From NCBI GenBank assembly GCA_049521795.1, contig JBEKOM010000001.1, forward strand, positions 512,001-576,000: DNA of 64,000 nucleotides, read 5' to 3'. This document shows, in pieces, positions 1-64,000 of this stretch (position 1 is the first letter of the stretch; every line of letters starts with the position of its first letter). Under the pieces are notes generated by a model. That model saw only the letters and a list, made by a program, of their open reading frames with translations, had not been told where the DNA came from and did no database searches. A program made the translations under genes and the position numbers. The DNA comes from Candidatus Bathyarchaeia archaeon. Its GTDB lineage: Archaea; Thermoproteota; Bathyarchaeia; Bathyarchaeales; Bathycorpusculaceae.

Positions 1-195
1 TCCGTCTTAGCCAAAGTCTGGACAACCGAAGGTCACGTTAGAGGAGGTTTTTCATTGACTTTCTGTTTGTCTGAGGCTTTACCGCGAAAAGGAAAGGATT
101 CTTGCAATAAAGGCTGCACCAGTCATTATAGTCAAAGTCCATTGCATGAACAAGAAAACCAACAATATGCAGTCGGGGAACTTTGAACTTTGGTA

Positions 196-308
196 TGGTG
201 CTCCGGCCGGGATTTGGACCCGGGTCCGCGGCTTTCTCCCAGTTGCCAGAGTCGAGAGGCCGCTATACATGATCCCTTCAAGGTTTGACCGAACTATACT
301 ACCGGAGC
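196..308 (-). tRNA. tRNA-Glu(CUC) with two introns (16 nt at 21/22, coordinates 269-284; 19 nt at 37/38, coordinates 234-252) and encoded CCA
   Basis: Reverse complement folds as a cloverleaf: acceptor GCTCCGG/CCGGAGC+ACCA, D-stem GTAT/GTAT, anticodon stem GCGGC/GCCGC with loop CT-CTC-G^A, T-stem CCGGG/CCCGG; both inserts form bulge-helix-bulge motifs. Confidence 0.93.
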
Positions 309-554
309 ACTGCACAAGACTACTCGCGTTCGAAGTATATTTTCGTTCTTCTAGTTATAGTGTTGCTGATCGTTCTGTGACGTTTGTTCTGCCTGTGGAA
401 GTGGCAAAGGATTTCTTGATTGACAAAGTGTTGAAACTATGAAGGAGATGCACAGACTCTGGCTTGCTGTTGCCGCGCGAAGAAGCTCACAGTGTGAAGT
501 TAGTGTATGGTTGAGAAAAATGGATGGAAGATATAGAAAAATTAAGGGATGTTT

Positions 555-2210
555 TTAGTCTTCGCCTTCGGGCATTTCGCCGCCGGGTGGTTTTCCTGCT
601 CCCGGTCCTTCTTTCGGCTTGGTGGCTGCTATGACGTCGTCTATGCGGAGTATCATTGCAGCGGATTCTGTGGCTGACTTCACTGCCTGCTCTTTCACTA
701 CTAGGGGTTCGACCACGCCTTTGTCGCGCATGTTTTCGACTTTTCCAGTGAAGACGTTTATGCCTTTGTGTTGGCCGTCTGTTTTCTCGTGTGCGGCTCT
801 GAGTTCGACGATTACGTCTACCGGTTCGAGTCCAGCGTTTTCAGCCAAGGCTTTGGGTATCACTTCGATGGCGTCAGCGAAGGCTTCTATCGCGAGCTGT
901 TCTCTTCCGCCAACGTTTATGGCGTACTTTCGAAGTTCTTTAGCCATTTCGACTTCCACTGCGCCGCCGCCTGCAACTATCCTGTTGTTTTCTATGACGT
1001 CTGAAACCACTGACAGCGCGTCGGTCATTGCTCTTTCAGCTTCGTCGACCATTCTTTCTAGTCCAGCGCGTATAATGATGGCGACTGAGCGGGGGTCTTT
1101 GCATTTCTCCACGAAAATCATCTTGTCTTCGCCGAGTTTGCGTTCCTCCACAAGGCCCGCCGTTCCCAGATCCTGGACTTTCAAGTCGGTGAGGTTCGTG
1201 ATTATTCTTCCGCCAGTGGCTCTTGCCAGCTTCTCCATGTCTGACTGTTTCACTCTTCTTGCTGCGAGTATTCCATCTTTTGCGAGGAAGTGTTGCGCCA
1301 TGTCGTCGATGCCTTTCTGGCAGAAAACCACGTTCGCGCCTGAGGCTTTGATCTTTTCAACCATGTCTTGCAGCATCTTGTTTTCTTGGTCTAGGAAGGC
1401 TTTCATCTGGTTTGGGTCGCGTATCCGTATTTCAGCGCTGATCTCTGTCTTCTCAATTTCGAGTGCAGCGTCCAGCAGTGCTATCTTCGCTCTTTCGACT
1501 TGTTTAGGCATGCCGGAGTGGACTACTTCCTTGTCTATGACTAGGCCTTTGACGAGTTGTGATTCGAAGAGGCTCTTTCCCGTTTTCTTCGTAACTTGAA
1601 CGTTGTCTATGTCGGCGACGTTTCTGTCTCCGCGTTTTTCAACTATCTGCATCACCGCGTCGATTGCCATGTCTGCAAGGTGGTCTTTCGCCGCGCCTAC
1701 TGCCTTGCTTGCCATCGATGTCACGGCGACTTTTTTGAGTGTCGCACGGTCTTCTATGTCGACTTCTATCGACGTGTTGTTTATCGTTTCAACCGCCTTT
1801 TCGGCTGCCTTGCGGTAGCCGCTGACAATTATCGTAGGGTGGATGTTCTGCTCCAAGAGATCTTCGGCCTTTTTGAGCAGTTCCCCTGCCAACACGACGG
1901 CGGTTGTCGTTCCGTCGCCCACCATGTCGTCTTGAGTTTTCGCGATTTCCACCATCATCTTCGCTGCTGGATGGTCAACTTCTATCTCGTTCAGTATCGT
2001 GGCTCCGTCGTTTGTTATAGTGATGTCTCCAAGGCTGTCAATGAGCATCTTGTCCATGCCGCGTGGTCCCAAAGTCGTCTTCAAGACTTCACCGACTATT
2101 CTTGCGGCCATTATATTGTTTCTCTGAGCTTCCTTACCTCTGTTCCGTGACGTTCCTTCCTTCAGGATCAGGACCGGTTGTCCCGACGCTGTTGTCGTTA
2201 AATATGCCAT
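555..2210 (-). CDS. ths: Thermosome (group II chaperonin) subunit
   Basis: [25 protein letters not shown] and GGGAVE chaperonin motifs; 551 aa. Confidence 0.97.
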
Positions 2211-2424
2211 TCATACCCTCCGTTCAAGGTTAGAATTCTACTAATCGGGAATAAGCAAAAATGCTCAATAATATAAATCTTGCCTCTGCATGTCTGCTTC
2301 TGTGAATAGAGTTGCTCCATTCGTGGGCGAAACTGCACAGGGTATGCACACGTTGTTTTGTGTTTACTGTGGTGCAACGGTTTAAATTTCGGCTTGCTTT
2401 TTCATTTTTCTAGGCGGTTAAGTC

Positions 2425-2718
2425 TTGCGTGTCTCAGTGCGGTTCTTCACTATTCTCAGGGAGATCACAGGCGAGAAAGAGGAAACCTTCCAGTTTCCAA
2501 AGGATGAAGAGGTGACGGTGAACCGTGTTCTCATGCGATTGAGTGAGAAATATGGCAAAGCCTTTGACGAGTACGTTTACGATCATAGAACTAATGAGGT
2601 TAAGGGTTTCCTGCAGTTTCTCGTGAACGGCAGAAGCGTGTCTTCTCCTAACGGCACGGAAACTGAGCTTTCGGATGGAGATATTCTTGCGATAGTTCCA
2701 CCTGTTAGCGGCGGCTAA
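2425..2718 (+). CDS. MoaD/ThiS/SAMP-family ubiquitin-like protein
   Basis: 97 aa beta-grasp pattern, FLVNGR and C-terminal PPVSGG di-glycine. Confidence 0.9.
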   Translation: MRVSVRFFTILREITGEKEETFQFPKDEEVTVNRVLMRLSEKYGKAFDEYVYDHRTNEVKGFLQFLVNGRSVSSPNGTETELSDGDILAIVPPVSGG

Positions 2719-2802
2719 CGTCCGTTCATTGTTTAGTCTGCGGTTAGTTTACGGTTTGCGTCTTGGGCATTTACTAGTTTTTGTGGGTCAGGAACACGTG
2801 CT

Positions 2803-4584
2803 TCATGCTCCCCAGAAGGGCACTTTCTTTCTCATGAGGTTGACGTACTCGTTGAGTGCTTCAAGCTCTTCTGGGGTCAGCTTTTCTGTGAACTTTGCCT
2901 GTAGCACTTTGGCGTGCTTTTCAGGGATTTTGACGTACAGCACGTCTTTTTCGAATATGTGTCTTCCAAAAATGGGCTTGTCGACTGACACTGCCACCTG
3001 CATTCCTTGTCCGGCATTTGAGAGGGCTTCTCCTTTTTCTTGTATCTGCTGGATTTCGCCGATTTCTTCGCCGTTTTCAGCTCTCACGAGCCCATATTTG
3101 GGCTTGATGTTTCCTGCGAGGATTTCGACGCCGAATATGGCGGGTTTGGCTCTTCGGAACACGTAGCCTTCCATGACTCTAAGCTTGGCGGGTTTGACGA
3201 GGGCGTCGAAGTCTTCTTCGAGTCCGGCTTCGCGTTTCCCTTTGAACCATGCAAGATAGTTCTCAATGACATGGTAGATTATTCTGTCTGCGAATATCGT
3301 TATGCCTCTGCTCTTGGCCTCTTCTTCCGCGTCGGGCAGGGTTCTGACGTTGAAGGCTAATATGGCGCCGTACAGGGGTTCATGTTCCTTCACAGCGGCT
3401 GATTCGGCAACGTCTCGTTTCGATATGTCTCCAACATCTGCCAGTCGGATGGGCACCTTGTTCTGTTTGAGTATGTCTGCAATCGCCTCAAGTGAGCCAA
3501 GTGTGTCTGCTTTCACTACAACTCCATCGATATCCGTTGAGATTCTGATTTTTCCAATTTCCTCGGTGATCAACTTGGCGTACTTTTCTGGTTCGGCACC
3601 TTTGGGAACAGCGTACAGAGTTGCGCCTGCTAAGACTCCTTCAAGGTCCGGCGCGACTATCTTGACTCCTGCCGCGGCGGAAACAGAGTCGACCGAGGAG
3701 AACTTGTCCCTTGGGTCTCTGATCTCGTCCAGCGGTTTGGGGACAAGAATCGCACGTGTCCGTGTTACTATTGGTTTTTCTTTGCCACCTACGACGATCA
3801 AGTCGTCTTTCTGCAGCACACCGTCGTAGATTATGGTGTTGAGGGTAAGTCCGAGCCCAATTTCCTCCTTCACTTCAAGAATTGTGCCCTTTGCTGGGCC
3901 TTTAGTGGTCTGAAGACGCTTCTTGAGGTACTGCTGTGCAAGTCCGATGAGCACCATGATGAGTTCGGTTATGCCCTCGCCTGTCTTAGCGCTAGTCGGC
4001 ACTACTGCTACGGTAGTAGTGAATTCTCTCACGTGGTCGAAGCGATCTGTTTTGAACCCCAACCGGGAGAATGTGCCTATGATGTCGTATATTCTGTTGT
4101 CCAGGTCCTCCCTGACGTAGGGGTCTTGCAGCGGATAGGTCTTAGAAAAAGGGGTGTCTGGTTGGGACTTCCAGCCTGGTACGCGGTCAATCATGTTCGC
4201 TGCGACTATGAACGGAGTTTTCCGGGCTTTGAGAATCTCGATGCATTCGTAGGTTTGAGCTTCGAGCCCTCGGAGAACGTTAATCACCAGAATGGCTATG
4301 TCTGCGACGCTGCCGCCTCTTCTGCGAAGGTTCGTGAAAACCTCGTGTCCCGGCGTGTCGACGATGAGCAGGCCGGGGATTTCTATTTCGCCCTTGATTC
4401 CGGAAATCTGGGAACCCACGAGCTGAGCCAGAGTCTCAGCTGGGAAGAAGCTGGCGCCGATGTGCTGAGTGATTCCGCCGACTTCGCGGGCCTGAACGCT
4501 TGTTTTACGGATCTTATCCAGAAGAGAAGTCTTGCCGCTGTCAACATGGCCGAGAACGCACACGATTGGTTGACGAATCGGCAT
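2803..4584 (-). CDS. infB: Translation initiation factor aIF5B (IF-2)
   Basis: IRQPIVCVLGHVDSGKT, GGITQHIGA, DTPGHE, KADTLGSLEA motifs. Confidence 0.97.
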   Translation of the reverse strand: MPIRQPIVCVLGHVDSGKTSLLDKIRKTSVQAREVGGITQHIGASFFPAETLAQLVGSQISGIKGEIEIPGLLIVDTPGHEVFTNLRRRGGSVADIAILVINVLRGLEAQTYECIEILKARKTPFIVAANMIDRVPGWKSQPDTPFSKTYPLQDPYVREDLDNRIYDIIGTFSRLGFKTDRFDHVREFTTTVAVVPTSAKTGEGITELIMVLIGLAQQYLKKRLQTTKGPAKGTILEVKEEIGLGLTLNTIIYDGVLQKDDLIVVGGKEKPIVTRTRAILVPKPLDEIRDPRDKFSSVDSVSAAAGVKIVAPDLEGVLAGATLYAVPKGAEPEKYAKLITEEIGKIRISTDIDGVVVKADTLGSLEAIADILKQNKVPIRLADVGDISKRDVAESAAVKEHEPLYGAILAFNVRTLPDAEEEAKSRGITIFADRIIYHVIENYLAWFKGKREAGLEEDFDALVKPAKLRVMEGYVFRRAKPAIFGVEILAGNIKPKYGLVRAENGEEIGEIQQIQEKGEALSNAGQGMQVAVSVDKPIFGRHIFEKDVLYVKIPEKHAKVLQAKFTEKLTPEELEALNEYVNLMRKKVPFWGA

Positions 4585-4680
4585 CTTAATCTTCTTCCTG
4601 CCCCAGCGATGAACAAGCCGTTTTCCGACTGTTTGCTGAAAATTAATAAACTATTACCCTAATAAATGCTCATCTGAGGA

Positions 4681-5007
4681 TTGCAGAGTTTGCCGTACTG
4701 CTCGAAGTGTGGAGCGAAGTTGACTGATGAAGATAAGTTCTGCACTGTTTGCGGTACGAAGGTCACCAAAGTTGCGCGAGAGGAGTTCGCGGTTTCTTCT
4801 GATAATCTCATTCAAAGGGTCAGAGAGCTGCTTCACGAAGGAAACGTAACCAGGATAATCGTCGAAGATATGAACGGGCAGGTTCTTCTTGAAATACCTG
4901 CCACTGTCGGAGTCATCGGCGCCATCATTGCGCCTTGGCTTGCAGCCTTAGGCGTCATAGCTGCTCTGGCCACGAAATGCAGGATAGTCGTTGAAAGAAG
5001 AGAATAG
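4681..5007 (+). CDS. Zinc-ribbon plus DUF4342-like protein
   Basis: CSKCG...FCTVCG ribbon followed by ELLHEGNVTRIIV...LEIPATVG. Confidence 0.75.
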   Translation: MQSLPYCSKCGAKLTDEDKFCTVCGTKVTKVAREEFAVSSDNLIQRVRELLHEGNVTRIIVEDMNGQVLLEIPATVGVIGAIIAPWLAALGVIAALATKCRIVVERRE

Positions 5008-5008
5008 C

Positions 5009-5209
5009 CTACTCAGTCGTCTTGGCTATCATCAAAACTAATCCTACCGCCACGAGGAGAAGGCACAGGAAACTGAAGAAACCCGTGAACGCGCCCAGAG
5101 TCGAGGCGCTTGTGACGGTGTAGTACAAAGCAAAAAGGCCCACAACAAAGGCTATGAAGCCGAAGAATTTTTCAGCCAAGCCTATCCCGAAACCGCCTTC
5201 ATCACTCAT
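5009..5209 (-). CDS. Small membrane protein (two TM helices)
   Basis: 66 aa, two hydrophobic segments, converges tightly on the neighbouring stop codon. Confidence 0.6.
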   Translation of the reverse strand: MSDEGGFGIGLAEKFFGFIAFVVGLFALYYTVTSASTLGAFTGFFSFLCLLLVAVGLVLMIAKTTE

Positions 5210-5361
5210 TTCAGTCCATTCCTTCCGACATGCTTCCAGATAGAAAGATGCACAGTTATTTTATGCTTTCGCTAGAAGCGTACCCTACATGAAAGCCCTG
5301 ACGAGAAGTCTTTCGTTTTCCCTGAAACGTCTAAGATTAGTGCGCGTCAAGTGACGGGGTT

Positions 5362-6456
5362 TCACTTCGTTTCTTCAAGCTTGTTCGGCAGGTATTCGTC
5401 CACAATGTACGTTAGGCCGTATCTGCTGAACGCCTCTTGCTCCGCCTTCTTTTTGATTTTCATAAAGGTCTTGATCTCTCTGCGCCACAACGGGTCTTTG
5501 TAACGTGGGTCCTTCTGCAGTTCATACAGCCTCTTCATGTCCACGTCGTCAAGCGGGTCGGTTGGAAGCTTGTAGTCAACGATGTCTGTTGCCCAGACTC
5601 CGCTCCATTTGGCGTCAGGCGTGTTCAACTCTCTCAAGTGCGCAGCGTTCGCAGAGCCTGAGATTATGACCATGGCGATGTGCATTCCCCAGGGGTCGCC
5701 GTCTGTGAAGATGAACACGGGAAGGTTCAGCTCCTCGTTCAGTCTTCTTATGAAGTGTCTCGTCGCCCTGGGCGCCTGGCCGGCTGTTAACACTAGAATA
5801 GCGTTGTGCTTCTTGTGCACGTTTTCTTCGATGAACCTTGTGAACAGGCCGCCTTTCTCGATGGCTATTACTTTGTCTGCAGAGGTCTTGACAAATTCGG
5901 ACGAGGTCAGAGCCGGTCCGATGAGTACGCCATCGGGGTGCGAAGTCAGATCCAGAGTCTTGCCTTCATAACCCGGCACAGTGTACTCTATCGTCAGGTC
6001 GCCGAAGACTGCTGAGCGCTCTTCTGGAAAGATGTTGAAGTCTTCTCTTGAAAACCCTAGAACCGTTTCCAAGTCTGTTATGATGTTGTTTGATTCCTGC
6101 TGGTCCTTGAACGTCATCTCGTATGCCTGCGCCGAGTAGTAGACATCTCTTAGAGTTGACGTTTTGCGCTGCGAAGAAAGCTCGTTGGAGAACAGTGCCG
6201 CCCATACCAGCTGGGTGAACGGTTTCACGTGGCTGATGTTGCGTGCGTTTCTGCGAACCCTCCTGTCGCCTAATATGAACTGTCTGAGCTTCTCATCGTA
6301 CATTATGTTGTCCGTAGAGCGGCTCGGCATGTCTATTGACGGAAAGACTCCCTTGTCAAGCTGATCATAGATTGTGCCGCCGAGAGTCTCAAGGCCAGCT
6401 AGAACTTCTTTCTTCCTTTCACTCACACTAATCCTGTTCTTCTTCTTCCGTTCCAT
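5362..6456 (-). CDS. top6A: DNA topoisomerase VI subunit A
   Basis: STLRDVYY catalytic Tyr region, AIEKGG and TDGDPWG TOPRIM motifs; overlaps top6B. Confidence 0.96.
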   Translation of the reverse strand: MERKKKNRISVSERKKEVLAGLETLGGTIYDQLDKGVFPSIDMPSRSTDNIMYDEKLRQFILGDRRVRRNARNISHVKPFTQLVWAALFSNELSSQRKTSTLRDVYYSAQAYEMTFKDQQESNNIITDLETVLGFSREDFNIFPEERSAVFGDLTIEYTVPGYEGKTLDLTSHPDGVLIGPALTSSEFVKTSADKVIAIEKGGLFTRFIEENVHKKHNAILVLTAGQAPRATRHFIRRLNEELNLPVFIFTDGDPWGMHIAMVIISGSANAAHLRELNTPDAKWSGVWATDIVDYKLPTDPLDDVDMKRLYELQKDPRYKDPLWRREIKTFMKIKKKAEQEAFSRYGLTYIVDEYLPNKLEETK

Positions 6457-7961
6457 ACTTTCTCACACTCGCTAAAAGCTTCTCAATATCGGGTATCTTC
6501 TCCTTGCACGCAAGCTGAGTCGAAAACTGAGCAATTCTAGGAAGATACTTGCTGAAAACGCCCAGCCTCTTCCGTTCCCTGTCAACATGCTCCCTTCTTG
6601 ACAGGAAAAGCTGGAGTTGCCGAGCAACTTCTCGCAGCCCATTTGCAATTTCCCTTCTGACCTCAGGCCTATCGGCGATGAACTCTTTGCCAACCGTCTT
6701 GTACGGGACCTTTGTGCTGCAGATGTGCACCAGAATTGCTATTGGCATTTCAGGAGTGGCATGGTACCTGCGCCAGTTCATCGCCGAGATCACTCTGAGC
6801 GAAACGTCGTTCGCCTCATCATACAAAAGTGGGATTCTGTTTGCAAAACGATAGACGATGAAAGCTCCCCTGCTTGGGACCTCTCCCCCGTAGGCTATGC
6901 CTATTTCGATGATGAACGGGTGCCCAGCGTACGTGGCCGGCTTCCGCTGATGAACAGCCAAAAACTCTGGCTTCAGCTCCTTCGAGACTCCGGTTTTCAG
7001 CAAGTCCTCGCCGAGAGGAGACAGGCAGCTTGCGTCCGGCGGCAGAAATTCCTTGAACCTTTTCATCATATGCATGAGTCTAACGATTTCTTCGTGAGTA
7101 AGTTTTTTCGGGTTTTTGGACGGGCTTAGTTCGCTGAACTCTAAGAACTTCTGCGCGGTGATTTCACCGACACGGTGGAAATGGTTCTTCAAGAAGTCAA
7201 GCATGTTCCTGTATGGCGTGATCTGTATCAACCGTTGAAGCAGTTCCACGTCCACCCCGTACGGATGCGGTTTCGTCTCCTTCGGCGGAACCGGCATATC
7301 CTTGGTGACTCTGGTGAACTTGTACAGCCTGCCCTTTGGGTCTACGAACATCAGGTTTGCGTACGGGTTCACCATGGCCGTCTGCTTGAGGTAATCCAAG
7401 ATCTTCGGCATCGCCCTGAAATAGTCCCCTTCAAGCGTAAACTCGACGACGGTTCCACGCCACAAATCCTTGTTTATCAGAACCTTTCTGTCAAGAATCA
7501 CTGGGCGGTTCCGCTGAATGTCGATCATGAGCTTGTACATGTAGGTCTTCGAGATGCCCGTGCTGGAGATTATCGTGGCCGGCTGATGCGTCGTGATCTG
7601 TCCATACAGAATCGCCATCTTGCCGCCCAAGCCGAACGTTCCCCTCTGCTGCTTAAGCTTGTACTTCGAACCGAAAAGAATCTGTCCAAAGGCAGAAGGA
7701 ATGTGCTTAGGCGGAACCCCGATGCCGTTGTCCTCAACCCGCAACTTGTAAATCTGAGTCTCCGGGGTGGCCTCACCCTCGTAGGACAAGCGAACATACA
7801 CGTCCGGCGGTAATCGGTGGCTTTCCGCTGCGTCCAGCGAGTTCTCCACCAACTCCCTCACTGCCACGAAAATGGCTCTAGACGGATTCGTAAACCCAGC
7901 AATGTCCCTGTTACGGTAGAAAAAAGTCCGCTGCGCTTATTTCCTCAAAAGTCTGAGCCAT
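6428..7961 (-). CDS. top6B: DNA topoisomerase VI subunit B; true start at 7961 with a one-base frameshift in the T6 run at 7920-7925
   Basis: GHKL motifs ELVENSLDA, EDNGIG, RGTFGLG; removing one T joins MAQTFEEISAADFF to YRNRDIAGFTNPSRAIF, the conserved N-terminus. Confidence 0.93.
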
Positions 7962-8115
7962 ATATATCCCCCCTTTAGGTCTCTCTGGCGCAGACACTTC
8001 TGAACGTTCATGTCTTTGAGCCTCCCAGCCACTAAGAGTTTCCCAGCCTTCTCTTAAATCAGATATTCTCTACCATACAACCCGCTCGTTCTTTAACTTA
8101 ACTACCACCAACTTG

Positions 8116-8538
8116 TCATTTTTCGTAGGGAAAAGGGAAAAGCTCCCCGAGGGTCTTTACCTCAACTGTTTCAGGCGCAATCTTGCCTCTTTCAGTCTGT
8201 GCCATGAGAATCTTTATTTCAGAATTCTCGGCAAAATCGTGGATGTACTGCAGGCAGGCTCCGCAGGGTATTGGCGTCCGTGGCTTTTCCTCGTTCGTCA
8301 CGATGGCTATTTCCATGATTCTGCGGTTTCCATGCAAGACCGCATGGTCTATCGCACATCTCTCTGCACAGGTGCCGAGCCCAGAAACCCAGCTTTCAAC
8401 GTTGCAGCCAACGTACACTTTTCCGTCTTCTGCAAGCACAGCCGCGCCGACTCTGAAGCCCCACAGGACGTGTGAATTCTTTATAGCCTGCGAGGCGGCT
8501 TCCAACAACTTCGTCTCTATTTCTCCGATTCTAGACAT
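8116..8538 (-). CDS. cdd: Cytidine deaminase
   Basis: FRVGAAVL, GCNVE, CAERCAI and PCGACLQ zinc motifs. Confidence 0.9.
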   Translation of the reverse strand: MSRIGEIETKLLEAASQAIKNSHVLWGFRVGAAVLAEDGKVYVGCNVESWVSGLGTCAERCAIDHAVLHGNRRIMEIAIVTNEEKPRTPIPCGACLQYIHDFAENSEIKILMAQTERGKIAPETVEVKTLGELFPFPYEK

Positions 8539-8554
8539 AATTGCTTCCTAGGCC

Positions 8555-10342
8555 CTATTTCCTATGAGTGCGAACATAATAGTATTCTCCGATCTCTTTT
8601 TGAAACTTGTCAAGCTTCGACCCATCTTTGTTAACCCTGGGCCTCTTCGTGGCTGGGTCTCTTCTAAAGGTCACTTCCATCTCTTTCAGAAACATGTTCA
8701 TCCCCCTCCTCAAACTCGTAGGCGGGTTAGCAGTGCCCTCGGCTCCAGGTTTTCCCGTGAAAACCATCAAGTGGTCCGCAATGAAGTCCTGTGTGACCAC
8801 GTCGTGCTCGACTACGAGGCCAGTTACGTTTCGGCTCTCGACGACCCTTCGAATGGCTCTCGCCATGCTCAAACGTTCCTCAACGTCCAAGTACGCGCTC
8901 GGCTCGTCCAGCAGGTAAAGTTCAGCCTCGCGGGACAAGCACGATGCGATTGCAACTTCCTGCAGTTCTCCTCCGCTGAGTTCGGCCACGTTCCTGTCCA
9001 TAAGCGGGTTCACCTTCAGAGGCTGAAGTATCTCAGTTCTGTACCAACCTGAAGAAAAATTCTCTTTGGCAACATTCCTCAGGAGTTCCTGAACTGTGCC
9101 CTCATACTCTGCAGAAATGTACTGCGGCTTGTAGCTGACTTTCAATTGGTCAAACCCTCTCCCATCATCCGCTTTCTCGATTCCAGCCAGAATCTTTACA
9201 AAAGTCGTCTTACCGATGCCGTTGGCACCCAGTATTCCGACTATTTCGCCCCTCTTGATCTCGCCACCCTGGACGACCAGCTTGAACCCCTTGTAAGTCT
9301 TCTCTATTTGATCCCATGCGAGCAGCGTTTGACCCGCGCCTGCGCTCTGCGTTGGCGGTTTCTCGTGGAAGACTATTGCTTCCTTTCTGAAGCGAACGTT
9401 CTCGTCTGGAATGTAACCCTCAAGATAGATGTTGATGCCAGTTCTGACACCATGAACGTTAGACACTACGCCGTAGACGCCCGGTTCTCCGTAGAAAACG
9501 CAGATCTGATCCGACAAGTAATCGATTATTGCCAGGTCGTGTTCCGCCACTATAACCGTCTTCTGAGCTGACGTTAGGCTTCTTATGGCCTTGGCAACCT
9601 GAAGTCTCTGACTAACGTCCAAGTAGCTTGAAGGCTCATCGAAGAGGTAGACGTCTGCCTCTCGACACATCGCAGCAGTGACTGCCAAGCGTTGCAGTTC
9701 GCCGCCGCTTAGGACTTCGAGGGGCCGGTCCCACAGCGGCTTAAGTTCCAACTGCTCTGCCACGGTGTCCATTAAGCCTCTTTCATCCACTTTTTCGAGC
9801 AGTTCGCCGACTTTTCCAGAAACAGCCTTCGGGATCTTGTCAACGTACTGCGGTTTGTGCGAGACCGTCAGCTTGTTCTCACTCATTCTTAGGAAATAGT
9901 CCTGAAGCGTTGAACCTCTGAAGTGCTGGATTATGTCGTTCCACGAAGGTGGCTCTGCGTAGTTACCAAGGTTCAGCTTCACTTCTCCTGAAAGTATTCT
10001 CAACGTAGTCGTCTTGCCAATTCCGTTCTGCCCGAGCAGCCCTAAAACCATTCCAGGAGAAGGCGTTGGAAGCCTGTAAAGCTTGAAACTGTTCTCTCCG
10101 AAGCGGTGGCTGCAGTCTTTCTCCAGCTCGTCCGGTAAGTTGACTATAGAAATGGCGTTAAACGGACACTTCCTGACGCATATTCCGCATCCCGTGCACA
10201 GAGACTCCACGATCACCGCTTTCTCGCCCTCAAATCGTATAGCCTCTATCTTTGTTCGAACGATCGGACAAAAACGGTGACACAGTTTGTTGCAGCGTTT
10301 CGGCTTGCACCTGTCCAGTTCTAACACTGCAACCCTTGTCAT
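8555..10342 (-). CDS. rli: Ribosome recycling ATPase ABCE1/RLI
   Basis: N-terminal Fe-S cysteines and two ABC domains (GQNGIGKTT, GANGIGKTT, LSGGELQ twice). Confidence 0.97.
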   Translation of the reverse strand: MTRVAVLELDRCKPKRCNKLCHRFCPIVRTKIEAIRFEGEKAVIVESLCTGCGICVRKCPFNAISIVNLPDELEKDCSHRFGENSFKLYRLPTPSPGMVLGLLGQNGIGKTTTLRILSGEVKLNLGNYAEPPSWNDIIQHFRGSTLQDYFLRMSENKLTVSHKPQYVDKIPKAVSGKVGELLEKVDERGLMDTVAEQLELKPLWDRPLEVLSGGELQRLAVTAAMCREADVYLFDEPSSYLDVSQRLQVAKAIRSLTSAQKTVIVAEHDLAIIDYLSDQICVFYGEPGVYGVVSNVHGVRTGINIYLEGYIPDENVRFRKEAIVFHEKPPTQSAGAGQTLLAWDQIEKTYKGFKLVVQGGEIKRGEIVGILGANGIGKTTFVKILAGIEKADDGRGFDQLKVSYKPQYISAEYEGTVQELLRNVAKENFSSGWYRTEILQPLKVNPLMDRNVAELSGGELQEVAIASCLSREAELYLLDEPSAYLDVEERLSMARAIRRVVESRNVTGLVVEHDVVTQDFIADHLMVFTGKPGAEGTANPPTSLRRGMNMFLKEMEVTFRRDPATKRPRVNKDGSKLDKFQKEIGEYYYVRTHRK

Positions 10343-10427
10343 GGTCGACCCGCTAGTGAAGGCTCGCCGCTAGTGGTTTATAAATGTGAACCTTAAAAAC
10401 AGCAAACGAAATTGTCGCACTCTTCAA

Positions 10428-10461
10428 AGTAAAAGAAAAAGCACAGGAGTGCCTGCTGCTT
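10428..10461 (-). terminator. Hairpin plus T-tract downstream of the acidic micro-ORF
   Basis: Minus strand reads AGCAGCAGG-CACT-CCTGTGCT then TTTTCTTTTAC. Confidence 0.45.
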
Positions 10462-10469
10462 ACTCATCC

Positions 10470-10544
10470 TTACCACTCTTCTTCTTCCCAGTCCTCGTCT
10501 TCTTCCAAGTCTTCCTCTTCTTCCCAATCTTCTTCAAACACCAC
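10470..10544 (-). CDS. 24-aa hyper-acidic micropeptide MVFEEDWEEEEDLEEDEDWEEEEW
   Basis: Perfect GGAGGTGA Shine-Dalgarno 5 nt before GTG; followed by a terminator-like hairpin. Confidence 0.6.
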   Translation of the reverse strand: MVFEEDWEEEEDLEEDEDWEEEEW

Positions 10545-10660
10545 TTTTTTCACCTCCCAACAATAGGATGGGTAGAGTGAGAGCAGCTTAGAAATCTTTA
10601 AGGATTATCATTCGTCAGTTGTCGAGAACCAAGCCTGAGGACATGTTTCCCTCAGATTTT

Positions 10661-11632
10661 TCAGGGAGTTTCTTTCACGATTCTTCCCGTCAAAGAGGCT
10701 ACAGGCTTCTTGACTTCCGGCGTTAAATAAGCCCAGCACATGTTCGGTGAGTTGTGCGCCGCTCCAAATCTTCCTTGCATGTCGATAGCAGCCAGTCCCA
10801 TGGCATTGTATCCTGTTGGTAGTCTTTTGTTCACCAATTTTATCGCGAGCTCAACGGCTTCCTCCCCCGACTTTCCACCTTCCATGTGGTTGCAAACAGT
10901 CTTCGCCAGAACAAGCCGCATAGCTATTTCGCCGACACCTGTGGCTGAACAGGCACCTGCTTGGTTGTCCGCGTAAGTGCCGCATCCGATTATCGGAGAA
11001 TCGCCGATTCTTCCAGGGAGCTTCAGCGGAAAACCTCCCGTTGAAGTTGCTGCTGCCACGTTCCCGTTTTTGTCCAAGGCGACTGCGCCCACAGTTTCGA
11101 GGCAAAACAGTTCCGGATGCTTCTTGACCAGTTCGGCAAGTCTTGGAAGTTCAAACCTTCCTTCGAGCAGGGCTTTCTTCTGCTCTTCGTAATACCTCAA
11201 CCTGAGCTCAGTCACAGGGTTTCTTCTGGGAAGGTTGTGTAGCTTGGCAAGCTTCTCCGCTCCTTCACCGACAACGAACACGTGGTCAGTCTCTTCCATG
11301 ACTATTCTCGCTAAACGCACTGGGTTCTTGATGTCTCGCAAGAGTCCAGTAGCCCCAGCTTGGAGTGTTTTCCCATCCATGATCGATGCCTCCATCTCAA
11401 CCTGCTTGTCAATGTTAAGGCTTGAGCCGTAGCCCGCGTTGAATACTCCATGGTCTTCCATAGCGGCAACCGCCTCCATCACACTGTCAACCGCTTCTCC
11501 GCCGCTCTTCAAGACATCATAGCCAGCAATAGCAGCCTTCTTAACTCCGACAATGCCAGGCTGGCTGCGCTCAGGCTGCCAGTGCCCCGCGCCACCGTGA
11601 ACAACCATTATTGGTTTCGGCACTCTACTCAT
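10661..11632 (-). CDS. Isoaspartyl peptidase / plant-type L-asparaginase (Ntn hydrolase)
   Basis: VVHGGAG, FNAGYGS, ETVGAVA autoprocessing Thr, TSTGG, GRIGDSP. Confidence 0.93.
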   Translation of the reverse strand: MSRVPKPIMVVHGGAGHWQPERSQPGIVGVKKAAIAGYDVLKSGGEAVDSVMEAVAAMEDHGVFNAGYGSSLNIDKQVEMEASIMDGKTLQAGATGLLRDIKNPVRLARIVMEETDHVFVVGEGAEKLAKLHNLPRRNPVTELRLRYYEEQKKALLEGRFELPRLAELVKKHPELFCLETVGAVALDKNGNVAAATSTGGFPLKLPGRIGDSPIIGCGTYADNQAGACSATGVGEIAMRLVLAKTVCNHMEGGKSGEEAVELAIKLVNKRLPTGYNAMGLAAIDMQGRFGAAHNSPNMCWAYLTPEVKKPVASLTGRIVKETP

Positions 11633-11737
11633 CTTCCTTCCCCCTTAGGCTTGAATAGTTGACCTAATCGATCAGAATTTAAGCCTAATGCTGCAAACCG
11701 TCAAAATGATTAAATCGCTGACGCCGAACATTACTCT

Positions 11738-11802
11738 TGGGATGATGTGAGGCGACGGCTAGGAGCCTCTGGCGATGAAAAAGCCATTTACCGAACTGAC
11801 CA
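11738..11802 (+). ncRNA. Candidate box C/D guide sRNA
   Basis: Intergenic TGG-G-ATGATGT ... CTAG ... CGATGAA ... CTGA-CCA: C, D', C' and D-like boxes with short terminal stem and 10-16 nt guides. Confidence 0.45.
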
Positions 11803-11859
11803 CACATCAACTTGAAACAGTTAAATTTCTGCGAAACAACTGAGGCAGTGGTGCGAACA

Positions 11860-12384
11860 GTGCTCAAAGAATTCAACCTTCTGGCGACCACTTATCGAAG
11901 AGACGAGGGCCACGCTCGTTCTGAGTTGCGCTACCTGCTTGAACAGATAGGTGACAAAACCGCGGTTGTCGACAGAACAGGTGTTTCAGGGTTGATCGTC
12001 GCCAAGACAGCCCTCGACCCATACGACGCGATAAGAAGATTTCGCGAAATTCTGCAAGAGCGTCCGTACGAGTTTCGCTACATGCTGAGAGTGATTCCCA
12101 TAGAAAAGGTTGTGCAAACCGGTTTGGAGCAAATTCAAGACGCCGCCAAAGAACTTGGTTTGAAAGTAGCTGAGGGCGAGACTTTCAGAGTTAAGGTTGA
12201 GAAGCGTTTCACAGAAACACATTCCAGAGACATAATCGAAGCAGCTGCCGGGGTTATCAAAAGAAAAGTGAACTTGACCAAGCCTGACAAGATCCTGCTG
12301 GTCGAGGTTGTGGGTGGGCTGACAGGAGTGTCAATAGCAAAACCGGATGAGATCCTATCTGTCCTGAAGGAGAAAGTGCTCTAG
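11860..12384 (+). CDS. THUMP domain RNA-binding protein (Tan1-like)
   Basis: FNLLATT, LRVIPIE, ETFRVKVEKR, VNLTKPDKILLVEV; GTG at 11860 preferred over 11812. Confidence 0.85.
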   Translation: MLKEFNLLATTYRRDEGHARSELRYLLEQIGDKTAVVDRTGVSGLIVAKTALDPYDAIRRFREILQERPYEFRYMLRVIPIEKVVQTGLEQIQDAAKELGLKVAEGETFRVKVEKRFTETHSRDIIEAAAGVIKRKVNLTKPDKILLVEVVGGLTGVSIAKPDEILSVLKEKVL

Positions 12385-12385
12385 C

Positions 12386-12952
12386 CTAACGCTGAGTGGC
12401 CAACAAGGCCATCCTCTCAACGACAAGGTCGGTCATGGCTTTATTCACATCATTCTTTTCTATGACTGTTCTGAGCTCTGCCTCTGAAATATCGAAGACC
12501 TTTTGAATCGTTGCCACTTTGTCCTTTGACAGTTTAAGAACTCTCTCATCACTTTGACCGCCGATGTTCTTCGAAACCATTGAGAGGGCCGACTCCACTT
12601 TACGAGGTTCTTTTCCAATTATCAACACCGCGACGTCCGAGGAGGTCGCTGCGATTCCAACAAGCTCCACTGCCCTCGTTATCTGCCGTTCGGCTGCAGC
12701 GTACAGCAAAGTCTCCATAGCCAGACTCTTCGAAATGTTTTCCTTGTTTTTGAAAGCTGTGAGTGCGTTCAAGGCGGCAAAGTATAGGTGCTGCCACGTG
12801 GCAACGCGTCTCGCATCAAAGAATTGAACCTCAATACCCGCTGGTTTTGCCTTGCTGACCTTGTCCAAGAATTCTTTGGCTTGACTGATTTTCACGTTTT
12901 TAAAGCCGCATATCTCTGCATAAATCTTGAACTCTTCTATCCGCTTCAGCAC
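12386..12952 (-). CDS. cgi121: KEOPS complex subunit Cgi121
   Basis: QFFDA...HLYFAALNA...SKSLAMETLLYAAAERQITRA signature. Confidence 0.88.
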   Translation of the reverse strand: MLKRIEEFKIYAEICGFKNVKISQAKEFLDKVSKAKPAGIEVQFFDARRVATWQHLYFAALNALTAFKNKENISKSLAMETLLYAAAERQITRAVELVGIAATSSDVAVLIIGKEPRKVESALSMVSKNIGGQSDERVLKLSKDKVATIQKVFDISEAELRTVIEKNDVNKAMTDLVVERMALLATQR

Positions 12953-13569
12953 CTTTCTTCCTCAAGGATTTCCTTCAGGAACCTTTTGATCAGTGGGTCT
13001 GGTACGCCAGCTTTTCTGAGCTTTTCAGTTTCTTCTTCTACAGGTTTCCCGTTTTCATTGCATTCCTTGGTGATTTTGCGAATCGTTTCCTTCACTTCCC
13101 AAGGGAAGATTATCCAGTCACTGGTCTCCTTCGAGTGGTAGTCGGGTTTGACGGTGCTCCACGGTTTGCAGTACACCGTAGCTGTTCTCGCTTCTACAGC
13201 ACCTTGCTCGATAATGTGTTCCTTCACCAGCTTCAGAGTCTTCCCAGTGTCCGCAACCTCGTCTACAATCAACACTCTCTTTCCTGCAACCGCAACCGAT
13301 ATCGGTTGGGTCAATGCAGGTTCAGATTTTGTCTCTCCAACGCCAAGATAAAACTCGACTCTAACATTCGCGAGGTTCGGGTTGCTCAGCAAGTCAGACA
13401 GAACCCGCGCAGGAGGCCACCCTCCCCTTGAAACACCCACGATCATGTCTGGTTTGAAGCCGTCTTTTCTTATTGTGTCGGCCAAGTCTAGGAGCATGTC
13501 GTATATTTGATTCCAAGACGGAGCTTCAAACTTCAGTTTCAAGGACAAAACGTCTTCCTTTTGCTTCAT
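12946..13569 (-). CDS. Type I phosphoribosyltransferase (purine PRTase-like)
   Basis: VSRGG, VLIVDEVADTGKT PRPP-binding loop, WIIFPWE. Confidence 0.9.
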   Translation of the reverse strand: MKQKEDVLSLKLKFEAPSWNQIYDMLLDLADTIRKDGFKPDMIVGVSRGGWPPARVLSDLLSNPNLANVRVEFYLGVGETKSEPALTQPISVAVAGKRVLIVDEVADTGKTLKLVKEHIIEQGAVEARTATVYCKPWSTVKPDYHSKETSDWIIFPWEVKETIRKITKECNENGKPVEEETEKLRKAGVPDPLIKRFLKEILEEERC

Positions 13570-13618
13570 AGAGTCGGCTGAGACCTTATAAATCTAGAAG
13601 CCCAAGTGCGCCGCTTGG

Positions 13619-14050
13619 CTAGGAAATGTAGAATAGATCCTGTTTGCGCCCTTCCCCGATCTGTCTGATCAGCTCGTACTGAGCTTCTAAGAGTATCTTC
13701 AGCTTTTCAACATCGTTCTTGGCATCCTCAATTTCATTGGTCTTTTCAATAAGCTCCGATTTCTGAAGCTGCTCTCCGATTTTGGCGATTGATATTTGCA
13801 GAATCTTGACTTTGAAAGCGAACATCTGAAGAATGTACAGAAGGCTCAGCTCAGAAGACCACCTTTCCAACTGGTCGTACTCCAACGTTTTCATGAGCGA
13901 AGCCTGAACTTTCTGTGTTTCAGACGCTTTCCCAGACTTGAGTGTTGCATCGTAACTTTCTATCCTCTTTAAGGACGCACCTTTGTTCTCGTCAAATAGT
14001 TTCTGCGTTCTTGAGGCCGTTTTTCTCAATATCTCCAAGATTTCATCCAT
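13619..14050 (-). CDS. Hypothetical coiled-coil protein
   Basis: Helical K/E-rich ORF filling the gap; start at MDEILE inferred. Confidence 0.6.
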   Translation of the reverse strand: MDEILEILRKTASRTQKLFDENKGASLKRIESYDATLKSGKASETQKVQASLMKTLEYDQLERWSSELSLLYILQMFAFKVKILQISIAKIGEQLQKSELIEKTNEIEDAKNDVEKLKILLEAQYELIRQIGEGRKQDLFYIS

Positions 14051-14354
14051 AATGACTCCAACTCTGCCTTCGCTTCCACAAGGACACTTCACCGCATGCT
14101 TGACACGCGTTGTCTACACTATACTCAAAGCCTTTCTAAGGTTTTTCCTATCCGCCTCACTAATTTCGTATCGGTTTTTCACTTCGGTTCGCAGAGTATT
14201 ATTGCCGCCGAGGTGAATCACGTCTTCTGACCTAGACAATTCCGATCTTCGCGACGCATAAGTGTTCACTTTGAAAATCGCAAACAAAGACTGGGTGATC
14301 GCAAGAAGAGTCTGGCAATCTTAATTACCTCGTGTTGCGAGTTATTTTAAGCTG

Positions 14355-15284
14355 GTGAGATGGCGTTTGGAGATTGTCGAGTGTGTTCCGAATTTCAGCA
14401 CTTCAGACCCTAAGGTTGTAAAATCAATTCTCAACGAACTCAAGAAGACCAAGAACGCTTTCTTGCTTGACCAAACTTATGACGATCATTACAATCGTCT
14501 GGTAGTTTCATTCGTAGGGAGCAAGAAATCGGTTCTTGAAGCCGCGCTGAACATGTCCTTCAAGGCCGTGGAACTGATCGACATGCGGAAACAAAAGGGT
14601 CAGCATCCGAGAATCGGAGCCGTTGATGTTGTCCCGTTCATACCGTCAAAGAATGTGACGATGGAAGATTGTGTTAAACTTGCCAAAGAATTTGGGCAAA
14701 CTTTGGCCAAGAAATGTGGCTTGCCAGTTTACTTGTACGGTGAGGCCGCAGCTGCGCCTGAGCGGAAAGACCTGGATTGGATTCGCGAAGGCGACTATGA
14801 GAAACTTTCTGAAATGATTAGCAAGCCTAAGCGCAAGCCCGACTTTGGTCCATCAAAGCCTCATCGCACGGCTGGCGCCACGATAACGGGGGCCAGAAGG
14901 GTTATGGCCGGCTTCAACGTCAACGTGGGCACCTCGGACCTTAAAGTCGCCAAGAAGATCGCGAAGGCTCTGCACGCAACTAAGGGAGGCTTCACGAACG
15001 TTAAAGCTATGGCCGCGTCCCTTCCGGACAAGAACGTTACACAGATAGGCATGAGCATAAGCGATTTCGAGAAGACTCCTCTCTACCGCGTGTTCGAAGC
15101 GCTCAAGGTAGAGGCTGCACGCTACAACGTGCCAATAGTAGGCTCAGAATTCTGCGGTATGGCGCCCTTGAAAATCCTCATTGACGTGGCAGGATACTAC
15201 CTGAAAGTCGACAACCTCACGGAAGACCGCGTGCTGGAGATAGCCATTCAAGACGCCATTGAGAAAGGCGGTGCCTTTGAATAG
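14355..15284 (+). CDS. ftcd: Glutamate formimidoyltransferase (no fused cyclodeaminase domain)
   Basis: IVECVPNFS, GQHPRIGAVDVVPF, PDFGP..H.TAGAT..GAR. Confidence 0.92.
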   Translation: MRWRLEIVECVPNFSTSDPKVVKSILNELKKTKNAFLLDQTYDDHYNRLVVSFVGSKKSVLEAALNMSFKAVELIDMRKQKGQHPRIGAVDVVPFIPSKNVTMEDCVKLAKEFGQTLAKKCGLPVYLYGEAAAAPERKDLDWIREGDYEKLSEMISKPKRKPDFGPSKPHRTAGATITGARRVMAGFNVNVGTSDLKVAKKIAKALHATKGGFTNVKAMAASLPDKNVTQIGMSISDFEKTPLYRVFEALKVEAARYNVPIVGSEFCGMAPLKILIDVAGYYLKVDNLTEDRVLEIAIQDAIEKGGAFE

Positions 15285-16596
15285 AGCCGTCAGGTCAAAG
15301 GCAAAGGAAAAGGCAGACTTGCTCATTGTCAACGCTAACGAGCTAGTTACACTTGGAGGAAACAACCAGAAACCACGCATCGGTAAGCAGATGCTCGACC
15401 TCGGAATAGTGCGCAACGGTGCTCTAGCGGTTAAAGATGGAACAATTGCCGCAGTCGGAAGCACGTCCGAGATCGCTAAGGTTTACAAGGCTGAAAACGT
15501 CGTGAACGCCAATGGCAAAACAGTGTTGCCGGGCTTCATTGACCCACACACGCATCTTGTTTTTGCGGGTTCAAGAGAGGATGAGTTTCAGATGCGGGTC
15601 GAAGGGGTCCCGTACATGGAGATTCTGGACGCTGGCGGCGGCATCCTGAAGACTGTCAGAGAGACGCGGCGGGCAAGTGTGGAAAAGCTCGTTGAAAACG
15701 GCACTGAGACACTCAACGCAATGTTGGAGCACGGAACAACAACTGTGGAGGCTAAGAGCGGCTACGGGCTGACGACTAAGGACGAGTTAAAGATGCTGGA
15801 GGCCATCCAGCGTCTCAACGAGATGCACACGGTTGACTTGGTTCCAACTTTTCTCGGAGCACACGCCGTTCCTCCGGAATTTTCAAACAGTCCAGAAGAC
15901 TATGTGAGTCTGGTCATCAGCGAGATGATTCCGAAAGTGGCTGGGAAGGGGCTCGCAGAGTTCTGCGACGTTTTTTGCGAGCGAGGAGTCTTCACTCTTG
16001 ACCAGGCTAGGCGAATCTTGGTGGCGGGCAAGAACTCGGGCTTGAAGCCCAGGGTGCACGCTGACGAGATCAGTCTGCTTGGAGGGACAGAACTTGCGGC
16101 CAGCGTCGGAGCGGTCTCAGCGGACCACATGCTTTTTTCTTCAGACAAGGGCATCAAGGCCATGGCTGAGAAAGGAGTTTTGGCCACTTTGCTGCCTGCA
16201 GCGGCATTCAGTCTGATGAGCGGTCGTTACGCGGATGCTCGAAAAATGATCAACTCAGGCGTTCCCGTGGCTTTGGGCACCGATTTCAACCCAAGCTGCT
16301 GGGTTGAGAACCAACAGTTGGTCATCGCCTTCGCCTGTCACTTCATGAAGTTAACTCCGGCTGAAGCCATAACAGCGGCAACGATCAACGCTGCACACGC
16401 TGTTTGCAGAGCGGGCGAAATTGGAAGCCTAGAAGTCGGCAAGAAGGCCGACGTAATCGTTCTGAACGGGCCAAACCACAAGTTCCTCGGGTACCGCTTT
16501 GGCGTGAACTTGGTTGACAAAGTGATCAAGAACGGCAGGCTCGTTGTCGACAATGAAGCAAGTCGAAGCGATTTCCGCCTTTTAGAAGAACAGTAA
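15259..16596 (+). CDS. hutI: Imidazolonepropionase
   Basis: PGFIDPHTHLVFAG.R, EAKSGYGL, FCDVFCE, GTDFNP. Confidence 0.95.
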   Translation: MRKAVPLNRAVRSKAKEKADLLIVNANELVTLGGNNQKPRIGKQMLDLGIVRNGALAVKDGTIAAVGSTSEIAKVYKAENVVNANGKTVLPGFIDPHTHLVFAGSREDEFQMRVEGVPYMEILDAGGGILKTVRETRRASVEKLVENGTETLNAMLEHGTTTVEAKSGYGLTTKDELKMLEAIQRLNEMHTVDLVPTFLGAHAVPPEFSNSPEDYVSLVISEMIPKVAGKGLAEFCDVFCERGVFTLDQARRILVAGKNSGLKPRVHADEISLLGGTELAASVGAVSADHMLFSSDKGIKAMAEKGVLATLLPAAAFSLMSGRYADARKMINSGVPVALGTDFNPSCWVENQQLVIAFACHFMKLTPAEAITAATINAAHAVCRAGEIGSLEVGKKADVIVLNGPNHKFLGYRFGVNLVDKVIKNGRLVVDNEASRSDFRLLEEQ

Positions 16597-16681
16597 TTGT
16601 GGGCGTCCTCAGCCCCTTAGGGCTTTAGAGGACTGGGCAAAGAATTAAAGTGCGGTTACATATTTTGGAGACTGGTGAACC

Positions 16682-18343
16682 ATGTTGGCCAAGCTTAGTA
16701 GGCCTATTCGATGCCTGACTGGGCACGAGCTGCATTGCAAGAACTGGCAGATTGAAGGAGTTTTGCGGATGCTCTGCAACGTTCTTGACCCGGATGTGGC
16801 CAAAGATCCTGACAGGCTTATTGTTTACGGTGGAACCGGTCGGGCTGCTCGGAGCTGGGAGTGTTTCGATCGCATAGTCGAAACGTTAACCGAACTCGAA
16901 ACCGATGAAACGATGCTCATCCAAAGCGGCAAGCCTGTGGCAGTTTTCAAGACGCACGAGTGGGCTCCAAGGGCTCTGATAGTCAACGCTATGCTCGTGC
17001 CAAAGTGGGCCAACTGGGACTATTTCTACGAGTTAGAGCAGAAAGGCCTAATCATGTATGGACAGATGACCGCCGGCTCTTGGGCCTACATTGGAACGCA
17101 AGGCATCCTGCAGGGCACTTACGAAACCTTAGCGGAGGTCGCTAAGGAACACTTCGGCGGAAGCCTGCGCGGAAAGCTTGTGTTGACCGCAGGTCTGGGT
17201 GAGATGGGCGGAGCTCAGTCTCTGGCCGTCACGATGAACGACGGTGTTGCGCTCATCGTCGAAATAGACAAGCGGGCAATTGACCGCAGGCTCAAGTACG
17301 GATACTTGGAAACATGGACAGACAGCTTGGACGAAGCTGTGAACCTTGCCTTGGAAGCGAAGAAGCAGGGCGTTCCAAGAAGCATCGGCCTGCTGGGCAA
17401 CGCTGCGGAGGTGCATCCTGAACTTCTGAAACGAGGCATCATACCTGACGTCCTGACTGACCAGACTAGCGCGCATGACCCGCTGAACGGCTACTACCCT
17501 GCTGGTCTGAGCAAGGAAGATGCAGACGAGCTGCGAAAGAGCGACCCGAAAGAATACTGCCAACGTGCAAGTTCAAGCATGCGTCTTCAAGTTGAGACCA
17601 TGGTCAGAATGATGCTCAAAGGCGCTGTCACTTTTGATTACGGCAACAACCTGCGAGAACAAGCCAGCAAAGCCGGCTATAAAGACGCCTTCTCGTTCCC
17701 AGGTTTCGTGATGCGATACATAAGGCCCATGTTCTGCGAGGGCAAGGGCCCGTTCCGTTGGGCGTCACTCGTCGGTAGCGAAGACGACATCTACAAGCTC
17801 GATGACGTCATTCTGAAAGACTTCGCACACAACAAAGAATTGTGCCGCTGGATAAAAAAAGCCAAAGAACAGGTGAAGTTTCAAGGCTTACCAGCTCGGG
17901 TCTGCTGGCTCGGCTTCGGTGAACGAGCAAGGTTTGGAAAAACCATCAACACCATGGTCGCAAACGGAGACATCTCAGGACCCGTTTGGATAGGCCGCGA
18001 CCACTTGGACGGCGGAAGCGTGGCTTCACCGAACCGCGAGACAGAGGGCATGAAAGACGGCAGTGACGCAGTCGCAGATTGGCCTATACTGAACGCTTTG
18101 ATAAACGCTGTCGGCGGCGCCACGTGGGTAAGCGTACATCACGGCGGAGGCGTTGGAATAGGCTACAGCATCCACGCTGGCATGTGCTTGGTTGCGGATG
18201 GAACTAAGGAAATGGAGAAAAGATTAGTCACCGTTCTGACGACCGACCCAGGTTTGGCCATAGTTCGCCACGCAGACGCGGGCTACGAGAACGCGCAAAA
18301 GATAGCCAAAGAGAAAGGCATCAAGATGCCCATGCTTAAGTAG
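16682..18343 (+). CDS. hutU: Urocanate hydratase
   Basis: [49 protein letters not shown]. Confidence 0.97.
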
Positions 18344-18397
18344 GGATGGTCTCAAGTTTGGGCAGTTCACAGTCTGCTGCGCTCTTCTGAAGAGAAT

Positions 18398-19456
18398 CTA
18401 TACTTTGACGATGTTGTATCCGGCAGCCTTGCGTAGCCTGTTCATAACGGCAAGTCCTAGTCCTTCAAGTGGCAGGCCCTCGGCGATGATCACGTCTACT
18501 TTTTCTAGGTCAAACTCTCTGAGAAGCCTGAAAAGGTTTCGAGCGACGGCGGGCAGATCGCTTCTGCTTCCGAGAGACTTTACCACGTCTGCATCGTAGC
18601 ACTGAATGGTCTCATCCGTGCAGAGAACGCCGACTGTGCTCCCTCTGCGCTTGCAGAGCTTCGTCAGCTCGACGACTTTTTCAACTATTGCGGGCAATTC
18701 TCCTTCGACAACCAAGACGTCTGCGTCAGGAGCATAATGCTTATGCTTGACCCCTGGCGAACGAGCCTTCTCAACGGGCAACGGCTTCTCAGCTGTGACA
18801 ACTGGATTGAGCTCTACTCTGCCAAGAGACTTCTTCAACAATTCAAAAGGCGTCCCGCCTGGACGCAGCACCTGAGGCGGGTTAACAGTCAAGTCCAGAA
18901 CAGTGGACTCCACTCCTATGTTTGTCGGCCCAGCATCCAAAACGACATCTATCCTACCGTCAAGGTCATCTAAAACATGCCTTGCCAACGTTGGACTCGG
19001 CTTTCCCGCGAGATTTGCGCTCGGCGCCGAAATTGGACAGTTGCTTTCCCTGATCAGGGCCAATGCAACATTGTGCCTCGGCATTCTTATCGCAACCGTG
19101 TCCAACCCAGCAACAGTCACGTCTGGCACAATCTTCGACCGCCTGAAAATCAACGTTAAGGGTCCAGGCCAGAACTCTCTCATCAGCTTCTCGCCGTCAG
19201 AGGAAACATCCTCAACCAACCTGCGAACATCCCTCACATGACCCACATGCACGATCGGAGGGTTATCAAGCGGACGCTTCTTCGCCTCAAAAAGAGCCAT
19301 AACAGCCTTCGCGTTCAAAGCATCCGCCCCAAGACCATACACGGTTTCAGTTGGAAAAGCCACTAACCCGCCTCTTCGAACCAAACCTGCCGCTACGCGA
19401 ACCTTTTCCATGTCGGGCTCTTGAGCGTCCACTTTGAGCGTTATAGTCTTCTTCAT
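18398..19456 (-). CDS. sua5: Threonylcarbamoyl-AMP synthase Sua5
   Basis: AFPTETVYGLGA, KKRPLDNP, APSANL.G.PSPT, SPG.KH.HYAP, C-terminal AVMNRL.KAA. Confidence 0.95.
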   Translation of the reverse strand: MKKTITLKVDAQEPDMEKVRVAAGLVRRGGLVAFPTETVYGLGADALNAKAVMALFEAKKRPLDNPPIVHVGHVRDVRRLVEDVSSDGEKLMREFWPGPLTLIFRRSKIVPDVTVAGLDTVAIRMPRHNVALALIRESNCPISAPSANLAGKPSPTLARHVLDDLDGRIDVVLDAGPTNIGVESTVLDLTVNPPQVLRPGGTPFELLKKSLGRVELNPVVTAEKPLPVEKARSPGVKHKHYAPDADVLVVEGELPAIVEKVVELTKLCKRRGSTVGVLCTDETIQCYDADVVKSLGSRSDLPAVARNLFRLLREFDLEKVDVIIAEGLPLEGLGLAVMNRLRKAAGYNIVKV

Positions 19457-19793
19457 CAAAACCATAAAGTGAAAACTGCACATTTAAACTTCTTTCAAAA
19501 AGAAACCTGAAAAGCCCAGGCACTTCTCTGCCATCTCAACGTCTGCATGAAGAACGCTGCCTGGCGAGGATGGGTCAACGCAACTCGCAACGCGTCCTTG
19601 AAGAAAACATTCAATGAACCATTGAGAACCTTGCCAAAGTCAAGCTCGCTGTTTGTTTTGTAAGCCGAAGGCATTCATGAAACCTCGACCATCAGCAAGG
19701 CCAAACCGTCGCTCAAATACATTCCGTTGGGGCATCCACTTTCTGATGAGCAAGCTTGAGCGCTTGATTTCTGGGCATGCGCGCTTTGGACAG

Positions 19794-20153
19794 CTACGGT
19801 TTTCGGAGGGCTTTTTGGATGGTTTCGTATGCTTGTCTCACATTTTGGCCGCTACTGATTATTGAGACTTCCTTGGTTGTTTCTGCCTCTCGGTATTGAA
19901 TGTAGAGGCCCTTGTTTAGGAAAAAGCCGAACTGTTCCATCGAAACTATGCTGGCGTACGTCACTTGGAAGCTGGCCTTGTCTTTGAAGAAAGGGAGGCT
20001 TCCTCTGTGTACTCCGTATATCCGCCTGTCTGTGAACACAACCCTTGTGATGTTTCTGGCTACGGGCGTGAAGAACTCTGGACGACTGAAGCATATTCTA
20101 ACGCCCATTGGACCGAAAGAGTAAAGCTCCTTTTCCTGTGGCTCACTGCTCAT
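19794..20153 (-). CDS. Hypothetical protein, possible PH/GRAM-like fold
   Basis: 119 aa; VVFTDRRIY...VTYASIVSME beta pattern with C-terminal helix. Confidence 0.55.
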   Translation of the reverse strand: MSSEPQEKELYSFGPMGVRICFSRPEFFTPVARNITRVVFTDRRIYGVHRGSLPFFKDKASFQVTYASIVSMEQFGFFLNKGLYIQYREAETTKEVSIISSGQNVRQAYETIQKALRKP

Positions 20154-20479
20154 GTTTTCCGTTCACCTGAAGTTTCGTTGAAACAAGGGTGTCATCGGTC
20201 TGTGTGCAGTGTTGAACTTAAGGTTTTTCTGGGCTCCGAAGTCCTAGCTCAGTTAGGGGAGTGTTCAGTTTCTCAGCCAATTCTCTGTCGTTCATCCTGG
20301 GTTCTCGATCAACTTGAAAAGGATGATTGTAAGAGGTAAGTCCGATCTGAGACTATTCTTGGCATCGGATCAAGTATGAGGGCTGTAGCGCGCGACTCTC
20401 GAAATGCCAAATCAGCCTACCACTAGATTAGGTCTCGTCGTCAAACCTGTATAAGCGCGCGCGAAAGGACTCGACAAGA

Positions 20480-21727
20480 TTAAGGGTCTGAACCCACGTA
20501 TAGTCTAAAACTGCCGCTTATGAGTATCGTGTCCAAAATGTTGACTATGCCATCATTGCTTACGTCTGCCGCAGGGTTCCAATTCGGATCCCCAGGCGAG
20601 GACCCGAAAGCGTTGGCTGCGGTTATAGCGTCTAGGATGTTGACGCTGCCGTCGTCGTTGACGTCGCCAAACAACCTGACCTTTACGAGCACGAGACTGG
20701 ACATAACGTTGTTCGTGATGTTGGCTTCGCCTAGAATCGTGCTTGCAACGGCCGTGATATTATACCAGTGAGAGGGCTGAGCACCTGTGCTGTTCCAAAC
20801 AAACCTGAGCACAAGAGTCCCGTTTGGAGGCAAATTCGTGACTGGCTGAGTCCCGATAGTGACGTTGGCCGGTATTGCAGTAGCGTTGAGCGCATACAAG
20901 CTGACCGTGAAGTTTTCAGTCGCTTCGCCCAAGTTTGCGACGGTAACGTTGACGCCGGCATGACAAAGCTTGCCCTGATAAACCCAATCAGCATCAGGCA
21001 CGACTTCAGTGACAGCCACGTCACGTAACATCGCAGCCTCCAGACTCAGGGTGCAGTTTGTCGTCTGACCTTGATGCACAACAGCCAACGTGGTGTTTGA
21101 CAAATACCCAGTCATGCTCGCGGTCACAGTGTAATTCCCCGCCGTAACGTTGTAGAACGTCCAGTTTCCACTGTTTCCAGTTATGTTCCAATGTGTTTCT
21201 GGTCCCTGAATAGAAACGTTTGCACCGACGATCGGGTTTAACGTTGCAGCGTCAATCACAGTTACCATGAGATTGCCCTGGTTGGGCACAGAAACGGCCT
21301 GTAGGCTCAGGGTGCAGTTTGTCGTTAGGTCTGGATTTACTATAGCCAGCGTACTGTTTGGCAGATACCCACTCATGGTGGCGGTGACATTGTAGGTTCC
21401 TGACGTGACGCTGTAGAACGTCCAATTTCCACTATTTCCAGTAATGTTCCAGTGCGTTTCCGGCCCCTGAATCGAAACGTTCGCACCGACAATCGGGTTT
21501 AACGTTGCAGCATCAACCACATCCACCATAAGATTGCCCTGGTAAAAAGGCACGCACAGCGTGCGCGAGAGACCTTTGCCGATCGCAGTGTTTATGTCTA
21601 TTTGAGAAGCTGCAGATGTCTTTGGAGTTAATACGACAAAGGTTGAAAGAAGAATCGCTGATATAATTATGAGAGAAGCTACCTTTCCAAGCGAAGCTAC
21701 CTTCCTCACTACTCCATCCCCTCCCAC
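20480..21727 (-). CDS. Secreted surface glycoprotein: two carboxypeptidase-regulatory-like repeats, CARDB-like domain, C-terminal dockerin
   Basis: Signal peptide, two ~80-aa repeats, DVAVTEV...VANLG...ENFTV, GDVNDDGSVNILD and ADVSNDGIVNILD; many N-x-S/T sequons. Confidence 0.85.
   Translation of the reverse strand: MGGDGVVRKVASLGKVASLIIISAILLSTFVVLTPKTSAASQIDINTAIGKGLSRTLCVPFYQGNLMVDVVDAATLNPIVGANVSIQGPETHWNITGNSGNWTFYSVTSGTYNVTATMSGYLPNSTLAIVNPDLTTNCTLSLQAVSVPNQGNLMVTVIDAATLNPIVGANVSIQGPETHWNITGNSGNWTFYNVTAGNYTVTASMTGYLSNTTLAVVHQGQTTNCTLSLEAAMLRDVAVTEVVPDADWVYQGKLCHAGVNVTVANLGEATENFTVSLYALNATAIPANVTIGTQPVTNLPPNGTLVLRFVWNSTGAQPSHWYNITAVASTILGEANITNNVMSSLVLVKVRLFGDVNDDGSVNILDAITAANAFGSSPGDPNWNPAADVSNDGIVNILDTILISGSFRLYVGSDP
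21040..21542 (-). repeat. Intragenic tandem duplication, 261-nt period
   Basis: QGNLMV..DAATLNPIVGANVSIQGPETHWNITGNSGNWTFY occurs twice with synonymous divergence. Confidence 0.9.
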
Positions 21728-22033
21728 GTCTACATTCTATACAAATAGGCGCGTACTCTTATGGTTTTCTGAATCGGGTCATAAAGGAATGTTCCATGTT
21801 GACTGAACAATAAAGCTCGAAACGATCCCCGTTCAGCGCGCGCTAAACGTTCCCAACAAGCAGGCGTCCCATCGCTGCATCCATGTTGATGGTGCGTCTT
21901 GTCTTCTTCGTTTTGTGCTGCACCTTAAGGCTCCAGATGGGCAGCAGAACCAGTTCCCTTGACTCTGACTTTACGCCTCACAAACCAAGTCCTTGGACCC
22001 ACCCGACAGCCCCCCATCCAACATGAACATCCA

Positions 22034-22098
22034 CAGCGTTTTCAACAATGCCGGCTCACTGTATATACAAAATGTATATGCAAAACGTATAAGCTCTT
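22034..22098 (-). repeat. Dispersed non-coding element, copy A (three 13-mers plus GTTGAAAACGCTG)
   Basis: Minus strand TTATACGTTTTGC ATATACATTTTGT ATATACAGTGAGC CGGCATTGTTGAAAACGCTG; matches 34529-34636 and 39118-39225. Confidence 0.85.
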
Positions 22099-22187
22099 GC
22101 GCGCGCTCCGTTCTCTTTCTCACAGTGCCTTTCCTGACACTATCAATTATCTCGGATCGACACAAAGGCGAGCTTGCACGCACGCTA

Positions 22188-22583
22188 CTAGAGACTTTCA
22201 ACTCTTATTTTCGTGCCACTCTTGACCTGCCTGAACAGTTCAAGATCGCCGGTTACCTTTCCAATGATGTTCACCGGGCTGTAGGGCTGCGATTTTCCGT
22301 GGAAGATGCATATCGCGCTTCCCATGGGCCAGAACGCGATTGTCCCAGTTTCAACGGTGGCTTTTGCTTTTTCTTCGCCCATCTTGACAGGAGTTTCAAA
22401 GTACACCTCTTCTTTCCACAGGGCCGCTCTTCCCTCTATCGGCAGTTTCCGAACTATCATGTCTATCGTTCTCGGAGCCAAGAAACGCACAAGCTCTCCT
22501 TCGGTTTCACCCATTCCTTCAACCGTGAACTTCACTTTTACCCGAGAGACTTCTCCTTTCTCTTCATTTTTCTCTTCACTCAT
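22188..22583 (-). CDS. Cyclophilin-like fold protein (TM1367/DUF369-like)
   Basis: LPIEGRA..W.EEVYF, GTIAFWPMG.AICIF.G, SPVNIIGKV. Confidence 0.85.
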   Translation of the reverse strand: MSEEKNEEKGEVSRVKVKFTVEGMGETEGELVRFLAPRTIDMIVRKLPIEGRAALWKEEVYFETPVKMGEEKAKATVETGTIAFWPMGSAICIFHGKSQPYSPVNIIGKVTGDLELFRQVKSGTKIRVESL

Positions 22584-23914
22584 AGCTTCTTCACACTCTT
22601 TTCGATGAACTCGTCCAAGACGTGCTCAAGCGAAACGGGCCCCAGAACTTTAAGCTCATAATTGACCCTTACCGTTGGCTGCTTGATCGTTATCACCCTT
22701 CTCAAATCTATGGGCGTGCCGATCACTACGACGTCACACGGAGTGCGGTCGATAGTCTCTTTGAGCTCAGCTACCTGTTTTCCACCGTAGCCCAACGCAG
22801 GAAGTACTGCACCTAGATGCCTGTACTTTTCATACGCCGCCTTAATCGAACCCACAGCGTAGGGCCTCGGATCGACGATTGCCCCTGCTCCGAACTTCTG
22901 CGCAAATATCACTCCGGCTCCATAGGGCATGCTTCCGTGAGTGATCGTAGGTCCATCCTCAATCACAAGCACACGTTTGCCCCTGACAGCCTCCGGCTTA
23001 TCAGCGGTTATCGGAGAAGCAGCTTCCAAAACCGTTGCGCCTGGATTGACCATCTTAATGTTTTCCTTAACCAACTTAACTTTCTGCGGATCAGCAGTGT
23101 CAACCTTGTTTATTATTATGATGTCGGCCATTCGGAGGTTTGCCTCGCCAGGATGGTAAGCCAGCTCATGACCAGCTCTATGAGGGTCAGCCAAAACAAT
23201 GAGCAGATCTGGCTTGTAGAAGGACAAATCATTGTTGCCGCCATCCCAAACTATTACGTCTGCCTCTTCCTCTGCCTCGTGCAGTATTTTTTCGTAGTCA
23301 ACTCCAGCGTAGACAATTATGCCGTTGTCGATGTGCGGCTCATACTCCTCTCTCTCCTCAATCGTGCAGTTATACCTGTCCAGATCCTCATAAGAGGCAA
23401 ATCGTTCACAGACTTGCTTCGTCAGGTCTCCATAAGGCATCGGATGCCTGATTGCTACAACATTCAAACCCTTGCTCTTCAGAATCTTGCCAACTTGGCG
23501 TGAAGTTTGACTCTTTCCTGATCCGGTTCTGACCGCGCAGACCGCAATCACTGGCACTTTTGCCTTCAGCATCGTCGTCTTCGGCCCCATTAACCGAAAG
23601 TCTGCGCCGTTTGCAAGCACGATAGAAGCCTTGTGCATGACGTATTCATGCGAAACGTCACTGTAAGCGAAAACAACCTGGTCAACATCGTGGTCTCTTA
23701 TCAGCTTAGGAAGTTCTTCCTCTTGATAAATTGGTATACCATCTGGATACCTTGAACCTGCAAGCTCCGGCGGATAGTTTCTCCCTCCTATCCCAGGGAT
23801 CTGCGTTGCCGTGAAAGCTACAACCTCATAAGCATCGTTGTTTCTGAAGTAGACGTTAAAGTTATGGAAGTCCCTACCAGCCGCGCCCATTATAATAACT
23901 CTCGTCTTGTGCAT
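22580..23914 (-). CDS. P-loop NTPase of the cyclic 2,3-diphosphoglycerate synthetase-like family
   Basis: GAAGRDFHNFN, AVRTGSGKSQT, EEREEYEPHI, WDGGNND, EDGPT.THG. Confidence 0.8.
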   Translation of the reverse strand: MHKTRVIIMGAAGRDFHNFNVYFRNNDAYEVVAFTATQIPGIGGRNYPPELAGSRYPDGIPIYQEEELPKLIRDHDVDQVVFAYSDVSHEYVMHKASIVLANGADFRLMGPKTTMLKAKVPVIAVCAVRTGSGKSQTSRQVGKILKSKGLNVVAIRHPMPYGDLTKQVCERFASYEDLDRYNCTIEEREEYEPHIDNGIIVYAGVDYEKILHEAEEEADVIVWDGGNNDLSFYKPDLLIVLADPHRAGHELAYHPGEANLRMADIIIINKVDTADPQKVKLVKENIKMVNPGATVLEAASPITADKPEAVRGKRVLVIEDGPTITHGSMPYGAGVIFAQKFGAGAIVDPRPYAVGSIKAAYEKYRHLGAVLPALGYGGKQVAELKETIDRTPCDVVVIGTPIDLRRVITIKQPTVRVNYELKVLGPVSLEHVLDEFIEKSVKKL

Positions 23915-23994
23915 AAACGATTCCTCTCAAAACCCAGATCAGGTGGGGGTTCAATACTAGCCGCTAATTCTATTTAAACCTAGCGTGGACAAAA

Positions 23995-25125
23995 CTACCG
24001 TAACAGCCTTTGCACCGTTTCTCCTATGAAATCTATCTGTTTCGACGTTACACCGGGATGAACTGGTAATGAGAACACTTGTTTTGAAACCGCTTCCGTC
24101 ACGGGCAGTCTACACTTTCCAAACCTCCGGTAGTACGACATTAGATGAACGGGATTCACATAACAAACGAAAGCTCCAATTCCCTCCTTCTTCAAGTCTT
24201 CAACAAGCTTGTCCCTGTTTGCACTTTTCGCGCCCTTCAGCCTCACAGTGTAAAGATACCAACTGGGCTTGAAGCCCTTAGGTTCCACGGGCAACTTCAA
24301 CCTCGTTTTTTCAAGCAGTTTGCTCAGTCTTCTTGCGTTCTCACGTCTTCTAGCGACGAATCTTGGCAGTTTCTTCAGTTGCACACATCCTATGGCCGCT
24401 TCCATCTCTGGCATATGATAGTTATGTCCCAGCATCAGAGACATGTACTTCTTCTTCTCTCCGTGACTTCGCAAGTACCGAGCGGTCTCTGCAATCTTCG
24501 CGTCGTTCGTAGTGATCATTCCGCCCTCACCTGTGGTAATGTTCTTGCTTCCATAGAAACTCCAGCAGGCAGCATCAGCGAAGACTCCGACTGGTTTCCC
24601 AAAATACGTGGCTCCATGGGCTTGAGCAGCGTCCTCAACGATTTTCAGTCCATGCTTATCAGCGACTTCCCTAATGGGTTTCATGTCAGCAGGCATGCCG
24701 TAAAGGTCAACTGGCATAACAGCCTTAGTCTTCCTGGTTACAGCCCTTTCGATATTTCTGGCAGAAACGGTGTAGGTGTCTGGGTCAATGTCGACGAAAA
24801 CAGGCTTAGCTCCTTTGAAGACAGCAACCTCGGCTGTTGCCACAAACGTGAAGCTTGGCATAATAACCTCGTCGCCAGGCTTAACACCAGCTGCTGCAAG
24901 AGCTGAGTGCAAAGCAGCTGTTCCAGAGTTAAGGGCTATAGCATACTTTGCCTTCACGAATTCTCCATACGAATGCTCAAACTCCGTAACCATTGGACCA
25001 GCGCCGAGTCCGTTGGTCAGCAATCCGCTTTTCAGAACCTTAGTGACAGCGTCGATTTCCTCTTTCCCTATCTGAGGCTGGTTGATTTGAATCATCATGT
25101 CGCCACGCGCTAGTATAATATTCAT
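23995..25125 (-). CDS. DegT/DnrJ/EryC1/StrS PLP aminotransferase
   Basis: NSGTAALH, FTFVATA, EDAAQAHGA, SFYGSKNITTGEGGM. Confidence 0.93.
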   Translation of the reverse strand: MNIILARGDMMIQINQPQIGKEEIDAVTKVLKSGLLTNGLGAGPMVTEFEHSYGEFVKAKYAIALNSGTAALHSALAAAGVKPGDEVIMPSFTFVATAEVAVFKGAKPVFVDIDPDTYTVSARNIERAVTRKTKAVMPVDLYGMPADMKPIREVADKHGLKIVEDAAQAHGATYFGKPVGVFADAACWSFYGSKNITTGEGGMITTNDAKIAETARYLRSHGEKKKYMSLMLGHNYHMPEMEAAIGCVQLKKLPRFVARRRENARRLSKLLEKTRLKLPVEPKGFKPSWYLYTVRLKGAKSANRDKLVEDLKKEGIGAFVCYVNPVHLMSYYRRFGKCRLPVTEAVSKQVFSLPVHPGVTSKQIDFIGETVQRLLR

Positions 25126-25179
25126 TGGCTAATAACCTATGCGCATGACTTTCTCTCTGCCGCCAGAATTTCATAAGAC

Positions 25180-25824
25180 CTAAAAGGTTGAAAAACTACC
25201 CAAGTTCTGGATCCTGTTCAGAAACTCTTCCTTTTCCTTCTCCACTTCTGCCTTCTTTCTTGTCAGAAAATCCAATTCCTCGGATATCTCTTCTAGCCAC
25301 CGTTTAATAGCTAAGCCGCATTCTTCATCACTCTCCCTAGACAAGTACGAAGAAACGTCGCAAGGTACCCCCCTCTTCAACAGGCCCAATGGATAATTGA
25401 TGAGCTGATATTTTGAGAACGGAAAGAAATGCCTAGTCGTACGAGGTTCCATGAGTTGCCTATCAAGTCCCGCCGAGATAACCCTCTCAACAGCAATCTC
25501 TTCATTCGGATCACTCGTGTATTGATGAATCCTTCTTCTTCCAACGCGAATCGCTGGCTTTTGGAAAACGTCAACTAGCAACACTGGTATTGACTTGCAG
25601 CCAATGCTCTTGAGCGCTAGCCAACGATGCATTCCGTCTAGGATGACGCGTGTCCTTTCGTCAGCCACTATGGGATACCTGAGCACTCCATCCCTGAGTA
25701 TTTCACGTCTAAGAAACTCCAAGTAGACGGGAGAACCCTTTTCATGTGGTCTGAGTTGGTCAATTTGTAACAAGACCACTCTATTGAATCTTGAATTTTC
25801 AGTTCTCAGAACACTTGATGTCAA
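25180..25824 (-). CDS. ParB/Srx-fold protein, SerK/SbnI-like (putative free-serine kinase)
   Basis: LRPHE, PIVAD, ILDGMHRW.AL and PRTTRHFFPF motifs. Confidence 0.7.
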   Translation of the reverse strand: MTSSVLRTENSRFNRVVLLQIDQLRPHEKGSPVYLEFLRREILRDGVLRYPIVADERTRVILDGMHRWLALKSIGCKSIPVLLVDVFQKPAIRVGRRRIHQYTSDPNEEIAVERVISAGLDRQLMEPRTTRHFFPFSKYQLINYPLGLLKRGVPCDVSSYLSRESDEECGLAIKRWLEEISEELDFLTRKKAEVEKEKEEFLNRIQNLGSFSTF

Positions 25825-25839
25825 TGGTTTCCAATTCTC

Positions 25840-27225
25840 CTAATGGCTGAACGTGGGAACTTCGATTTTCTCCGGTTCGTACTCTACGAGTTTTCCGGCA
25901 AGAAACTGCTCATACGCTGACAGGTCAAGCAAGCCGTGCCCACTGTAATTCATCGCGATTATTCTCTTTTCACCAGTCTTCTTGCATCTCAGAGCCTCGT
26001 CTACGACAAATTTCAGGCTGTGAGCCGTTTCAGGAGCCGTTATCATGCCTTCCGTTTGAGCCAGCAGCTTCGCGGCCTCGAAAATCTCTACTTGACCGTA
26101 CGCAACTGACCTTGCATAGCCTTTATGGATCAGGTACGATATCAACGGCGCCATCCCGTGATATCTTAAACCACCCGCATGGACTGGGGGACACGCATAA
26201 TCGTGTCCAATCGTCAGCATCTTGATGAGCGGAGTCATCTTGCCAGTGTCACCGTGGTCATAAGTGTAAATACCTCTGGTCGTGTGCGGAATCGCCTTCG
26301 ATTCGCATGCAACAAACTCCGTGCTTGTTTTTCCTCTGAGCTTATCCCTCATGAACGGGAAGCAGAAACCACCATAGTTGGAACCGCCGCCTATGCAACC
26401 GCAGACCACGCTTGGGCTTATGTCTAAGAGTTCAAACTGTTTTTTGGCCTCCAACCCCACGATGGTTTGATGCATCAAAACATGGTTCAGCACTGAGCCA
26501 AGCGAATATCTGGTATCGTCATGAGCGAGAGTGTCTTCTATGGCTTCAGTGATCGCTATGCCAAGTGTCCCAGGAAGGTTCGGATTCTCTTTAAGCAGCT
26601 TCCTGCCGAAGCTTGTCTGGTCGCTTGGCGATGGGAACATCTCAGCTCCGTACAGTTGCGCTATCGTTCTCCTGCCAGGCTTCTGTTCATAGCTCACTCG
26701 GACCATGTATATTCGGCATTTCAACCCAAAAAGCCGGGTTGCCAAGGCCAAGGCTGTTCCCCACTGCCCTGCGCCTGTCTCAGTGGCAAGTCTTTCGACC
26801 CCTTGTTTCTTGTTGTAGTAGGCTTGCGCGATGGCCGTGTTGGTCTTGTGGCTCCCCGTGGGACTGAAGTTTTCACACTTGAAGTATATCTGCGCAGGCG
26901 TCTTCAAGAACTTCTCAAGCCTGCGTGCACGGTAAAGCGGAGTTGGACGCGGAAGCCCGAGATACGCGTCAAGCACATCATTCGGTATTGGGATGAAGCG
27001 TTCCGCTGAAACCTCTTGTTTGACAAGTTCTTTCGCAAATATCCTTTCAAGCATCTCTGGACCTATCGGCTTCAGCGTTGTTGGATCCAACGGAGGTGCC
27101 AGAGGTTCTGGCAGATCGGCTTGTATGTTGTACCAAGATGTGGGTATGTCGTCTGGGCTCAAGTTTGTCACATATTCTGCGTTTTTGTGCGATTGCTGTG
27201 TCATTTTAGGTTCTCCAATGAACAT
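25840..27225 (-). CDS. trpB2: TrpB2-type tryptophan synthase beta subunit
   Basis: IPTSWYNIQADLP, TGSHKTNTA, TETGAGQWG, GSVLNHV, HAGGLRYHG. Confidence 0.93.
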   Translation of the reverse strand: MFIGEPKMTQQSHKNAEYVTNLSPDDIPTSWYNIQADLPEPLAPPLDPTTLKPIGPEMLERIFAKELVKQEVSAERFIPIPNDVLDAYLGLPRPTPLYRARRLEKFLKTPAQIYFKCENFSPTGSHKTNTAIAQAYYNKKQGVERLATETGAGQWGTALALATRLFGLKCRIYMVRVSYEQKPGRRTIAQLYGAEMFPSPSDQTSFGRKLLKENPNLPGTLGIAITEAIEDTLAHDDTRYSLGSVLNHVLMHQTIVGLEAKKQFELLDISPSVVCGCIGGGSNYGGFCFPFMRDKLRGKTSTEFVACESKAIPHTTRGIYTYDHGDTGKMTPLIKMLTIGHDYACPPVHAGGLRYHGMAPLISYLIHKGYARSVAYGQVEIFEAAKLLAQTEGMITAPETAHSLKFVVDEALRCKKTGEKRIIAMNYSGHGLLDLSAYEQFLAGKLVEYEPEKIEVPTFSH

Positions 27226-27314
27226 TTACATACATTGATGCTATTTAGCATACTCAAGACGGCAAGAACATATTTATACTTTGTTGCACAAAAATGTACA
27301 CGGGGCCAGCTGCC

Positions 27315-27818
27315 ATGTGGAGTAACGTGAAGAAATATTTCGAGGGGCATCCTGAGAGGCTCAGTGTAACCCGCGTTCTCATCGAGAATGGACTCAGTGC
27401 AAGGAGCGGGAAGATTTACCTTAACGAGATCGAGATTCCGCCAGTGCGTGTGGCCCGGGCTGCAGGGGTGGACAGGAGAACTGTCAAGGAGACATTGAAC
27501 GCAATAAAATCTGACCGTGAACTTAGGTTGATATTTGAGGGCATAAGATCTTCTGGACTTTCACTCAAGGAGATTGCTAAGCATTTGAACTTGGGAGTGG
27601 TCGAAATAACACCTGTCGATGCGAAGATCCCGGGAATACTAGCCAGCTCCGCAATGATTTTGGCGAAGAATGGTTTGAGCATAAGACAGGCAATCGTGGA
27701 CGACCCCGAGCTTTCACCCGAACCCAAACTTTCACTGATCGTTGAAAAGAAAATCCCAGGGGAACTCATTCCTGAGCTACTGAATGTGAAAGGAGTGGCC
27801 AAAGTCTCAGTGTACTAG
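27315..27818 (+). CDS. ACT-domain amino-acid-binding regulator with HTH
   Basis: IEIPP..VARAAGVDRRTV, PGILA, ISIRQAIVDDPE; divergent from trpB2. Confidence 0.82.
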   Translation: MWSNVKKYFEGHPERLSVTRVLIENGLSARSGKIYLNEIEIPPVRVARAAGVDRRTVKETLNAIKSDRELRLIFEGIRSSGLSLKEIAKHLNLGVVEITPVDAKIPGILASSAMILAKNGLSIRQAIVDDPELSPEPKLSLIVEKKIPGELIPELLNVKGVAKVSVY

Positions 27819-27979
27819 GCGGTCAAGAGCAGTTGTCGCGTTCTAAGTAGAACTGTGTTTTGAACAGCCTATTTCATGTTGCTTTTTTCCAACGTTGAAA
27901 TCACCATGCTTTCGGCAGAAAAGATAATAGAGAGCAGCAAGGGCAATTAAACAGGAGCAACGTTATGGATGGCTAACTG

Positions 27980-29959
27980 ATGGCAAGGATAGGCGTGTAC
28001 GTCTGCCACTGCGGCTCAAACATCGCTGGTGTTGTTGATGTGGAAAAAGTGGTGGAATACGCCAAAACTCTGCCAGATGTTGTGATAGCCAAGCATTACG
28101 CTTACATGTGTTCTGAACCTGGACAACAACTTATTCAAGATGATATTGAAGACCAAAAACTTGACAGAATAGTGATTGCAACATGCTCACCTCGCATGCA
28201 CGAAGAAACGTTCCGCAGAGCAGTTGCAGAAGCTGGACTAAACCCATACCTTACTGAGATAGTCAACTTGCGAGAACAAGTCTCGTGGGCGCACACTCGT
28301 GAGCCTGAGAAGGCAACAGAAAAGGCTGAAGCGCTCGTTAGGATGGGTGCGGCTCGCGCGAGGCTTCTGGAGCCGTTAGAGAAACGCAAGATGCGCGTTG
28401 AAAGGGGCGTCTTGGTCTTAGGCGGCGGCATAGCTGGCATGCAAGCCTCGCTTGACTTGGCCAATGCAGGTTTCAAAGTTTACCTAGTCGAGAAAGCCCC
28501 CAGCATAGGCGGAAAGATGGCCCAGCTGGACAAGACTTTTCCGACGATGGACTGTTCAATGTGCATTCTTGCTCCGAAAATGATAGATTGTGCGCACCAC
28601 CCGAATGTTAAACTACTCACCTACTCGGAAGTCAAAGACGTAAAGGGCTCGGTCGGCAATTTCAAGGTGACGGTTCTCAGAAAGCCGAGATACGTTGACG
28701 AGAAAAAGTGCACCGGATGCCTGATCTGCTCGGAGAACTGCCCCGCAGAAGCGCAGAGCGAGTTTGATGAGTGCATAGGAGTGAGAAAGGCGATCTACAT
28801 GCCCTTCATGCAAGCGGTTCCCAGAGTGCCAGTAATAGACAAGGAAAGTTGCGTTGAGTGCGGTCTTTGCGAGAAGGTCTGTCCTGCCGATGCCGTCAAC
28901 AGGGCGCAGAAACCGGAAGAGATCGAGCTCAACGTTGGAGCAATCGTCGTTTCAACTGGCTTCGATGTTTTCGACCCTTCGGTGATTCCGCAGTACGGAT
29001 ACAAACGATTCAAGAACGTAATAACAGCCATGGAACTTGAACGCCTTGTATGCGCATCTGGCCCGACAGGAGGACATCTGACAAGACTTTCGGACGGGAA
29101 GATACCCAGAAGCATAGCTTTCATACAATGCGTGGGCTCTCGAGACAGACGCTTCCACGAGTACTGCTGCCGCGTGGGATGCATGGTGACGCTCAAGCAG
29201 GCAATCTTGGCCCGCGAGAAGATCCCGGGCGACTTGAAGATATACACGTGTTTCATTGACCTTCGAGCGTTCGGCAAGGGCTACGAGGAATTCTATAGGC
29301 GCGCAAGGGACATGGACATAGATTTCGTGGCTGGCTTACCCTCTGAAATCCACTGCGCAGCGGACGGGTCACTCTACTTCGACGTTTATGACAGGGGAAC
29401 AAACAAGCTCTTAGAAGTTCACGCAGACTTGGTCGTGCTTGGAACGGGACTCGTACCGAGTGGCGACCTCGGGAAAATCAGTGCGCTGTTGCACGCGTCT
29501 AGAAGTGCAGACGGTTTCCTCTTGGAAGCACACCCGAAGCTGCGACCGCTCGAGAGTGCGATGGCAGGCGTGTTTCTCGCAGGAGCGTGTCAAGGACCCA
29601 AGGACATTCCTGACACGGTGGCGCAGGCAAGTGGAGCCGCGGCAAAGGTGATAGACCTGCTTTCAAGCGGAGAGATCGATATTGAACCGTTGAAAGCCGT
29701 GGTTGACAAGGACCTGTGCAGCGGATGCAGGATCTGCGAGTCAATATGTCCTTTTGTCGCTGTAGAGATGAAGTCTGAGCTCGTGAAGGGTGAAGAAAAG
29801 CTAACGGCTGAAGTCGTTGAGGCTGTGTGCCAGGGTTGCGGTCTGTGCAGCTCTGCTTGTCCGACGGGCGCTGTCAAAATCCAGCAATATGGTAACAAGC
29901 AGGTTGTGACTCAAGTTCAAGCAGCACTAGCGGAGACCTGCGCTGAAGGAGGGGTGTGA
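27980..29959 (+). CDS. hdrA: Heterodisulfide reductase subunit A
   Basis: IGVYVCHCG.NI, CSPR.HE, GGGIAG, LDKTFPTMDCS.CIL, FIQCVGSRD, EAHPKLRP, ferredoxin inserts. Confidence 0.96.
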   Translation: MARIGVYVCHCGSNIAGVVDVEKVVEYAKTLPDVVIAKHYAYMCSEPGQQLIQDDIEDQKLDRIVIATCSPRMHEETFRRAVAEAGLNPYLTEIVNLREQVSWAHTREPEKATEKAEALVRMGAARARLLEPLEKRKMRVERGVLVLGGGIAGMQASLDLANAGFKVYLVEKAPSIGGKMAQLDKTFPTMDCSMCILAPKMIDCAHHPNVKLLTYSEVKDVKGSVGNFKVTVLRKPRYVDEKKCTGCLICSENCPAEAQSEFDECIGVRKAIYMPFMQAVPRVPVIDKESCVECGLCEKVCPADAVNRAQKPEEIELNVGAIVVSTGFDVFDPSVIPQYGYKRFKNVITAMELERLVCASGPTGGHLTRLSDGKIPRSIAFIQCVGSRDRRFHEYCCRVGCMVTLKQAILAREKIPGDLKIYTCFIDLRAFGKGYEEFYRRARDMDIDFVAGLPSEIHCAADGSLYFDVYDRGTNKLLEVHADLVVLGTGLVPSGDLGKISALLHASRSADGFLLEAHPKLRPLESAMAGVFLAGACQGPKDIPDTVAQASGAAAKVIDLLSSGEIDIEPLKAVVDKDLCSGCRICESICPFVAVEMKSELVKGEEKLTAEVVEAVCQGCGLCSSACPTGAVKIQQYGNKQVVTQVQAALAETCAEGGV

Positions 29960-29960
29960 C

Positions 29961-30470
29961 TTGAGTCTCATTGACCTGATGTCAATGGCCAAGCCCAACT
30001 TCGAATTGCGAGACAGAATTCTGCTGAAGCTCGGCGGAAGGGAGCTCGTAAACTGTTACCAGTGTATAAAGTGCACGAGCGGCTGCACGGCTCTGAAGTT
30101 GCTGGAGCTGAAGCCGCACGAAATAGTGAAGCTCGTCAACCTGGGTCTAGTGGAGGATTTGCCATCTTCAGACATAATTTGGACCTGCGTCACATGCTTG
30201 AAATGCGTCCAAAGGTGCCCGCAGAAGGCTTCGCCTTACCACGTGATAATAGCCCTCAGAAACCTTGCCGTTGAAAGAGGGGCAGAAGTGCCCCAGGGAT
30301 ACTTGAAAATCGTTTCACAGATACTGGAGACCGGGTTGGCAGAGCCTCCTCAGAAGATCGTGACCAGAAAGATGGAAACCGTTGACCGCGAATCCGCGAA
30401 ACTGCCGAAGATCAAGCCTCCGAAGCAGACTTTTCAAGCCGCGCTCATGAAGACTATGGAGGAGAAGTAG
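29961..30470 (+). CDS. hdrC: Heterodisulfide reductase subunit C
   Basis: CYQCIKCTSGC and IWTCVTCLKCVQRCPQ 4Fe-4S motifs. Confidence 0.9.
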   Translation: MSLIDLMSMAKPNFELRDRILLKLGGRELVNCYQCIKCTSGCTALKLLELKPHEIVKLVNLGLVEDLPSSDIIWTCVTCLKCVQRCPQKASPYHVIIALRNLAVERGAEVPQGYLKIVSQILETGLAEPPQKIVTRKMETVDRESAKLPKIKPPKQTFQAALMKTMEEK

Positions 30471-30471
30471 G

Positions 30472-31347
30472 GTGAAAATCGCCGTCTACTGGGGCTGTTG
30501 CATACAGGCTAACCAGTTTGCCTACGAGATGTCGCTTCGGGCAACTCTTCCCAAGTTTGGCGTTGAGCTGGTCGACCTGAGCGAATCCGTCTGCTGCGGC
30601 GACCCGGTGAAGAGCGTCAACGAGGTTGCGGCCAACTTCCTAGCGGCTAGGGTTCTAGCCTTAGCAAACTTAACCGGCCTAGACAGCCTGCTTGTCCCGT
30701 GCAACCGATGCCACTTCACACTCTCTGAAGCTCAGGACACGATGAAGAAGAACCCTCAGACCGCTCAGAAGATCATCAGCTTGCTGAAAGAGGAGGGACT
30801 AGACTACTGCCCGAACATCAAGATCTGGCACACGATCGACCTTCTACACGACTTCGTGGGGTTAGAGAAAATCAGGAAGGCTGTGAAGAAACCTCTCAGC
30901 GGTTTGAAGGTCGCCACTCACGTGGGCTGCCAGGTGATACGTTTTAGTGACTTGGGAAGGGTTGACGATGCAGAGAACCCGCGAAAGCTCGATGAACTGT
31001 TAGAAGCAATCGGTGCTGAAGCCGTGGACTATGCTGAAAAGCTTGATTGCTGCGGGGCGGCGTTGATGCGCAGTCATCCTGATTCCGCCCTTTCCCTTGC
31101 GGGTTCCAAGCTGAAGGCCGTGCAAGGCTTGAACGTTGCAGGTCTGGTCGTATCGTGCCCTGAGTGTCAGCTGATGTTTGACGCGAAGCAGAAGGACGCG
31201 GAGACGACTGTAGGAGTGAAACTCAACGTTCCTGTAGTTTACTACACGCAGCTGCTCGGCCTTGCGCTTGGCATAGGCGAGAGGAAGCTGGGCCTGCACT
31301 TAAATCAAAGCCCGGCAGAACTGCTTCTGACAAAGGTTTCGAGTTAG
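30472..31347 (+). CDS. hdrB: Heterodisulfide reductase subunit B
   Basis: Two CCG domains (YWGC..CCG..PCNRC; HVGC..CCG..SCPEC). Confidence 0.92.
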   Translation: MKIAVYWGCCIQANQFAYEMSLRATLPKFGVELVDLSESVCCGDPVKSVNEVAANFLAARVLALANLTGLDSLLVPCNRCHFTLSEAQDTMKKNPQTAQKIISLLKEEGLDYCPNIKIWHTIDLLHDFVGLEKIRKAVKKPLSGLKVATHVGCQVIRFSDLGRVDDAENPRKLDELLEAIGAEAVDYAEKLDCCGAALMRSHPDSALSLAGSKLKAVQGLNVAGLVVSCPECQLMFDAKQKDAETTVGVKLNVPVVYYTQLLGLALGIGERKLGLHLNQSPAELLLTKVSS

Positions 31348-31396
31348 AGCTGCAAACAACTTTTATATTGGCTTTCGCAAAGCTTTCCATCAAAAG

Positions 31397-32623
31397 GTGA
31401 AGAAGATGGTTGAATTTGGGTTCACAGAGGAACAGGAACTCTTCCGCAAGGCTGTGCGCGAATGGTGCGAGAAGAACCTGCCCATAGAGAAGATCAGAGA
31501 GATGGACACTCAGGGCTGGATCCCTCAGTCGATGCTTAAGAGCATGGGTGAAATGGGACTGAACATAATGACGGCTCCGGAGGAGCACGGCGGAACAGGC
31601 GCAGACTGGATCACGGCTTGCATTGCAGCAGAGGAGCTTGGCTACGCAGACGTGAGCATCGCGTTGCCAGTGCTTTGGCTGGTGGAATCATCCTGGGGAT
31701 ACGTGGTCGACAGGCATGCAAGCGAAAGGGTCCGCAACGACGTCATACGCCCGGCAATCAGAGGCGAGGCTTTCATAGGTATAGGTTCCACAGAAGCCGG
31801 CGGAGGGTCAGACGTTGCGGCCTTAAAGTCCACAGCAAAGAAAGTGGGAAACGACTGGGTCCTGAACGGTGAAAAAACGTACATAAGCGGCACTGAGGAG
31901 GCAAAGAAGCTCGGCGGCGGCTACTTCGTCCTTGCACGAACATCACCGATATCGCCGGAAGCTGCCCACCGTGGAATGACCGGTTTCTACGTGCCTATGA
32001 ACACGGCTGGGGTTGAAATTAACAAGCGCTACGAAGACATGGGAAGAATGGCAATATCAACAGGCGGCTTTGTCATGAACAACGTCAAGATACCTGACGC
32101 CTATCGCTTAGGCGACGTGGACAAGGGTTTCTACCTTACGATGGAAGGCTTCGACGCCGCGCGCATCCTCATCTCCAGCGTTTGCGTCGGCGCTGCGAGA
32201 CGCGCCCTCGACGTTGGCATGGAATATATAAAAGAGCGAAAAGCCTTCGGCAGAGCCATCGGCAAGTTCCAGGGCATCCAGTTTGAAATGGCAGATGATT
32301 GGGCGCACCTTGAGGCTCTGCGGTCTCTGACGTACAGAACTGCGTGGATGTTGGACATGCGCTACAAGGAAAACAAGTTTACTCCGCTTGAGGTGACCAA
32401 AATGATCGCGGCTTGCAAGCTCCTGGCCCCGCATCTGGCCTTTGACGTTTACAAGCATGCTATGATCTGGCTTGGAGCATGGGGCTACACCAGAGAATGC
32501 CCGTTGGAGATGGGTCTGCGCGGCATAATGTCCTACTGCGTTGGAGCTGAAGGGGCCACGAACATACAGCGAACGGTGATTGCAAGAGAACTGCTGGGGA
32601 AGGACTTCATCGCGTACAAGTAG
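31397..32623 (+). CDS. Acyl-CoA dehydrogenase
   Basis: FTEEQELFR, TEAGGGSDV, LNGEKTYISG, RKAFGRAIGKFQ, GAEGATNIQR. Confidence 0.94.
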   Translation: MKKMVEFGFTEEQELFRKAVREWCEKNLPIEKIREMDTQGWIPQSMLKSMGEMGLNIMTAPEEHGGTGADWITACIAAEELGYADVSIALPVLWLVESSWGYVVDRHASERVRNDVIRPAIRGEAFIGIGSTEAGGGSDVAALKSTAKKVGNDWVLNGEKTYISGTEEAKKLGGGYFVLARTSPISPEAAHRGMTGFYVPMNTAGVEINKRYEDMGRMAISTGGFVMNNVKIPDAYRLGDVDKGFYLTMEGFDAARILISSVCVGAARRALDVGMEYIKERKAFGRAIGKFQGIQFEMADDWAHLEALRSLTYRTAWMLDMRYKENKFTPLEVTKMIAACKLLAPHLAFDVYKHAMIWLGAWGYTRECPLEMGLRGIMSYCVGAEGATNIQRTVIARELLGKDFIAYK

Positions 32624-32664
32624 GTTAAACCCTTCTCGTTTTTCCCTTTGAATAAAGTGAAGAT

Positions 32665-33639
32665 TCACTGAAGCTGTCTTTTCAATGCGTCTTTGAGGGC
32701 TGGCAACACTTCGTAAAGGTTGCCCACGACTCCGTAGTCTGCGATTTCGAATATCGGTGCTTCTGGGTCCTTGTTTATCGCCACGATTATCTTGGAGTCG
32801 CGTATGCCGGCGACGTGCTGGATCACGCCCGAAATGCCGCATGCCATGTAGAGTTTAGGTTTGACCTTGTGTCCAGAGAGCCCTATCCATTCTGTGAACC
32901 ACTTTCTGTCCTCGACCAGCGGGCGTGAGCAGCCGACTTGGCCGCCTAGAACGTTTGCGAGTTCTTCTAGCAGGAGCTTGTCGTCTTTTTTCTCTAGGCC
33001 TCTTCCACAGCAGACCAGGTACTCGGCTTCCTCGACGTTCACGCTTGACGTTTCAAGGGGTTTTCTTTCAACGACTTGGGTCTTCGGTTCCTCAACCTTC
33101 ACGTCTAGTTTGATCACCTGTCCGTTTCGGGTTTGAGGCGTGGGCTTCTCAAACGCTCTTGCGGGCACGGTTGCTACCTGCGGCTTGGACTTGAAGGTCA
33201 CCTTGGCCACGGCGTTTCCGCCGTAGGTTATCCTTTCGCCGATGAGTCTTCTGTTCTCGTCAACGCTCAGTCTTGCGCAGTCTGGCACGCATCCAGTGGT
33301 TAGCCGGGTTGCGAGTCTGGCTGCAAGGGGCTTTCCGTTTCTGGTCGACCCGACGAGCAGGATTTCTGGCCGGTAGGTCATGACCAAGTTGTGCAGGATG
33401 CCTAGGTAGGCTTCAGCCTGAAAATGCTCCAGAGCCGGGTTGTCGGCCAAGAAGACCTTGTCTGCGCCGTATCTTATCAGTTCGTTTGCTTTGTCTTGCA
33501 CGTTGTTTCCGATAAGGATGGCTGTGAGTTCCGTTTGCAGCTTGTCTGCCAGTTCTCTTCCTTTTCCGAGCATTTCGATGGTCAGGTCGTGCGCTTCTGA
33601 GAAGACCCAGACTCCCCTGTTTTCGCTCATCCGGTTCAC
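32665..33639 (-). CDS. etfA: Electron transfer flavoprotein alpha subunit
   Basis: GRG, GCSRPLV, IGLSG..VKPKLY.ACGISG.IQH.AG, AINKDPEAPIF. Confidence 0.95.
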   Translation of the reverse strand: MNRMSENRGVWVFSEAHDLTIEMLGKGRELADKLQTELTAILIGNNVQDKANELIRYGADKVFLADNPALEHFQAEAYLGILHNLVMTYRPEILLVGSTRNGKPLAARLATRLTTGCVPDCARLSVDENRRLIGERITYGGNAVAKVTFKSKPQVATVPARAFEKPTPQTRNGQVIKLDVKVEEPKTQVVERKPLETSSVNVEEAEYLVCCGRGLEKKDDKLLLEELANVLGGQVGCSRPLVEDRKWFTEWIGLSGHKVKPKLYMACGISGVIQHVAGIRDSKIIVAINKDPEAPIFEIADYGVVGNLYEVLPALKDALKRQLQ

Positions 33640-34424
33640 CTTCCGACGACGCCCTCTTGAATCAGTGCTTTGGCCAGCTTCTCCGCGATCTCCTGCACGG
33701 ATTCGCCTGTGATCTTGATCTTCTTTCTCTCCATCTTCGGTGCCAAGGCGTCTATGACTTCGGTTTTTGCGGCGATTTTTTCAGTGGAAACGTTGAGGTC
33801 CTTCAGCGTCCAAGTGACGATTTCTTTCTTCGAAGCTTTCATTATCATCATGAGCGACGGGATTCTCGGCTGGTTTATTTCCCGCGTTACCGAGATTAAG
33901 GCAGGCATCTTCGCCTTCACGGTCTCGCTTGCGTCCTCAAGCGACCTTTCAGCGACGACCGTGTCGCCTTCCACCGCAACTTTTCGCACAGAGGTTATCT
34001 GAGGCAGGTTTAACAGTTCTGCCAGTCTGGGACCGACAAGCCCGCTGAAGCTGTCCAGCGATGCTTCGCCGCAGAGAATCAGGTCGAAGTCAACGATCTT
34101 CTTTATCATTTCAGCAAGAACGTAAGCCGTACCCAAAGTGTCTGCTCCCTGAACGCTTGGGTCATTGACGACGTAGGCTCTGTCAGCACCGATCGCAAGC
34201 GTTTCCCTCAACACGGGCTTTGCGTCTTCAGGGCTCACAGTCAGCGTGACAACTTCGACGCCGCCGAGCTTCTCTTTGATCCTGATAGCCTCCTCCAACG
34301 CGTTCTTATCGAAATCGCTCATTTTCTTAGGCGCGCCAGCCGTGACCAGCCTTCTAGTCGCGGGGTCAACCTTCAACTGTGAAACGTCAACTGCCTGTTT
34401 GAGGCAAACGAGTATGCGCTTCAA
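33636..34424 (-). CDS. etfB: Electron transfer flavoprotein beta subunit
   Basis: ILVCLKQ, FDKNALEEA, GADRA, DLILCG, INQPRIPS. Confidence 0.95.
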   Translation of the reverse strand: MKRILVCLKQAVDVSQLKVDPATRRLVTAGAPKKMSDFDKNALEEAIRIKEKLGGVEVVTLTVSPEDAKPVLRETLAIGADRAYVVNDPSVQGADTLGTAYVLAEMIKKIVDFDLILCGEASLDSFSGLVGPRLAELLNLPQITSVRKVAVEGDTVVAERSLEDASETVKAKMPALISVTREINQPRIPSLMMIMKASKKEIVTWTLKDLNVSTEKIAAKTEVIDALAPKMERKKIKITGESVQEIAEKLAKALIQEGVVGR

Positions 34425-34528
34425 ATAATTTCACCCGTGGCAATCCTTATTGGAGAAACGAAGCATAGAACATGGCATATTAAAACTTTCGCATGACCCT
34501 GTTGAAGAGTCTAATGCTCAAAGAAGAT

Positions 34529-34636
34529 CGACGCGCTGGCTTATCCTCAAATTCGCAACAATTTTGATTTTAAGAGTATATACGTTTTGCATATACACTT
34601 TGTATATACACTTGGCGAGCATCGTTGAAAACGCTG
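34529..34636 (+). repeat. Dispersed non-coding element, copy B (108 bp)
   Basis: ATATACGTTTTGC ATATACACTTTGT ATATACACTTGGC GAGCATCGTTGAAAACGCTG; aligns over 108 bp with 39118-39225. Confidence 0.9.
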
Positions 34637-34945
34637 TTCGTCTGGGCAGGAACGCTACATCCCTGTATTCGCGTTTTGGCCCCGTCTATTTCACCCCCCT
34701 CCCCCTAGGGTACTAGTACTGCACGCAGGCGTTGCGAAGGGCCCTACTAGATTTGCACAGGTCTGAAGCCGAGTTAATGGGAAGGGTTTGGCGGAGGATC
34801 TCGGCAAGGGCGGTGACTTTTCAATGCGCTCGGCCATCACGCCGTCTTTGCCACACGCACACTCTGCAGTATTCACTTCGCATTTAGGCGAAGGTTATAA
34901 TCCTTGTTTGTTGTCACTGTTTGATTCTAAGAAGGGAAGATTTGC

Positions 34946-35095
34946 TTGAACCGATCGAGGAAAAAGCAGGCGAAAAGAGAACGATCTTTGAAAAGAATGA
35001 AAAGTCGAGGAACATGGAAACACGGAAAAAGTAACGGTGAGAAAGTAAGAAGACTAGAAAAAGCGCGAGCTCTTCTAGCCAATGCGTCTCCATAG
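34946..35095 (+). CDS. Putative 49-aa basic micro-protein (MNRSRKKQAKRERSLKRMKSRGTWKHG...)
   Basis: Manual translation; TTG start after purine-rich GAAGGGAAG. Confidence 0.35.
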   Translation: MNRSRKKQAKRERSLKRMKSRGTWKHGKSNGEKVRRLEKARALLANASP

Positions 35096-35678
35096 GACAA
35101 GGCGTCCGCAACTTGCGAAACATGCCTATTCTCTATTAGTTCCTTTCTCTGCGCTTGAGCAAAGGAATCATAACACAGCCTGAACGCCTAGTCCAACGTT
35201 TTCGCGATGTTTCTAAAGCCTGTCTGCGTAGAACAAGGCATCGATGCCATTGCTTTCTCAACCTTCCTTTGAATGAACGTCGTCATTGCGCCCTTTCTTC
35301 TATGAGATTGACCCAATAACTAAATGGCGCGCATGCTTGTTCCTAAATTCATAAATTCCGTTCAAGAGGAAGGCATGACTTTTCCGATGGTGTATGTTTA
35401 CTGTCCCAGTTCGGGCTGGGTGCTTTCTTGCTCTCACACCCTCCCTCCCGGGTATCCTATATGACCCAAATATGATTGAAGAGCAAAACGAGCAACACAA
35501 GCTGCGTTTCAAACAAATTCAGGAACGTGCTAGCCCGCGGAAGAAGCGCGAAGAAACCCGAAGAGAACGTAAAAAAGCGACTTTTGGCCTCTCATCCTTA
35601 TAAGCTAGGCTGAGAACGTATATTGCAAGAAAGGCGCGCTAACCAACTTATCGCAACATCATTTGCCTTAGGACTAGC

Positions 35679-36005
35679 TTGCTTTTTTCTGAAGGGTATT
35701 ACAACATGTTAAATGTGGGGAAGGTATCTGACGGAAACCGTAGCAGATTACAGATCATAGCGGAGATTCTGAGGCAGCTGCGAATGCCGTTAGGAAAGGC
35801 GAACATCATGTCCCATTGCAACATGAGCACAGCACAATCAGGGCAATACTTGAATCTTACGACGTCAAGTAATCTCATTCAGATGGGTGCTGATGCAGGA
35901 AAAGTGACGTACCTGAGAACAGAAGCTGGTCTGGAGTTTCTAGAATTGTACAAGAAGATGGCTCTGCTACTTGATACTGGCATTTCTTCACCTTTTCTAG
36001 TTTAG
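35679..36005 (+). CDS. Archaeal winged-helix DNA-binding protein (HTH_45-like)
   Basis: NRSRLQIIAEIL...KANIM..CNMS...YL..L...LI...Y.RTEAG.EFL. Confidence 0.8.
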   Translation: MLFSEGYYNMLNVGKVSDGNRSRLQIIAEILRQLRMPLGKANIMSHCNMSTAQSGQYLNLTTSSNLIQMGADAGKVTYLRTEAGLEFLELYKKMALLLDTGISSPFLV

Positions 36006-36033
36006 CCAATGCAGAGAAAAGAATGAAGGAGAG

Positions 36034-36216
36034 GTGATGTTGTTGCTGAATATTAAGGATGTCAGGAAGTGCAGGAACTCTTTGGAGCTGAACGACTTTA
36101 TCGAGAAGTACATTGCCGAGGGGAACTCGAAAGACGAGAGTATCGACAGTACATACTGGAGTCTGTTCGAAGAATGGAAAAGAGCTCTGAAGAAGAAGCC
36201 CACGAGCATGCTTTAA
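36034..36216 (+). CDS. Small hypothetical protein
   Basis: 60 aa with GGAGAGGTGA Shine-Dalgarno. Confidence 0.5.
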   Translation: MMLLLNIKDVRKCRNSLELNDFIEKYIAEGNSKDESIDSTYWSLFEEWKRALKKKPTSML

Positions 36217-36273
36217 CGCGCGCTTAAAAAAGGGCAAACTGCCTATTTTTAGGCGTCGATCTGCAAGCGCTTC

Positions 36274-36471
36274 TTGCAGTTGGTCGAGGAATCTGGAATG
36301 AAGAAGAGTGTAGAGAAAATCAATAATTCGGCGTTCGCATCGAACGCATTTGGAATCACAGAGGAGGGGTCGAATAAAGCAGTGAAGAAGTTCAGGTCAT
36401 TAGAGGACATATCCATAGAGCAGAGAAGGAGAGGTGCAAGTCAACCTCTCTACTTGTACCGATATGAGTAG
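36274..36471 (+). CDS. Small hypothetical protein
   Basis: ORF only; probable start ATG at 36298 after GAGGA. Confidence 0.35.
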   Translation: MQLVEESGMKKSVEKINNSAFASNAFGITEEGSNKAVKKFRSLEDISIEQRRRGASQPLYLYRYE

Positions 36472-36491
36472 CGGGCAGATATTGAAGCGGA

Positions 36492-36716
36492 TTATCCGAG
36501 CAGGACTTCCAGTATCAATTTGTGACGTAAGACCTCAGCAAGGTCTGCTTGTTCTATGGCATTTTCCAAAGCATCAAGTTCTTTTTGCACAGTCTTTCTC
36601 ATTTCTTCGCTGATTTTTTGATTGATCTCTTTCATTTGTCTCTGATACAGGTCGTCCGCCTCTCCTCTAAGTCTCCAATAACGCTCCAGCAAAGATTCTT
36701 TTTTGGTTTGTTCCAT
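36492..36716 (-). CDS. Small coiled-coil hypothetical protein
   Basis: 74 aa helical sequence, AGGTGTGA upstream. Confidence 0.55.
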   Translation of the reverse strand: MEQTKKESLLERYWRLRGEADDLYQRQMKEINQKISEEMRKTVQKELDALENAIEQADLAEVLRHKLILEVLLG

Positions 36717-36858
36717 TATTCACACCTTTTTCATCTGTTTTTGTTTGTTATTTGGGTTGCCTCAGTTCATTGATTGTATCAACAGGCATTAATAGTTTGA
36801 GCACCCACGAGAGAAGAAGACAGGCGTCTTTGTTCTCAGGTGAGAAGAAGGCAGTTAC

Positions 36859-36987
36859 ATGGGTTACGCAAGAGGAAAAACAAGAGAAGAAGATCTGAAA
36901 AAACCTAAGCCTCAGAAAAAGAAAGAAAGGGAAGAGAAGCGGAAGAAGAAAAAACTTGCCCGACTCGAAAGACAGCAGTCCAGATAG
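36859..36987 (+). CDS. 42-aa Lys/Arg-rich micro-protein MGYARGKTREEDLKKPKPQKKKEREEKRKKKKLARLERQQSR
   Basis: Manual translation; AGGTGAG upstream. Confidence 0.45.
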   Translation: MGYARGKTREEDLKKPKPQKKKEREEKRKKKKLARLERQQSR

Positions 36988-37208
36988 GCTCGTCTAGAGC
37001 ACAAGCAAGAGAGATTTTCTGTTCGCACAGCACGCGCGTGGCGTGAGTCTATTTCTCACGCAGCGATTGTCTTCTTTTCAGCGCTCGTTTTTGCACGTAA
37101 CGAGCTTACAAAGGTTCTAGGCTATGCCATAAAGACGCACACCAGAGTTTACACGTGCAAATGATTTATATCCGACTTTCCTAGACTCTTTCCTCCGAGA
37201 GTGAAATT

Positions 37209-37526
37209 ATGCCAATATTTTTGATAGTTTCTAGGCATTCTGCAGAGAACTGTCCGCTGAACAATGAGAAGATGAAGAAAATGACGTTAGAATTGCCAGC
37301 CAAATTGGGCGGATTGGAGAAGAAACATGGAGTGAAGAGGATTGGAGCATGGACTGTAGTTCCGGAACATCTGTTGATTTGGGTCTATGAAGCCCCAAGC
37401 TCAGATGCTCTGCAAAAATTCTCGATGGAACCAGAAATGGTAAGATGGATGGCTTGGAACACCAGCGAAATCAAACTAGCAATGAGTCTCGAAGAAAGCC
37501 TGAAACTTCTAAAACAAGTCAAATGA
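37209..37526 (+). CDS. DUF3303/GYD-like small alpha-beta protein
   Basis: FLIVSRHSAENCP...KHGVK.IGAW....EH....VYEAPS; own TATA-like TTTATA and T-rich 3' end. Confidence 0.75.
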   Translation: MPIFLIVSRHSAENCPLNNEKMKKMTLELPAKLGGLEKKHGVKRIGAWTVVPEHLLIWVYEAPSSDALQKFSMEPEMVRWMAWNTSEIKLAMSLEESLKLLKQVK

Positions 37527-37586
37527 AATCGCAACTTCTTTTTTCTCTGATTTTGCACCGGTCATTCAGCCAGCGTGCGCTCGTAA

Positions 37587-37868
37587 TTAATCTCTGTGTT
37601 CGTGGGATTCCTCTTCAGACTCTTCTTCATTCTCTTCTTCTTCCTCGGCAGCTTCTTCTCCTACGGCTCTTGCTTCTTCTTCAGCTTCTCCTTCTGCAGA
37701 ATAAGCCTCATCTAACCAGATCCTGAACTGTTCTTTGCTCTCAGGATCGGAAAAGGCCCACTCGCACAGTTGACTGACAACGGCGTTTAGATCGATGTCA
37801 TGATCGTCGGCCAAATTCTTCAGAAACTGTTCCCACTTTGGAGGCAGAGATATCGAAGACCCAACCAT
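37587..37868 (-). CDS. Hypothetical protein with RHH-like N-terminus and acidic tail
   Basis: SISLPPKWEQFL..LA...VVSQL then poly-Glu tail; GGTGA Shine-Dalgarno. Confidence 0.6.
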   Translation of the reverse strand: MVGSSISLPPKWEQFLKNLADDHDIDLNAVVSQLCEWAFSDPESKEQFRIWLDEAYSAEGEAEEEARAVGEEAAEEEEENEEESEEESHEHRD

Positions 37869-38060
37869 TTTACTCTTTCACCATCACCTTTTATCATTCA
37901 AGCCATATTTAAGCTTCAGACGTACTTTTTGCCCGAAAGGTGCCTGAAACTGAGCGCGCGCTTCAAGCTAGCGAGCGTTTTCGCAGAATGAATCAGGCAA
38001 AATGATAAACAATTTATGAATCCGAAATCTAGACGCACGCTAAAGGAAAGAGACTGGATT

Positions 38061-38213
38061 CTATCTTTGTTCTTTTACCAACAACAGTCTCTTCGCGGTC
38101 TCTTTAGCGATCTTTTCAAGGCCCTCGGCTAATTCTGCACGGGTAACCTCGTCTATTGGATACACTTTCCCATTCTTATCGATGAATGCAAGTTCCAACT
38201 TCCTTTTTTCCAC
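38061..38213 (-). CDS. 50-aa hypothetical protein (MEKRKLELAFIDKNGKVYPIDEVTRAELAEGLEK...)
   Basis: Perfect GGAGGTGA Shine-Dalgarno before GTG; below ORF-track cutoff. Confidence 0.6.
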   Translation of the reverse strand: MEKRKLELAFIDKNGKVYPIDEVTRAELAEGLEKIAKETAKRLLLVKEQR

Positions 38214-38302
38214 CGTTTCACCTCCTTCACACTCTATCATCTGCTACGGCGCGCGCCAACCTAAGAATCACAAGTTCCAATCCGCCATGTAAATCTAGTT
38301 TT

Positions 38303-38602
38303 TTAGTAGTTGCCGCGAGCGCGAGCAAGCTTGTAATTTCTATCTGACTCATCTGACGCTTGCTTGACCTTTCTATCTGACTCCTCGATCGCTCGATCTC
38401 GATCGATCGACGCTTGCTTGATATAGTTGTGTTCGCTCAGGTAGGCCATCACGATTGATCTGATTATTTCTGCGTCCTTTGTTCCAAAGCCTTTCAACGA
38501 CTGGATAATCTCCACTTGGTCTTCATCGAAGGTCACAAGAACGCGTTTACGCGAGCGTGCACCTTGACTAATCACTTCTGTCATGTATTCCTTAATCTTC
38601 AT
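38303..38602 (-). CDS. CopG/ribbon-helix-helix family regulator
   Basis: KRVLVTFDEDQVEII..LKGFG.KDAEIIRSIVMAYLSE pattern; duplicated KQAS..ESDR tail. Confidence 0.7.
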   Translation of the reverse strand: MKIKEYMTEVISQGARSRKRVLVTFDEDQVEIIQSLKGFGTKDAEIIRSIVMAYLSEHNYIKQASIDRDRAIEESDRKVKQASDESDRNYKLARARGNY

Positions 38603-39117
38603 GCACGGTCATATATTCTTTGAGATCCCTGTCTCTTCCTCATTCAGAAAGACCGAATGGTTGCCGTGCTAGGAAGCATTGACGATGCAGTTATGTTCAA
38701 ACTCGGATATGTCAATATGAAGCTTCAAGATCAGATAAGGCCGTTCACATCGCTAAGCAGTTTGTCTCAAGCAAAATGGAAGTACAGAATCAGGTCTTGT
38801 AGAAATAAGTATACGTATTTCTCTCTTGTCATGAAGCGACGATACTCGATAATGAAACCGATCAGGACAACACAAGGTCTGCAAGAGCGAAAACGCACGG
38901 TCAGCCTAAGTCTGAACTTCAAAAGTGAACTCAAAGCTTTTTATCTCAAAAGCGTCCTGTTTTCTTTCATGTGCCCTGGATCTAGCAAAAGGTATGCACG
39001 CGATTACACAGATGAGGAGCTTCGGGCTCAGGCTCGCGATCTCGAGTGCGCCGTAACGATTCCCGTGAACGTGCCGGTGTCTTATTGTGAGCGCGTAAAG
39101 CAGCGCATCGTGGCCTT

Positions 39118-39225
39118 CGGCGCGTTGGCTTGTCCCTAAATTCGCAAAAAGTGCTGATCTGAAAGCATATACAATTTGCATATACACTTTGCATATACAG
39201 TTGACGAGCATCGTTGAAAACGCTG
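39118..39225 (+). repeat. Dispersed non-coding element, copy C (108 bp)
   Basis: ATATACAATTTGC ATATACACTTTGC ATATACAGTTGAC GAGCATCGTTGAAAACGCTG. Confidence 0.9.
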
Positions 39226-39340
39226 AGGCCGTTCAGGTTGGCTGCCGAGCTGTGTGGGCGGTTCAAGTGCGCACGCATAATAGAGGGACACGGCAGCGTG
39301 CTTTACCGCAAGTGATTTAAGAAAAAGGTAGCATCGGCAA

Positions 39341-40222
39341 GTGGGGAATGGAATGGCTTCTCTTCAATCTGTTAATGTCGATAGTGTTGAGCTGAGTTTC
39401 GTTGAGAGAGGCGCTGGGCGGTCAGTCATCTTCATTCATGGGATACCCACGGATTACAGGGCGTGGGATGCTCAAGTGGAAGCACTGTCGAAAGGTTTTC
39501 ACACGCTTAGCTACAGTAGGAGATGCGCATACCCTAGCAAGAGGAAGGACTTCGAGAACAGCACGATCGAGAATAACGCGAAGGACCTTGCTGGGCTGAT
39601 AAAGACGGTTGATGACGGTCCGGTTCATCTGGTGGGCCACTCGTACGGCGGGTTCGTCGCTGTCTACTGCGCGTTTCAGCACCCCGAGCTTGTGCGGAGC
39701 CTCGTTTTGGCCGTGCCCTACATTCCTACCTTGCTTATCAGGAACTTGGACTCTGCTCTGGATAAGTTCTCCCTTCTGGTGAGGAAGCCCTCAGTAGCGT
39801 TGTCTGCACAGAAGTTGTTGAATAACGCGGTTTACCCAGCGTTGAAGGAGCTTGACCAAGGAAACGGTGAGAAAGCCCTGAGGATACACCTCGACGGGTT
39901 GCAGCAGAGGCAGAACGCTTTCGACCAGTTCCCTGAACAAGTCAAGTCGATGCTGCTGGACAATAAAGAGACCATCAGGGAACTGACGACGAAGCTTCCG
40001 CCGTTCACCAGTGAAGAAGCCAGAACGGTTTCTGCGCCCACGTTGTTGATCAGAGGCGATAGCTGTCCGAAAGCCCTATGCGCCATAATCGAACTTCTCG
40101 CCAAAAGCATGCGCAAGAGCCAATCCACAACGGTCAGCAATTGTGCTCACTTCCCGCATTTTGAGAACCCTGAAGAGTTCAACTCGAAGATAAACGAGTT
40201 CCTTTCAAAACAAACCCCATAG
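39341..40222 (+). CDS. Alpha/beta-fold hydrolase
   Basis: IFIHG, VHLVGHSYGG nucleophile elbow, PTLLIRG, AHFPHFENPEEF. Confidence 0.92.
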   Translation: MGNGMASLQSVNVDSVELSFVERGAGRSVIFIHGIPTDYRAWDAQVEALSKGFHTLSYSRRCAYPSKRKDFENSTIENNAKDLAGLIKTVDDGPVHLVGHSYGGFVAVYCAFQHPELVRSLVLAVPYIPTLLIRNLDSALDKFSLLVRKPSVALSAQKLLNNAVYPALKELDQGNGEKALRIHLDGLQQRQNAFDQFPEQVKSMLLDNKETIRELTTKLPPFTSEEARTVSAPTLLIRGDSCPKALCAIIELLAKSMRKSQSTTVSNCAHFPHFENPEEFNSKINEFLSKQTP

Positions 40223-40243
40223 GCCCTTGAGCCCGCAAAATGT

Positions 40244-40280
40244 AGGTTGATTGGCGTAAAGTTTTATCCAAACCAAACTT
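40244..40280 (+). repeat. Palindromic cassette separator 1
   Basis: AGGTTGATTGGCGTAAAGTTTTATCCAAACCAAACTT. Confidence 0.75.
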
Positions 40281-40492
40281 GACGACGATGCCTTGCCGTG
40301 GAAAAAGGCAACCATTGTCAGGGCAATGTATACAGTTCAGAAGACACGGCATTCGCATTGCAAAAAGAGGCTATTAAGAGAATCAGGTCATAATAGGGTG
40401 GGATATAGGTAGTATCGGAATCGAGTATACGGTCGCGTCAATTCCTTTTCAAAAATCTATCATAGGATGGCTGTATCTTTTTTGAGACGTCT

Positions 40493-40606
40493 TTATTTCT
40501 TCTTATTTGCTTTTTTAGCGCATTGGGCACTGCAATATTTGTTTTTGTTATCTAACGTCGTAAAGACTTTTCCGCAAATTGAACATTTCTTTTGAATAAT
40601 TCCCAT
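40493..40606 (-). CDS. 37-aa zinc-finger micro-ORF (CSICGK...YCSAQC), possibly a truncated gene
   Basis: MGIIQKKCSICGKVFTTLDNKNKYCSAQCAKKANKKK; GGTGAGG upstream; AT-rich segment. Confidence 0.5.
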   Translation of the reverse strand: MGIIQKKCSICGKVFTTLDNKNKYCSAQCAKKANKKK

Positions 40607-40657
40607 TCAGTAGACCTCACCACTACAATTACGATTCAACAAATATAAGATTGCGCT

Positions 40658-40691
40658 GGTTGGGGTAAAGTTTTATCCCAAACCCAAACCC
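40658..40691 (+). repeat. Palindromic cassette separator 2
   Basis: GGTTGGGGTAAAGTTTTATCCCAAACCCAAACCC. Confidence 0.75.
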
Positions 40692-40745
40692 GAAGAATCG
40701 AGATGCAGAAAAGTTATAGCCGACCCAAATCAAGACTATCTTGTT

Positions 40746-41252
40746 TTGGCAGTGAAGGTGTCGACAATGATTGACATATCTACTGTTTCCATTGCGATTG
40801 CTTCTGCTGGTGTGCTAGCAGGCGTCATATATTACGTCCTAGAGATTCGGCATCAGAGCAGATTAAGACAAACGGAGAGTATGATTAGACTATCTCCATG
40901 GTTCAATATGAGCGCTAGAGAAGTGCAGGAAGCAATAACTCTAGTCTGTTCAATCGAATACGAAGACTATGATGACTATCTTGCAAGGTATTCGGAAAAA
41001 CCAGAGCACATGATGTTGAAGATTCTTGGCAACTATTTCGAAGGGATAGGCATCCTTGTCTACAGAAAACTGGTAGAAGCAGACATTGTGTCCGATTTCT
41101 GGGGAGATATCATCCGATCATCATGGGAGAAGATTGAGCCACTGATAGTGGACATGCGAAAGGATTCTGGCGACCTTGGCATGTTTGAGTACTGGGAGTA
41201 TCTCTACGAACAAATGAAAAGAAGAAAGCAGAAGCTTCGACCAACAGCATAG
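40746..41252 (+). CDS. DUF4760-like membrane-anchored protein
   Basis: N-terminal TM (SIAIASAGVLAGVIYY), GNYFEGIGILV, FEYWEYLY; probable start ATG 40767. Confidence 0.75.
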   Translation: MAVKVSTMIDISTVSIAIASAGVLAGVIYYVLEIRHQSRLRQTESMIRLSPWFNMSAREVQEAITLVCSIEYEDYDDYLARYSEKPEHMMLKILGNYFEGIGILVYRKLVEADIVSDFWGDIIRSSWEKIEPLIVDMRKDSGDLGMFEYWEYLYEQMKRRKQKLRPTA

Positions 41253-41294
41253 ATTTGGGGTTTGGGGCAGAGTTTTATCCAACCAACCACAAAC
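41252..41294 (+). repeat. Palindromic cassette separator 3
   Basis: GATTTGGGGTTTGGGGCAGAGTTTTATCCAACCAACCACAAAC, starting at the stop codon of the upstream gene. Confidence 0.75.
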
Positions 41295-41392
41295 TACCGA
41301 CCACTGACCACTCTCAACTACTACCCTTACACCTACCTATGCCTACCTACCCATATACAACGCACACGGAGTGAGAGTGAGTGAAGGGCGCG

Positions 41393-41683
41393 TTAGTGTT
41401 TACACTTAGAAAGAATACTATTGACTTCCTCTAAGCTGACATCTCTAATCAGAATTTTCTTCTGCTTTGAAGTAAAACCAGAAATAATTTCACCTTTCTT
41501 CTTGAAAATCCTTGAAAGTTCCTTTATCAACTCTCTATTAACCTTACCTTTTACTGGAGACTCTTTACAATGCACCACAAGTTCATCATCTTCGATCTCA
41601 ATTTTGAATTCTCTCGAGTCTGGCTTAGCGTAGACATTCAGGACTACTCCTTGGTCCGTTTTCAACAGTTTCATTGTTGACAC
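41393..41683 (-). CDS. DUF167/YggU family protein
   Basis: V.AKP.S...P.KGK.NRELIK.LS...IISG.TSK.K. Confidence 0.85.
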   Translation of the reverse strand: MSTMKLLKTDQGVVLNVYAKPDSREFKIEIEDDELVVHCKESPVKGKVNRELIKELSRIFKKKGEIISGFTSKQKKILIRDVSLEEVNSILSKCKH

Positions 41684-41769
41684 AACTTTCTAGTTTCTTG
41701 TTTCTAAATTTGAATGGCTACTTTTAAATATGCGTGCGCCCTCGCTGATACAGGTTCAAGGGATACGTA

Positions 41770-42210
41770 ATGCCCAAGCAGGAAAAGGGAAAGTCGCATC
41801 AGACGAGGCCTGTCGGCAAGCGGCCTCCGAGCTGGTGCAAGTATCAGCCTGAGGAAGTGGAAGCCTTCATCGTCAAGCTGGGCAAGGAGGGGCATTCGCC
41901 GAGCAGGATAGGGACGATCCTGAGGGACCAGCAATCGGTTCCTTTGTCGAAGGCGATAACCGGCAAGAGAGTCTTAAAGGTGCTCAGGGAGAACGAATTG
42001 GCTCCATCCTTACCTGAGGACTTGGCAAGTCTGCTTAAGAAGGCTCACAGTCTGGGGCTTCACTTGGAGAAGAACAGGACCGACCTTTACAACAGAAGGG
42101 CGCTTCAGCTGATTGAAGCGAAGATCCACAAGCTCTCCAGGTACTATAAGCGTGAAGGTCTCTTGCCGCCCGCGTGGAAGTACGAACCCAAAATAGCTTC
42201 AATAACCTGA
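41770..42210 (+). CDS. rps15: 30S ribosomal protein uS15 (S13e)
   Basis: GKSHQTRP, SPSRIGTILRDQ, LPEDL, LQLIEAKIHKLSRYYK. Confidence 0.95.
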   Translation: MPKQEKGKSHQTRPVGKRPPSWCKYQPEEVEAFIVKLGKEGHSPSRIGTILRDQQSVPLSKAITGKRVLKVLRENELAPSLPEDLASLLKKAHSLGLHLEKNRTDLYNRRALQLIEAKIHKLSRYYKREGLLPPAWKYEPKIASIT

Positions 42211-42308
42211 ACACTCCCTTATTCCAAGCGCTTTCCAACAAACATATCTGCTAGCGGCCGCCGGAATGTGCAGTTTAAATCCTTAAATAACTGGGTTCCT
42301 AGCCTAAA

Positions 42309-43772
42309 GTGATTGTCATGGCCTCAGCTTTCGAAGATCAGGCCGCAGGTTTTTTAGGATTGGCTGAAAGTGCAGCCAAAACAATCTCAGAAACTGCCAG
42401 GCAAGACGGGTTGATACACGTTTTCTCGCACTTGGACGCTGACGGGATTGCCGCAGCCGGAATCATAGGAAAAGCGTTGTTGAGGCAGGACGCGAAGTTT
42501 CGAATCCGAATAACCCAGTGGATAGAGGACAAAATCGTCGGCGAGGTTCTTTCAGACAAGCCTCAGCTCATAATCTTCACTGACCTGGGAAGCGGCTACG
42601 TTGACCTGCTCAACCAGAAACTTCCAGACTTCAAAATCGTGATCTTGGACCATCATCAAATCGTCGGCAAAGAGTCAGACAACATTGTCCACGTGAACCC
42701 TCATCTGCAAGGCGTTGATGGGGCCAGAGACATCAGCGGTTCCGGCGTTGCCTACTTCGTGGCTAAGGCTCTGGACAAAGTGAACGTTGACCTATCGCCC
42801 GTCGCTGTCGTCGGCGCCCTCGGAGATCTGCAGGACAAGTATGACCAGCGCATGCTAAAGGGGCTGAATGAAAAGATCGTTGAGGACGCAACAAACTCTG
42901 GTCTCCTGACCGTTGACAAAGACCTTATTTTCTTCGGAAGAGAAACTCGGCCAATCATCAGAGCCTTGGCTTCGACGACAAATCCCTTCATCCCGGACAT
43001 AAGCGGCGACGAGAACAACAGCCTTGCTTTCCTGAAAAGCTTAGGCATTGAGCCAAAGGTTGGGGACAAGTGGCGCGCCCTGAGGGACCTCTCGGAAGAA
43101 GAAAAGAAACGTTTGTGCTCAAAGTTGGCCGACCACCTGGTTTCGAAAGGCCTGCACTACGAGGTGTCGAGCCTCATCGGACACGTTTACATCCTGTGCA
43201 GTGAGGAGCCTTGGACCCCGCTCAGGGACGCCCGTGAGTTTGCCGTCTTGTTGAACGCGACAGGGCGAATGGACAAGGCTGGTCTCGGAGTGGCCGTCTG
43301 CATGGGTGACAGGGGTTCAGCGCTCGAAGAAGCCAACAGAGTGCTTGAGGATTACCGAAGAACCATAAACAAGTACCTCGGCTGGGTGATGGAGAAGCCT
43401 GAAAGAATGAAGGAGTTCGAAAACATATACGTCGTTTACGGGGAAGACTTTATCAACGACAAGATGGTGGGAGCGATCTCGTCTATACTGACTTCAAGCC
43501 TTCCAAACCCGGAGAAACCCTTGATCGCTTACGCAAACCTGCAGGACGAAGGAATCGCAAAAATCTCGGCTAGAACCATGGACACCGTCATAAACAGAGG
43601 CGTTAACCTGGGCGAAGTGATGCAGGTTGCCGCCGAAAAATTCCATGGAAACGGCGGTGGACATAACATAGCCGCAGGTGCGCAGGTCTCGATAGGAAAC
43701 GTCGGCGACTTCATAAAAACTGTGAACGAACTCGTCGGCAAACAGCTCAAGGGCGAGAAGATTGGAAGCTGA
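42309..43772 (+). CDS. DHH-family phosphoesterase (RecJ/Cdc45-like)
   Basis: SHLDADG, DLGSG, LDHH, GALGDLQ, GGGHNIAAGA; conserved position after rps15. Confidence 0.92.
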   Translation: MIVMASAFEDQAAGFLGLAESAAKTISETARQDGLIHVFSHLDADGIAAAGIIGKALLRQDAKFRIRITQWIEDKIVGEVLSDKPQLIIFTDLGSGYVDLLNQKLPDFKIVILDHHQIVGKESDNIVHVNPHLQGVDGARDISGSGVAYFVAKALDKVNVDLSPVAVVGALGDLQDKYDQRMLKGLNEKIVEDATNSGLLTVDKDLIFFGRETRPIIRALASTTNPFIPDISGDENNSLAFLKSLGIEPKVGDKWRALRDLSEEEKKRLCSKLADHLVSKGLHYEVSSLIGHVYILCSEEPWTPLRDAREFAVLLNATGRMDKAGLGVAVCMGDRGSALEEANRVLEDYRRTINKYLGWVMEKPERMKEFENIYVVYGEDFINDKMVGAISSILTSSLPNPEKPLIAYANLQDEGIAKISARTMDTVINRGVNLGEVMQVAAEKFHGNGGGHNIAAGAQVSIGNVGDFIKTVNELVGKQLKGEKIGS

Positions 43773-44010
43773 AATAACGCTGGAATACGAAGATGTGCGA
43801 CTTGCCGAGGCTGTTGCTAAAGCAGTTTCGCCTGACAACCTAAAAACGCCGAGGGGTTTGTCCATCAAAACAGCGTGGCAGGCAAAAAGAGTAATGACTC
43901 ACATAAAATACCATGGAAAGCTCGCAACATTCATCGCCACAATCGACGACCTTCTCTTTTGCGCATCAACAGCAGAAAAAGCTCTTCAAACGGCAAGAAA
44001 TCTTGAGTGA
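43762..44010 (+). CDS. pcc1: KEOPS complex subunit Pcc1
   Basis: 82 aa; AVAKAVSPDN...TFIATIDDLL; conserved context. Confidence 0.8.
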   Translation: MEAEITLEYEDVRLAEAVAKAVSPDNLKTPRGLSIKTAWQAKRVMTHIKYHGKLATFIATIDDLLFCASTAEKALQTARNLE

Positions 44011-44227
44011 GACTCTTCGGGGCCAAGGTCGTCTCCAGCTTATTGAATGTGCTTGGCGCGCGCAATATCAACGGATTTTTGAGCTCATCTGGTTGTGCAT
44101 GGTGTTCGGTAGACGAACAGTATGGTCTCGTTTTTCATGCGTCCATATAAGATTGCTTATGTAGATTGTAGGCACTAACCTATCAGACCTATAAGAAACA
44201 ACGGATATAGATAGACTCGGTAAGAAT

Positions 44228-44287
44228 ATGCCAAAGAAAAGAGCACACGCAGGACTCAAGAAGAAGAAGAAACATCAAGAAACATAA
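44228..44287 (+). CDS. Putative 19-aa basic micropeptide MPKKRAHAGLKKKKKHQET
   Basis: Manual translation in the pcc1-serS gap. Confidence 0.3.
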   Translation: MPKKRAHAGLKKKKKHQET

Positions 44288-44438
44288 TCGACGCACCGCG
44301 CTAATAGAATGAGAACAATATCGCCTCCATCACTCGACTGTTAACAGGAAGAACCGTCACCCGCCAAGTTACTAGAACCCTTTATCATAAGGTTAAATAG
44401 CTAATTCAAGGCTAGACCTAAAGGCTGCGAGTGAAAGC

Positions 44439-45728
44439 ATGCTGGATATCAAACTGATTCGCGAAAGCCCTGAACTCGTGAGGAACAACCTGAGGAAGAG
44501 GGCTGACCCTGACAACCTGAAGATGCTCGATGAACTAATCGACTTCGACAGAAAATGGCGCCAGTACCTGACAGAGTTGAACGACCTTCGCCACGAAAGG
44601 AGACAGGTAACAGCGAAGATTGCTGAGGCCAAAAAGAAAGGAACGGATTCAAGCAGCGAGATGTTGAAAGCAAAAGATGTTGATGCCAAGATCACGAAAC
44701 TGGAAAAACAAGTGACAGAGTGCGAAGAGAAGGTTCACGGCTACCTGATGCGCCTTCCAAACCTTCTGCACGAAACTGTTCCACTTGGCAAGGACGAGAA
44801 TGACAATGTCGAAATAAGAAAGTGGGGCAACATACCCAAATTCGCTTTTCAAGTGAAGGATCACATGGACCTAGGCCTAAACCTCCACATAGTTGATATT
44901 GAAAGAGCGGGAAAGATTGCTGGAGCCCGCTTCTTCTACCTGAGAGGAGACGCGGTTCTCCTCGACATGGCTCTGGTCAACTTTGCCTTGGAAGAGATAG
45001 GCAAGAAAGGCTACACGCCGATAGAACCGCCTTTCCTCATGAGACGAAGACCGTACGAAGGCGTCGTGGCCCTGAGCGACTTCGAAGATGTGCTCTACAG
45101 GGTTGAGGGCGAAGACCTGTATCTGATCGCAACTTCTGAGCATCCGATGGCAGCGATGTTCATGGACGAGGTGCTGAAAGCTGAGGACTTGCCGCTGAAG
45201 CTTGTCGGTGTGAGCACAAACTTTAGGAAAGAGGCAGGTGCACACGGCAAGGACACCCGCGGCATATTCCGGACGCACCAGTTCAACAAGGTTGAACAGT
45301 TTGTTTTCAGCAGGCCCGAAGATTCATGGACAATTCATGAGGAACTCATACGCAACGCTGAGGAGCTTGTGCAAAAACTCGGGTTGCCTTACCGAGTTGT
45401 CAATGTTTGCACGTCGGACATGGGCACGGTTGCGGCGAAGAGATACGATGTTGAAGTTTGGATGCCCGCGCAAAATGCGTACAGGGAAGTGATCTCGTGC
45501 AGCAACGACACAGACTATCAGGCTCGAAGGCTAAACATAAGGTACAGGGAAAAGGAAGGTGCAGCGCCAAAGGGGTTCGTGCACACCTTGAACTCAACAG
45601 CCTTGGCCACCGGCAGAACTATCGTTGCGATAATCGAAAACTATCAACAGAAGGACGGGTCTGTGATCGTCCCAGAAGCATTGAGAAAGTACATGGGCGG
45701 CATCAAGAAAATGGCTCCAAAGCGGTAA
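44439..45728 (+). CDS. serS: Serine--tRNA ligase
   Basis: MLDIKLIRE, LIATSEH, FRKEAG, FNKVEQF, SCSN.TDYQARRL, HTLNST. Confidence 0.97.
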   Translation: MLDIKLIRESPELVRNNLRKRADPDNLKMLDELIDFDRKWRQYLTELNDLRHERRQVTAKIAEAKKKGTDSSSEMLKAKDVDAKITKLEKQVTECEEKVHGYLMRLPNLLHETVPLGKDENDNVEIRKWGNIPKFAFQVKDHMDLGLNLHIVDIERAGKIAGARFFYLRGDAVLLDMALVNFALEEIGKKGYTPIEPPFLMRRRPYEGVVALSDFEDVLYRVEGEDLYLIATSEHPMAAMFMDEVLKAEDLPLKLVGVSTNFRKEAGAHGKDTRGIFRTHQFNKVEQFVFSRPEDSWTIHEELIRNAEELVQKLGLPYRVVNVCTSDMGTVAAKRYDVEVWMPAQNAYREVISCSNDTDYQARRLNIRYREKEGAAPKGFVHTLNSTALATGRTIVAIIENYQQKDGSVIVPEALRKYMGGIKKMAPKR

Positions 45729-45778
45729 AACTTTTAATACTATGTTGTGAACTTTGAAGCTGCATTCGGAGGGTAAGA

Positions 45779-46387
45779 GTGTCCTCAAAGACGAAGCGTG
45801 TGCGCGATAAGTGGCGGGGCAAGCAATGGTACATGGTGTTGTCTCCACCGTACTTTGGAAACGTTGAGCTGGGAGGAGTACCAGCTGACGAGCCGGAAAA
45901 ACTGATCGGAAGAGTCGTTGACTCAACGCTCTACGACATTACGAACGACTTTGCCCATCAGTACATGAAGATGCGCTTCCAAATAACCGAGGTTGACGGC
46001 AAAATTGCCAAGACAATATTCAAGGGACATGAATACTCCCGAGACTACTTGCGCAGTCTTGTAAGAAGACGGACGACTAAAGTTGACGGCTTGTTCGGTG
46101 TTACAACGAAAGACGGGTACAGGCTGCGAGTGGCTGTTAGCGCTTTTACGCTTTCAAGGATCAAGACGTCTCAAGAGAAAGTTCTGCGCGCAATCATGAA
46201 CAGGATCATAAAGGAAAAGGCCGCGGCGCTTACGATGGACCAAGTTGCGCAGGAGATGGTGTTGGGAAAGATAGCTTCGGACATTTACAACGAAGCCAAG
46301 AAGATTGCTCCGTTGCGCCACGTAGGCATCAGAAGCTCCAAAGTCGTGACGCAACTGGCTAAGGCGCAGGCGGCAGAGGCTAAGTAG
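45779..46387 (+). CDS. rps3ae: 30S ribosomal protein eS1 (S3Ae)
   Basis: RDKWRGKQWY, LIGRVV, RDYLRSLVRRRTTKVD, AKKIAPLR. Confidence 0.95.
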   Translation: MSSKTKRVRDKWRGKQWYMVLSPPYFGNVELGGVPADEPEKLIGRVVDSTLYDITNDFAHQYMKMRFQITEVDGKIAKTIFKGHEYSRDYLRSLVRRRTTKVDGLFGVTTKDGYRLRVAVSAFTLSRIKTSQEKVLRAIMNRIIKEKAAALTMDQVAQEMVLGKIASDIYNEAKKIAPLRHVGIRSSKVVTQLAKAQAAEAK

Positions 46388-46930
46388 CTACGCGGCGAGT
46401 GTTTTCCCGTATTCGTAGCCTTTTTCGAAAGCCGTCAGGTTCAGTTCTTCGGTGCCCTTAGGTATGTTCTCTTTGATCGATTCTTTGACGGCGTTTTCGT
46501 CCAGCAGTCTTGTGATTGCAACGAGCGCGCCTAGCATGACGATGTTTGCGACTATTCTTCTGCCAAGTTCTTCTGCGATTTTGGTGGCCGGAACTCGGAA
46601 GACCCTGGTATTTTCTAGGTTCTTCTCCGTGGGAATCATGTCTGGATCTATGATCACCGTGCTGCTAGGCTTGACGTCTGCTGCGTACTCATTGTAGGCG
46701 TGTTGCGACATGAGGATCAAGATGTCGGGCTGAACCACTTTCGGAAAGTCTATCTCTTCTTCTGATATCACGACTTCAGACTTGCAGGCTCCGCCTCTTG
46801 ATTCTGGACCGTAAGACTGAGTTTGAACAGAGTTCTTTCCGGCGTGTATACTGGCTGCTGCGGCCACGATTATGCCTGACTTGATTATTCCTTGACCGCC
46901 GAAACCAGCAAACCTAACTTCAACTCGCAC
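46388..46930 (-). CDS. korC: 2-oxoacid:ferredoxin oxidoreductase gamma subunit
   Basis: AGFGGQG, QSYGPESRGG, ANIVMLGA. Confidence 0.92.
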   Translation of the reverse strand: MRVEVRFAGFGGQGIIKSGIIVAAAASIHAGKNSVQTQSYGPESRGGACKSEVVISEEEIDFPKVVQPDILILMSQHAYNEYAADVKPSSTVIIDPDMIPTEKNLENTRVFRVPATKIAEELGRRIVANIVMLGALVAITRLLDENAVKESIKENIPKGTEELNLTAFEKGYEYGKTLAA

Positions 46931-46931
46931 G

Positions 46932-47780
46932 TCAGCTCACTTTCTCCATCGCTTCTTCGTTTATCTTGGATATTTTCTCGTGGAGCATTCTCTCGTAACT
47001 GAGCTTCTCAACGTCCACAAACTCGCCGACTGCTATTCTTTCAGGCGTGATTTCCGCCTTTGAGGGGTCTGAGAAGCTGTCGATGACCGAGGCCTTCTTG
47101 AACCATCCCATCATCTCAAGACCTGACCGCATCTTGTTGTAGCGGCCGTATATCTCAGGACAGGGTGAAAGCACTTCGATGAAGCAGAAGCCCTTCTTCT
47201 GCAGCATCCTCTCGATCGACTGTGTCAGCCTTCGCACGTGCAGGGTCGTCCATCTGGCGACGTACGTAGCTCCAGACGCTGCTGCCAAGTGCACGAGGTT
47301 GAACGGGTGCTCGATGTTTCCATAGGGGCTCGTGGTCGTTATCGACTCAAGCGGGGTTGTCGGGCCCTGCTGTCCGCCTGTCATTCCGTAGTTCAAGTTG
47401 TTGGCGCAGAGGACCTTTATTCCTATGTTTCTTCGGGCGGCGTGTATGAAGTGGTTTCCGCCTATAGCGAAGAGGTCGCCGTCTCCACTTATCACCATGA
47501 CCTCCAATTCGGGGTTCGCGAGTTTTACTCCTGTCGCAAAGGCCAACGCGCGGCCGTGCGTCGTGTGGAACGAGTCCGCGTTTACGTAGCCGGCTGTTCG
47601 TCCGATGCAGCCGATGCCTGATACGACTATAAGCTTGTCTAGGTCGAACTTCAACTCGTCCAGTGCGTGAGCGAAGCAGTTGAGGACAACGCCGTTGCCG
47701 CAGCCTGTGCACCATATGTGTGGCATCATCTCGGCTCGGAGGTACTTTGAAAACGGATGCGTCATTTCCTGAACCATCAA
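46932..47780 (-). CDS. korB: 2-oxoacid:ferredoxin oxidoreductase beta subunit
   Basis: WCTGCG, SGIGC, HTTHGRA, SGDGD TPP motif, YGMTGGQ. Confidence 0.94.
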   Translation of the reverse strand: MMVQEMTHPFSKYLRAEMMPHIWCTGCGNGVVLNCFAHALDELKFDLDKLIVVSGIGCIGRTAGYVNADSFHTTHGRALAFATGVKLANPELEVMVISGDGDLFAIGGNHFIHAARRNIGIKVLCANNLNYGMTGGQQGPTTPLESITTTSPYGNIEHPFNLVHLAAASGATYVARWTTLHVRRLTQSIERMLQKKGFCFIEVLSPCPEIYGRYNKMRSGLEMMGWFKKASVIDSFSDPSKAEITPERIAVGEFVDVEKLSYERMLHEKISKINEEAMEKVS

Positions 47781-48928
47781 GCAGCCCTCTTTATTGCGTC
47801 AAGAATCTCCGTTGGAGTGTGCGGTTCTTCCCCGAGCTTGGAGAGAAAAGTCACGGGCGTTTCTTTTGCTGCCCTTTCTACTTCTCGCACGAGCTGTCCG
47901 CAGTTCATCTCAGGAACGGCGATTGCTCGAACGTGCTGTGCGACTTTTGCCACGTGTTCTTCTGGAAACGGCCACAGCGTGATCAGGCGTAGCAATCCTG
48001 CCTTGATTCCTTTTTCTCTTGCCTTCCTTATGGCGCTCAACGCGGACCGCGCAACTATGCCGTACGCTACGACGGCGACATCCGCATCGTCGAGCATAAC
48101 TTCTTCAACTCTCACTATCCTGTCAGCGTTCTTCTGTATCTTTTCGCACAGCCTGTTGACCAGCCTTGTCTGGTCTTCAGAGCTTGAAGTCCTAGGATAA
48201 CCGCTCTCGTTGTGCGTTAAGCCCGTGGCATGGAAATGGTATCCCTCTCCGAAGCAGGCCATAGGCGGAACCAAATCGTCATCAGGCAAGAACGGCTTAT
48301 ACTCTTCCGGTGACACCGTCGGCTTCTTGCGGTTAACTATCCTCACCTTGTCCATCGGCGGAATGACCACTTTTTCCCACATGTGGCCAACGATCTCGTC
48401 GGCCATCAGGAGCGTCGGCACTCTGAACGTTTCAGAAAGGTTGAAAGCCTCAACCGTGAGGTCGAACATCTCCTGAACAGAAGAAGGCGTCAGCGCAATT
48501 ATACCATAGTCTCCATGCGAGCCCCATTTTGCCTGCATGACATCCTGCTGCCCAGGCATCGTTGGCTGTCCAGTGCTCGGTCCAGCTCGCATAACGTCCA
48601 CGATGACGCAAGGCGCTTCTGTCATAACGGCGAGTCCAATGTTTTCCTGCATCAGGCTAAAGCCCGGTCCAGAAGTGGCCGTCATCGCTTTCAAACCAGA
48701 ATATGAGGCGCCGATCACCGCCGCAAGCGAAGCGATCTCGTCTTCCATCTGTACGTAAATTCCGCCAAGCTCAGGCATCCTCATAGACAGGGTTTCCGCA
48801 ATCTCCGTTGCGGGTGTGATCGGGTAGCCCGCGAAAAACCGGCAGCCCGCAACAAGCGCGGCCTCAGCGCATGCTACGTCGCCGTTCAGGAAATGTGCGC
48901 CTGTCATTATGTTCTTAGCTTTTAGCAT
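47777..48928 (-). CDS. korA: 2-oxoacid:ferredoxin oxidoreductase alpha subunit
   Basis: AGYPITPATE, QMEDE, ATSGPG, R.GPSTG.PT, PEMN.GQ. Confidence 0.94.
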   Translation of the reverse strand: MLKAKNIMTGAHFLNGDVACAEAALVAGCRFFAGYPITPATEIAETLSMRMPELGGIYVQMEDEIASLAAVIGASYSGLKAMTATSGPGFSLMQENIGLAVMTEAPCVIVDVMRAGPSTGQPTMPGQQDVMQAKWGSHGDYGIIALTPSSVQEMFDLTVEAFNLSETFRVPTLLMADEIVGHMWEKVVIPPMDKVRIVNRKKPTVSPEEYKPFLPDDDLVPPMACFGEGYHFHATGLTHNESGYPRTSSSEDQTRLVNRLCEKIQKNADRIVRVEEVMLDDADVAVVAYGIVARSALSAIRKAREKGIKAGLLRLITLWPFPEEHVAKVAQHVRAIAVPEMNCGQLVREVERAAKETPVTFLSKLGEEPHTPTEILDAIKRAA

Positions 48929-49208
48929 GCTTCACGTCCTTCTCGTTTGGTTTTTCAACGACAAAAATCGCGAAATCTGGGCAGACCGCGGTGCAGAAGC
49001 CGCAGTTCATGCACTTGCTTTCGTCCACGACTCTCGGAGGGTGAACTCCCCTCGCGTTTATTTCATCAGATTCTTCCAGGACTTTCCGTGGGCAATACTC
49101 GATGCAGTAGCCGCATCCTTTGCACTCATCCTTGATCAGATGGATTTCTGTCTTCACCTGTTTTATCGTTTCTTTGTCTAGCGCGGCGTGCCGAATTCTT
49201 TCAGGCAT
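48915..49208 (-). CDS. korD: 2-oxoacid:ferredoxin oxidoreductase delta subunit (2x[4Fe-4S])
   Basis: CKGCGYCIEYCP and CMNCGFCTAVCPDFAI. Confidence 0.9.
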   Translation of the reverse strand: MPERIRHAALDKETIKQVKTEIHLIKDECKGCGYCIEYCPRKVLEESDEINARGVHPPRVVDESKCMNCGFCTAVCPDFAIFVVEKPNEKDVKHAKS

Positions 49209-49211
49209 GTG

Positions 49212-51647
49212 CTAACTTCCTTCCAAAGCTTTCTTAAAGACTTCTTTGGCCTTTTCAATTTCCTCTGGCTTGACTTTGTCCACTGTCGACTTCATCTCGC
49301 GGATTTTTGAAGCGAACTTTTCGCCCTCGGCGGCTGAACACCATAGAAGCTGTAGTCTTTCCTTGTTCAGTCCGGTCTGCTCCATCTTCTTCCAGAATCG
49401 TTCCACCCGCTTTTGAGTTTGGTAGTTAGCGTTAATGTAGTGGCAGTCTCCGATGTGGCAGCCGCTAACCAAGACCGTTGCGGCTCCTCTTGCGAACGCT
49501 CTTTCAATAAACTTGGGTGCCACGCGGCCGGAACACATGGTTCTTATTATGCGCACGTTCGGCGGGTACTGCATTCTGCTGACTCCCGCGAAGTCTGCGC
49601 CCGCGTAGGAGCACCAGTTGCAGTTGAACGCCACGATCTTCTTGTCTGCGTCGTGCTCCGTGACGGCGTCTATCTGTCCGATTATCTGGTCATCAGTGAA
49701 ATGGCTCTGCGTGATCGCGCCGAAGGCGCATTCTGCTGCGCACGTTCCGCATCCACTGCAGGCAGCCTCGATGATTTCGATGCACTTCTTTTCCTTGTTG
49801 AGAATAATCGCGTTGTACGGGCAGACATTCACGCATAGTCCGCACGCTTTGCATTTTTCTGGAAAAACTATGGGCGTGATGGCTTCAACGGTCACTTTTC
49901 CTTTCGCCATCAGTATGCCTGCACGCGCTGCCGCCGCGCTTGCCTGGGTCACACTGTCCCTTATGTCCTTGGGAGACTCGGCGCAGCCGGCGAAGAAGAC
50001 GCCGCCTGTTGCAGCGTCCACGGGCCTCAGCTTGGGGTGTGCTTCCAAGAAGAAACCATCCTGGTTTCTTGACAGCGTCAACAGACGCTGGATCATCTCG
50101 CTGTCCTTTCTGGCTTCTAAGCCTACTGAGAGAATGGCCATGTCAGCTCTTATCCTGTAAACTTCGTTTTTCAGTGTGTTCTCTCCGATGAGCCAAAGAT
50201 TGTGGGTTTTCCTGTTCTCCTTTATCTCTGCTGGCAACCCGCGAATGAACACGACGCCCTCTCCTCTGGCCCGTTTGTAAAGGTCTTCGAAGCCTTTTCC
50301 GTAGGCTCTTATGTCAACGTAGAACACGTAGATCTCGGTGTCCGGCCAGTGCTCCTTGATGAGCAAGCTGTCCTTAATTGTGTTCATGCAGCAGACATTG
50401 CTGCAGTAAAGCTTTCCAGCCTTGTCCGAACGGGAGCCCACGCACTGGACGAACGCTACGCGTTTCGGAATCTGTTTGTCACTGGGCCTTATCAGGTGTC
50501 CGCCTGACGGGCCGCCTGCGTTGATTAACCTCTCGAACTCGAGTGAGGTGATGACGTTTGGAAACTTGCCGTAGCCATAGTTGGGCAACACTGAAGGGTC
50601 AAAAACGTCTGCGCCCGTCGCGACTATTATCGTGCCAACTTCGACCTCTTGGGTTTCAGGCTTCATCTCGAACTTTATCGCTTGCCTTTCGCATGCTTTA
50701 ATGCACTTGTCGCAAACGATCACGCCTTCCTTGTTGAGGCAGAGGTTCATGTCAACAATGTACGTGGACGGAACCGCCTGCGCAAACGGTGTGAAAATCC
50801 CGTGTCTTGTGGCTAATCCCACGTCAAACTCGTTTGGAGCAACTATCGGGCAGACTGTCACGCATTCTCTGCAGGCTGAACAGTCCTTAGTGACGTAGCG
50901 TGGTTTCTTGAGCACTTTAACGTGGAAGTTGCCGATGTACCCCTTCACCTCCGTAACTTCGCTGTTGGTCAACAACTCAATGTTCGGATGATGGCCCACA
51001 TCGGACATTTTTGGCGCCAGTATGCAAATCGAGCAGTCCATCGTTGGGAAAGTCTTGTCTATACGCGCCATCATCCCGCCTATGCTGGGCTCTTTCTCAA
51101 CCACGTACACGCTGTAACCAGTGTCCGCAAGGTCCAGAGCAGCTTGGATACCAGCAACTCCACCGCCTATGACCAGAGCCTTTCGGGTGATCGGCACTTC
51201 AGCCTCTATTGCGGGCTGAAGCAAAGCAGCCTTAGCCACGGCCATCTTAACCAAGTCTTTGGCCTTTTCTGTAGCTGCCTCGCGGTCGTGGAGGTGAACC
51301 CAACTGCAGTGTTCACGGATGTTGGCCATTTCGAAAAGGTACTTGTTGAGTCCCGCTTCTTCGCATGCTTTCCTGAAGGTCGGTTCGTGAAGCCTGGGGG
51401 AGCACGATGCAACCACAACTCGATTTAGCCTCTGCTCTTTGATGTCCTTCTTTATGCCTGCCTGACCCTGATCTGAACACGTGTAACGGTTATCCTGAGC
51501 CAGGACAACGTGCGGCAACGTGCCCGCAAACTTTGCTACTTCAGCGCAGTCCACGGAGCCAGCGATGTTCAAGCCACAGTGGCAGACGTACACTCCTATG
51601 CGAGGTTCTTCTTTCTGTTTTGACTGTGGTTCCTTGTTTTCTGGCAT
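49212..51647 (-). CDS. hdrA: HdrA-MvhD fusion protein
   Basis: Full HdrA motifs followed by MvhD motifs CNWCSYAGAD, MCSGRV, GCHIGDCHY. Confidence 0.94.
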   Translation of the reverse strand: MPENKEPQSKQKEEPRIGVYVCHCGLNIAGSVDCAEVAKFAGTLPHVVLAQDNRYTCSDQGQAGIKKDIKEQRLNRVVVASCSPRLHEPTFRKACEEAGLNKYLFEMANIREHCSWVHLHDREAATEKAKDLVKMAVAKAALLQPAIEAEVPITRKALVIGGGVAGIQAALDLADTGYSVYVVEKEPSIGGMMARIDKTFPTMDCSICILAPKMSDVGHHPNIELLTNSEVTEVKGYIGNFHVKVLKKPRYVTKDCSACRECVTVCPIVAPNEFDVGLATRHGIFTPFAQAVPSTYIVDMNLCLNKEGVIVCDKCIKACERQAIKFEMKPETQEVEVGTIIVATGADVFDPSVLPNYGYGKFPNVITSLEFERLINAGGPSGGHLIRPSDKQIPKRVAFVQCVGSRSDKAGKLYCSNVCCMNTIKDSLLIKEHWPDTEIYVFYVDIRAYGKGFEDLYKRARGEGVVFIRGLPAEIKENRKTHNLWLIGENTLKNEVYRIRADMAILSVGLEARKDSEMIQRLLTLSRNQDGFFLEAHPKLRPVDAATGGVFFAGCAESPKDIRDSVTQASAAAARAGILMAKGKVTVEAITPIVFPEKCKACGLCVNVCPYNAIILNKEKKCIEIIEAACSGCGTCAAECAFGAITQSHFTDDQIIGQIDAVTEHDADKKIVAFNCNWCSYAGADFAGVSRMQYPPNVRIIRTMCSGRVAPKFIERAFARGAATVLVSGCHIGDCHYINANYQTQKRVERFWKKMEQTGLNKERLQLLWCSAAEGEKFASKIREMKSTVDKVKPEEIEKAKEVFKKALEGS

Positions 51648-51651
51648 CAGT

Positions 51652-53088
51652 TTATCCTTCTCTCAAAGGTTTCATGTGGTTCTCAATCGATTCTGCCGCG
51701 CGTTTTCCATCTCGGATTGCCTCTATCACGGAAGCTGGTCCGCTAACGGTGTCTCCGCCTCCGAAAACTCCTGGCAGGCTGGTCTCCATCGTTATCGGGT
51801 CCACCCAGAGCGTTCCATCTTCGTTTAACTCAACATCTTTCGGCAAAAACGCGAGATCAGGAGATTCGCCTATCGCAAGAATAACCATGTCCGTTTCCCG
51901 CTTGAACTCCGACCCTTCCACCGGAATCGCCTTTCTCCGGCCAGTTTCATCTGGCTCACCCAGCTGCATGCGGACGCACTCAATCGCGCAGACTTTGTCG
52001 TTTTCACCCAGAATCTTCTTGGGCGAGACGAGAAATTCGATTTTCACCCCTTCATGTTCAGCCTCTTCAACTTCGCGTGGGTTTGCGGGCATTTCATCCT
52101 CGGACCTGCGGTAAAGAATAGCTACTTCGTTTGCTCCGAGGCAGCGTGCTGTTCTAGCCGCGTCCACGGCAACGTTTCCTCCGCCTACCACAACGACGCT
52201 TTTTCCAACGTCGACCTTCTTACCGAGGTTCGAGTCCCACAGAAAATCAAGAGCGTTAGTCACTCCTTTCAAGTCCGAGCCTTCAGCCTTCAGTTTTTGA
52301 CTCCTGTGGGCTCCTGCGCCTATGAAAACCGTCTTGTAACCTTCTTTCTTCAAATCCGCAAAGCCCATGTCCTTGCCAATCTTGATGCCCGTTTTGATTT
52401 CCACGCCTAGGTTCTTTATGAACTGAATCTCTTTGGCAACGACCTGTTTTGGCAAGCGATTCTGCGGTATGCCTTTCCTCAGCATCCCGCCTGGTTCTGA
52501 AAGAGCTTCAAAAACTGTGACCGCGTATCCTTTTCGTCTCAACTCGTAGGCAACGGTGAGTCCAGCAGGGCCAGAACCGATGACCGCAACTTTCTCCTTC
52601 GCAGACTTCGTTGCTTTCTCTCTCTTCTTCATCTTGAACAATTCTTCCCGCATTTGCTCAATTTTCTCCAAGACAGTCTCCTTTTTCAGTCCAGCACGTT
52701 CTGGATGAAAACAGACTAAGGTCGTCACAAGTGGAAGGGGAACATTTTCTACGATCTTCTGAAGGGCTTTGTCAAAGGCTTGCGTGTGCCCTTGGGTTAC
52801 TGCAGTTGACCGCATGAGCAAGAATATTTCTGGCAGGTTCAATGCTTGGGGGCAACGGTTGTGACATCGATAACACCATGCGCAGGCCCATATTGCCTCC
52901 GAGGCCAAGACTTTTTCAGGGTTCGAGTAGATGTCTTCGAGAAGTCGTCTGGGGCTGTACTCGTTTCCCAGCATCTCAGCCATAGAACAGCTGGCTGTGC
53001 AGATGCCGCATTCAAAGCAGTTTTTCAGCTTCTTGGCGTCCAGTATTTTTTCTACGACTTCTTTGGTGATGGAGGTTGAGCTTTCCAA
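51652..53088 (-). CDS. HdrC-like Fe-S domain fused to GltD/NfnB-like FAD/NAD(P)H oxidoreductase
   Basis: CFECGICTASC and WACAWCYRCHNRCPQ, then VIGSGPAG, GGMLR.GIP..RLP, GGGNVAVD, YRRS, GGD...GP; TTG start at 53088 inferred. Confidence 0.85.
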   Translation of the reverse strand: MESSTSITKEVVEKILDAKKLKNCFECGICTASCSMAEMLGNEYSPRRLLEDIYSNPEKVLASEAIWACAWCYRCHNRCPQALNLPEIFLLMRSTAVTQGHTQAFDKALQKIVENVPLPLVTTLVCFHPERAGLKKETVLEKIEQMREELFKMKKREKATKSAKEKVAVIGSGPAGLTVAYELRRKGYAVTVFEALSEPGGMLRKGIPQNRLPKQVVAKEIQFIKNLGVEIKTGIKIGKDMGFADLKKEGYKTVFIGAGAHRSQKLKAEGSDLKGVTNALDFLWDSNLGKKVDVGKSVVVVGGGNVAVDAARTARCLGANEVAILYRRSEDEMPANPREVEEAEHEGVKIEFLVSPKKILGENDKVCAIECVRMQLGEPDETGRRKAIPVEGSEFKRETDMVILAIGESPDLAFLPKDVELNEDGTLWVDPITMETSLPGVFGGGDTVSGPASVIEAIRDGKRAAESIENHMKPLREG

Positions 53089-53215
53089 CGCCGTGGGCCC
53101 TCTCAAGTACTGGGGTTGCCAGAGATATAAAAGTTTACAAACGTAAAGGTTTTGAATGAACATACGAGCCGCGAGTTGTTTCGAGTGCACTTTATATGAT
53201 GAGACACAATAGAGC

Positions 53216-54274
53216 ATGAACCTAAAGGAGAAGGTTTCGGTGGAAAAAGTGAAGGTCCTATCCTACGGCGTAGGCGTCGTCGGCGGTTACATCGCGAAAT
53301 ACTTGCTTGAAAAAGAAGGAGTGCAAGTCATCGGTGCAGTCGACGTCGCCAAGGACAAGGTCGGCAGGGACCTGGGCGAAGTTCTTGGGCTTAAAAAGAG
53401 AGTTGGTGTAACAGTCTGTGGCAACATCGATTCAGCCCTTTCGACGGTTAAAGCTGACATTGCAGTTCACACTACATCTTCCTACCTGAAGGACACCTTT
53501 GTACAAATAGCCTCAATCATGGAACACGGAGTCAACGTCATATCAACCTGCGAAGAGCTGTCTTATCCATACGTTTCTGAACCAAGGCTTGCGAAAAAGC
53601 TTGACGCCTTGGCCAAGAAGCACGACGTGACGGTCTTGGGAACGGGCATAAACCCGGGCTTTCTCATGGATGCTCTTGTCATAACGCTGACCGCGCCATG
53701 TCAGAAGATAGAGAAGATCGAGGCAGTCAGAGTCATGAACGCTGCTACGAGGCGTTTACCCTTCCAGAAGAAGATAGGTGCCGGTCTGTCAGTTCAAGAG
53801 TTCACGCGGAAGATCGCGAACAAACAGATCACGGGCCATGTTGGTCTTGAGCAATCCATCGCCATGATCGCTGACGCTTTAGCTTGGAAACTCGACAAAA
53901 TGGTCGTGCAGCCCGCAGAGGCGGTGATCGCAAAGAAACCTGTCGAGAGCAAAGACATAAGGGTCAGCGCAGGAAAAGTGGCCGGTCTTAAACAAAAAGC
54001 AAAAGGCATTGCCAAAGACAAAGAAGTCATAGTCTTAGACTTCAGGGCTTACATAGGGGCTGAAGAAGAGTACGACGCAGTAACGATCAAGGGCGTGCCA
54101 GAAATCAGACAGAGAATAAGTCCATGCGTACATGGCGACTTGGGAACAGTAGCGATGATCGTCAACTCGATTCCGAAAGTGATCAACGCGCCTGCTGGCT
54201 TGTTTACGATGAAGGACCTGCCCGTTCCGTCGGCTGCACTCGAAGACATGCGAAAATACATGAAAACAGTTTGA
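53216..54274 (+). CDS. 2,4-diaminopentanoate dehydrogenase-like / DapB-like NAD(P) oxidoreductase
   Basis: YGVGVVG Rossmann motif, STCEELSYP, LGTGINPGF, GHVGL, GDLGT. Confidence 0.78.
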   Translation: MNLKEKVSVEKVKVLSYGVGVVGGYIAKYLLEKEGVQVIGAVDVAKDKVGRDLGEVLGLKKRVGVTVCGNIDSALSTVKADIAVHTTSSYLKDTFVQIASIMEHGVNVISTCEELSYPYVSEPRLAKKLDALAKKHDVTVLGTGINPGFLMDALVITLTAPCQKIEKIEAVRVMNAATRRLPFQKKIGAGLSVQEFTRKIANKQITGHVGLEQSIAMIADALAWKLDKMVVQPAEAVIAKKPVESKDIRVSAGKVAGLKQKAKGIAKDKEVIVLDFRAYIGAEEEYDAVTIKGVPEIRQRISPCVHGDLGTVAMIVNSIPKVINAPAGLFTMKDLPVPSAALEDMRKYMKTV

Positions 54275-54324
54275 GTCGGCAGAGCTACAGTATTTATCAA
54301 GCTCGTGGGTAACAGTTCTTCATC

Positions 54325-54798
54325 ATGGTGACAACCGTGACAAAGACAGCAGGGGTTCATGAAAAAGGAACAGTCTCTCTAGTAGACGTGATAAACAGCA
54401 CCAAGGGCAAACGGGGTTTTCGAAAAGCCGGAGCGATTGCAGTGTTTATCGGCGTCGTGCGAGGAGAGGCGTTAAAGGGTGAAAAAGTCCAGAGGCTGGA
54501 GCTGCAAGCATATCAGGAAAAGGCAGACCAGGTGCTCACGAACATCTGCGACGACCTGAAAAGAAAGCCCGGCATAGTCGACGTGCAAATCCACCATCTA
54601 CTCGGTGAATTCCACGTTGGTGAGGACATCGTCTATGTTCTCGTTACAGGTTCTCATCGTGAAGAGGTTTTCCCTGTTCTGGAAGAGGCGGTTGAAAGGT
54701 ACAAGAAAGACGCACCTATCTTCAAGAAAGAATCAGTCACGACTGTGAAGGGCGAGAAAAGGGCTTACTGGTTGGAAGAACGAGAGAGCCATCGGTAA
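54325..54798 (+). CDS. moaE: Molybdopterin synthase catalytic subunit
   Basis: GAIAVFIGVVR, H..G.F.VGE, HREE.F, K..APIFKKE. Confidence 0.9.
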   Translation: MVTTVTKTAGVHEKGTVSLVDVINSTKGKRGFRKAGAIAVFIGVVRGEALKGEKVQRLELQAYQEKADQVLTNICDDLKRKPGIVDVQIHHLLGEFHVGEDIVYVLVTGSHREEVFPVLEEAVERYKKDAPIFKKESVTTVKGEKRAYWLEERESHR

Positions 54799-54843
54799 AA
54801 CTGTAATGAAACATTAGTTGCGTAACGAAACACTTAATCGTCC

Positions 54844-56656
54844 GTGCCTGTTTTTGAAGATAAGATGATTCATGTGACGAAGGCAAGCATTGCCTGGGAC
54901 CTGTCTGAGATTTTTCCGAGCACCACAGACCCCTCAGTCCAAGAATCCATCGATCACGTCACCAAAATGGCCGAGCAGTTTGCGGAGAAATACCAAGGAA
55001 AAATCAGAGGTCTGTCGGCAAAGGGTCTCCTAGAGTGCATCGAGGAGTTTGAGGTCTGTCAAGCCGAGCTCGGTGATATTTCCTTGTTTGCTGGCTTGGC
55101 GTTTGCGGCAGATATGACGTTGCCCGCCACTCAGATGCTTCACGACAAAGTGACGAAGACCGAGGCGAAATTGGGCAAGATGCTCGCGTTCTTTGAGCTT
55201 GAAGTTGGAGCTCTGGTTTCCCAAAAGCCAAGAATCTTCCTTGATCCGATGCTGACGAACTATGCGCACAGTTTGGAGAGACTTAAGCGAGAAGCCACCC
55301 ACAGGCTGTCTGAAGTTGAAGAGCAGCTGATCATCGAGAAAGACCAGTTTGGAGTTAAAGCTTGGGAAGAGTTGCAAAACAAGTGGCTCAACACTCGGAC
55401 GTTCGAAGTTGAAGTCGAAGGCAAGAAGAAGACAATTTCATTTGGCGAAGCGGGCGCCTTGCTGCCTCATCCTGACCGAGCCACTCGGGAGTCAGCAAAC
55501 AAATCGATTTACGGGCTTCTGGGAGAGGTCGGAGAGGTGTTCGCATCAGCTCTCAGAAACATCTGCAACGACTGGTTGAACATCTGCGAGAGAAGGAAAT
55601 ACGATTCTCCAATTGATGCGAGCATAATCGCAAACGATGTTGAGGAGCAAACTATCGAAAACCTGCTGAAGACAGTTGCGGACCACACCAGTCTCTACCA
55701 AAGATATCTAAGGCTAAAAGCCCGGCTTATGGAGCTTCCGAAACTCGGTTGCCACGACATAATTGCACCTTTACCGAATACCCCGCGCATGAAGTTTGAC
55801 TATGACAGGGCAAAGGATCTGATCATCCAAGCCTACAGCAAGTTCGATCAAGACTACGCCTTTGCCGTCAAAGACATGTATGCCAAAAACCACATGGATG
55901 CCTCACCAAGATTTGGCAAGCAAAACGGAGCCTTCAGCGCAAGCTGGTACAACGGAAAATCCGCCTTCATACTCAGCAGCCACAACGATACTCTGCGTGA
56001 CGTCTACACTCTCGCCCACGAACTCGGCCACGCGACTCATGACTATTATTCTCAACGGAGCCAGACAATCCTGAACCTTAAAATACCAATGGTCGTAGCG
56101 GAAACCGCTTCAACATTCGGCGAGTTACTGCTCACCGACCTTCTGCTCAGCAAAGCAGGGTCGGACAATGAAAAGAAAGCGATTCTCTGCTCAGTCCTTG
56201 ATGGGGCAGGAAGCATAATCTTCAGGGCAACAGCAAGAGCATGGTTTGAACAGAAGTTGTATGATGAGATCCGGAAAGGAGAATACCTGAACTATGAAGC
56301 CATATGCAACCATTGGAAGGAAGCAAGGGCCATGATCTTCAGCAACTCCGTAGAATGGTTTGATGAGTTGGAAGCAGAATGGACTGTACCGCCACACTAT
56401 TACATGGCCAACTTCAGATTTTACAATTACCCATACGTGTATGCCCAACTGTTCGTCTATGCCCTCTATCAGAAATACTTGGAAGAAGGCAGAGTTTGTT
56501 CCCAAACTCAAGAGAATCCTTTCAGCAGGCAGCAGCATATCTCCAAGAGAGATCGGCAAGATCGTCGGTCTTGACATAACCGACGTAAATTTCTGGAAAC
56601 TCGGAATGAACCAATACGAACATTTTCTCGCAGAACTCGAGAAGATCGCCAATTAG
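54844..56656 (+). pseudogene. pepF: M3B oligoendopeptidase F, frameshifted near 56488-56496 (true pseudogene or assembly indel)
   Basis: WDLSEIF, TLAHELGHA HExxH, AETASTFGE, HYY...FYNYPY; C-terminus EFVPKLKRILSAGSS...FW continues in another frame to 56656. Confidence 0.85.
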
Positions 56657-57125
56657 AGAGCACATCGATGCCGCTGATGGAGGATTTAAGAAACAAATGT
56701 GCGCTAAAGCAAAGAGGATTTGCTAGCAGAACGCAAGAGTCCTCAACGATTGCAAAAGTGCAAAAGGTTCTAGCGATTTTTCTATATAGAATAGATAGCT
56801 TTTGATAGAATATTTGGAAATTCCAAATATGCAAGGACTCCGATGTTTGTACGCGGAGGTACTGCGATGCAAAGAAGCAGCAGAAAAAGGAAACAGGATG
56901 AAAAACTGAGTGATCCCTGGTACTTTACGCATTCTTGAGGTTGACCTCTTCAATGCTGAACGAAGTCAAGGAAGATCGTGCACATCCAAACAAGAGAAAA
57001 GCCAAAGAACCGGCGACGAGACCAAACGCAGAGGTCATTGATTGGTTTTTGGCCATAGACTTGATACACGTATAATGATATGCGGATCAAGTTTCCAACG
57101 TAAATAGATTACAATAGAAACAGTC

Positions 57126-58202
57126 TCATTTTCTTTGAAACTGCCGACTTATGACAGATTCTACAGTCAGATTGAGGACAATTTCCCCGATGTCGGACGC
57201 GTATTCCGCTGTTCTTCTAACGCTTTCTATGATCAATCGGACGTTTGCAGCTTCTTCGACACCGATTTCCTGAGCCGCCAAAACAGCCTCTTTTTCCATG
57301 GCAAGGATGCCCTTCGTCTTTTCGATGGCATTCTCCGCAAGTTCAAAATCTCGTTTGAACAGAGATTCTATCGCGTTTTCAAAGATTGAAATGGCCAGTG
57401 AGCTCATGTCAAGAATCTTCTTGAGAATTCTCTCGTCGAGATGCTTCTTCAAAGGCAGAACATTTTCGGCGATGCTGACAGCGTGATCAGCCGTTCTTTC
57501 AACTGACTTGGTTACGAGCCGGTATCCGAGACATTCTCTTGCGTTAGCCAATCCTGTTTCTTTTATGATTGTTGGATTCTGTATAGCCATCTTAAGCTGA
57601 CGAATCACGTACAGGTTAAACCGGTCAACTTCATTATCAGTTGCCATAACCTCTTTTGCAAGCTGATGGTCCCCCTTCTGGAGAGCCACTATTGCGTCCT
57701 TGTGCATCGAAGCCGTGATTATTGCCATTCTTCGCAAGGCACTTTGCACGGAAAGCTCAGGATAGCTCAGCAGGACTTGTAATATCAACTCTGCAGGCGT
57801 ATCTGCAACTATCTCGGTTCCCACGAGCAGATCGCGCGCAAAGCTCTTCAATGAACTCCGTTGCTTTGAAGAGAGCTGCTGTCCGTCCTTGGCTTTGATG
57901 TGCACTGTGTTGTAACCGACCAGGTAGGCAGAAACTGTTTTCCGAATTATCGGGTCAGGCTGGTCCTTTGGCGAAACCATGACGTAGGCCTCTTGCAGTG
58001 GTTCTTGTTTTGCCAAGTCTGACGGCATTATTGACAATGATCCATCGTCTTCTGAACGTACGAGAATCGTACTACTCTTCTTCAGTTGATTCTGAATTAT
58101 CCATTTCTTTGGTAGAGAGATTACGTACGTTGAACCGCCTGTCAGCTGAAGTCTTCTCGTTTCTCCTTCCTGTTTTCTCGAAGCAGATGCCAGTCTACTC
58201 AT
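57126..58202 (-). CDS. Archaeal phosphate-uptake regulator (AbrB-like domain plus PhoU repeats)
   Basis: RRLQLTGGSTYVISLPKKW, DNEVDRF, ERTADHA, RRTAEYASDI. Confidence 0.9.
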   Translation of the reverse strand: MSRLASASRKQEGETRRLQLTGGSTYVISLPKKWIIQNQLKKSSTILVRSEDDGSLSIMPSDLAKQEPLQEAYVMVSPKDQPDPIIRKTVSAYLVGYNTVHIKAKDGQQLSSKQRSSLKSFARDLLVGTEIVADTPAELILQVLLSYPELSVQSALRRMAIITASMHKDAIVALQKGDHQLAKEVMATDNEVDRFNLYVIRQLKMAIQNPTIIKETGLANARECLGYRLVTKSVERTADHAVSIAENVLPLKKHLDERILKKILDMSSLAISIFENAIESLFKRDFELAENAIEKTKGILAMEKEAVLAAQEIGVEEAANVRLIIESVRRTAEYASDIGEIVLNLTVESVISRQFQRK

Positions 58203-58285
58203 ATTTATAGTCCAATACAATCTATTTATTAAATGTTTGTCTATATAGTTTATAAAGAATATATAAGCAACCTATATAATTACCC
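58203..58285. promoter_or_regulatory. AT-rich divergent promoter between the PhoU regulator and pstS
   Basis: Repeated CTATAT/TATATA words plus TTTATAAA TATA-like box. Confidence 0.45.
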
Positions 58286-58400
58286 CCGACCACCTTAGAA
58301 TCGAAAAAATAAAGCAAAACGATGAGATGTCAAGTATGAACTCAAAAGTGGTAGCACACGCAGAAACGGTCACTACAACGCAATTAAAGAAGGTGGAAAA

Positions 58401-59528
58401 ATGAGGTACAGAATTGCTATTGCAATAGTTGCAATCGTTGTCATAGTAGGGAGTATTTCTGCCTACGCGTATCTACAATCGGTCTCCCAAACGACGCCAT
58501 CGAACAACCCGACACCAATAACGCTAAACGGTGCAGGGGCCACATTCCCGTACCCGCTGTTATCCGTGATGAATTCGCACTATCATGAACAAAACACCAG
58601 CGTCTCGATCAACTATCAACCGATAGGAAGTGGAGGCGGTATCTCGGATCTCGAGAACAAGTTAGTCGATTTCGCTGCCTCAGATGCGCCACTCGGTCCA
58701 GCTGATATCGCGAAAGCAAATAGCTCACTTCACATTCCAGAGACAATCGGCGCCGTCACAATTGCATACAATCTACCAGGCATCGCAACTGGCCTTCACT
58801 TGACTGGCAAGGTCATCGCTGACATCTTTGATGGCAACGTGACGATGTGGAACGATGCAGAGATACAAAACCTCAATTCAAACGTGACGTTACCGGCCAA
58901 GAGCATATTTCCCGTTCACCGGTCAGATGGCTCCGGAACAACTTTCATCTTCACCGGCTACTTAAGCGTGTCCAGTTCTGTTTGGAACCAGACCATTGGA
59001 CAGGGCAAGACGGTTGCTTGGCCCGGTGGGAGCCTCGGCGCGAGCGGCAATGCCGGAGTGGCACAAGACGTCAATAACACTCAGTACACCATTGGGTATG
59101 TCGAGTTGGCCTACGCTCTGCAGAATGCTATGACAGTAGCAGCGGTTCAGAACCCGACGGGCAACTGGATTCTACCTTCCCTCAACACCATCCAGCTAGC
59201 TGTACAAACAGCGGCTTCAAGCGGCCTACCAGCAGGCAATCAGAGTTGGACAAACGTAAGTCTTCTCAACGCCAACGACTCGGAAGCTTATCCGATAGTC
59301 AGCTTCACCTATCTATTAGTGTATCAAGAACTCAACGTAGTCCCAGGAATGACGCAGGCTAGGGCAACAGCTCTTGTTCAATACCTTTGGTGGGTGGTAC
59401 AACCAAACGGCGGCCAGCAGTATTCAACAAGCTTGGAATACGTGCCACTTCCAGCGAACGTAGTACAGATTGATGAAGCCACTATTCAGTCAATAACCTT
59501 CAACGAACAACATCTACCTACGAGCTAA
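58401..59528 (+). CDS. pstS: Phosphate ABC transporter substrate-binding protein
   Basis: GAGATFPYP, GSGGG, DFAASDAP, HRSDGSGTT, IGYVE, AYPI. Confidence 0.96.
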   Translation: MRYRIAIAIVAIVVIVGSISAYAYLQSVSQTTPSNNPTPITLNGAGATFPYPLLSVMNSHYHEQNTSVSINYQPIGSGGGISDLENKLVDFAASDAPLGPADIAKANSSLHIPETIGAVTIAYNLPGIATGLHLTGKVIADIFDGNVTMWNDAEIQNLNSNVTLPAKSIFPVHRSDGSGTTFIFTGYLSVSSSVWNQTIGQGKTVAWPGGSLGASGNAGVAQDVNNTQYTIGYVELAYALQNAMTVAAVQNPTGNWILPSLNTIQLAVQTAASSGLPAGNQSWTNVSLLNANDSEAYPIVSFTYLLVYQELNVVPGMTQARATALVQYLWWVVQPNGGQQYSTSLEYVPLPANVVQIDEATIQSITFNEQHLPTS

Positions 59529-59609
59529 TAGCGTGTTGGGAATTGTCAGACACAACTACCCAAAATCTTTTTCTAAACTCGATCTCAGCACGGATGAGGA
59601 CAGGTTGAC

Positions 59610-60563
59610 TTGAACCCAAAAATGTCAGGGGACATCCTGTTCAAGATACTGGTTGTTACGCTCGCAGCTTCAGCGGCTGTCGTCCTCGCATTCACCGGAT
59701 ACACTCTTTTCACAGGTTCTTTGCCCGTGTTGCAGCGGTTTGGACTCTTCTTCTTCACAGGAACCAAATGGAACCCAAACCCCACGACATTGTCGCCAGA
59801 GATATATGGTGCGTTCCCTTACCTACTCGGAACGCTCGTCACTTCAGGCATCGCTCTCCTAATAGGCGTCCCCATAAGCCTCGGCATCGCGATCTTTCTC
59901 GTGGAGATGGCTCCCAGAGCGATAAGAGTACCCGTTTCGTACCTTGTGGATCTGCTCGCGGCAGTTCCCAGCGTGATATACGGGCTGTGGGGAGTCTTCG
60001 TGCTGCGTTTTTGGATTCTCGACTACGTTGAGATTCCATTGTCCCATTACCTAGGATGGTTCCCACCATTCAGCGGAGCCCCTCAGGGTCTCGATGTTCT
60101 CAATGGCGGAATAATCTTGGCGATCATGATAATACCTACAGTGTCATCAGTCTCACGAGAAGTCATTCAAGCGGTTCCCAACTCCATCAGGGAGGGGGCC
60201 TACAGCATCGGCGCAACGAAGTGGGAAGTGATCAGAAACTGGGTGTTAAGCTATGGTCGTTCAGGAATCTTTGGAGCAGTTATCCTGGGTCTCGGTAGGG
60301 CCGTCGGCGAGACGATGGCAGTCACCATGGTGATCGGAAATGCCATCGGTCCGGCTGCCATCCCTACCTCTCTGTTCAGACCTGGCCAGACGATGGCATC
60401 GCTGATAGCCAATGACTTCTTGGAGGCGACGCCGGGTTCTCTGGAATTGTCAGCATACATAGGCGTTGGATTGTTCTTGCTTCTGCTAAGTCTTTCAATA
60501 AACGTGATTGCCCAAATCATGGTGACCCGCGTCCTCAAAATCAAAGGGGGTGCCGTCGAGTAA
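59610..60563 (+). CDS. pstC: Phosphate ABC transporter permease
   Basis: LLAAVPSVIYGLWG, LGRAVGETMAVTMVIGN. Confidence 0.95.
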   Translation: MNPKMSGDILFKILVVTLAASAAVVLAFTGYTLFTGSLPVLQRFGLFFFTGTKWNPNPTTLSPEIYGAFPYLLGTLVTSGIALLIGVPISLGIAIFLVEMAPRAIRVPVSYLVDLLAAVPSVIYGLWGVFVLRFWILDYVEIPLSHYLGWFPPFSGAPQGLDVLNGGIILAIMIIPTVSSVSREVIQAVPNSIREGAYSIGATKWEVIRNWVLSYGRSGIFGAVILGLGRAVGETMAVTMVIGNAIGPAAIPTSLFRPGQTMASLIANDFLEATPGSLELSAYIGVGLFLLLLSLSINVIAQIMVTRVLKIKGGAVE

Positions 60564-61415
60564 GTGACAAGCTACGCCTATAGGAAGTTCAAGAATAGAC
60601 TCTTCTTCGTACTCAGCCTTGGATGCGTAGTCATCGCCATCATACCCTTGCTGAGCATTCTCATCGAAGTCATCGTGAATGGAGCGCCACAGCTCAGCTC
60701 TCAGTTCATTACTCAACCCGCTGGTGTAATAGGGTCAACGTCCGCAGGCGGGATAGGCCCTGCAATACAGGGTACTTCAATCCTGATAGGCCTTACTTGC
60801 CTTATCGGCATGCCACTCGGAGTAATGTCAGGAATATTCTTGGCCGAACACGGCAACAACAAGTACGTGCGCGCGTATGCCGCTCTGATGAGAATTTTCA
60901 ATAACGCGCTAACGGGGGTTCCATCCATAGTCGTCGGAATCACGGTCTTCGCTATTGTAGTTCTCACTCTCGGTCACTATTCTCCACTTGCAGGCGCCTT
61001 TGCCCTTTCATTCATTTTGATTCCCATCGTTGCTAGGACCACTGAAGAATCGTTGAAGCTAGTTCCAAACTCTGTTCGTGAAGCATCACTTGCCCTCGGC
61101 GTGCGCAATTGGAGAACCATAGTCAGCGTCGTGTTGCCAGACGCAAAGAAAGGTCTGGTTACCGGAGCTCTCCTCGCCGTAGCTAGAATCGCCGGCGAAA
61201 CTGCGCCCCTCATCATGACGATTCTCGGCAGTCAATATTTCTTCCAAGGCTTTGGTCAACCAATGGACGCTCTCCCGTTGAGGATTTACAGGGATGCAGC
61301 ATTACCTTATGCGCCCTTCATAGCACAAGGCTGGGGAGCGGCGCTGGTCTTGATTCTGATAGCCTTAAGCCTTAACATCGGCGTCAGAGTGGTTAGCCGT
61401 CGGCTTGGAAAGTGA
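60564..61415 (+). CDS. pstA: Phosphate ABC transporter permease
   Basis: [35 protein letters not shown]. Confidence 0.95.
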
Positions 61416-62235
61416 AAAGATGAATGAAGGTAATGCAGACGCTAAGGAGGCTCCTAATATGCAAGATTCAGCGCTAACCTCCGAAAAGATGGAAAGCAGA
61501 AAACTGGATGCGTGGTTCGGCGCTAAACGGGCCTTGACAAACATAAATCTTCCCATTAGAGCCAACATAATTACCGCCATAATAGGCCCCTCTGGTTGCG
61601 GAAAATCAACGTTCGTGCGGTGTCTCAACAGAATGCATGAATTGGTTCCTGGAGCGGGAGTTTCGGGACAGGTGCTTCTTGACGGAAAAAACATTTACGC
61701 CAAAGGAGTTGACCCAGTGCTGATCCGTAGAAGGGTCGGGATGGTTTTCCAGAAGCCTAACCCTTTTCCCACCATGTCCATATACGATAACGTGGCAGCT
61801 GGATTGAGGTTGACGGGGTTGAAGAAGGGGAAGAACCTTGACCAGATCGTCAGGCATAGCCTTGAACAGGCCACCCTATGGGATGAGGTGAAGGACGAGT
61901 TGAAGAAGCCAGGGACAAGCCTCTCGGGAGGGCAGCAGCAACGACTGTGCATCGCAAGAGCAATTGCGTTGCAGCCTGAAGTCATACTGATGGACGAACC
62001 CTGTTCAGCCCTCGATCCAGTTGCTACCTCCAAGATAGAAGAGTTGATAGTGTCCCTCAAGGAAAACTACACCGTAGTGATAGTCACGCACAATATGCAG
62101 CAGGCAGCAAGAGTGTCCGATTTCACGGCGTTTCTTTATTTAGGAGGACTCGTTGAGTATGGAAATACAAGAAGCGTGTTTGAAAATCCAACGAATGAAC
62201 TTACGGAGAAGTATATCACTGGAAAATTCGGTTAG
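61405..62235 (+). CDS. pstB: Phosphate ABC transporter ATP-binding protein
   Basis: [49 protein letters not shown]. Confidence 0.97.
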
Positions 62236-62883
62236 GTGAAGAATTTGAGCAGACTGTTAGACATCGGTTTAGAACAACTAACTGCTAGCGTCCTAAAGAT
62301 GGGCGAGGCCGCTGAAAAGGCAGTCAGGACATCTGTCGCAGGGTTCATGGATGGCAGGGACGTAAGTGAACAAGTCAGAGAACTGTCGGAAATGCTGGTC
62401 ACAATGACCGTAAGCGTTGAAGACAAGGCATTCGAGCTGATAGTGAAGTATCAGCCTGTTGCGTCAGACTTGAGGATAATAAATTCCTACATGAAAATCG
62501 CCTACGACTTTGAAAGGTACGGCCGGTATGCTTGGGACATCTCTTTTACCCACCGAAAATTCGCTGCCTCAGAGAAATGCGCGTACTCATGGGATATGAT
62601 GGAAAGGATGACCGAGAAAACGTTGTATATGGTTCGGACGAGCATAGGAGCCCTAAGGACTAATGACGGAGAACTGGCCAAGTCTCTTGCGAGCACTGAG
62701 AACGAGGTTGACGAGATGTACTCCAAATATCTGGACAAGTTGTCAAAGGCTCCTCCCACCACAAAATGCATAGTCTGCAACCTTTTGGTGGTCAGGTACC
62801 TCGAAAGGATAGCGGACCACGCAACTTACGTTGGTGAAGCGATTTATTACATCGCGAGCGGCGAGAAAATAAGTCTAAGGTGA
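62236..62883 (+). CDS. phoU: Phosphate signalling protein PhoU
   Basis: YQPVASDLR, ERYGRYA, RYLERIADHA. Confidence 0.92.
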   Translation: MKNLSRLLDIGLEQLTASVLKMGEAAEKAVRTSVAGFMDGRDVSEQVRELSEMLVTMTVSVEDKAFELIVKYQPVASDLRIINSYMKIAYDFERYGRYAWDISFTHRKFAASEKCAYSWDMMERMTEKTLYMVRTSIGALRTNDGELAKSLASTENEVDEMYSKYLDKLSKAPPTTKCIVCNLLVVRYLERIADHATYVGEAIYYIASGEKISLR

Positions 62884-62959
62884 AGCTTACCCTGAGGTTT
62901 TGGGCCTAAGAAAGGTTATAAGCAAATATGGAAAGGTAGTTTTACGGGAGACGTAGAAC

Positions 62960-63628
62960 TTGGAAAAAAGAAGCTATGCATGGTTTGAAAAGCGTCGCAG
63001 GACAAAAGCTTTAGACTTGGCTCAAGAGCAGATAGCGAAAGCAATCGATACTGTAACGCTGTTACATCAGGCAACGAAGGGCATTGCAGAAGGGAAGACA
63101 AAGGAAGCGATGCAGCGGATTGAGATTCTCTTCAAGACTGAAGAAGAGGTGGACCGTCTGCGAATGGACGTTTTCAAGGAACTGTCAAAGGGTGCAGCTT
63201 TGGTTGCTGATTATCGTGAGGACCTGCTTCATCTTGTGAAAAGGCTCGACACTCTGGCTGATGATGTGAAGGATGCTGCAAGGTGTATGGAGATGCTCGG
63301 AGACACTCAGATTCCGCAGGAGCTCCGCGAAAACACGGTGTGCATGACATCGGACCTGGTGGATTGTGCCCGTGCTCTACATAACAGCATCGAGAAGATC
63401 TCGGTGGCTCCGGCAGAAGCGACAGAAGGTTCCAAGAAAGTTGAAGAGATCGAGCATCGAATTGACGACGATTATCTTAAGACAAAGAAATTGTTCATCA
63501 AATACGGAGAGCAGATGAACGCGGGCACCATGGTAATCTTTGACGATTTGATCGAATTCATTGAACAGGCTGCTGACATGTGTGCAGACACCGCTGACTA
63601 CATCGTTTTACTTTCCAACAGGGAATAG
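62960..63628 (+). CDS. DUF47 (PhoU-like) phosphate transport regulator
   Basis: EEEVDRLR, REDLLHLVKRLD.LAD, IEHRIDD, EQAAD.CAD.AD. Confidence 0.88.
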   Translation: MEKRSYAWFEKRRRTKALDLAQEQIAKAIDTVTLLHQATKGIAEGKTKEAMQRIEILFKTEEEVDRLRMDVFKELSKGAALVADYREDLLHLVKRLDTLADDVKDAARCMEMLGDTQIPQELRENTVCMTSDLVDCARALHNSIEKISVAPAEATEGSKKVEEIEHRIDDDYLKTKKLFIKYGEQMNAGTMVIFDDLIEFIEQAADMCADTADYIVLLSNRE

Positions 63629-63883
63629 CAGCAAAAAATCATCGAACAGAACGAGTTGAAGACTATTTATCGACTTTGTCGATCTCGAGATCGCAGAGAG
63701 AAGAGAGGTCCGCAGGCGTCAGAAATCTTGTAGAATGATGATTCCTCTGCGCGCTGAAGAAAATCACTGCCGTGCCTTTTACAATTTCAAAGAAAGGAAG
63801 AGCCTAGTGTTTACGGAATTGAACGAACCACATTATCGAACTTCTTTTTCTAACACGAAGACGTGCGCCCTAGCTTAAGCATG

Positions 63884-64000
63884 TTACCCTGGATACATTA
63901 GTTGACCTAATATGATAGCATCAAGAATGTTCACGATACCATCATCATTCAAGTCGGCCCGCGGGTTCCAATTGCTATCTTTCGGAGTAGATCCGAATGC
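63884..64000 (-). CDS. 3' end of a dockerin-domain surface protein (partial, extends beyond the window)
   Basis: AFGSTPKDSNWNPRADLNDDGIVNILDAIILGQLMYPG*, paralogous to the C-terminus of 20480-21727. Confidence 0.8.
   Translation of the reverse strand, partial: AFGSTPKDSNWNPRADLNDDGIVNILDAIILGQLMYPG

Follow-up and report, generated by a model that had tools for sequence, protein, structure and literature searches.

The window, a stretch of 64,000 nucleotides from a Candidatus Bathyarchaeia archaeon, contains three copies of a motif that a first-pass annotation had placed at 22034-22098 (copy A, minus strand), 34529-34636 (copy B, plus strand) and 39118-39225 (copy C, plus strand). The presence of three copies, each with three 13-bp units followed by ...GTTGAAAACGCTG, was confirmed. 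Their boundaries were revised by profile comparison (Table 1), with copy B corresponding to the left 105 positions of the element. Furthermore, the abrupt end of similarity described after GAAAACGCTG holds for copy B only; the similarity of A and C continues for about 45 bases, and C matches other copies up to 39301. Below, G000 denotes the genome of the window, with contigs C1, C4, C6, C13, C15 etc., while L-numbers denote loci and G001-G025 denote relatives.

Table 1. Coordinates of the three window copies and their parts, named according to the interpretation favored below.
Feature	Position	Strand	Basis
Copy C, full-length MITE (model 2-183)	39120..39301	+	nhmmer full-length profile, E 6.6e-59
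Left terminal inverted repeat of C	39120..39145	+	insertion-sequence derived; inverted match to right end
Three tandem 13-bp units in C, each with near-palindrome TGCATATACA	39165..39203	+	read from sequence
Gene remnant in C: start codon TTG and 17 codons, GTTGAAAACGCTG included	39214..39267	+	post-array profile, multiple alignment
Right end of C, insertion-sequence derived	39278..39301	+	family consensus of 24 bases identical to right end of G007 insertion sequence
Copy B, 3'-truncated MITE (model 3-107)	34531..34636	+	nhmmer, E 4.1e-25
Copy A, relic (model 40-150)	21991..22101	-	profile match; both inverted repeats absent

Copy B consists of the left inverted repeat, a spacer, the three 13-mers and the start-codon region; 13 bp further on, an unrelated repeat family occupies 34650-34848. 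In comparison with relatives, the conserved block upstream of B stops at 34527-34528 and the other repeat begins at about 34650; at the site of copy B, G001 carries 87 unrelated bases instead.

Element family, terminal repeats and a partner insertion sequence

A profile built from copies A, B and C yielded 24 matches at E < 1e-4 in the 2.44-Mb genome, well in excess of chance. With a 183-position profile, these 24 copies, located on 10 contigs, comprised 13 full-length and 11 partial elements, and 10 of the 11 partial copies keep the left, array-bearing part without the 3' arm. The element unit is approximately 183 bp, with sharp boundaries common to the 13 full copies of G000. Full copies span 166-195 bp (n=28) and are without a transposase gene, containing only an 18-codon gene remnant. 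Identity among the G000 copies is 75-87%. The element was present in 6 of 41 related genomes in the profile search, G000 counted among them, with 13 matches in G001, 21 in G002, 9 in G010, and short partial ones in G007 and G025.

The terminal inverted repeats share a 17-bp core, GCGCGYTGSCTTGTCCC, found at both ends in inverted orientation. A partner with the same ends was identified in the congener G007, where an intact insertion sequence of about 1115 bp contains a single 348-aa ORF with Pfam matches to DDE_Tnp_1 (44.6 bits) and DUF772 (31.2 bits), both above cut-offs. The MITE consensus is identical to this insertion sequence over 23 bases at the left end and 24 bases at the right end. In copy C, the first 23 bases equal the left end of the insertion sequence (L040 from 770), the Y position excepted, while its own right end is three positions off the 24-base family consensus.

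The partner resembles IS5-family insertion sequences in its length of 1.1 kb, its one ORF with DUF772 and DDE_Tnp_1, its short inverted repeats and the TA flanks seen at a relative of it in G001. It differs from them in lying under the NCBIfam IS5 and IS1182 equivalog cut-offs (IS5_4, 62.5 bits with a cut-off of 140; IS1182, 81.9 bits with a cut-off of 270). Since these curated models stay below their cut-offs, the partner is assigned no finer than to the IS4/IS5 superfamily, as a putative IS5-like element.

Two decayed copies of the matching insertion sequence are present in G000, at C4:135192-135652 (82.6% amino-acid identity) and C13:17102-17714 (80.5%). G000, G001 and G002 yielded no intact transposase with matching ends, and a search for an autonomous copy in G000 by inverted-repeat pairs gave only pairs at most 350 bp apart. 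On C15, a 5.6-kb inverted-repeat pair contained no transposase-like ORF upon inspection.

The dinucleotide TA immediately flanks 7 of 28 left ends (P 9e-5) and 6 of 28 right ends (P 7e-4), compared with a genome TA frequency of 4.0%; the 28 include three orthologous pairs twice. The related insertion sequence in G001 is flanked TA...TA. IS5-family subgroups with 2-4-bp, TA-containing duplications exist (ISfinder). Presence and absence of individual copies were also compared among relatives. Copy L030 occupies a site in G002 that is vacant in G000 (C4:19201-19204). This is the one empty site with clean flanks, and its left junction differs by a few bases; no perfectly clean filled/empty pair and no clean target-site duplication was obtained at any site compared. 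The G000 copy at C1:344206 is present in G002 and absent from G001, G009, G005 and G004 (four of five relatives tested empty). Comparisons other than L030 consisted of replacements or diverged intergenic DNA; L024, L027, L019 and L011, considered as clean empty sites, were rejected as replacements, solo ends or diverged spacers.

As its family suggests, the 348-aa DDE transposase would act in trans on the MITE, binding to the inverted repeats of 17-26 bp and moving the element by cut-and-paste into TA sites. The MITE family is old and probably immobile in G000, since only two decayed matching insertion sequences are present and the copies have diverged to the identities given above.

The inverted ends could alternatively belong to a small structured RNA gene family, in which a transcript of the element adopts a conserved fold. 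The two ends are able to pair as a 14-bp stem, and copy C1:403630 carries mirrored changes in both. However, RNAalifold on 25 copies recovered little beyond this end-to-end stem (covariation term +0.17), compensatory change occurred in only 3 of 25 pairs, with one sequence each, and 11 of the 24 copies are partial, 10 of them without the 3' arm. A structured RNA had also been suggested in the first-pass annotation; in an Rfam search, nothing in the window reached the gathering threshold, and the element itself had no match at E <= 1. A structured RNA is thus regarded as highly improbable.

A captured gene fragment and the ~111-aa protein

Between its ends, the MITE carries a fragment captured from a gene of cellular or mobile-element origin, consisting of the array of 13-bp near-palindromes, a start codon and 17 more codons. 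In other Bathyarchaeia MAGs, the 13-mer array lies 13-20 nt upstream of intact ORFs of about 111 aa (L063, L068 and L086). Intact ORFs of 111-116 aa follow the array at 3 of 12 loci of these MAGs that lack the terminal inverted repeats, the remaining nine being short or broken. The MITE and gene copies align through the start codon and 17 further codons in a multiple alignment, and the post-array MITE profile matches the 5' ends of gene copies (L102, E 3.3e-10; L086, E 4.5e-4). Translated MITE copies matched the protein profile weakly (best E 0.021 among 246 translated pieces), and the identity of the gene remnant is therefore based on the DNA-level profile.

Copy A contains the upstream region of the donor gene, the 13-mer array and about 22 codons. 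In the multiple alignment it shares ...TCCAAGGACTTGG with the gene copies past the point where the MITE turns into insertion-sequence end, and the 80 bp upstream of A recur at G001:30583-30724. To judge from its sequence, copy A is most likely a relic of the donor gene's 5' region and not a MITE fragment. G000 also encodes one intact homologue of the donor gene (C1:357231-357563) with its own three 13-mer-like units upstream; these are of the TGTTTATACA type, unlike the MITE units (TGCATATACA). No close intact regulator gene was found with the query used in G001 or G002, which are rich in element copies.

Taken as a whole, the 'gateway' motif is very probably part of a MITE whose core is a copy of the control region and the initial codons of a small gene resembling a regulator. 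The first-pass annotation had listed a MITE end among its alternatives; the MITE was essentially right, while the motif described is internal cargo and not an end.

The 44 homologues of the ~111-aa protein are all unnamed or 'hypothetical', and no Pfam family was matched. The structure model has an unstructured N-terminus followed by helices at residues 12-24 and 29-42 and, beyond these, an extra C-terminal domain of about 60 aa. For a homodimer of residues 1-50, binding was supported by the model (score 0.83 versus 0.00 for the best of three controls; contacts agreeing at least 97% between runs, pLDDT at least 91). Among proteins of solved structure, 20 of 30 that are pairs of one chain and 1 of 23 that are single chains attained this mark; passing it may reflect likeness, since ribbon-helix-helix dimers are among the solved structures. 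Foldseek comparison of the whole 111-aa model to the PDB yielded nothing at E <= 0.001; the top related rows were Arc repressor (E 2.5, probability 0.66, 41 columns) and DinJ (E 0.84). VIA-align wide gave Z <= 6.5, all on C-terminal helices 49-111, and an HMM search of PDB sequences gave chance rows only (E >= 0.37). In these models, the N-terminal 50 residues are predicted to look like an intertwined dimer of the ribbon-helix-helix type, weakly Arc-like. One homologue shares its 5.3-kb contig with a primase-like gene, and integrases neighbour a paralogue.

Ribbon-helix-helix repressors with tandem operator arrays include Arc, MetJ, CopG and the SSV1 F55 repressor. The ~111-aa protein shares with such repressors its small size, a short N-terminal strand-like segment, two helices, a G-x-T turn, the predicted intertwined dimer, and tandem short near-palindromes, putative operators, over its gene's own promoter. 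It differs in the extra C-terminal domain and in having no Pfam or PDB sequence match, the Arc fold match being not significant. Because the N-terminus is a predicted, weakly Arc-like dimer, the 13-mers are probably operator sites of the ~111-aa protein that overlap its promoter.

Genomic context of the copies

The first-pass annotation had read the motif as an attI-like landing site, where a site-specific recombinase puts accessory blocks beside the GTTGAAAACGCTG end. Copies A, B and C do lie at or near synteny breaks relative to G001 and G002, and the flanks of copy C6:34104 map to different places in these two genomes. The arrangement also resembles integron attI/attC sites in having repeats next to a GTT-containing core, near variable DNA in the window. 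In contrast to integrons, no integrase is adjacent, the 'core' is the start-codon region of the gene remnant, and the copies are bounded by insertion-sequence ends, a match that the annotation itself had named as contrary to its proposal. The genome has 10 tyrosine-recombinase (PF00589) matches, none closer to a copy than approximately 7.9 kb, and a genome search for serine recombinases was negative.

Nor does the motif consistently face accessory DNA. Two of three copies tested outside the window sit between collinear conserved genes, the third being at a synteny break among the relatives compared, and four G002 copies (L021, L022, L025 and L030) are in collinear context. The proposed polarity is likewise missing, with 13 of 24 copies co-oriented with the downstream ORF and 11 of 24 facing a convergent ORF. 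Nor are B and C the borders of a mobile island: between them, 34851-38641 is conserved at 91-94% in G001 and G002 at other places, and no element copy beside these counterparts was reported in the profile search. When contigs of four DNA runs were compared with 21500-41000, none of the 15 joints listed, out of 46, was a B-to-C deletion; the joints that lead backward from about 39151 to about 34575 have the appearance of further element copies that match B as well as C. The insertion-sequence ends, the recombinase searches and the collinear contexts bring the landing site close to refutation, leaving it scarcely any probability; the MITE is, with high confidence, non-autonomous and without a role as a recombination landing site. 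The apparent marking of accessory blocks would then reflect a repeat-rich, rearranged stretch and not a dedicated function of the motif.

The same context bears on whether the arrays are ordinary non-mobile regulator boxes, belonging as native operators to the unrelated genes of one regulon. No part of the element is better conserved than the arrays, which also genuinely precede the 111-aa gene, and a co-oriented gene lies downstream of A and of C. However, the arrays travel with insertion-sequence ends and a gene remnant, convergent ORFs are faced by the 11 copies noted above, orthologous sites are empty (L030, C1:344206), and the regulator search in G001 and G002 found no close intact gene. 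Native operators are therefore considered very unlikely.

Regulatory potential and comparison with known MITEs

Copies of the MITE might still have been domesticated, serving as a portable promoter/operator cassette or as decoy sites for the 111-aa regulator, although this is considered unlikely. Pairwise identity is highest in the 13-mer array (0.897), followed by the inverted repeats (0.869 and 0.838) and the gene remnant (0.798), but low spacer identity reflects subfamilies and there is therefore no neutral baseline for array conservation. The intact regulator gene in G000 and the partial copies that keep the array would fit domestication. Counter to this, orientation bias is absent (13/24), the operator units of the resident G000 regulator differ from those of the MITE, and a close regulator was not found in G001 or G002. 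A transposon-borne regulatory cassette, in which the scattered promoter/operator array brings neighbours under the small ribbon-helix-helix-like regulator or titrates it, is given a low probability. If it were true, the array would be under selection and would thus be the best conserved part, kept in 10 of 11 partial copies. The regulator would possibly be a repressor of a mobile element, given the homologue near a primase-like gene and the paralogue beside integrases.

Prokaryotic MITEs include the Sulfolobus SM elements and the Neisseria Correia elements (PMC10969869), and a Porphyromonas MITE has an internal minisatellite (PMC4596501). The present element agrees with other prokaryotic MITEs in being short and non-coding, in its terminal inverted repeats and in its numerous, mostly intergenic copies at dispersed sites, the ends of which match an autonomous insertion sequence. 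The element further resembles the Porphyromonas MITE in its internal tandem repeat of variable copy number and the Correia elements in a possible internal promoter or protein-binding site. It differs in its host, a Bathyarchaeia archaeon, and in its core, a captured promoter-operator and 5' coding fragment in place of a deleted transposase gene. A literature search found no paper on MITEs in Bathyarchaeia.

With an integron-like system in the window discounted, a false lead is removed, and a MITE family with its partner insertion sequence is documented in Bathyarchaeia. The window between 34.5 and 44.4 kb is repeat-dense and plastic, and is useful for studying rearrangement between close genomes. 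The element represents a rare, traceable case in which the core of a prokaryotic MITE comes from a captured gene fragment, comprising the promoter-operator and the 5' part. Should the array still bind its regulator, the family would furthermore exemplify, in an archaeon, the natural dispersal of regulatory sites through transposition.

Copies and extent of the repeated element

The three copies that the first-pass annotation reported in the window, A (22034-22098, minus strand), B (34529-34636) and C (39118-39225, both plus strand), were found in the sequence at these positions, and on alignment each displayed the described trio of 13-bp units leading into ...CATYGTTGAAAACGCTG. A profile of these copies yielded 24 places at E < 1e-4 in the 2.44-Mb source genome; the 13-mer motif is therefore real, repeated far beyond chance, and not special to the window. 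The boundaries assigned to the copies did not hold, as alignment of copies with their flanks placed the shared sharp edges well outside them and defined a unit of approximately 183 bp that begins GCGCGYTGGCTTGTCCCTAAATTCGC and finishes in the inverted match ...GGGACAAGGCAGCGCGC. With a full-length profile, 24 copies were recognized in the source genome, 13 full length and 11 partial, with the left end retained in 10 of the 11 partial copies. These ten had lost the right part at differing points, keeping the array and left end, and no orphan right halves were found among the copies of this genome. The loss of right halves may reflect polar decay or selection that favours the array. The same element was present in three congeners (G001, 13 matches; G002, 21; G010, 9) and was not found in the remaining searched genomes of the genus, short partial matches in G007 and G025 aside. 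Mini versions of approximately 85 bp, consisting of the array between GCGCGC-type ends only, were observed at L018, L019, L020, and L067, with TA on both sides at L020 and at the right end only at L019.

Element copies (full-length profile) and other features of the window
Feature	Position	Strand	Observation
Copy A	21991-22101	-	Model positions 40-150, neither end
Collinear block	22176-34527		One block with G001:1687005-1699354; copy B begins exactly at its end
Copy B	34531-34636	+	Left 105 positions only
Short repeat	34650-34848
ORF-poor stretch	34851-38641		~3.8 kb, few long ORFs; 91-94% conserved in G001/G002 at other positions, opposite orientation in G002
Short repeat	34866-35070
Short repeat	35324-35539
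Winged-helix ORF	35679-36005		Within the ORF-poor stretch
High-depth stretch	36.5-38.4 kb		Very high summed depth in two metagenomes
Short repeat	38055-38237
160-aa ORF	38657-39139		No Pfam match; TAA stop inside left inverted repeat of copy C
Copy C	39120-39301	+	Complete copy
35-base stretch	40657-40691		Found again in G009 and G004 (several places, 94-100% identity) and once more in the source genome (C11:89032); metagenome contigs show very high depth and numerous loose ends here
Insertion	44055-44379		325 bp, relative to both G001 and G002; flanks abut with 3-base overlap; copies elsewhere in G001 (94%) and G002 (92%)

Pairwise identity by region, computed among 25 full copies, was 0.897 for the 13-mer array, 0.869 for the left end, 0.838 for the right end, 0.798 for the gene remnant described below, and 0.569 for the spacer, which is unfit as a neutral yardstick because it falls into a few subfamily types. 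Copies carried 2 to 4 13-mers, and the number was one unit apart in all three orthologous pairs between the source genome and G002, which is minisatellite-like behaviour.

The short repeats listed between B and C belong to at least four further families of approximately 200 bp, each represented many times in G001 and G002. The 160-aa ORF is either spurious or a gene end cut by the insertion of copy C, and the 325-bp insertion is a further small mobile element, for which the empty site is clean. The DNA itself occurs in peat and wetland habitats.

Partner insertion sequence, target sites and the landing-site reading

Searching with a transposase fragment uncovered an intact insertion sequence of approximately 1115 bp in the congener G007, containing a single 348-aa ORF with DUF772 and DDE_Tnp_1 domains, both above Pfam cut-offs. 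It is classed here as IS5-like, within the IS4/IS5 superfamily, because curated NCBIfam models for IS5 and IS1182 matched its transposase below cut-offs only. The consensus ends of the 183-bp element were identical to those of this candidate autonomous partner over 23 bases at the left and 24 at the right; the element is clearly a MITE. Close homologues of the G007 transposase in public data comprised 1942 proteins (E <= 0.001), many on contigs of approximately 1.1 kb. The source genome contained just two copies of the matching insertion sequence, both decayed, and no inverted-repeat pairs more than 350 bp apart were found in it. G001 contains a related insertion sequence (1.08 kb) whose transposase is split and whose flanks read TA...TA; the ends of this sequence are closer to the window repeat at 35324-35539, whose inverted repeats are akin to those of the MITE.

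Among the ends of full copies, 7 of 28 on the left and 6 of 28 on the right had TA immediately beyond them, compared with a genome frequency of 4.0%, three orthologous pairs entering these counts twice. One G002 copy (L030) corresponded to an empty orthologous site in the source genome (C4:19201-19204), and the source-genome copy at C1:344206 was present in G002 and absent from G001, G009, G005, and G004. A TA target-site duplication is likely, and is graded no higher because none of the empty sites compared gave a perfectly clean duplication. Three copies were common to the source genome and G002 at a flank identity of 91-93%, indicating that the family is old. Certain sites were differently occupied: one intergenic site carried different repeat families in the source genome (C2:171676) and G001 (430599-430813), and a full copy in G002 (L024) corresponded to a 21-base solo end in the source genome (C5:52729-52751), which suggests that such sites are hot spots or that related elements replace one another.

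The copies had been interpreted as polar gateways, attI-like landing sites for a recombinase at the entry of accessory blocks, and this interpretation was not supported. According to a crude map of ORFs, 13 of 24 copies had a co-oriented ORF ahead of the right end and 16 of 24 had one preceding the left end, with no clear bias on either side. In G001 the place of copy B is taken by 87 unrelated bases, and the neighbouring repeat that comes next is the same; the supposed island bracketed by B and C was 91-94% conserved elsewhere in G001 and G002. Outside the window, the expected association with synteny breaks was seen for one of three source-genome copies tested, the other two lying between collinear genes. 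Of 10 tyrosine-recombinase matches in the source genome, none came closer to a copy than approximately 7.9 kb, and serine recombinases were not found there. A structured RNA, proposed as an alternative, fared no better, since neither the window (at gathering score) nor the element matched Rfam, and RNAalifold yielded only an end-to-end stem without covariation.

Probable gene origin of the cargo

A scan for two adjacent 13-mers across one genome per prokaryote species returned 37 stretches, 31 of them from records titled Bathyarchaeia or Bathyarchaeota, in keeping with the Bathyarchaeia assignment of the source genome, and many of the 37 were without insertion-sequence ends. At 12 such end-less loci the array occurred in another conserved context: in three (L063, L068, and L086) an intact 111-116-aa ORF lay 13-20 nt downstream of it, and the ORFs at the other nine were short or broken. 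Units of the form TGCATATACA were carried by the gene of some homologue of the 111-aa protein. The initial codons of this donor gene were homologous to the MITE stretch that follows the array, and a profile restricted to that stretch matched gene 5' ends in G001 (E 3.3e-10) and at L086 (E 4.5e-4) within 98 kb searched. In a multiple alignment, the MITE tracked the gene from the array via TTG AAA ACG..., through 18 codons, to ...TTCAAG, after which it switched to the insertion-sequence end. Aligned in this way, the 'core' of the first-pass annotation, GTTGAAAACGCTG, is a start-codon region; the alternative of a MITE end, also raised there, was essentially correct as to the element but not as to the core. 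Copy A tracked the gene beyond the switch point (...AAGGACTTGG) and lacked both ends, and for these reasons is best read as a relic of the donor gene's 5' region, not a MITE fragment. Translated MITE copies gave a weak signal against the protein profile (best E 0.021).

The donor gene product and known MITEs

One intact homologue of the 111-aa type was present in the source genome (C1:357231-357563), with three 13-mer-like units of different sequence upstream. Within the genus a close intact gene was found only in this genome, the G001 copy being broken. The family had 44 members in a large protein collection, none named, and no Pfam domain was found in them. The structure model (mean pLDDT 79) comprised an unstructured N-terminus, two helices, and a separate C-terminal domain; no significant match came out of fold searches with it, in which Arc repressor and DinJ ranked only as weak matches. 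For residues 1-50 the modelling supported homodimer binding (score 0.83 versus 0.00 for the best of three controls), with contact agreement of at least 97% and pLDDT of at least 91 across runs. Among proteins of solved structure, 20 of 30 one-chain pairs and 1 of 23 single chains reached the mark for this score, and the pass may reflect only likeness to solved dimers, because such dimers are among solved structures. We infer a ribbon-helix-helix-type regulator, with residues 7 and 11 in its predicted strand, for which the near-palindromic 13-mers would be operators overlapping its own promoter.

A distant paralogue (25-30% identity; L100, L105) adjoins two tyrosine-recombinase matches at C7:73053-75731 of the source genome, which may be an integrated element. 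The whole L063 contig (5299 bases) encodes an intact 114-aa homologue with a 13-mer array and a 787-aa protein with a primase C-terminal domain, and could represent a virus or small plasmid.

Known bacterial MITEs also include examples with promoters, protein-binding sites, or minisatellites, and a few archaea likewise have MITEs (PMC10969869, PMC4596501). No literature joining Bathyarchaeota with MITEs was found, and the titles and abstract openings of literature joining Bathyarchaeia, insertion sequence, and transposase included none on MITEs. The unusual feature of this MITE is its traceable captured cargo.

Follow-up and report, generated by a model that had tools for sequence, protein, structure and literature searches.

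Gene cassettes of integrons are delimited by attC sites, imperfect palindromes of 57–141 nt which fold as single-stranded DNA and carry RYYYAAC...GTTRRRY ends; the cassettes are mostly promoterless, lie in one orientation and are expressed from the Pc promoter, and the integron integrase is a tyrosine recombinase with an IntI-specific extra domain. Archaeal integrons have canonical folding attCs and an IntI with the extra domain (Ghaly et al., 2022, PMC9668308). In the mobile regulatory PeSL (promoter-early stem-loop) cassettes of T4-type phages, short, highly similar strong-promoter repeats occur in hyperplastic regions rich in small genes that are not essential. Where close relatives differ by an insertion, a deletion or a replacement, the change ends at these repeats, and the modules are considered to be shuffled by recombination from repeat to repeat (Arbiol et al., 2010, PMC2839356). 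The halovirus HF2 carries repeated intergenic sequences of 29–58 bp with BRE/TATA elements, among which those of class II show about half of their activity in reverse and are thus an earlier example of promoter repeats that work both ways (Russ, Pfeiffer and Dyall-Smith, 2021, PMC8707807). Putative mobile promoters, highly similar promoters located before unrelated genes and across taxa, have been described in bacteria (Nijveen, Matus-Garcia and van Passel, 2012, PMC3575422). A full-text search of the literature for comparable repeats in cellular archaea brought up only the HF2 paper.

The locus analyzed here belongs to a 64-kb stretch of a Bathyarchaeia genome (the whole stretch is called the window below, and the genome G000), in which a preliminary description had recognized an array of single-gene units separated by three imperfect palindromes and had suggested an integron-like system of gene capture or shuffling. 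Our reading, to which we give a probability of about 0.6, is that the separators are promoters heading one-gene modules, and that these modules have been reshuffled at the dispersed promoter repeats. The features of the array are as follows.

39353..40222 (ORF open from GTG 39341), + strand: alpha/beta-hydrolase gene, left of core 1 (Pfam Abhydrolase_6, 9.4e-20; Abhydrolase_1, 1.3e-17)
40254..40270, + strand: core copy 1, GCGTAAAGTTTTATCCA, with 2 mismatches to the consensus
40271..40445, + strand: conserved non-coding unit, a candidate small RNA of ~170 nt (13 copies in 8 of 11 genomes of the genus)
40493..40606, - strand: CxxC...CxxxC micro-ORF of 37 aa (Pfam zf-C2H2-type, 7e-4, below cut-off)
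40663..40679, + strand: core copy 2, GGGTAAAGTTTTATCCC, the perfect consensus of 17 bp
40768..41252 (ORF open from TTG 40746), + strand: DUF4760 gene (Pfam DUF4760, 1.1e-13)
41265..41281, + strand: core copy 3, GGGCAGAGTTTTATCCA, with 3 mismatches to the consensus
41282..41349, + strand: low-complexity stretch of 68 nt, nearly G-free, between core 3 and the DUF167 unit (missing in two relatives' copies in the alignment)
41393..41683, - strand: DUF167 (YggU-like) gene (Pfam DUF167, 7.4e-14)
41712..41769, + strand: rps15 promoter region, where synteny with all relatives resumes, at CTTTTAAATAT

The repeat was confirmed, as was the common orientation of its copies: AGTTTTATCC occurs three times in the window (40260, 40669 and 41271, all on the + strand) versus 0.10 expected, a count which was reached in none of 100 shuffles. 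The 19-nt degenerate core originally proposed is found in the window at the same three places only (0.06 expected), and a repeat search groups the three boxes into one 25-nt family with spacings of 409 and 602 nt. A reservation applies to the palindromic character attributed to them: the single-stranded folds of the three copies, on both strands, gave z values of only -0.10 to -1.25 relative to shuffles, with no significant hairpin, and the complementarity of a copy's own arms throughout the genome (mean score 6.6) matches that of arms taken from unrelated copies (6.8). The conserved part of the element is its centre, not its ends. Conservation covers 16–17 bp with an invariant GGG...CCC frame, and the arms differ in sequence, sharing a compositional asymmetry with about 12 C-poor nt on the left and about 12 G-poor nt on the right. 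Core 1 starts 31 nt past the hydrolase stop and core 3 starts 12 nt past the DUF4760 stop; core 2 was indeed found to lie upstream of both its neighbours, the micro-ORF and the DUF4760 gene.

The Pfam matches agree with the units originally named (a hydrolase, a zinc-finger-like micro-ORF and a DUF4760-like gene); the hydrolase matched no NCBIfam equivalog at cut-off. The non-coding unit is built of a C/A-rich arm, TGACGACGATG, a hairpin region that varies and a 3' block, ATCGGAATCGAGTATACG, that is invariant. RNAalifold predicts a 12-bp long-range helix in it (GTATAC.CGGTTC / GGAATCG.GTATAC), conserved without covariation, and inspection by eye showed one T-A to C-G change in the 5' hairpin between the window and G001. 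The short ORFs inside 40271–40445 are not conserved; a 29-aa leaderless ORF after core 1 was rejected as a gene because it is not kept in G001 or in the paralogue. The Rfam search of positions 33000–45000 gave no match at E<=1.

The micro-ORF module extends upstream to core 2 and is common to relatives independently of 40271–40445. Its segment 40461–40678 shows 94.5–95.9% identity to segments in G002 (contig C23) and G009 (contig C8), which are 98.5% identical to each other, and the depth of the metagenome contig at this module is 10–20 times that of the flanks. The DUF4760 gene likely starts at ATG 40768, with GAAGGTG before the start codon. The unit to which it belongs (40666–41278) is 92% identical to G002:C21:17274-17886, a copy which has a 'gateway' repeat on one side and the SRP RNA promoter on the other and is preceded by a box, GCGCTAAAGTTTTATCCC, in the same place as core 2. 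The DUF167 unit (41350–41714) shows 91–92% identity to G002:C28 and G001:1263430 and 86% identity to G001:595408 and G010:C32; in G002:C28 and in G001 (1.263 Mb) a box stands beside it in the same position and orientation, and the left neighbour differs each time. This unit relocates, since the relatives' matching loci do not adjoin rps15. At the DUF167-rps15 flank, which the preliminary description had singled out, the unit lies elsewhere in the relatives and synteny is restored at the rps15 promoter region, the homology to loci L021-L025, L031, L040 and L095 starting at 41705–41719.

The box occurs in about 47 copies in G000, is almost confined to one genus and is strongly clustered: 21 neighbouring pairs among the 47 copies are less than 3.5 kb apart, versus about 3 expected. 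The clustering at gene-length spacing that had been envisaged is therefore real, and the motif is not scattered singly after conserved genes. The units between boxes lie on both strands and vary in size and content. Their cargo is of the accessory type, comprising GNATs, glyoxalase, SnoaL/DUF4440, EthD, DsrE, SDR and MBL-fold proteins, methyltransferases and DUF4760, and no tRNA gene lies beside the arrays except one in L115. Half-boxes alone are not enriched (GGGTAAAG, 68 matches versus 108 for the reversed control; TTTTATCCC, 22 versus 19). The box with its arms is also present on two tailed archaeal virus contigs, of which one has a capsid and the other a tail-tube Pfam match. They come from a viral collection with at least 120 exact 15-mer matches, 80 loci of which were inspected: most of these have no arms and fit chance, and about 9 have arm-like flanks, 2 of the latter being the true tailed-virus contigs.

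The window units recur at unrelated loci in relatives, where the homology ends at boxes (40257–40689, for example, matches G001:394043 at 89%), and the order of the cassettes varies between relatives, as the capture hypothesis implied. The flanks of 87 oriented copies were compared, 47 from G000 and 40 from G001, G002 and G009. Nine families have a common flank of 100 nt or more; every one of them shares it on one side only, the similarity on the opposite side breaking off within 15 nt of the box. Among the 40 foreign box loci, there is no case of a retained box with collinearity to G000 on both sides. Some modules reach 94–96% identity between species, as against about 72% for the housekeeping genes of the same species: in the comparison of G000 with G009, the TRAM module shows 94% identity and other modules of that array 90.8–96%, versus 72% for ValRS and 68–74% for other parts of the same G009 contig. 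The gap between the TPP riboswitch and ValRS measures 22 nt in G005, whereas in G009, G002, G000 and G001 it is filled by 1 to 12 kb of modules; no box is present at the outer borders of this hot spot. One clean case of presence/absence was found, a 305-bp module with a small ORF in G001, whose empty site in G000 shows no box and no duplication. Joints in metagenome contigs (40278>40657, 40684>41259 and 44363>40657) fall in repeats, with only 23–34 nt on the shorter side, and were left out of account as evidence for excision or circles.

The mosaic junctions thus lie at the repeat. The array would be a mosaic of self-contained modules of one gene or one RNA, each carrying a promoter box of its own; within the genus, these modules may have been acquired, deleted, rearranged and transferred from species to species, with junctions falling at the common 13-bp TAAAGTTTTATCC. 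As the simplest cause, we infer that dispersed copies of the promoter recombined with one another while selection retained intact transcription units. The crossover cannot be located inside the identical 13 bp, and a site-specific system would give the same junction pattern.

A dedicated cassette-exchange system of integron-like logic, in which the 13–17-bp box would be the crossover site of a putative site-specific recombinase and circular or virus-borne one-box mini-cassettes would integrate at another box or a look-alike promoter, is an alternative that we consider unlikely. It would account for the breaks at the box in all nine flank-sharing families, for the module identity between species far above background and for the common orientation of 15 of the 21 close pairs (orientation is mixed genome-wide). 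Some swaps look reciprocal, such as gene Z-box-SRP (G000) versus Z-box-other (G002:C8) and DUF4760-box-SRP (G002:C21). The order ZnF-upstream-like arm-box-DUF167 (G002:C28) contrasts with ZnF-box-DUF4760-box-DUF167 in the window. In relatives, the sequence inserted between rps15 and the DHH gene begins directly after AGTTTAAATC, a look-alike of the right half of the box, and two islands have tyrosine recombinases next to them (C7:73.6-76.4 kb and C4:107.7 kb). However, neither of the two integrase families tested tracks the distribution of the motif, 16–17 conserved bp with variable arms are short for a full tyrosine-recombinase site, and a box is missing both at the empty site of the 305-bp module and at the outer edges of the ValRS hot spot.

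The best match in the genome to the integron integrase model TIGR02249 scored 53.4 bits (cut-off 265) and those to PRK15417 at most 26 (cut-off 435); no recombinase of the genome reaches the IntI or XerA cut-offs, and none of the 10 Phage_integrase matches in the genome lies within the window's array. A large tandem integrase occurs in 5 of 10 genomes of the genus, was not found in the box-rich G008 and G009 and is present in motif-free genera, and a family of RNase P-linked integrases occurs in 24 of 30 genera, so that neither of these two island-linked families co-occurs with the motif. The Y1/HUH transposase family PF01797 has no match in the genome, which is 98.75% complete; with this and its non-significant folds, the box does not fit REP/BIME repeats with RAYT or IS200/IS605-type hairpin ends. 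Of the partners that the preliminary description had suggested looking for, a co-occurring recombinase was not found among the families tested, and neither was a HUH transposase. The remark that the separators have no clear RYYYAAC...GTTRRRY ends proved right, no GTTRRRY occurring within 80 nt of any copy. What stands of the integron-like capture or shuffling initially proposed is the clustered family, the variable order and the presence of the same unit in different arrays; the integron machinery and the site structure do not. A broader proposal, which we regard as rather unlikely, is that soil and peat Bathyarchaeia have a cassette exchange of their own, in which a promoter-like 13–17-bp box, and not a folded attC, would act as the crossover site; mini-modules of 0.2–2 kb would move between chromosomal arrays, between species and via tailed viruses, each bringing a two-way promoter, and the exchange would be carried out either by a putative recombinase or by the general recombination of the host, harnessed through a box-bound protein.

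In archaea, a purine/A-rich BRE directly precedes a T/A-rich TATA box of 8 bp; the BRE/TATA consensus is RNWAAW/TTTAWA, with the TATA box centred about 26–27 nt upstream of the transcript start. The box reads GGTAAA followed by GTTTTATC, i.e. an A-rich BRE-like tract and a T-rich TATA box. A promoter-like position is observed at two families of RNA genes. In contig C6 of G000, a variant identical at 13 of the 17 positions, GGGGCAAAGTTTTATAG, has its TATA start 33–34 nt upstream of the SRP RNA, the 5' end of which was approximated by the first position of the Rfam model match (157.8 bits). An A-tract and a TTTTAT-type box occupy this position in all 23 SRP loci of the order inspected; the box reads GGCAAAGTTTTATA in 8 of 8 loci of the genus and GGGTAAAGTTTTATAGG in genus g5, and G/T-rich arms upstream of the SRP promoter are also present in genera g1, g2, g4, g7 and g9. 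The box also lies directly upstream of the conserved non-coding unit in 10 of its 13 copies (8 forward, 2 flipped), the others having a degenerate box (2 copies) or none (1 copy). The tRNA upstream regions of G000 read CGAAAG-C-TTAAAT, with CTAAAGTATTTATCCC at tRNA-Gln. The RNase P RNA promoter was inspected and is of a different type, which counts against the promoter reading; the G000 assembly contains no 16S gene. Since the separators are BRE/TATA-like, each unit carries its own predicted expression signal, unlike the promoterless cassettes of integrons.

The box would accordingly be a compact, near-symmetric archaeal core promoter framed by GGG/CCC, of the type driving the SRP RNA gene in the family, and the promoter activity of the island copies and their two-way nature are predicted from the sequence. 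Among sequencing runs recorded as RNA, none was found to contain the stretch. Copy 1 would start a structured non-coding RNA of about 170 nt (40271–40445), a member of a multi-copy family. Copy 2 would start the DUF4760 mRNA, with a leader of about 65–90 nt and a GGTG ribosome-binding site, and might also serve the divergent micro-ORF. Copy 3, a box located by the 3' end of the DUF167 gene in each of three genomes, may be an antisense start, a roadblock or a relic.

Further observations count against a plain promoter. One is the mixed orientation of the boxes toward genes, which is not what a plain one-way promoter predicts: with crude gene calls (n=53), 14 boxes are tandem +, 11 divergent, 10 convergent and 9 tandem -, the rest lying inside called ORFs (8) or at a contig end (1). 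A hand count in the annotated islands gave about 16 boxes pointing toward a gene start and 11 into the 3' end of a gene, and the distance from a box to the next start on the same strand is mostly more than 100 nt. Another is the near-invariance of 16–17 positions including GGG/CCC, which exceeds the usual needs of TBP/TFB; an additional specific DNA-binding protein or a recombinase could be involved. These features would suit a punctuation element that is mostly not a promoter, i.e. the site of a dimeric protein (an insulator, a roadblock terminator or the operator of a regulator) overlapping a TATA-like sequence. The independence of box orientation from the genes, the flipped boxes occupying the same place in two members of the non-coding family, the invariant frame, the boxes between convergent gene ends (core 3 and the SduA/TIR pair on L154) and a box on a virus contig which lies between same-strand structural genes and on the strand opposite to them are all consistent with this possibility. 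It nevertheless seems to us distinctly improbable, given that the SRP and tRNA-Gln cases place this type of sequence at promoter positions, that no significant hairpin was detected and that no candidate binding protein was found. The reading of the box as a terminator was rejected, T-runs not being enriched beside it (T5+ on the left in 5 of the 47 copies and on the right likewise in 5 of the 47, versus a background of 0.12 in intergenic DNA).

That the box and its arms form a tiny mobile element, a MITE-like 'portable promoter' of intergenic DNA with the rearrangements being secondary, is very improbable: the roughly 47 near-identical copies almost confined to one genus and the putative mobile promoters of bacteria would fit it, but terminal inverted repeats and target duplications do not occur in general, a transposase partner was not found, half-boxes are not enriched, the matches between inner arms have the same median as the null (only 3 or 4 of the 21 neighbouring pairs stand out with matching inverted inner arms, so that cassettes bounded by inverted arms were also rejected), and no orthologous intergenic region was found to differ by the box alone, the sole indel being the 305-bp module.

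To our knowledge, Bathyarchaeia, an abundant group without cultured members, are almost uncharted as regards their promoters and the turnover of their accessory genome. The locus supplies a concrete candidate promoter consensus for one genus and points to a candidate new family of small RNAs. It also provides a case in which single-gene modules move between species with junctions at a repeated promoter-like box; if a dedicated enzyme were behind the shuffling, gene cassettes would have a second route of capture, one that does not involve an integron.

The comparison with the known systems is as follows. Like integrons, the array consists of small unrelated accessory genes split by a short recurring site, its content varies between relatives, and acetyltransferases, glyoxalases and proteins of unknown function are among its cargo; it differs from them in having no significant fold, R/L boxes or IntI, in its mixed orientations and in the promoter-like box present at each unit. 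The HF2 repeats are viral, keep their positions from one related virus to another and are not reported to act as junctions of modules, whereas the Bathyarchaeia box is chromosomal, present in about 47 copies per genome and marks points of rearrangement. The survey of mobile promoters is a general inventory and describes neither arrays, nor the behaviour of junctions, nor archaeal BRE/TATA boxes like the present one. The PeSL cassettes differ in several respects: the host here is an archaeal chromosome (plus two tailed-virus contigs) and the promoter is of the archaeal BRE/TATA type; the PeSL promoter is coupled to a stem-loop terminator, whereas the box has neither a significant hairpin nor an enrichment of T-runs in its flanks; PeSL mini-circles, formed by exchange between neighbouring repeats, are described, whereas the Bathyarchaeia modules are known from contigs alone; and the box is nearly symmetric and also occurs flipped. 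The boxes nevertheless share with PeSL their location in hyperplastic regions and the indels and replacements ending at them. By analogy, the array resembles the PeSL cassettes more than it does an integron, and would be their archaeal chromosomal counterpart.

The decamer AGTTTTATCC was found three times in the window (at 40260, 40669 and 41271), in every case on the + strand, against 0.10 occurrences expected by chance, and a window scan with the longer degenerate core given in the preliminary description returned the same three places and no others. Repeat finding in the window likewise assigned the three separators to one repeat family, the part conserved in register being a 17-bp core (the box) with the consensus GGGTAAAGTTTTATCCC.

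Core copies and RNA-like unit in the window
40254-40270, + strand: core copy 1, two mismatches to the consensus
40663-40679, + strand: core copy 2, no mismatches
41265-41281, + strand: core copy 3, three mismatches
40271-40445: conserved RNA-like unit, the 175 nt after core 1, belonging to a multi-copy family

The repeated same-strand separators reported in that description are thus real, and the Pfam matches identified their neighbors as described there: an alpha/beta hydrolase, an opposite-strand 37-aa CxxC micro-ORF, and DUF4760, followed by DUF167 and rps15. The box is flanked on the left by about 12 nt nearly free of C (GGTTT, GGTT, GA, GT, or GAA runs) and on the right by about 12 nt nearly free of G. 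The term "imperfect palindrome" applies only weakly: single-strand DNA folds of the three window copies (z -0.10 to -1.25) were no better than those of shuffled sequences, and what the two arms have in common is a mirrored base composition.

The genome around the window (G000) measures 2.44 Mb, and its close relatives are MAGs labeled Bathyarchaeia or Bathyarchaeota originating from soil and peat. The core occurs in G000 33 times at up to two mismatches (reversed control: 0) and 53 times at up to three (control: 6); six of the 53 were discarded as likely chance matches, leaving 47 copies. These copies are strongly clustered, 21 neighbor pairs lying less than 3.5 kb apart where 2.8-3.4 were expected and 2000 simulations gave 10 at most, and the orientation is shared in 15 of the 21. 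The exact 15-mer is present in nine of the 10 other genomes of the genus (1-23 copies each) and, outside the genus, in only three of 30 (1-2 copies), the control being 0 everywhere. The clustering that the preliminary description had proposed to look for was therefore found in G000, and the family is genus-wide.

The box, with typical arms, is also carried by two tailed-virus contigs from IMG/VR, L224 and L165 (Pfam matches: Phage_capsid_4; tail tube and HK97-gp10); in L165 it lies on the opposite strand between two same-strand structural genes. Defence genes occur among the modules (the small one-gene or one-RNA segments between boxes), since a Shedu SduA-like gene and a CAP12/Pycsar-type TIR gene converge on a box in a further IMG/VR contig, L154. 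Besides the box, GCGCGCGC is a second punctuation element of G000, with 417 occurrences (about 30 expected; for example L112:5465-5480 and L112:11225-11240), of which 298 are intergenic, though intergenic DNA makes up 14% of the genome; it often takes the form TAGCGCGCGCTA directly after stop codons.

Synteny is interrupted from 38630 to 41712: relatives with a DNA identity of about 92% align to the window as far as 38629 on the left and again from 41712, the rps15 TATA box, on the right, where synteny resumes, and in their genomes these two sides do not adjoin. The segment 40257-40689 has a box-to-box match in G001 at 394 kb; G002:C23 and G009:C8 match only the half with the micro-ORF. The segment 40666-41278 matches G002:C21, where it stands between a multi-copy repeat ("gateway" in the preliminary description) and the SRP promoter. 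Counterparts of the DUF167 unit were located in G002:C28 and at two places in G001; in each of them a box stands 3' of the unit, and the left neighbor differs from one place to the next. When 87 box-oriented copies were compared (47 from G000 and 40 from G001, G002, and G009), nine families shared at least 100 nt of flank, all nine on one side only, with homology breaking off no more than 15 nt from the box. Of the 40 foreign loci, not one preserved the box together with G000 collinearity on both flanks. Other box-rich islands show the same mosaic. In G009:C8, four successive modules share 90.8-96% identity with G000 modules located on three different contigs, other parts of this G009 contig showing 68-74% and ValRS 72% identity; the similarity of some modules between species thus lies far above that of the genomes as a whole. 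A hot spot between a TPP riboswitch and ValRS measures 22 nt in G005, whereas in the other genomes modules fill 1 to 12 kb there. Within the species, the order seen in the window is stable, contigs from four samples and four studies bridging the same junctions.

Several kinds of multi-copy repeats of about 180-210 bp, mutually unalignable, occur in the window (34650-34848, 35327-35539, 38055-38237, and 39120-39302); G000, G001, and G002 contain dozens of copies, which are 75-90% identical. The last of these, "gateway C" in the preliminary description, carries three TTTGCATATACA repeats and lies a short way 5' of the hydrolase gene; it, too, resembles an upstream or operator module that can be reused. 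In G001, G002, and G010, the syntenic position lacks the 326 bp at 44054-44380, which an X4 contig also skips and which are covered at 3-5 times the metagenome depth of their flanks; this stretch seems to be a further small inserted repeat. At 42285, between rps15 and a DHH-family gene, which are adjacent in the window and in more distant relatives, insertions of 1.8 kb (G010), 5 kb (G002), and at least 6 kb (G001) share a common right end, their left junction falling directly after AGTTTAAATC.

In G002, the DUF4760 unit adjoins the SRP RNA gene. The G000 SRP RNA gene (Rfam RF01857, 157.8 bits) is preceded by GGGGCAAAGTTTTATAG, the TATA part of which begins 33-34 nt ahead of the first SRP model position. 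Upstream regions of 23 SRP loci, sampled across genus, family, and order, all carry an A-tract and a TTTTAT-type box at equal distance from the SRP gene; this box is GGCAAAGTTTTATA in all eight genus members and GGGTAAAGTTTTATAGG in one sister genus, often with G/T-rich sequence just 5' of it. The G000 tRNA genes have CGAAAG-C-TTAAAT-type boxes upstream (CTAAAGTATTTATCCC in the case of tRNA-Gln). The separator thus matches an archaeal BRE/TATA promoter in sequence and, wherever this can be assessed, in position too.

The RNA-like unit after core 1 extends from just past the box to an invariant ATCGGAATCGAGTATACG and is present in 13 copies in eight of the 11 genus genomes; it includes a conserved 12-bp long-range helix, in which no covariation was detected. 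The box stands immediately ahead of 10 of the 13 copies and is flipped in two of these 10, both flanks being unmoved. As a second RNA-like family, this conserved unit supports the reading of the box as a putative promoter. Since the box reads as an A-tract then a T-tract on either strand, we take it to be functionally near-symmetric, from which both the mirrored composition of the arms and the lack of orientation preference among the four gene arrangements around it (14, 11, 10, and 9 by crude gene calls) would follow.

We favor, at a probability of roughly 60%, the reading that the modules are headed by promoters and that a repeated promoter box, active in two directions, is where they are reshuffled. 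Dispersed promoter copies would recombine with one another, and selection for intact units would filter the products, a scheme which the junction pattern fits. A site-specific enzyme working within the identical 13 bp of the box is retained as the main rival, since it would leave the same traces. Box-by-box integration as the sole route is argued against by a 305-bp G001 module, the orthologous G000 site of which is empty, without box or duplication; this module (L281:427-730; G001:C1:1681610-1681913) includes a hydrophobic ORF of 33 codons besides a box and two GC boxes, and so represents a self-contained cassette of minimal size. The shuffling idea of the preliminary description is partly supported, in that units relocate and homology ends at boxes; its integron analogy fails, with no IntI in a profile search of G000, no HUH enzyme found in that genome, no GTTRRRY ends or folding site at the box copies, and two island-adjoining integrase families whose distribution does not track the motif.

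A GC-rich sequence of about 90 bp (GGAGCGCGAGCGTGATGCGAGCGCGAC...), which may be an attachment site, directly follows two tyrosine-recombinase genes (G000:C1:236651-236737 and 382488-382585) and in G009 (L321:851-946, G009:C8) adjoins a promoter box where a module array ends. Another tyrosine-recombinase gene (G000:C4:107392-108627; L119, L111) begins 42 nt past the RNase P RNA gene and borders an island with three boxes, an arrangement characteristic of elements inserted at stable-RNA genes. Repeats of 83-88 bp with tRNA-like TΨC-arm sequence (GGACTCGAACCC...) lie at L112:746-833 and 7077-7159 (G000:C3), and the 2.29-2.31 Mb island of G001 has several copies; ARAGORN made no tRNA calls there.

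The two-way activity predicted for the Bathyarchaeia box has a precedent in halovirus HF2, in which promoter repeats of class II retain about half of their activity when reversed (PMC8707807). Recombination between dispersed promoter repeats is described by Arbiol et al. (PMC2839356) for the PeSL cassettes of T4-type phages. Unlike PeSL, the Bathyarchaeia box has no attached terminator; its junction pattern is like that of these recombining promoter repeats.
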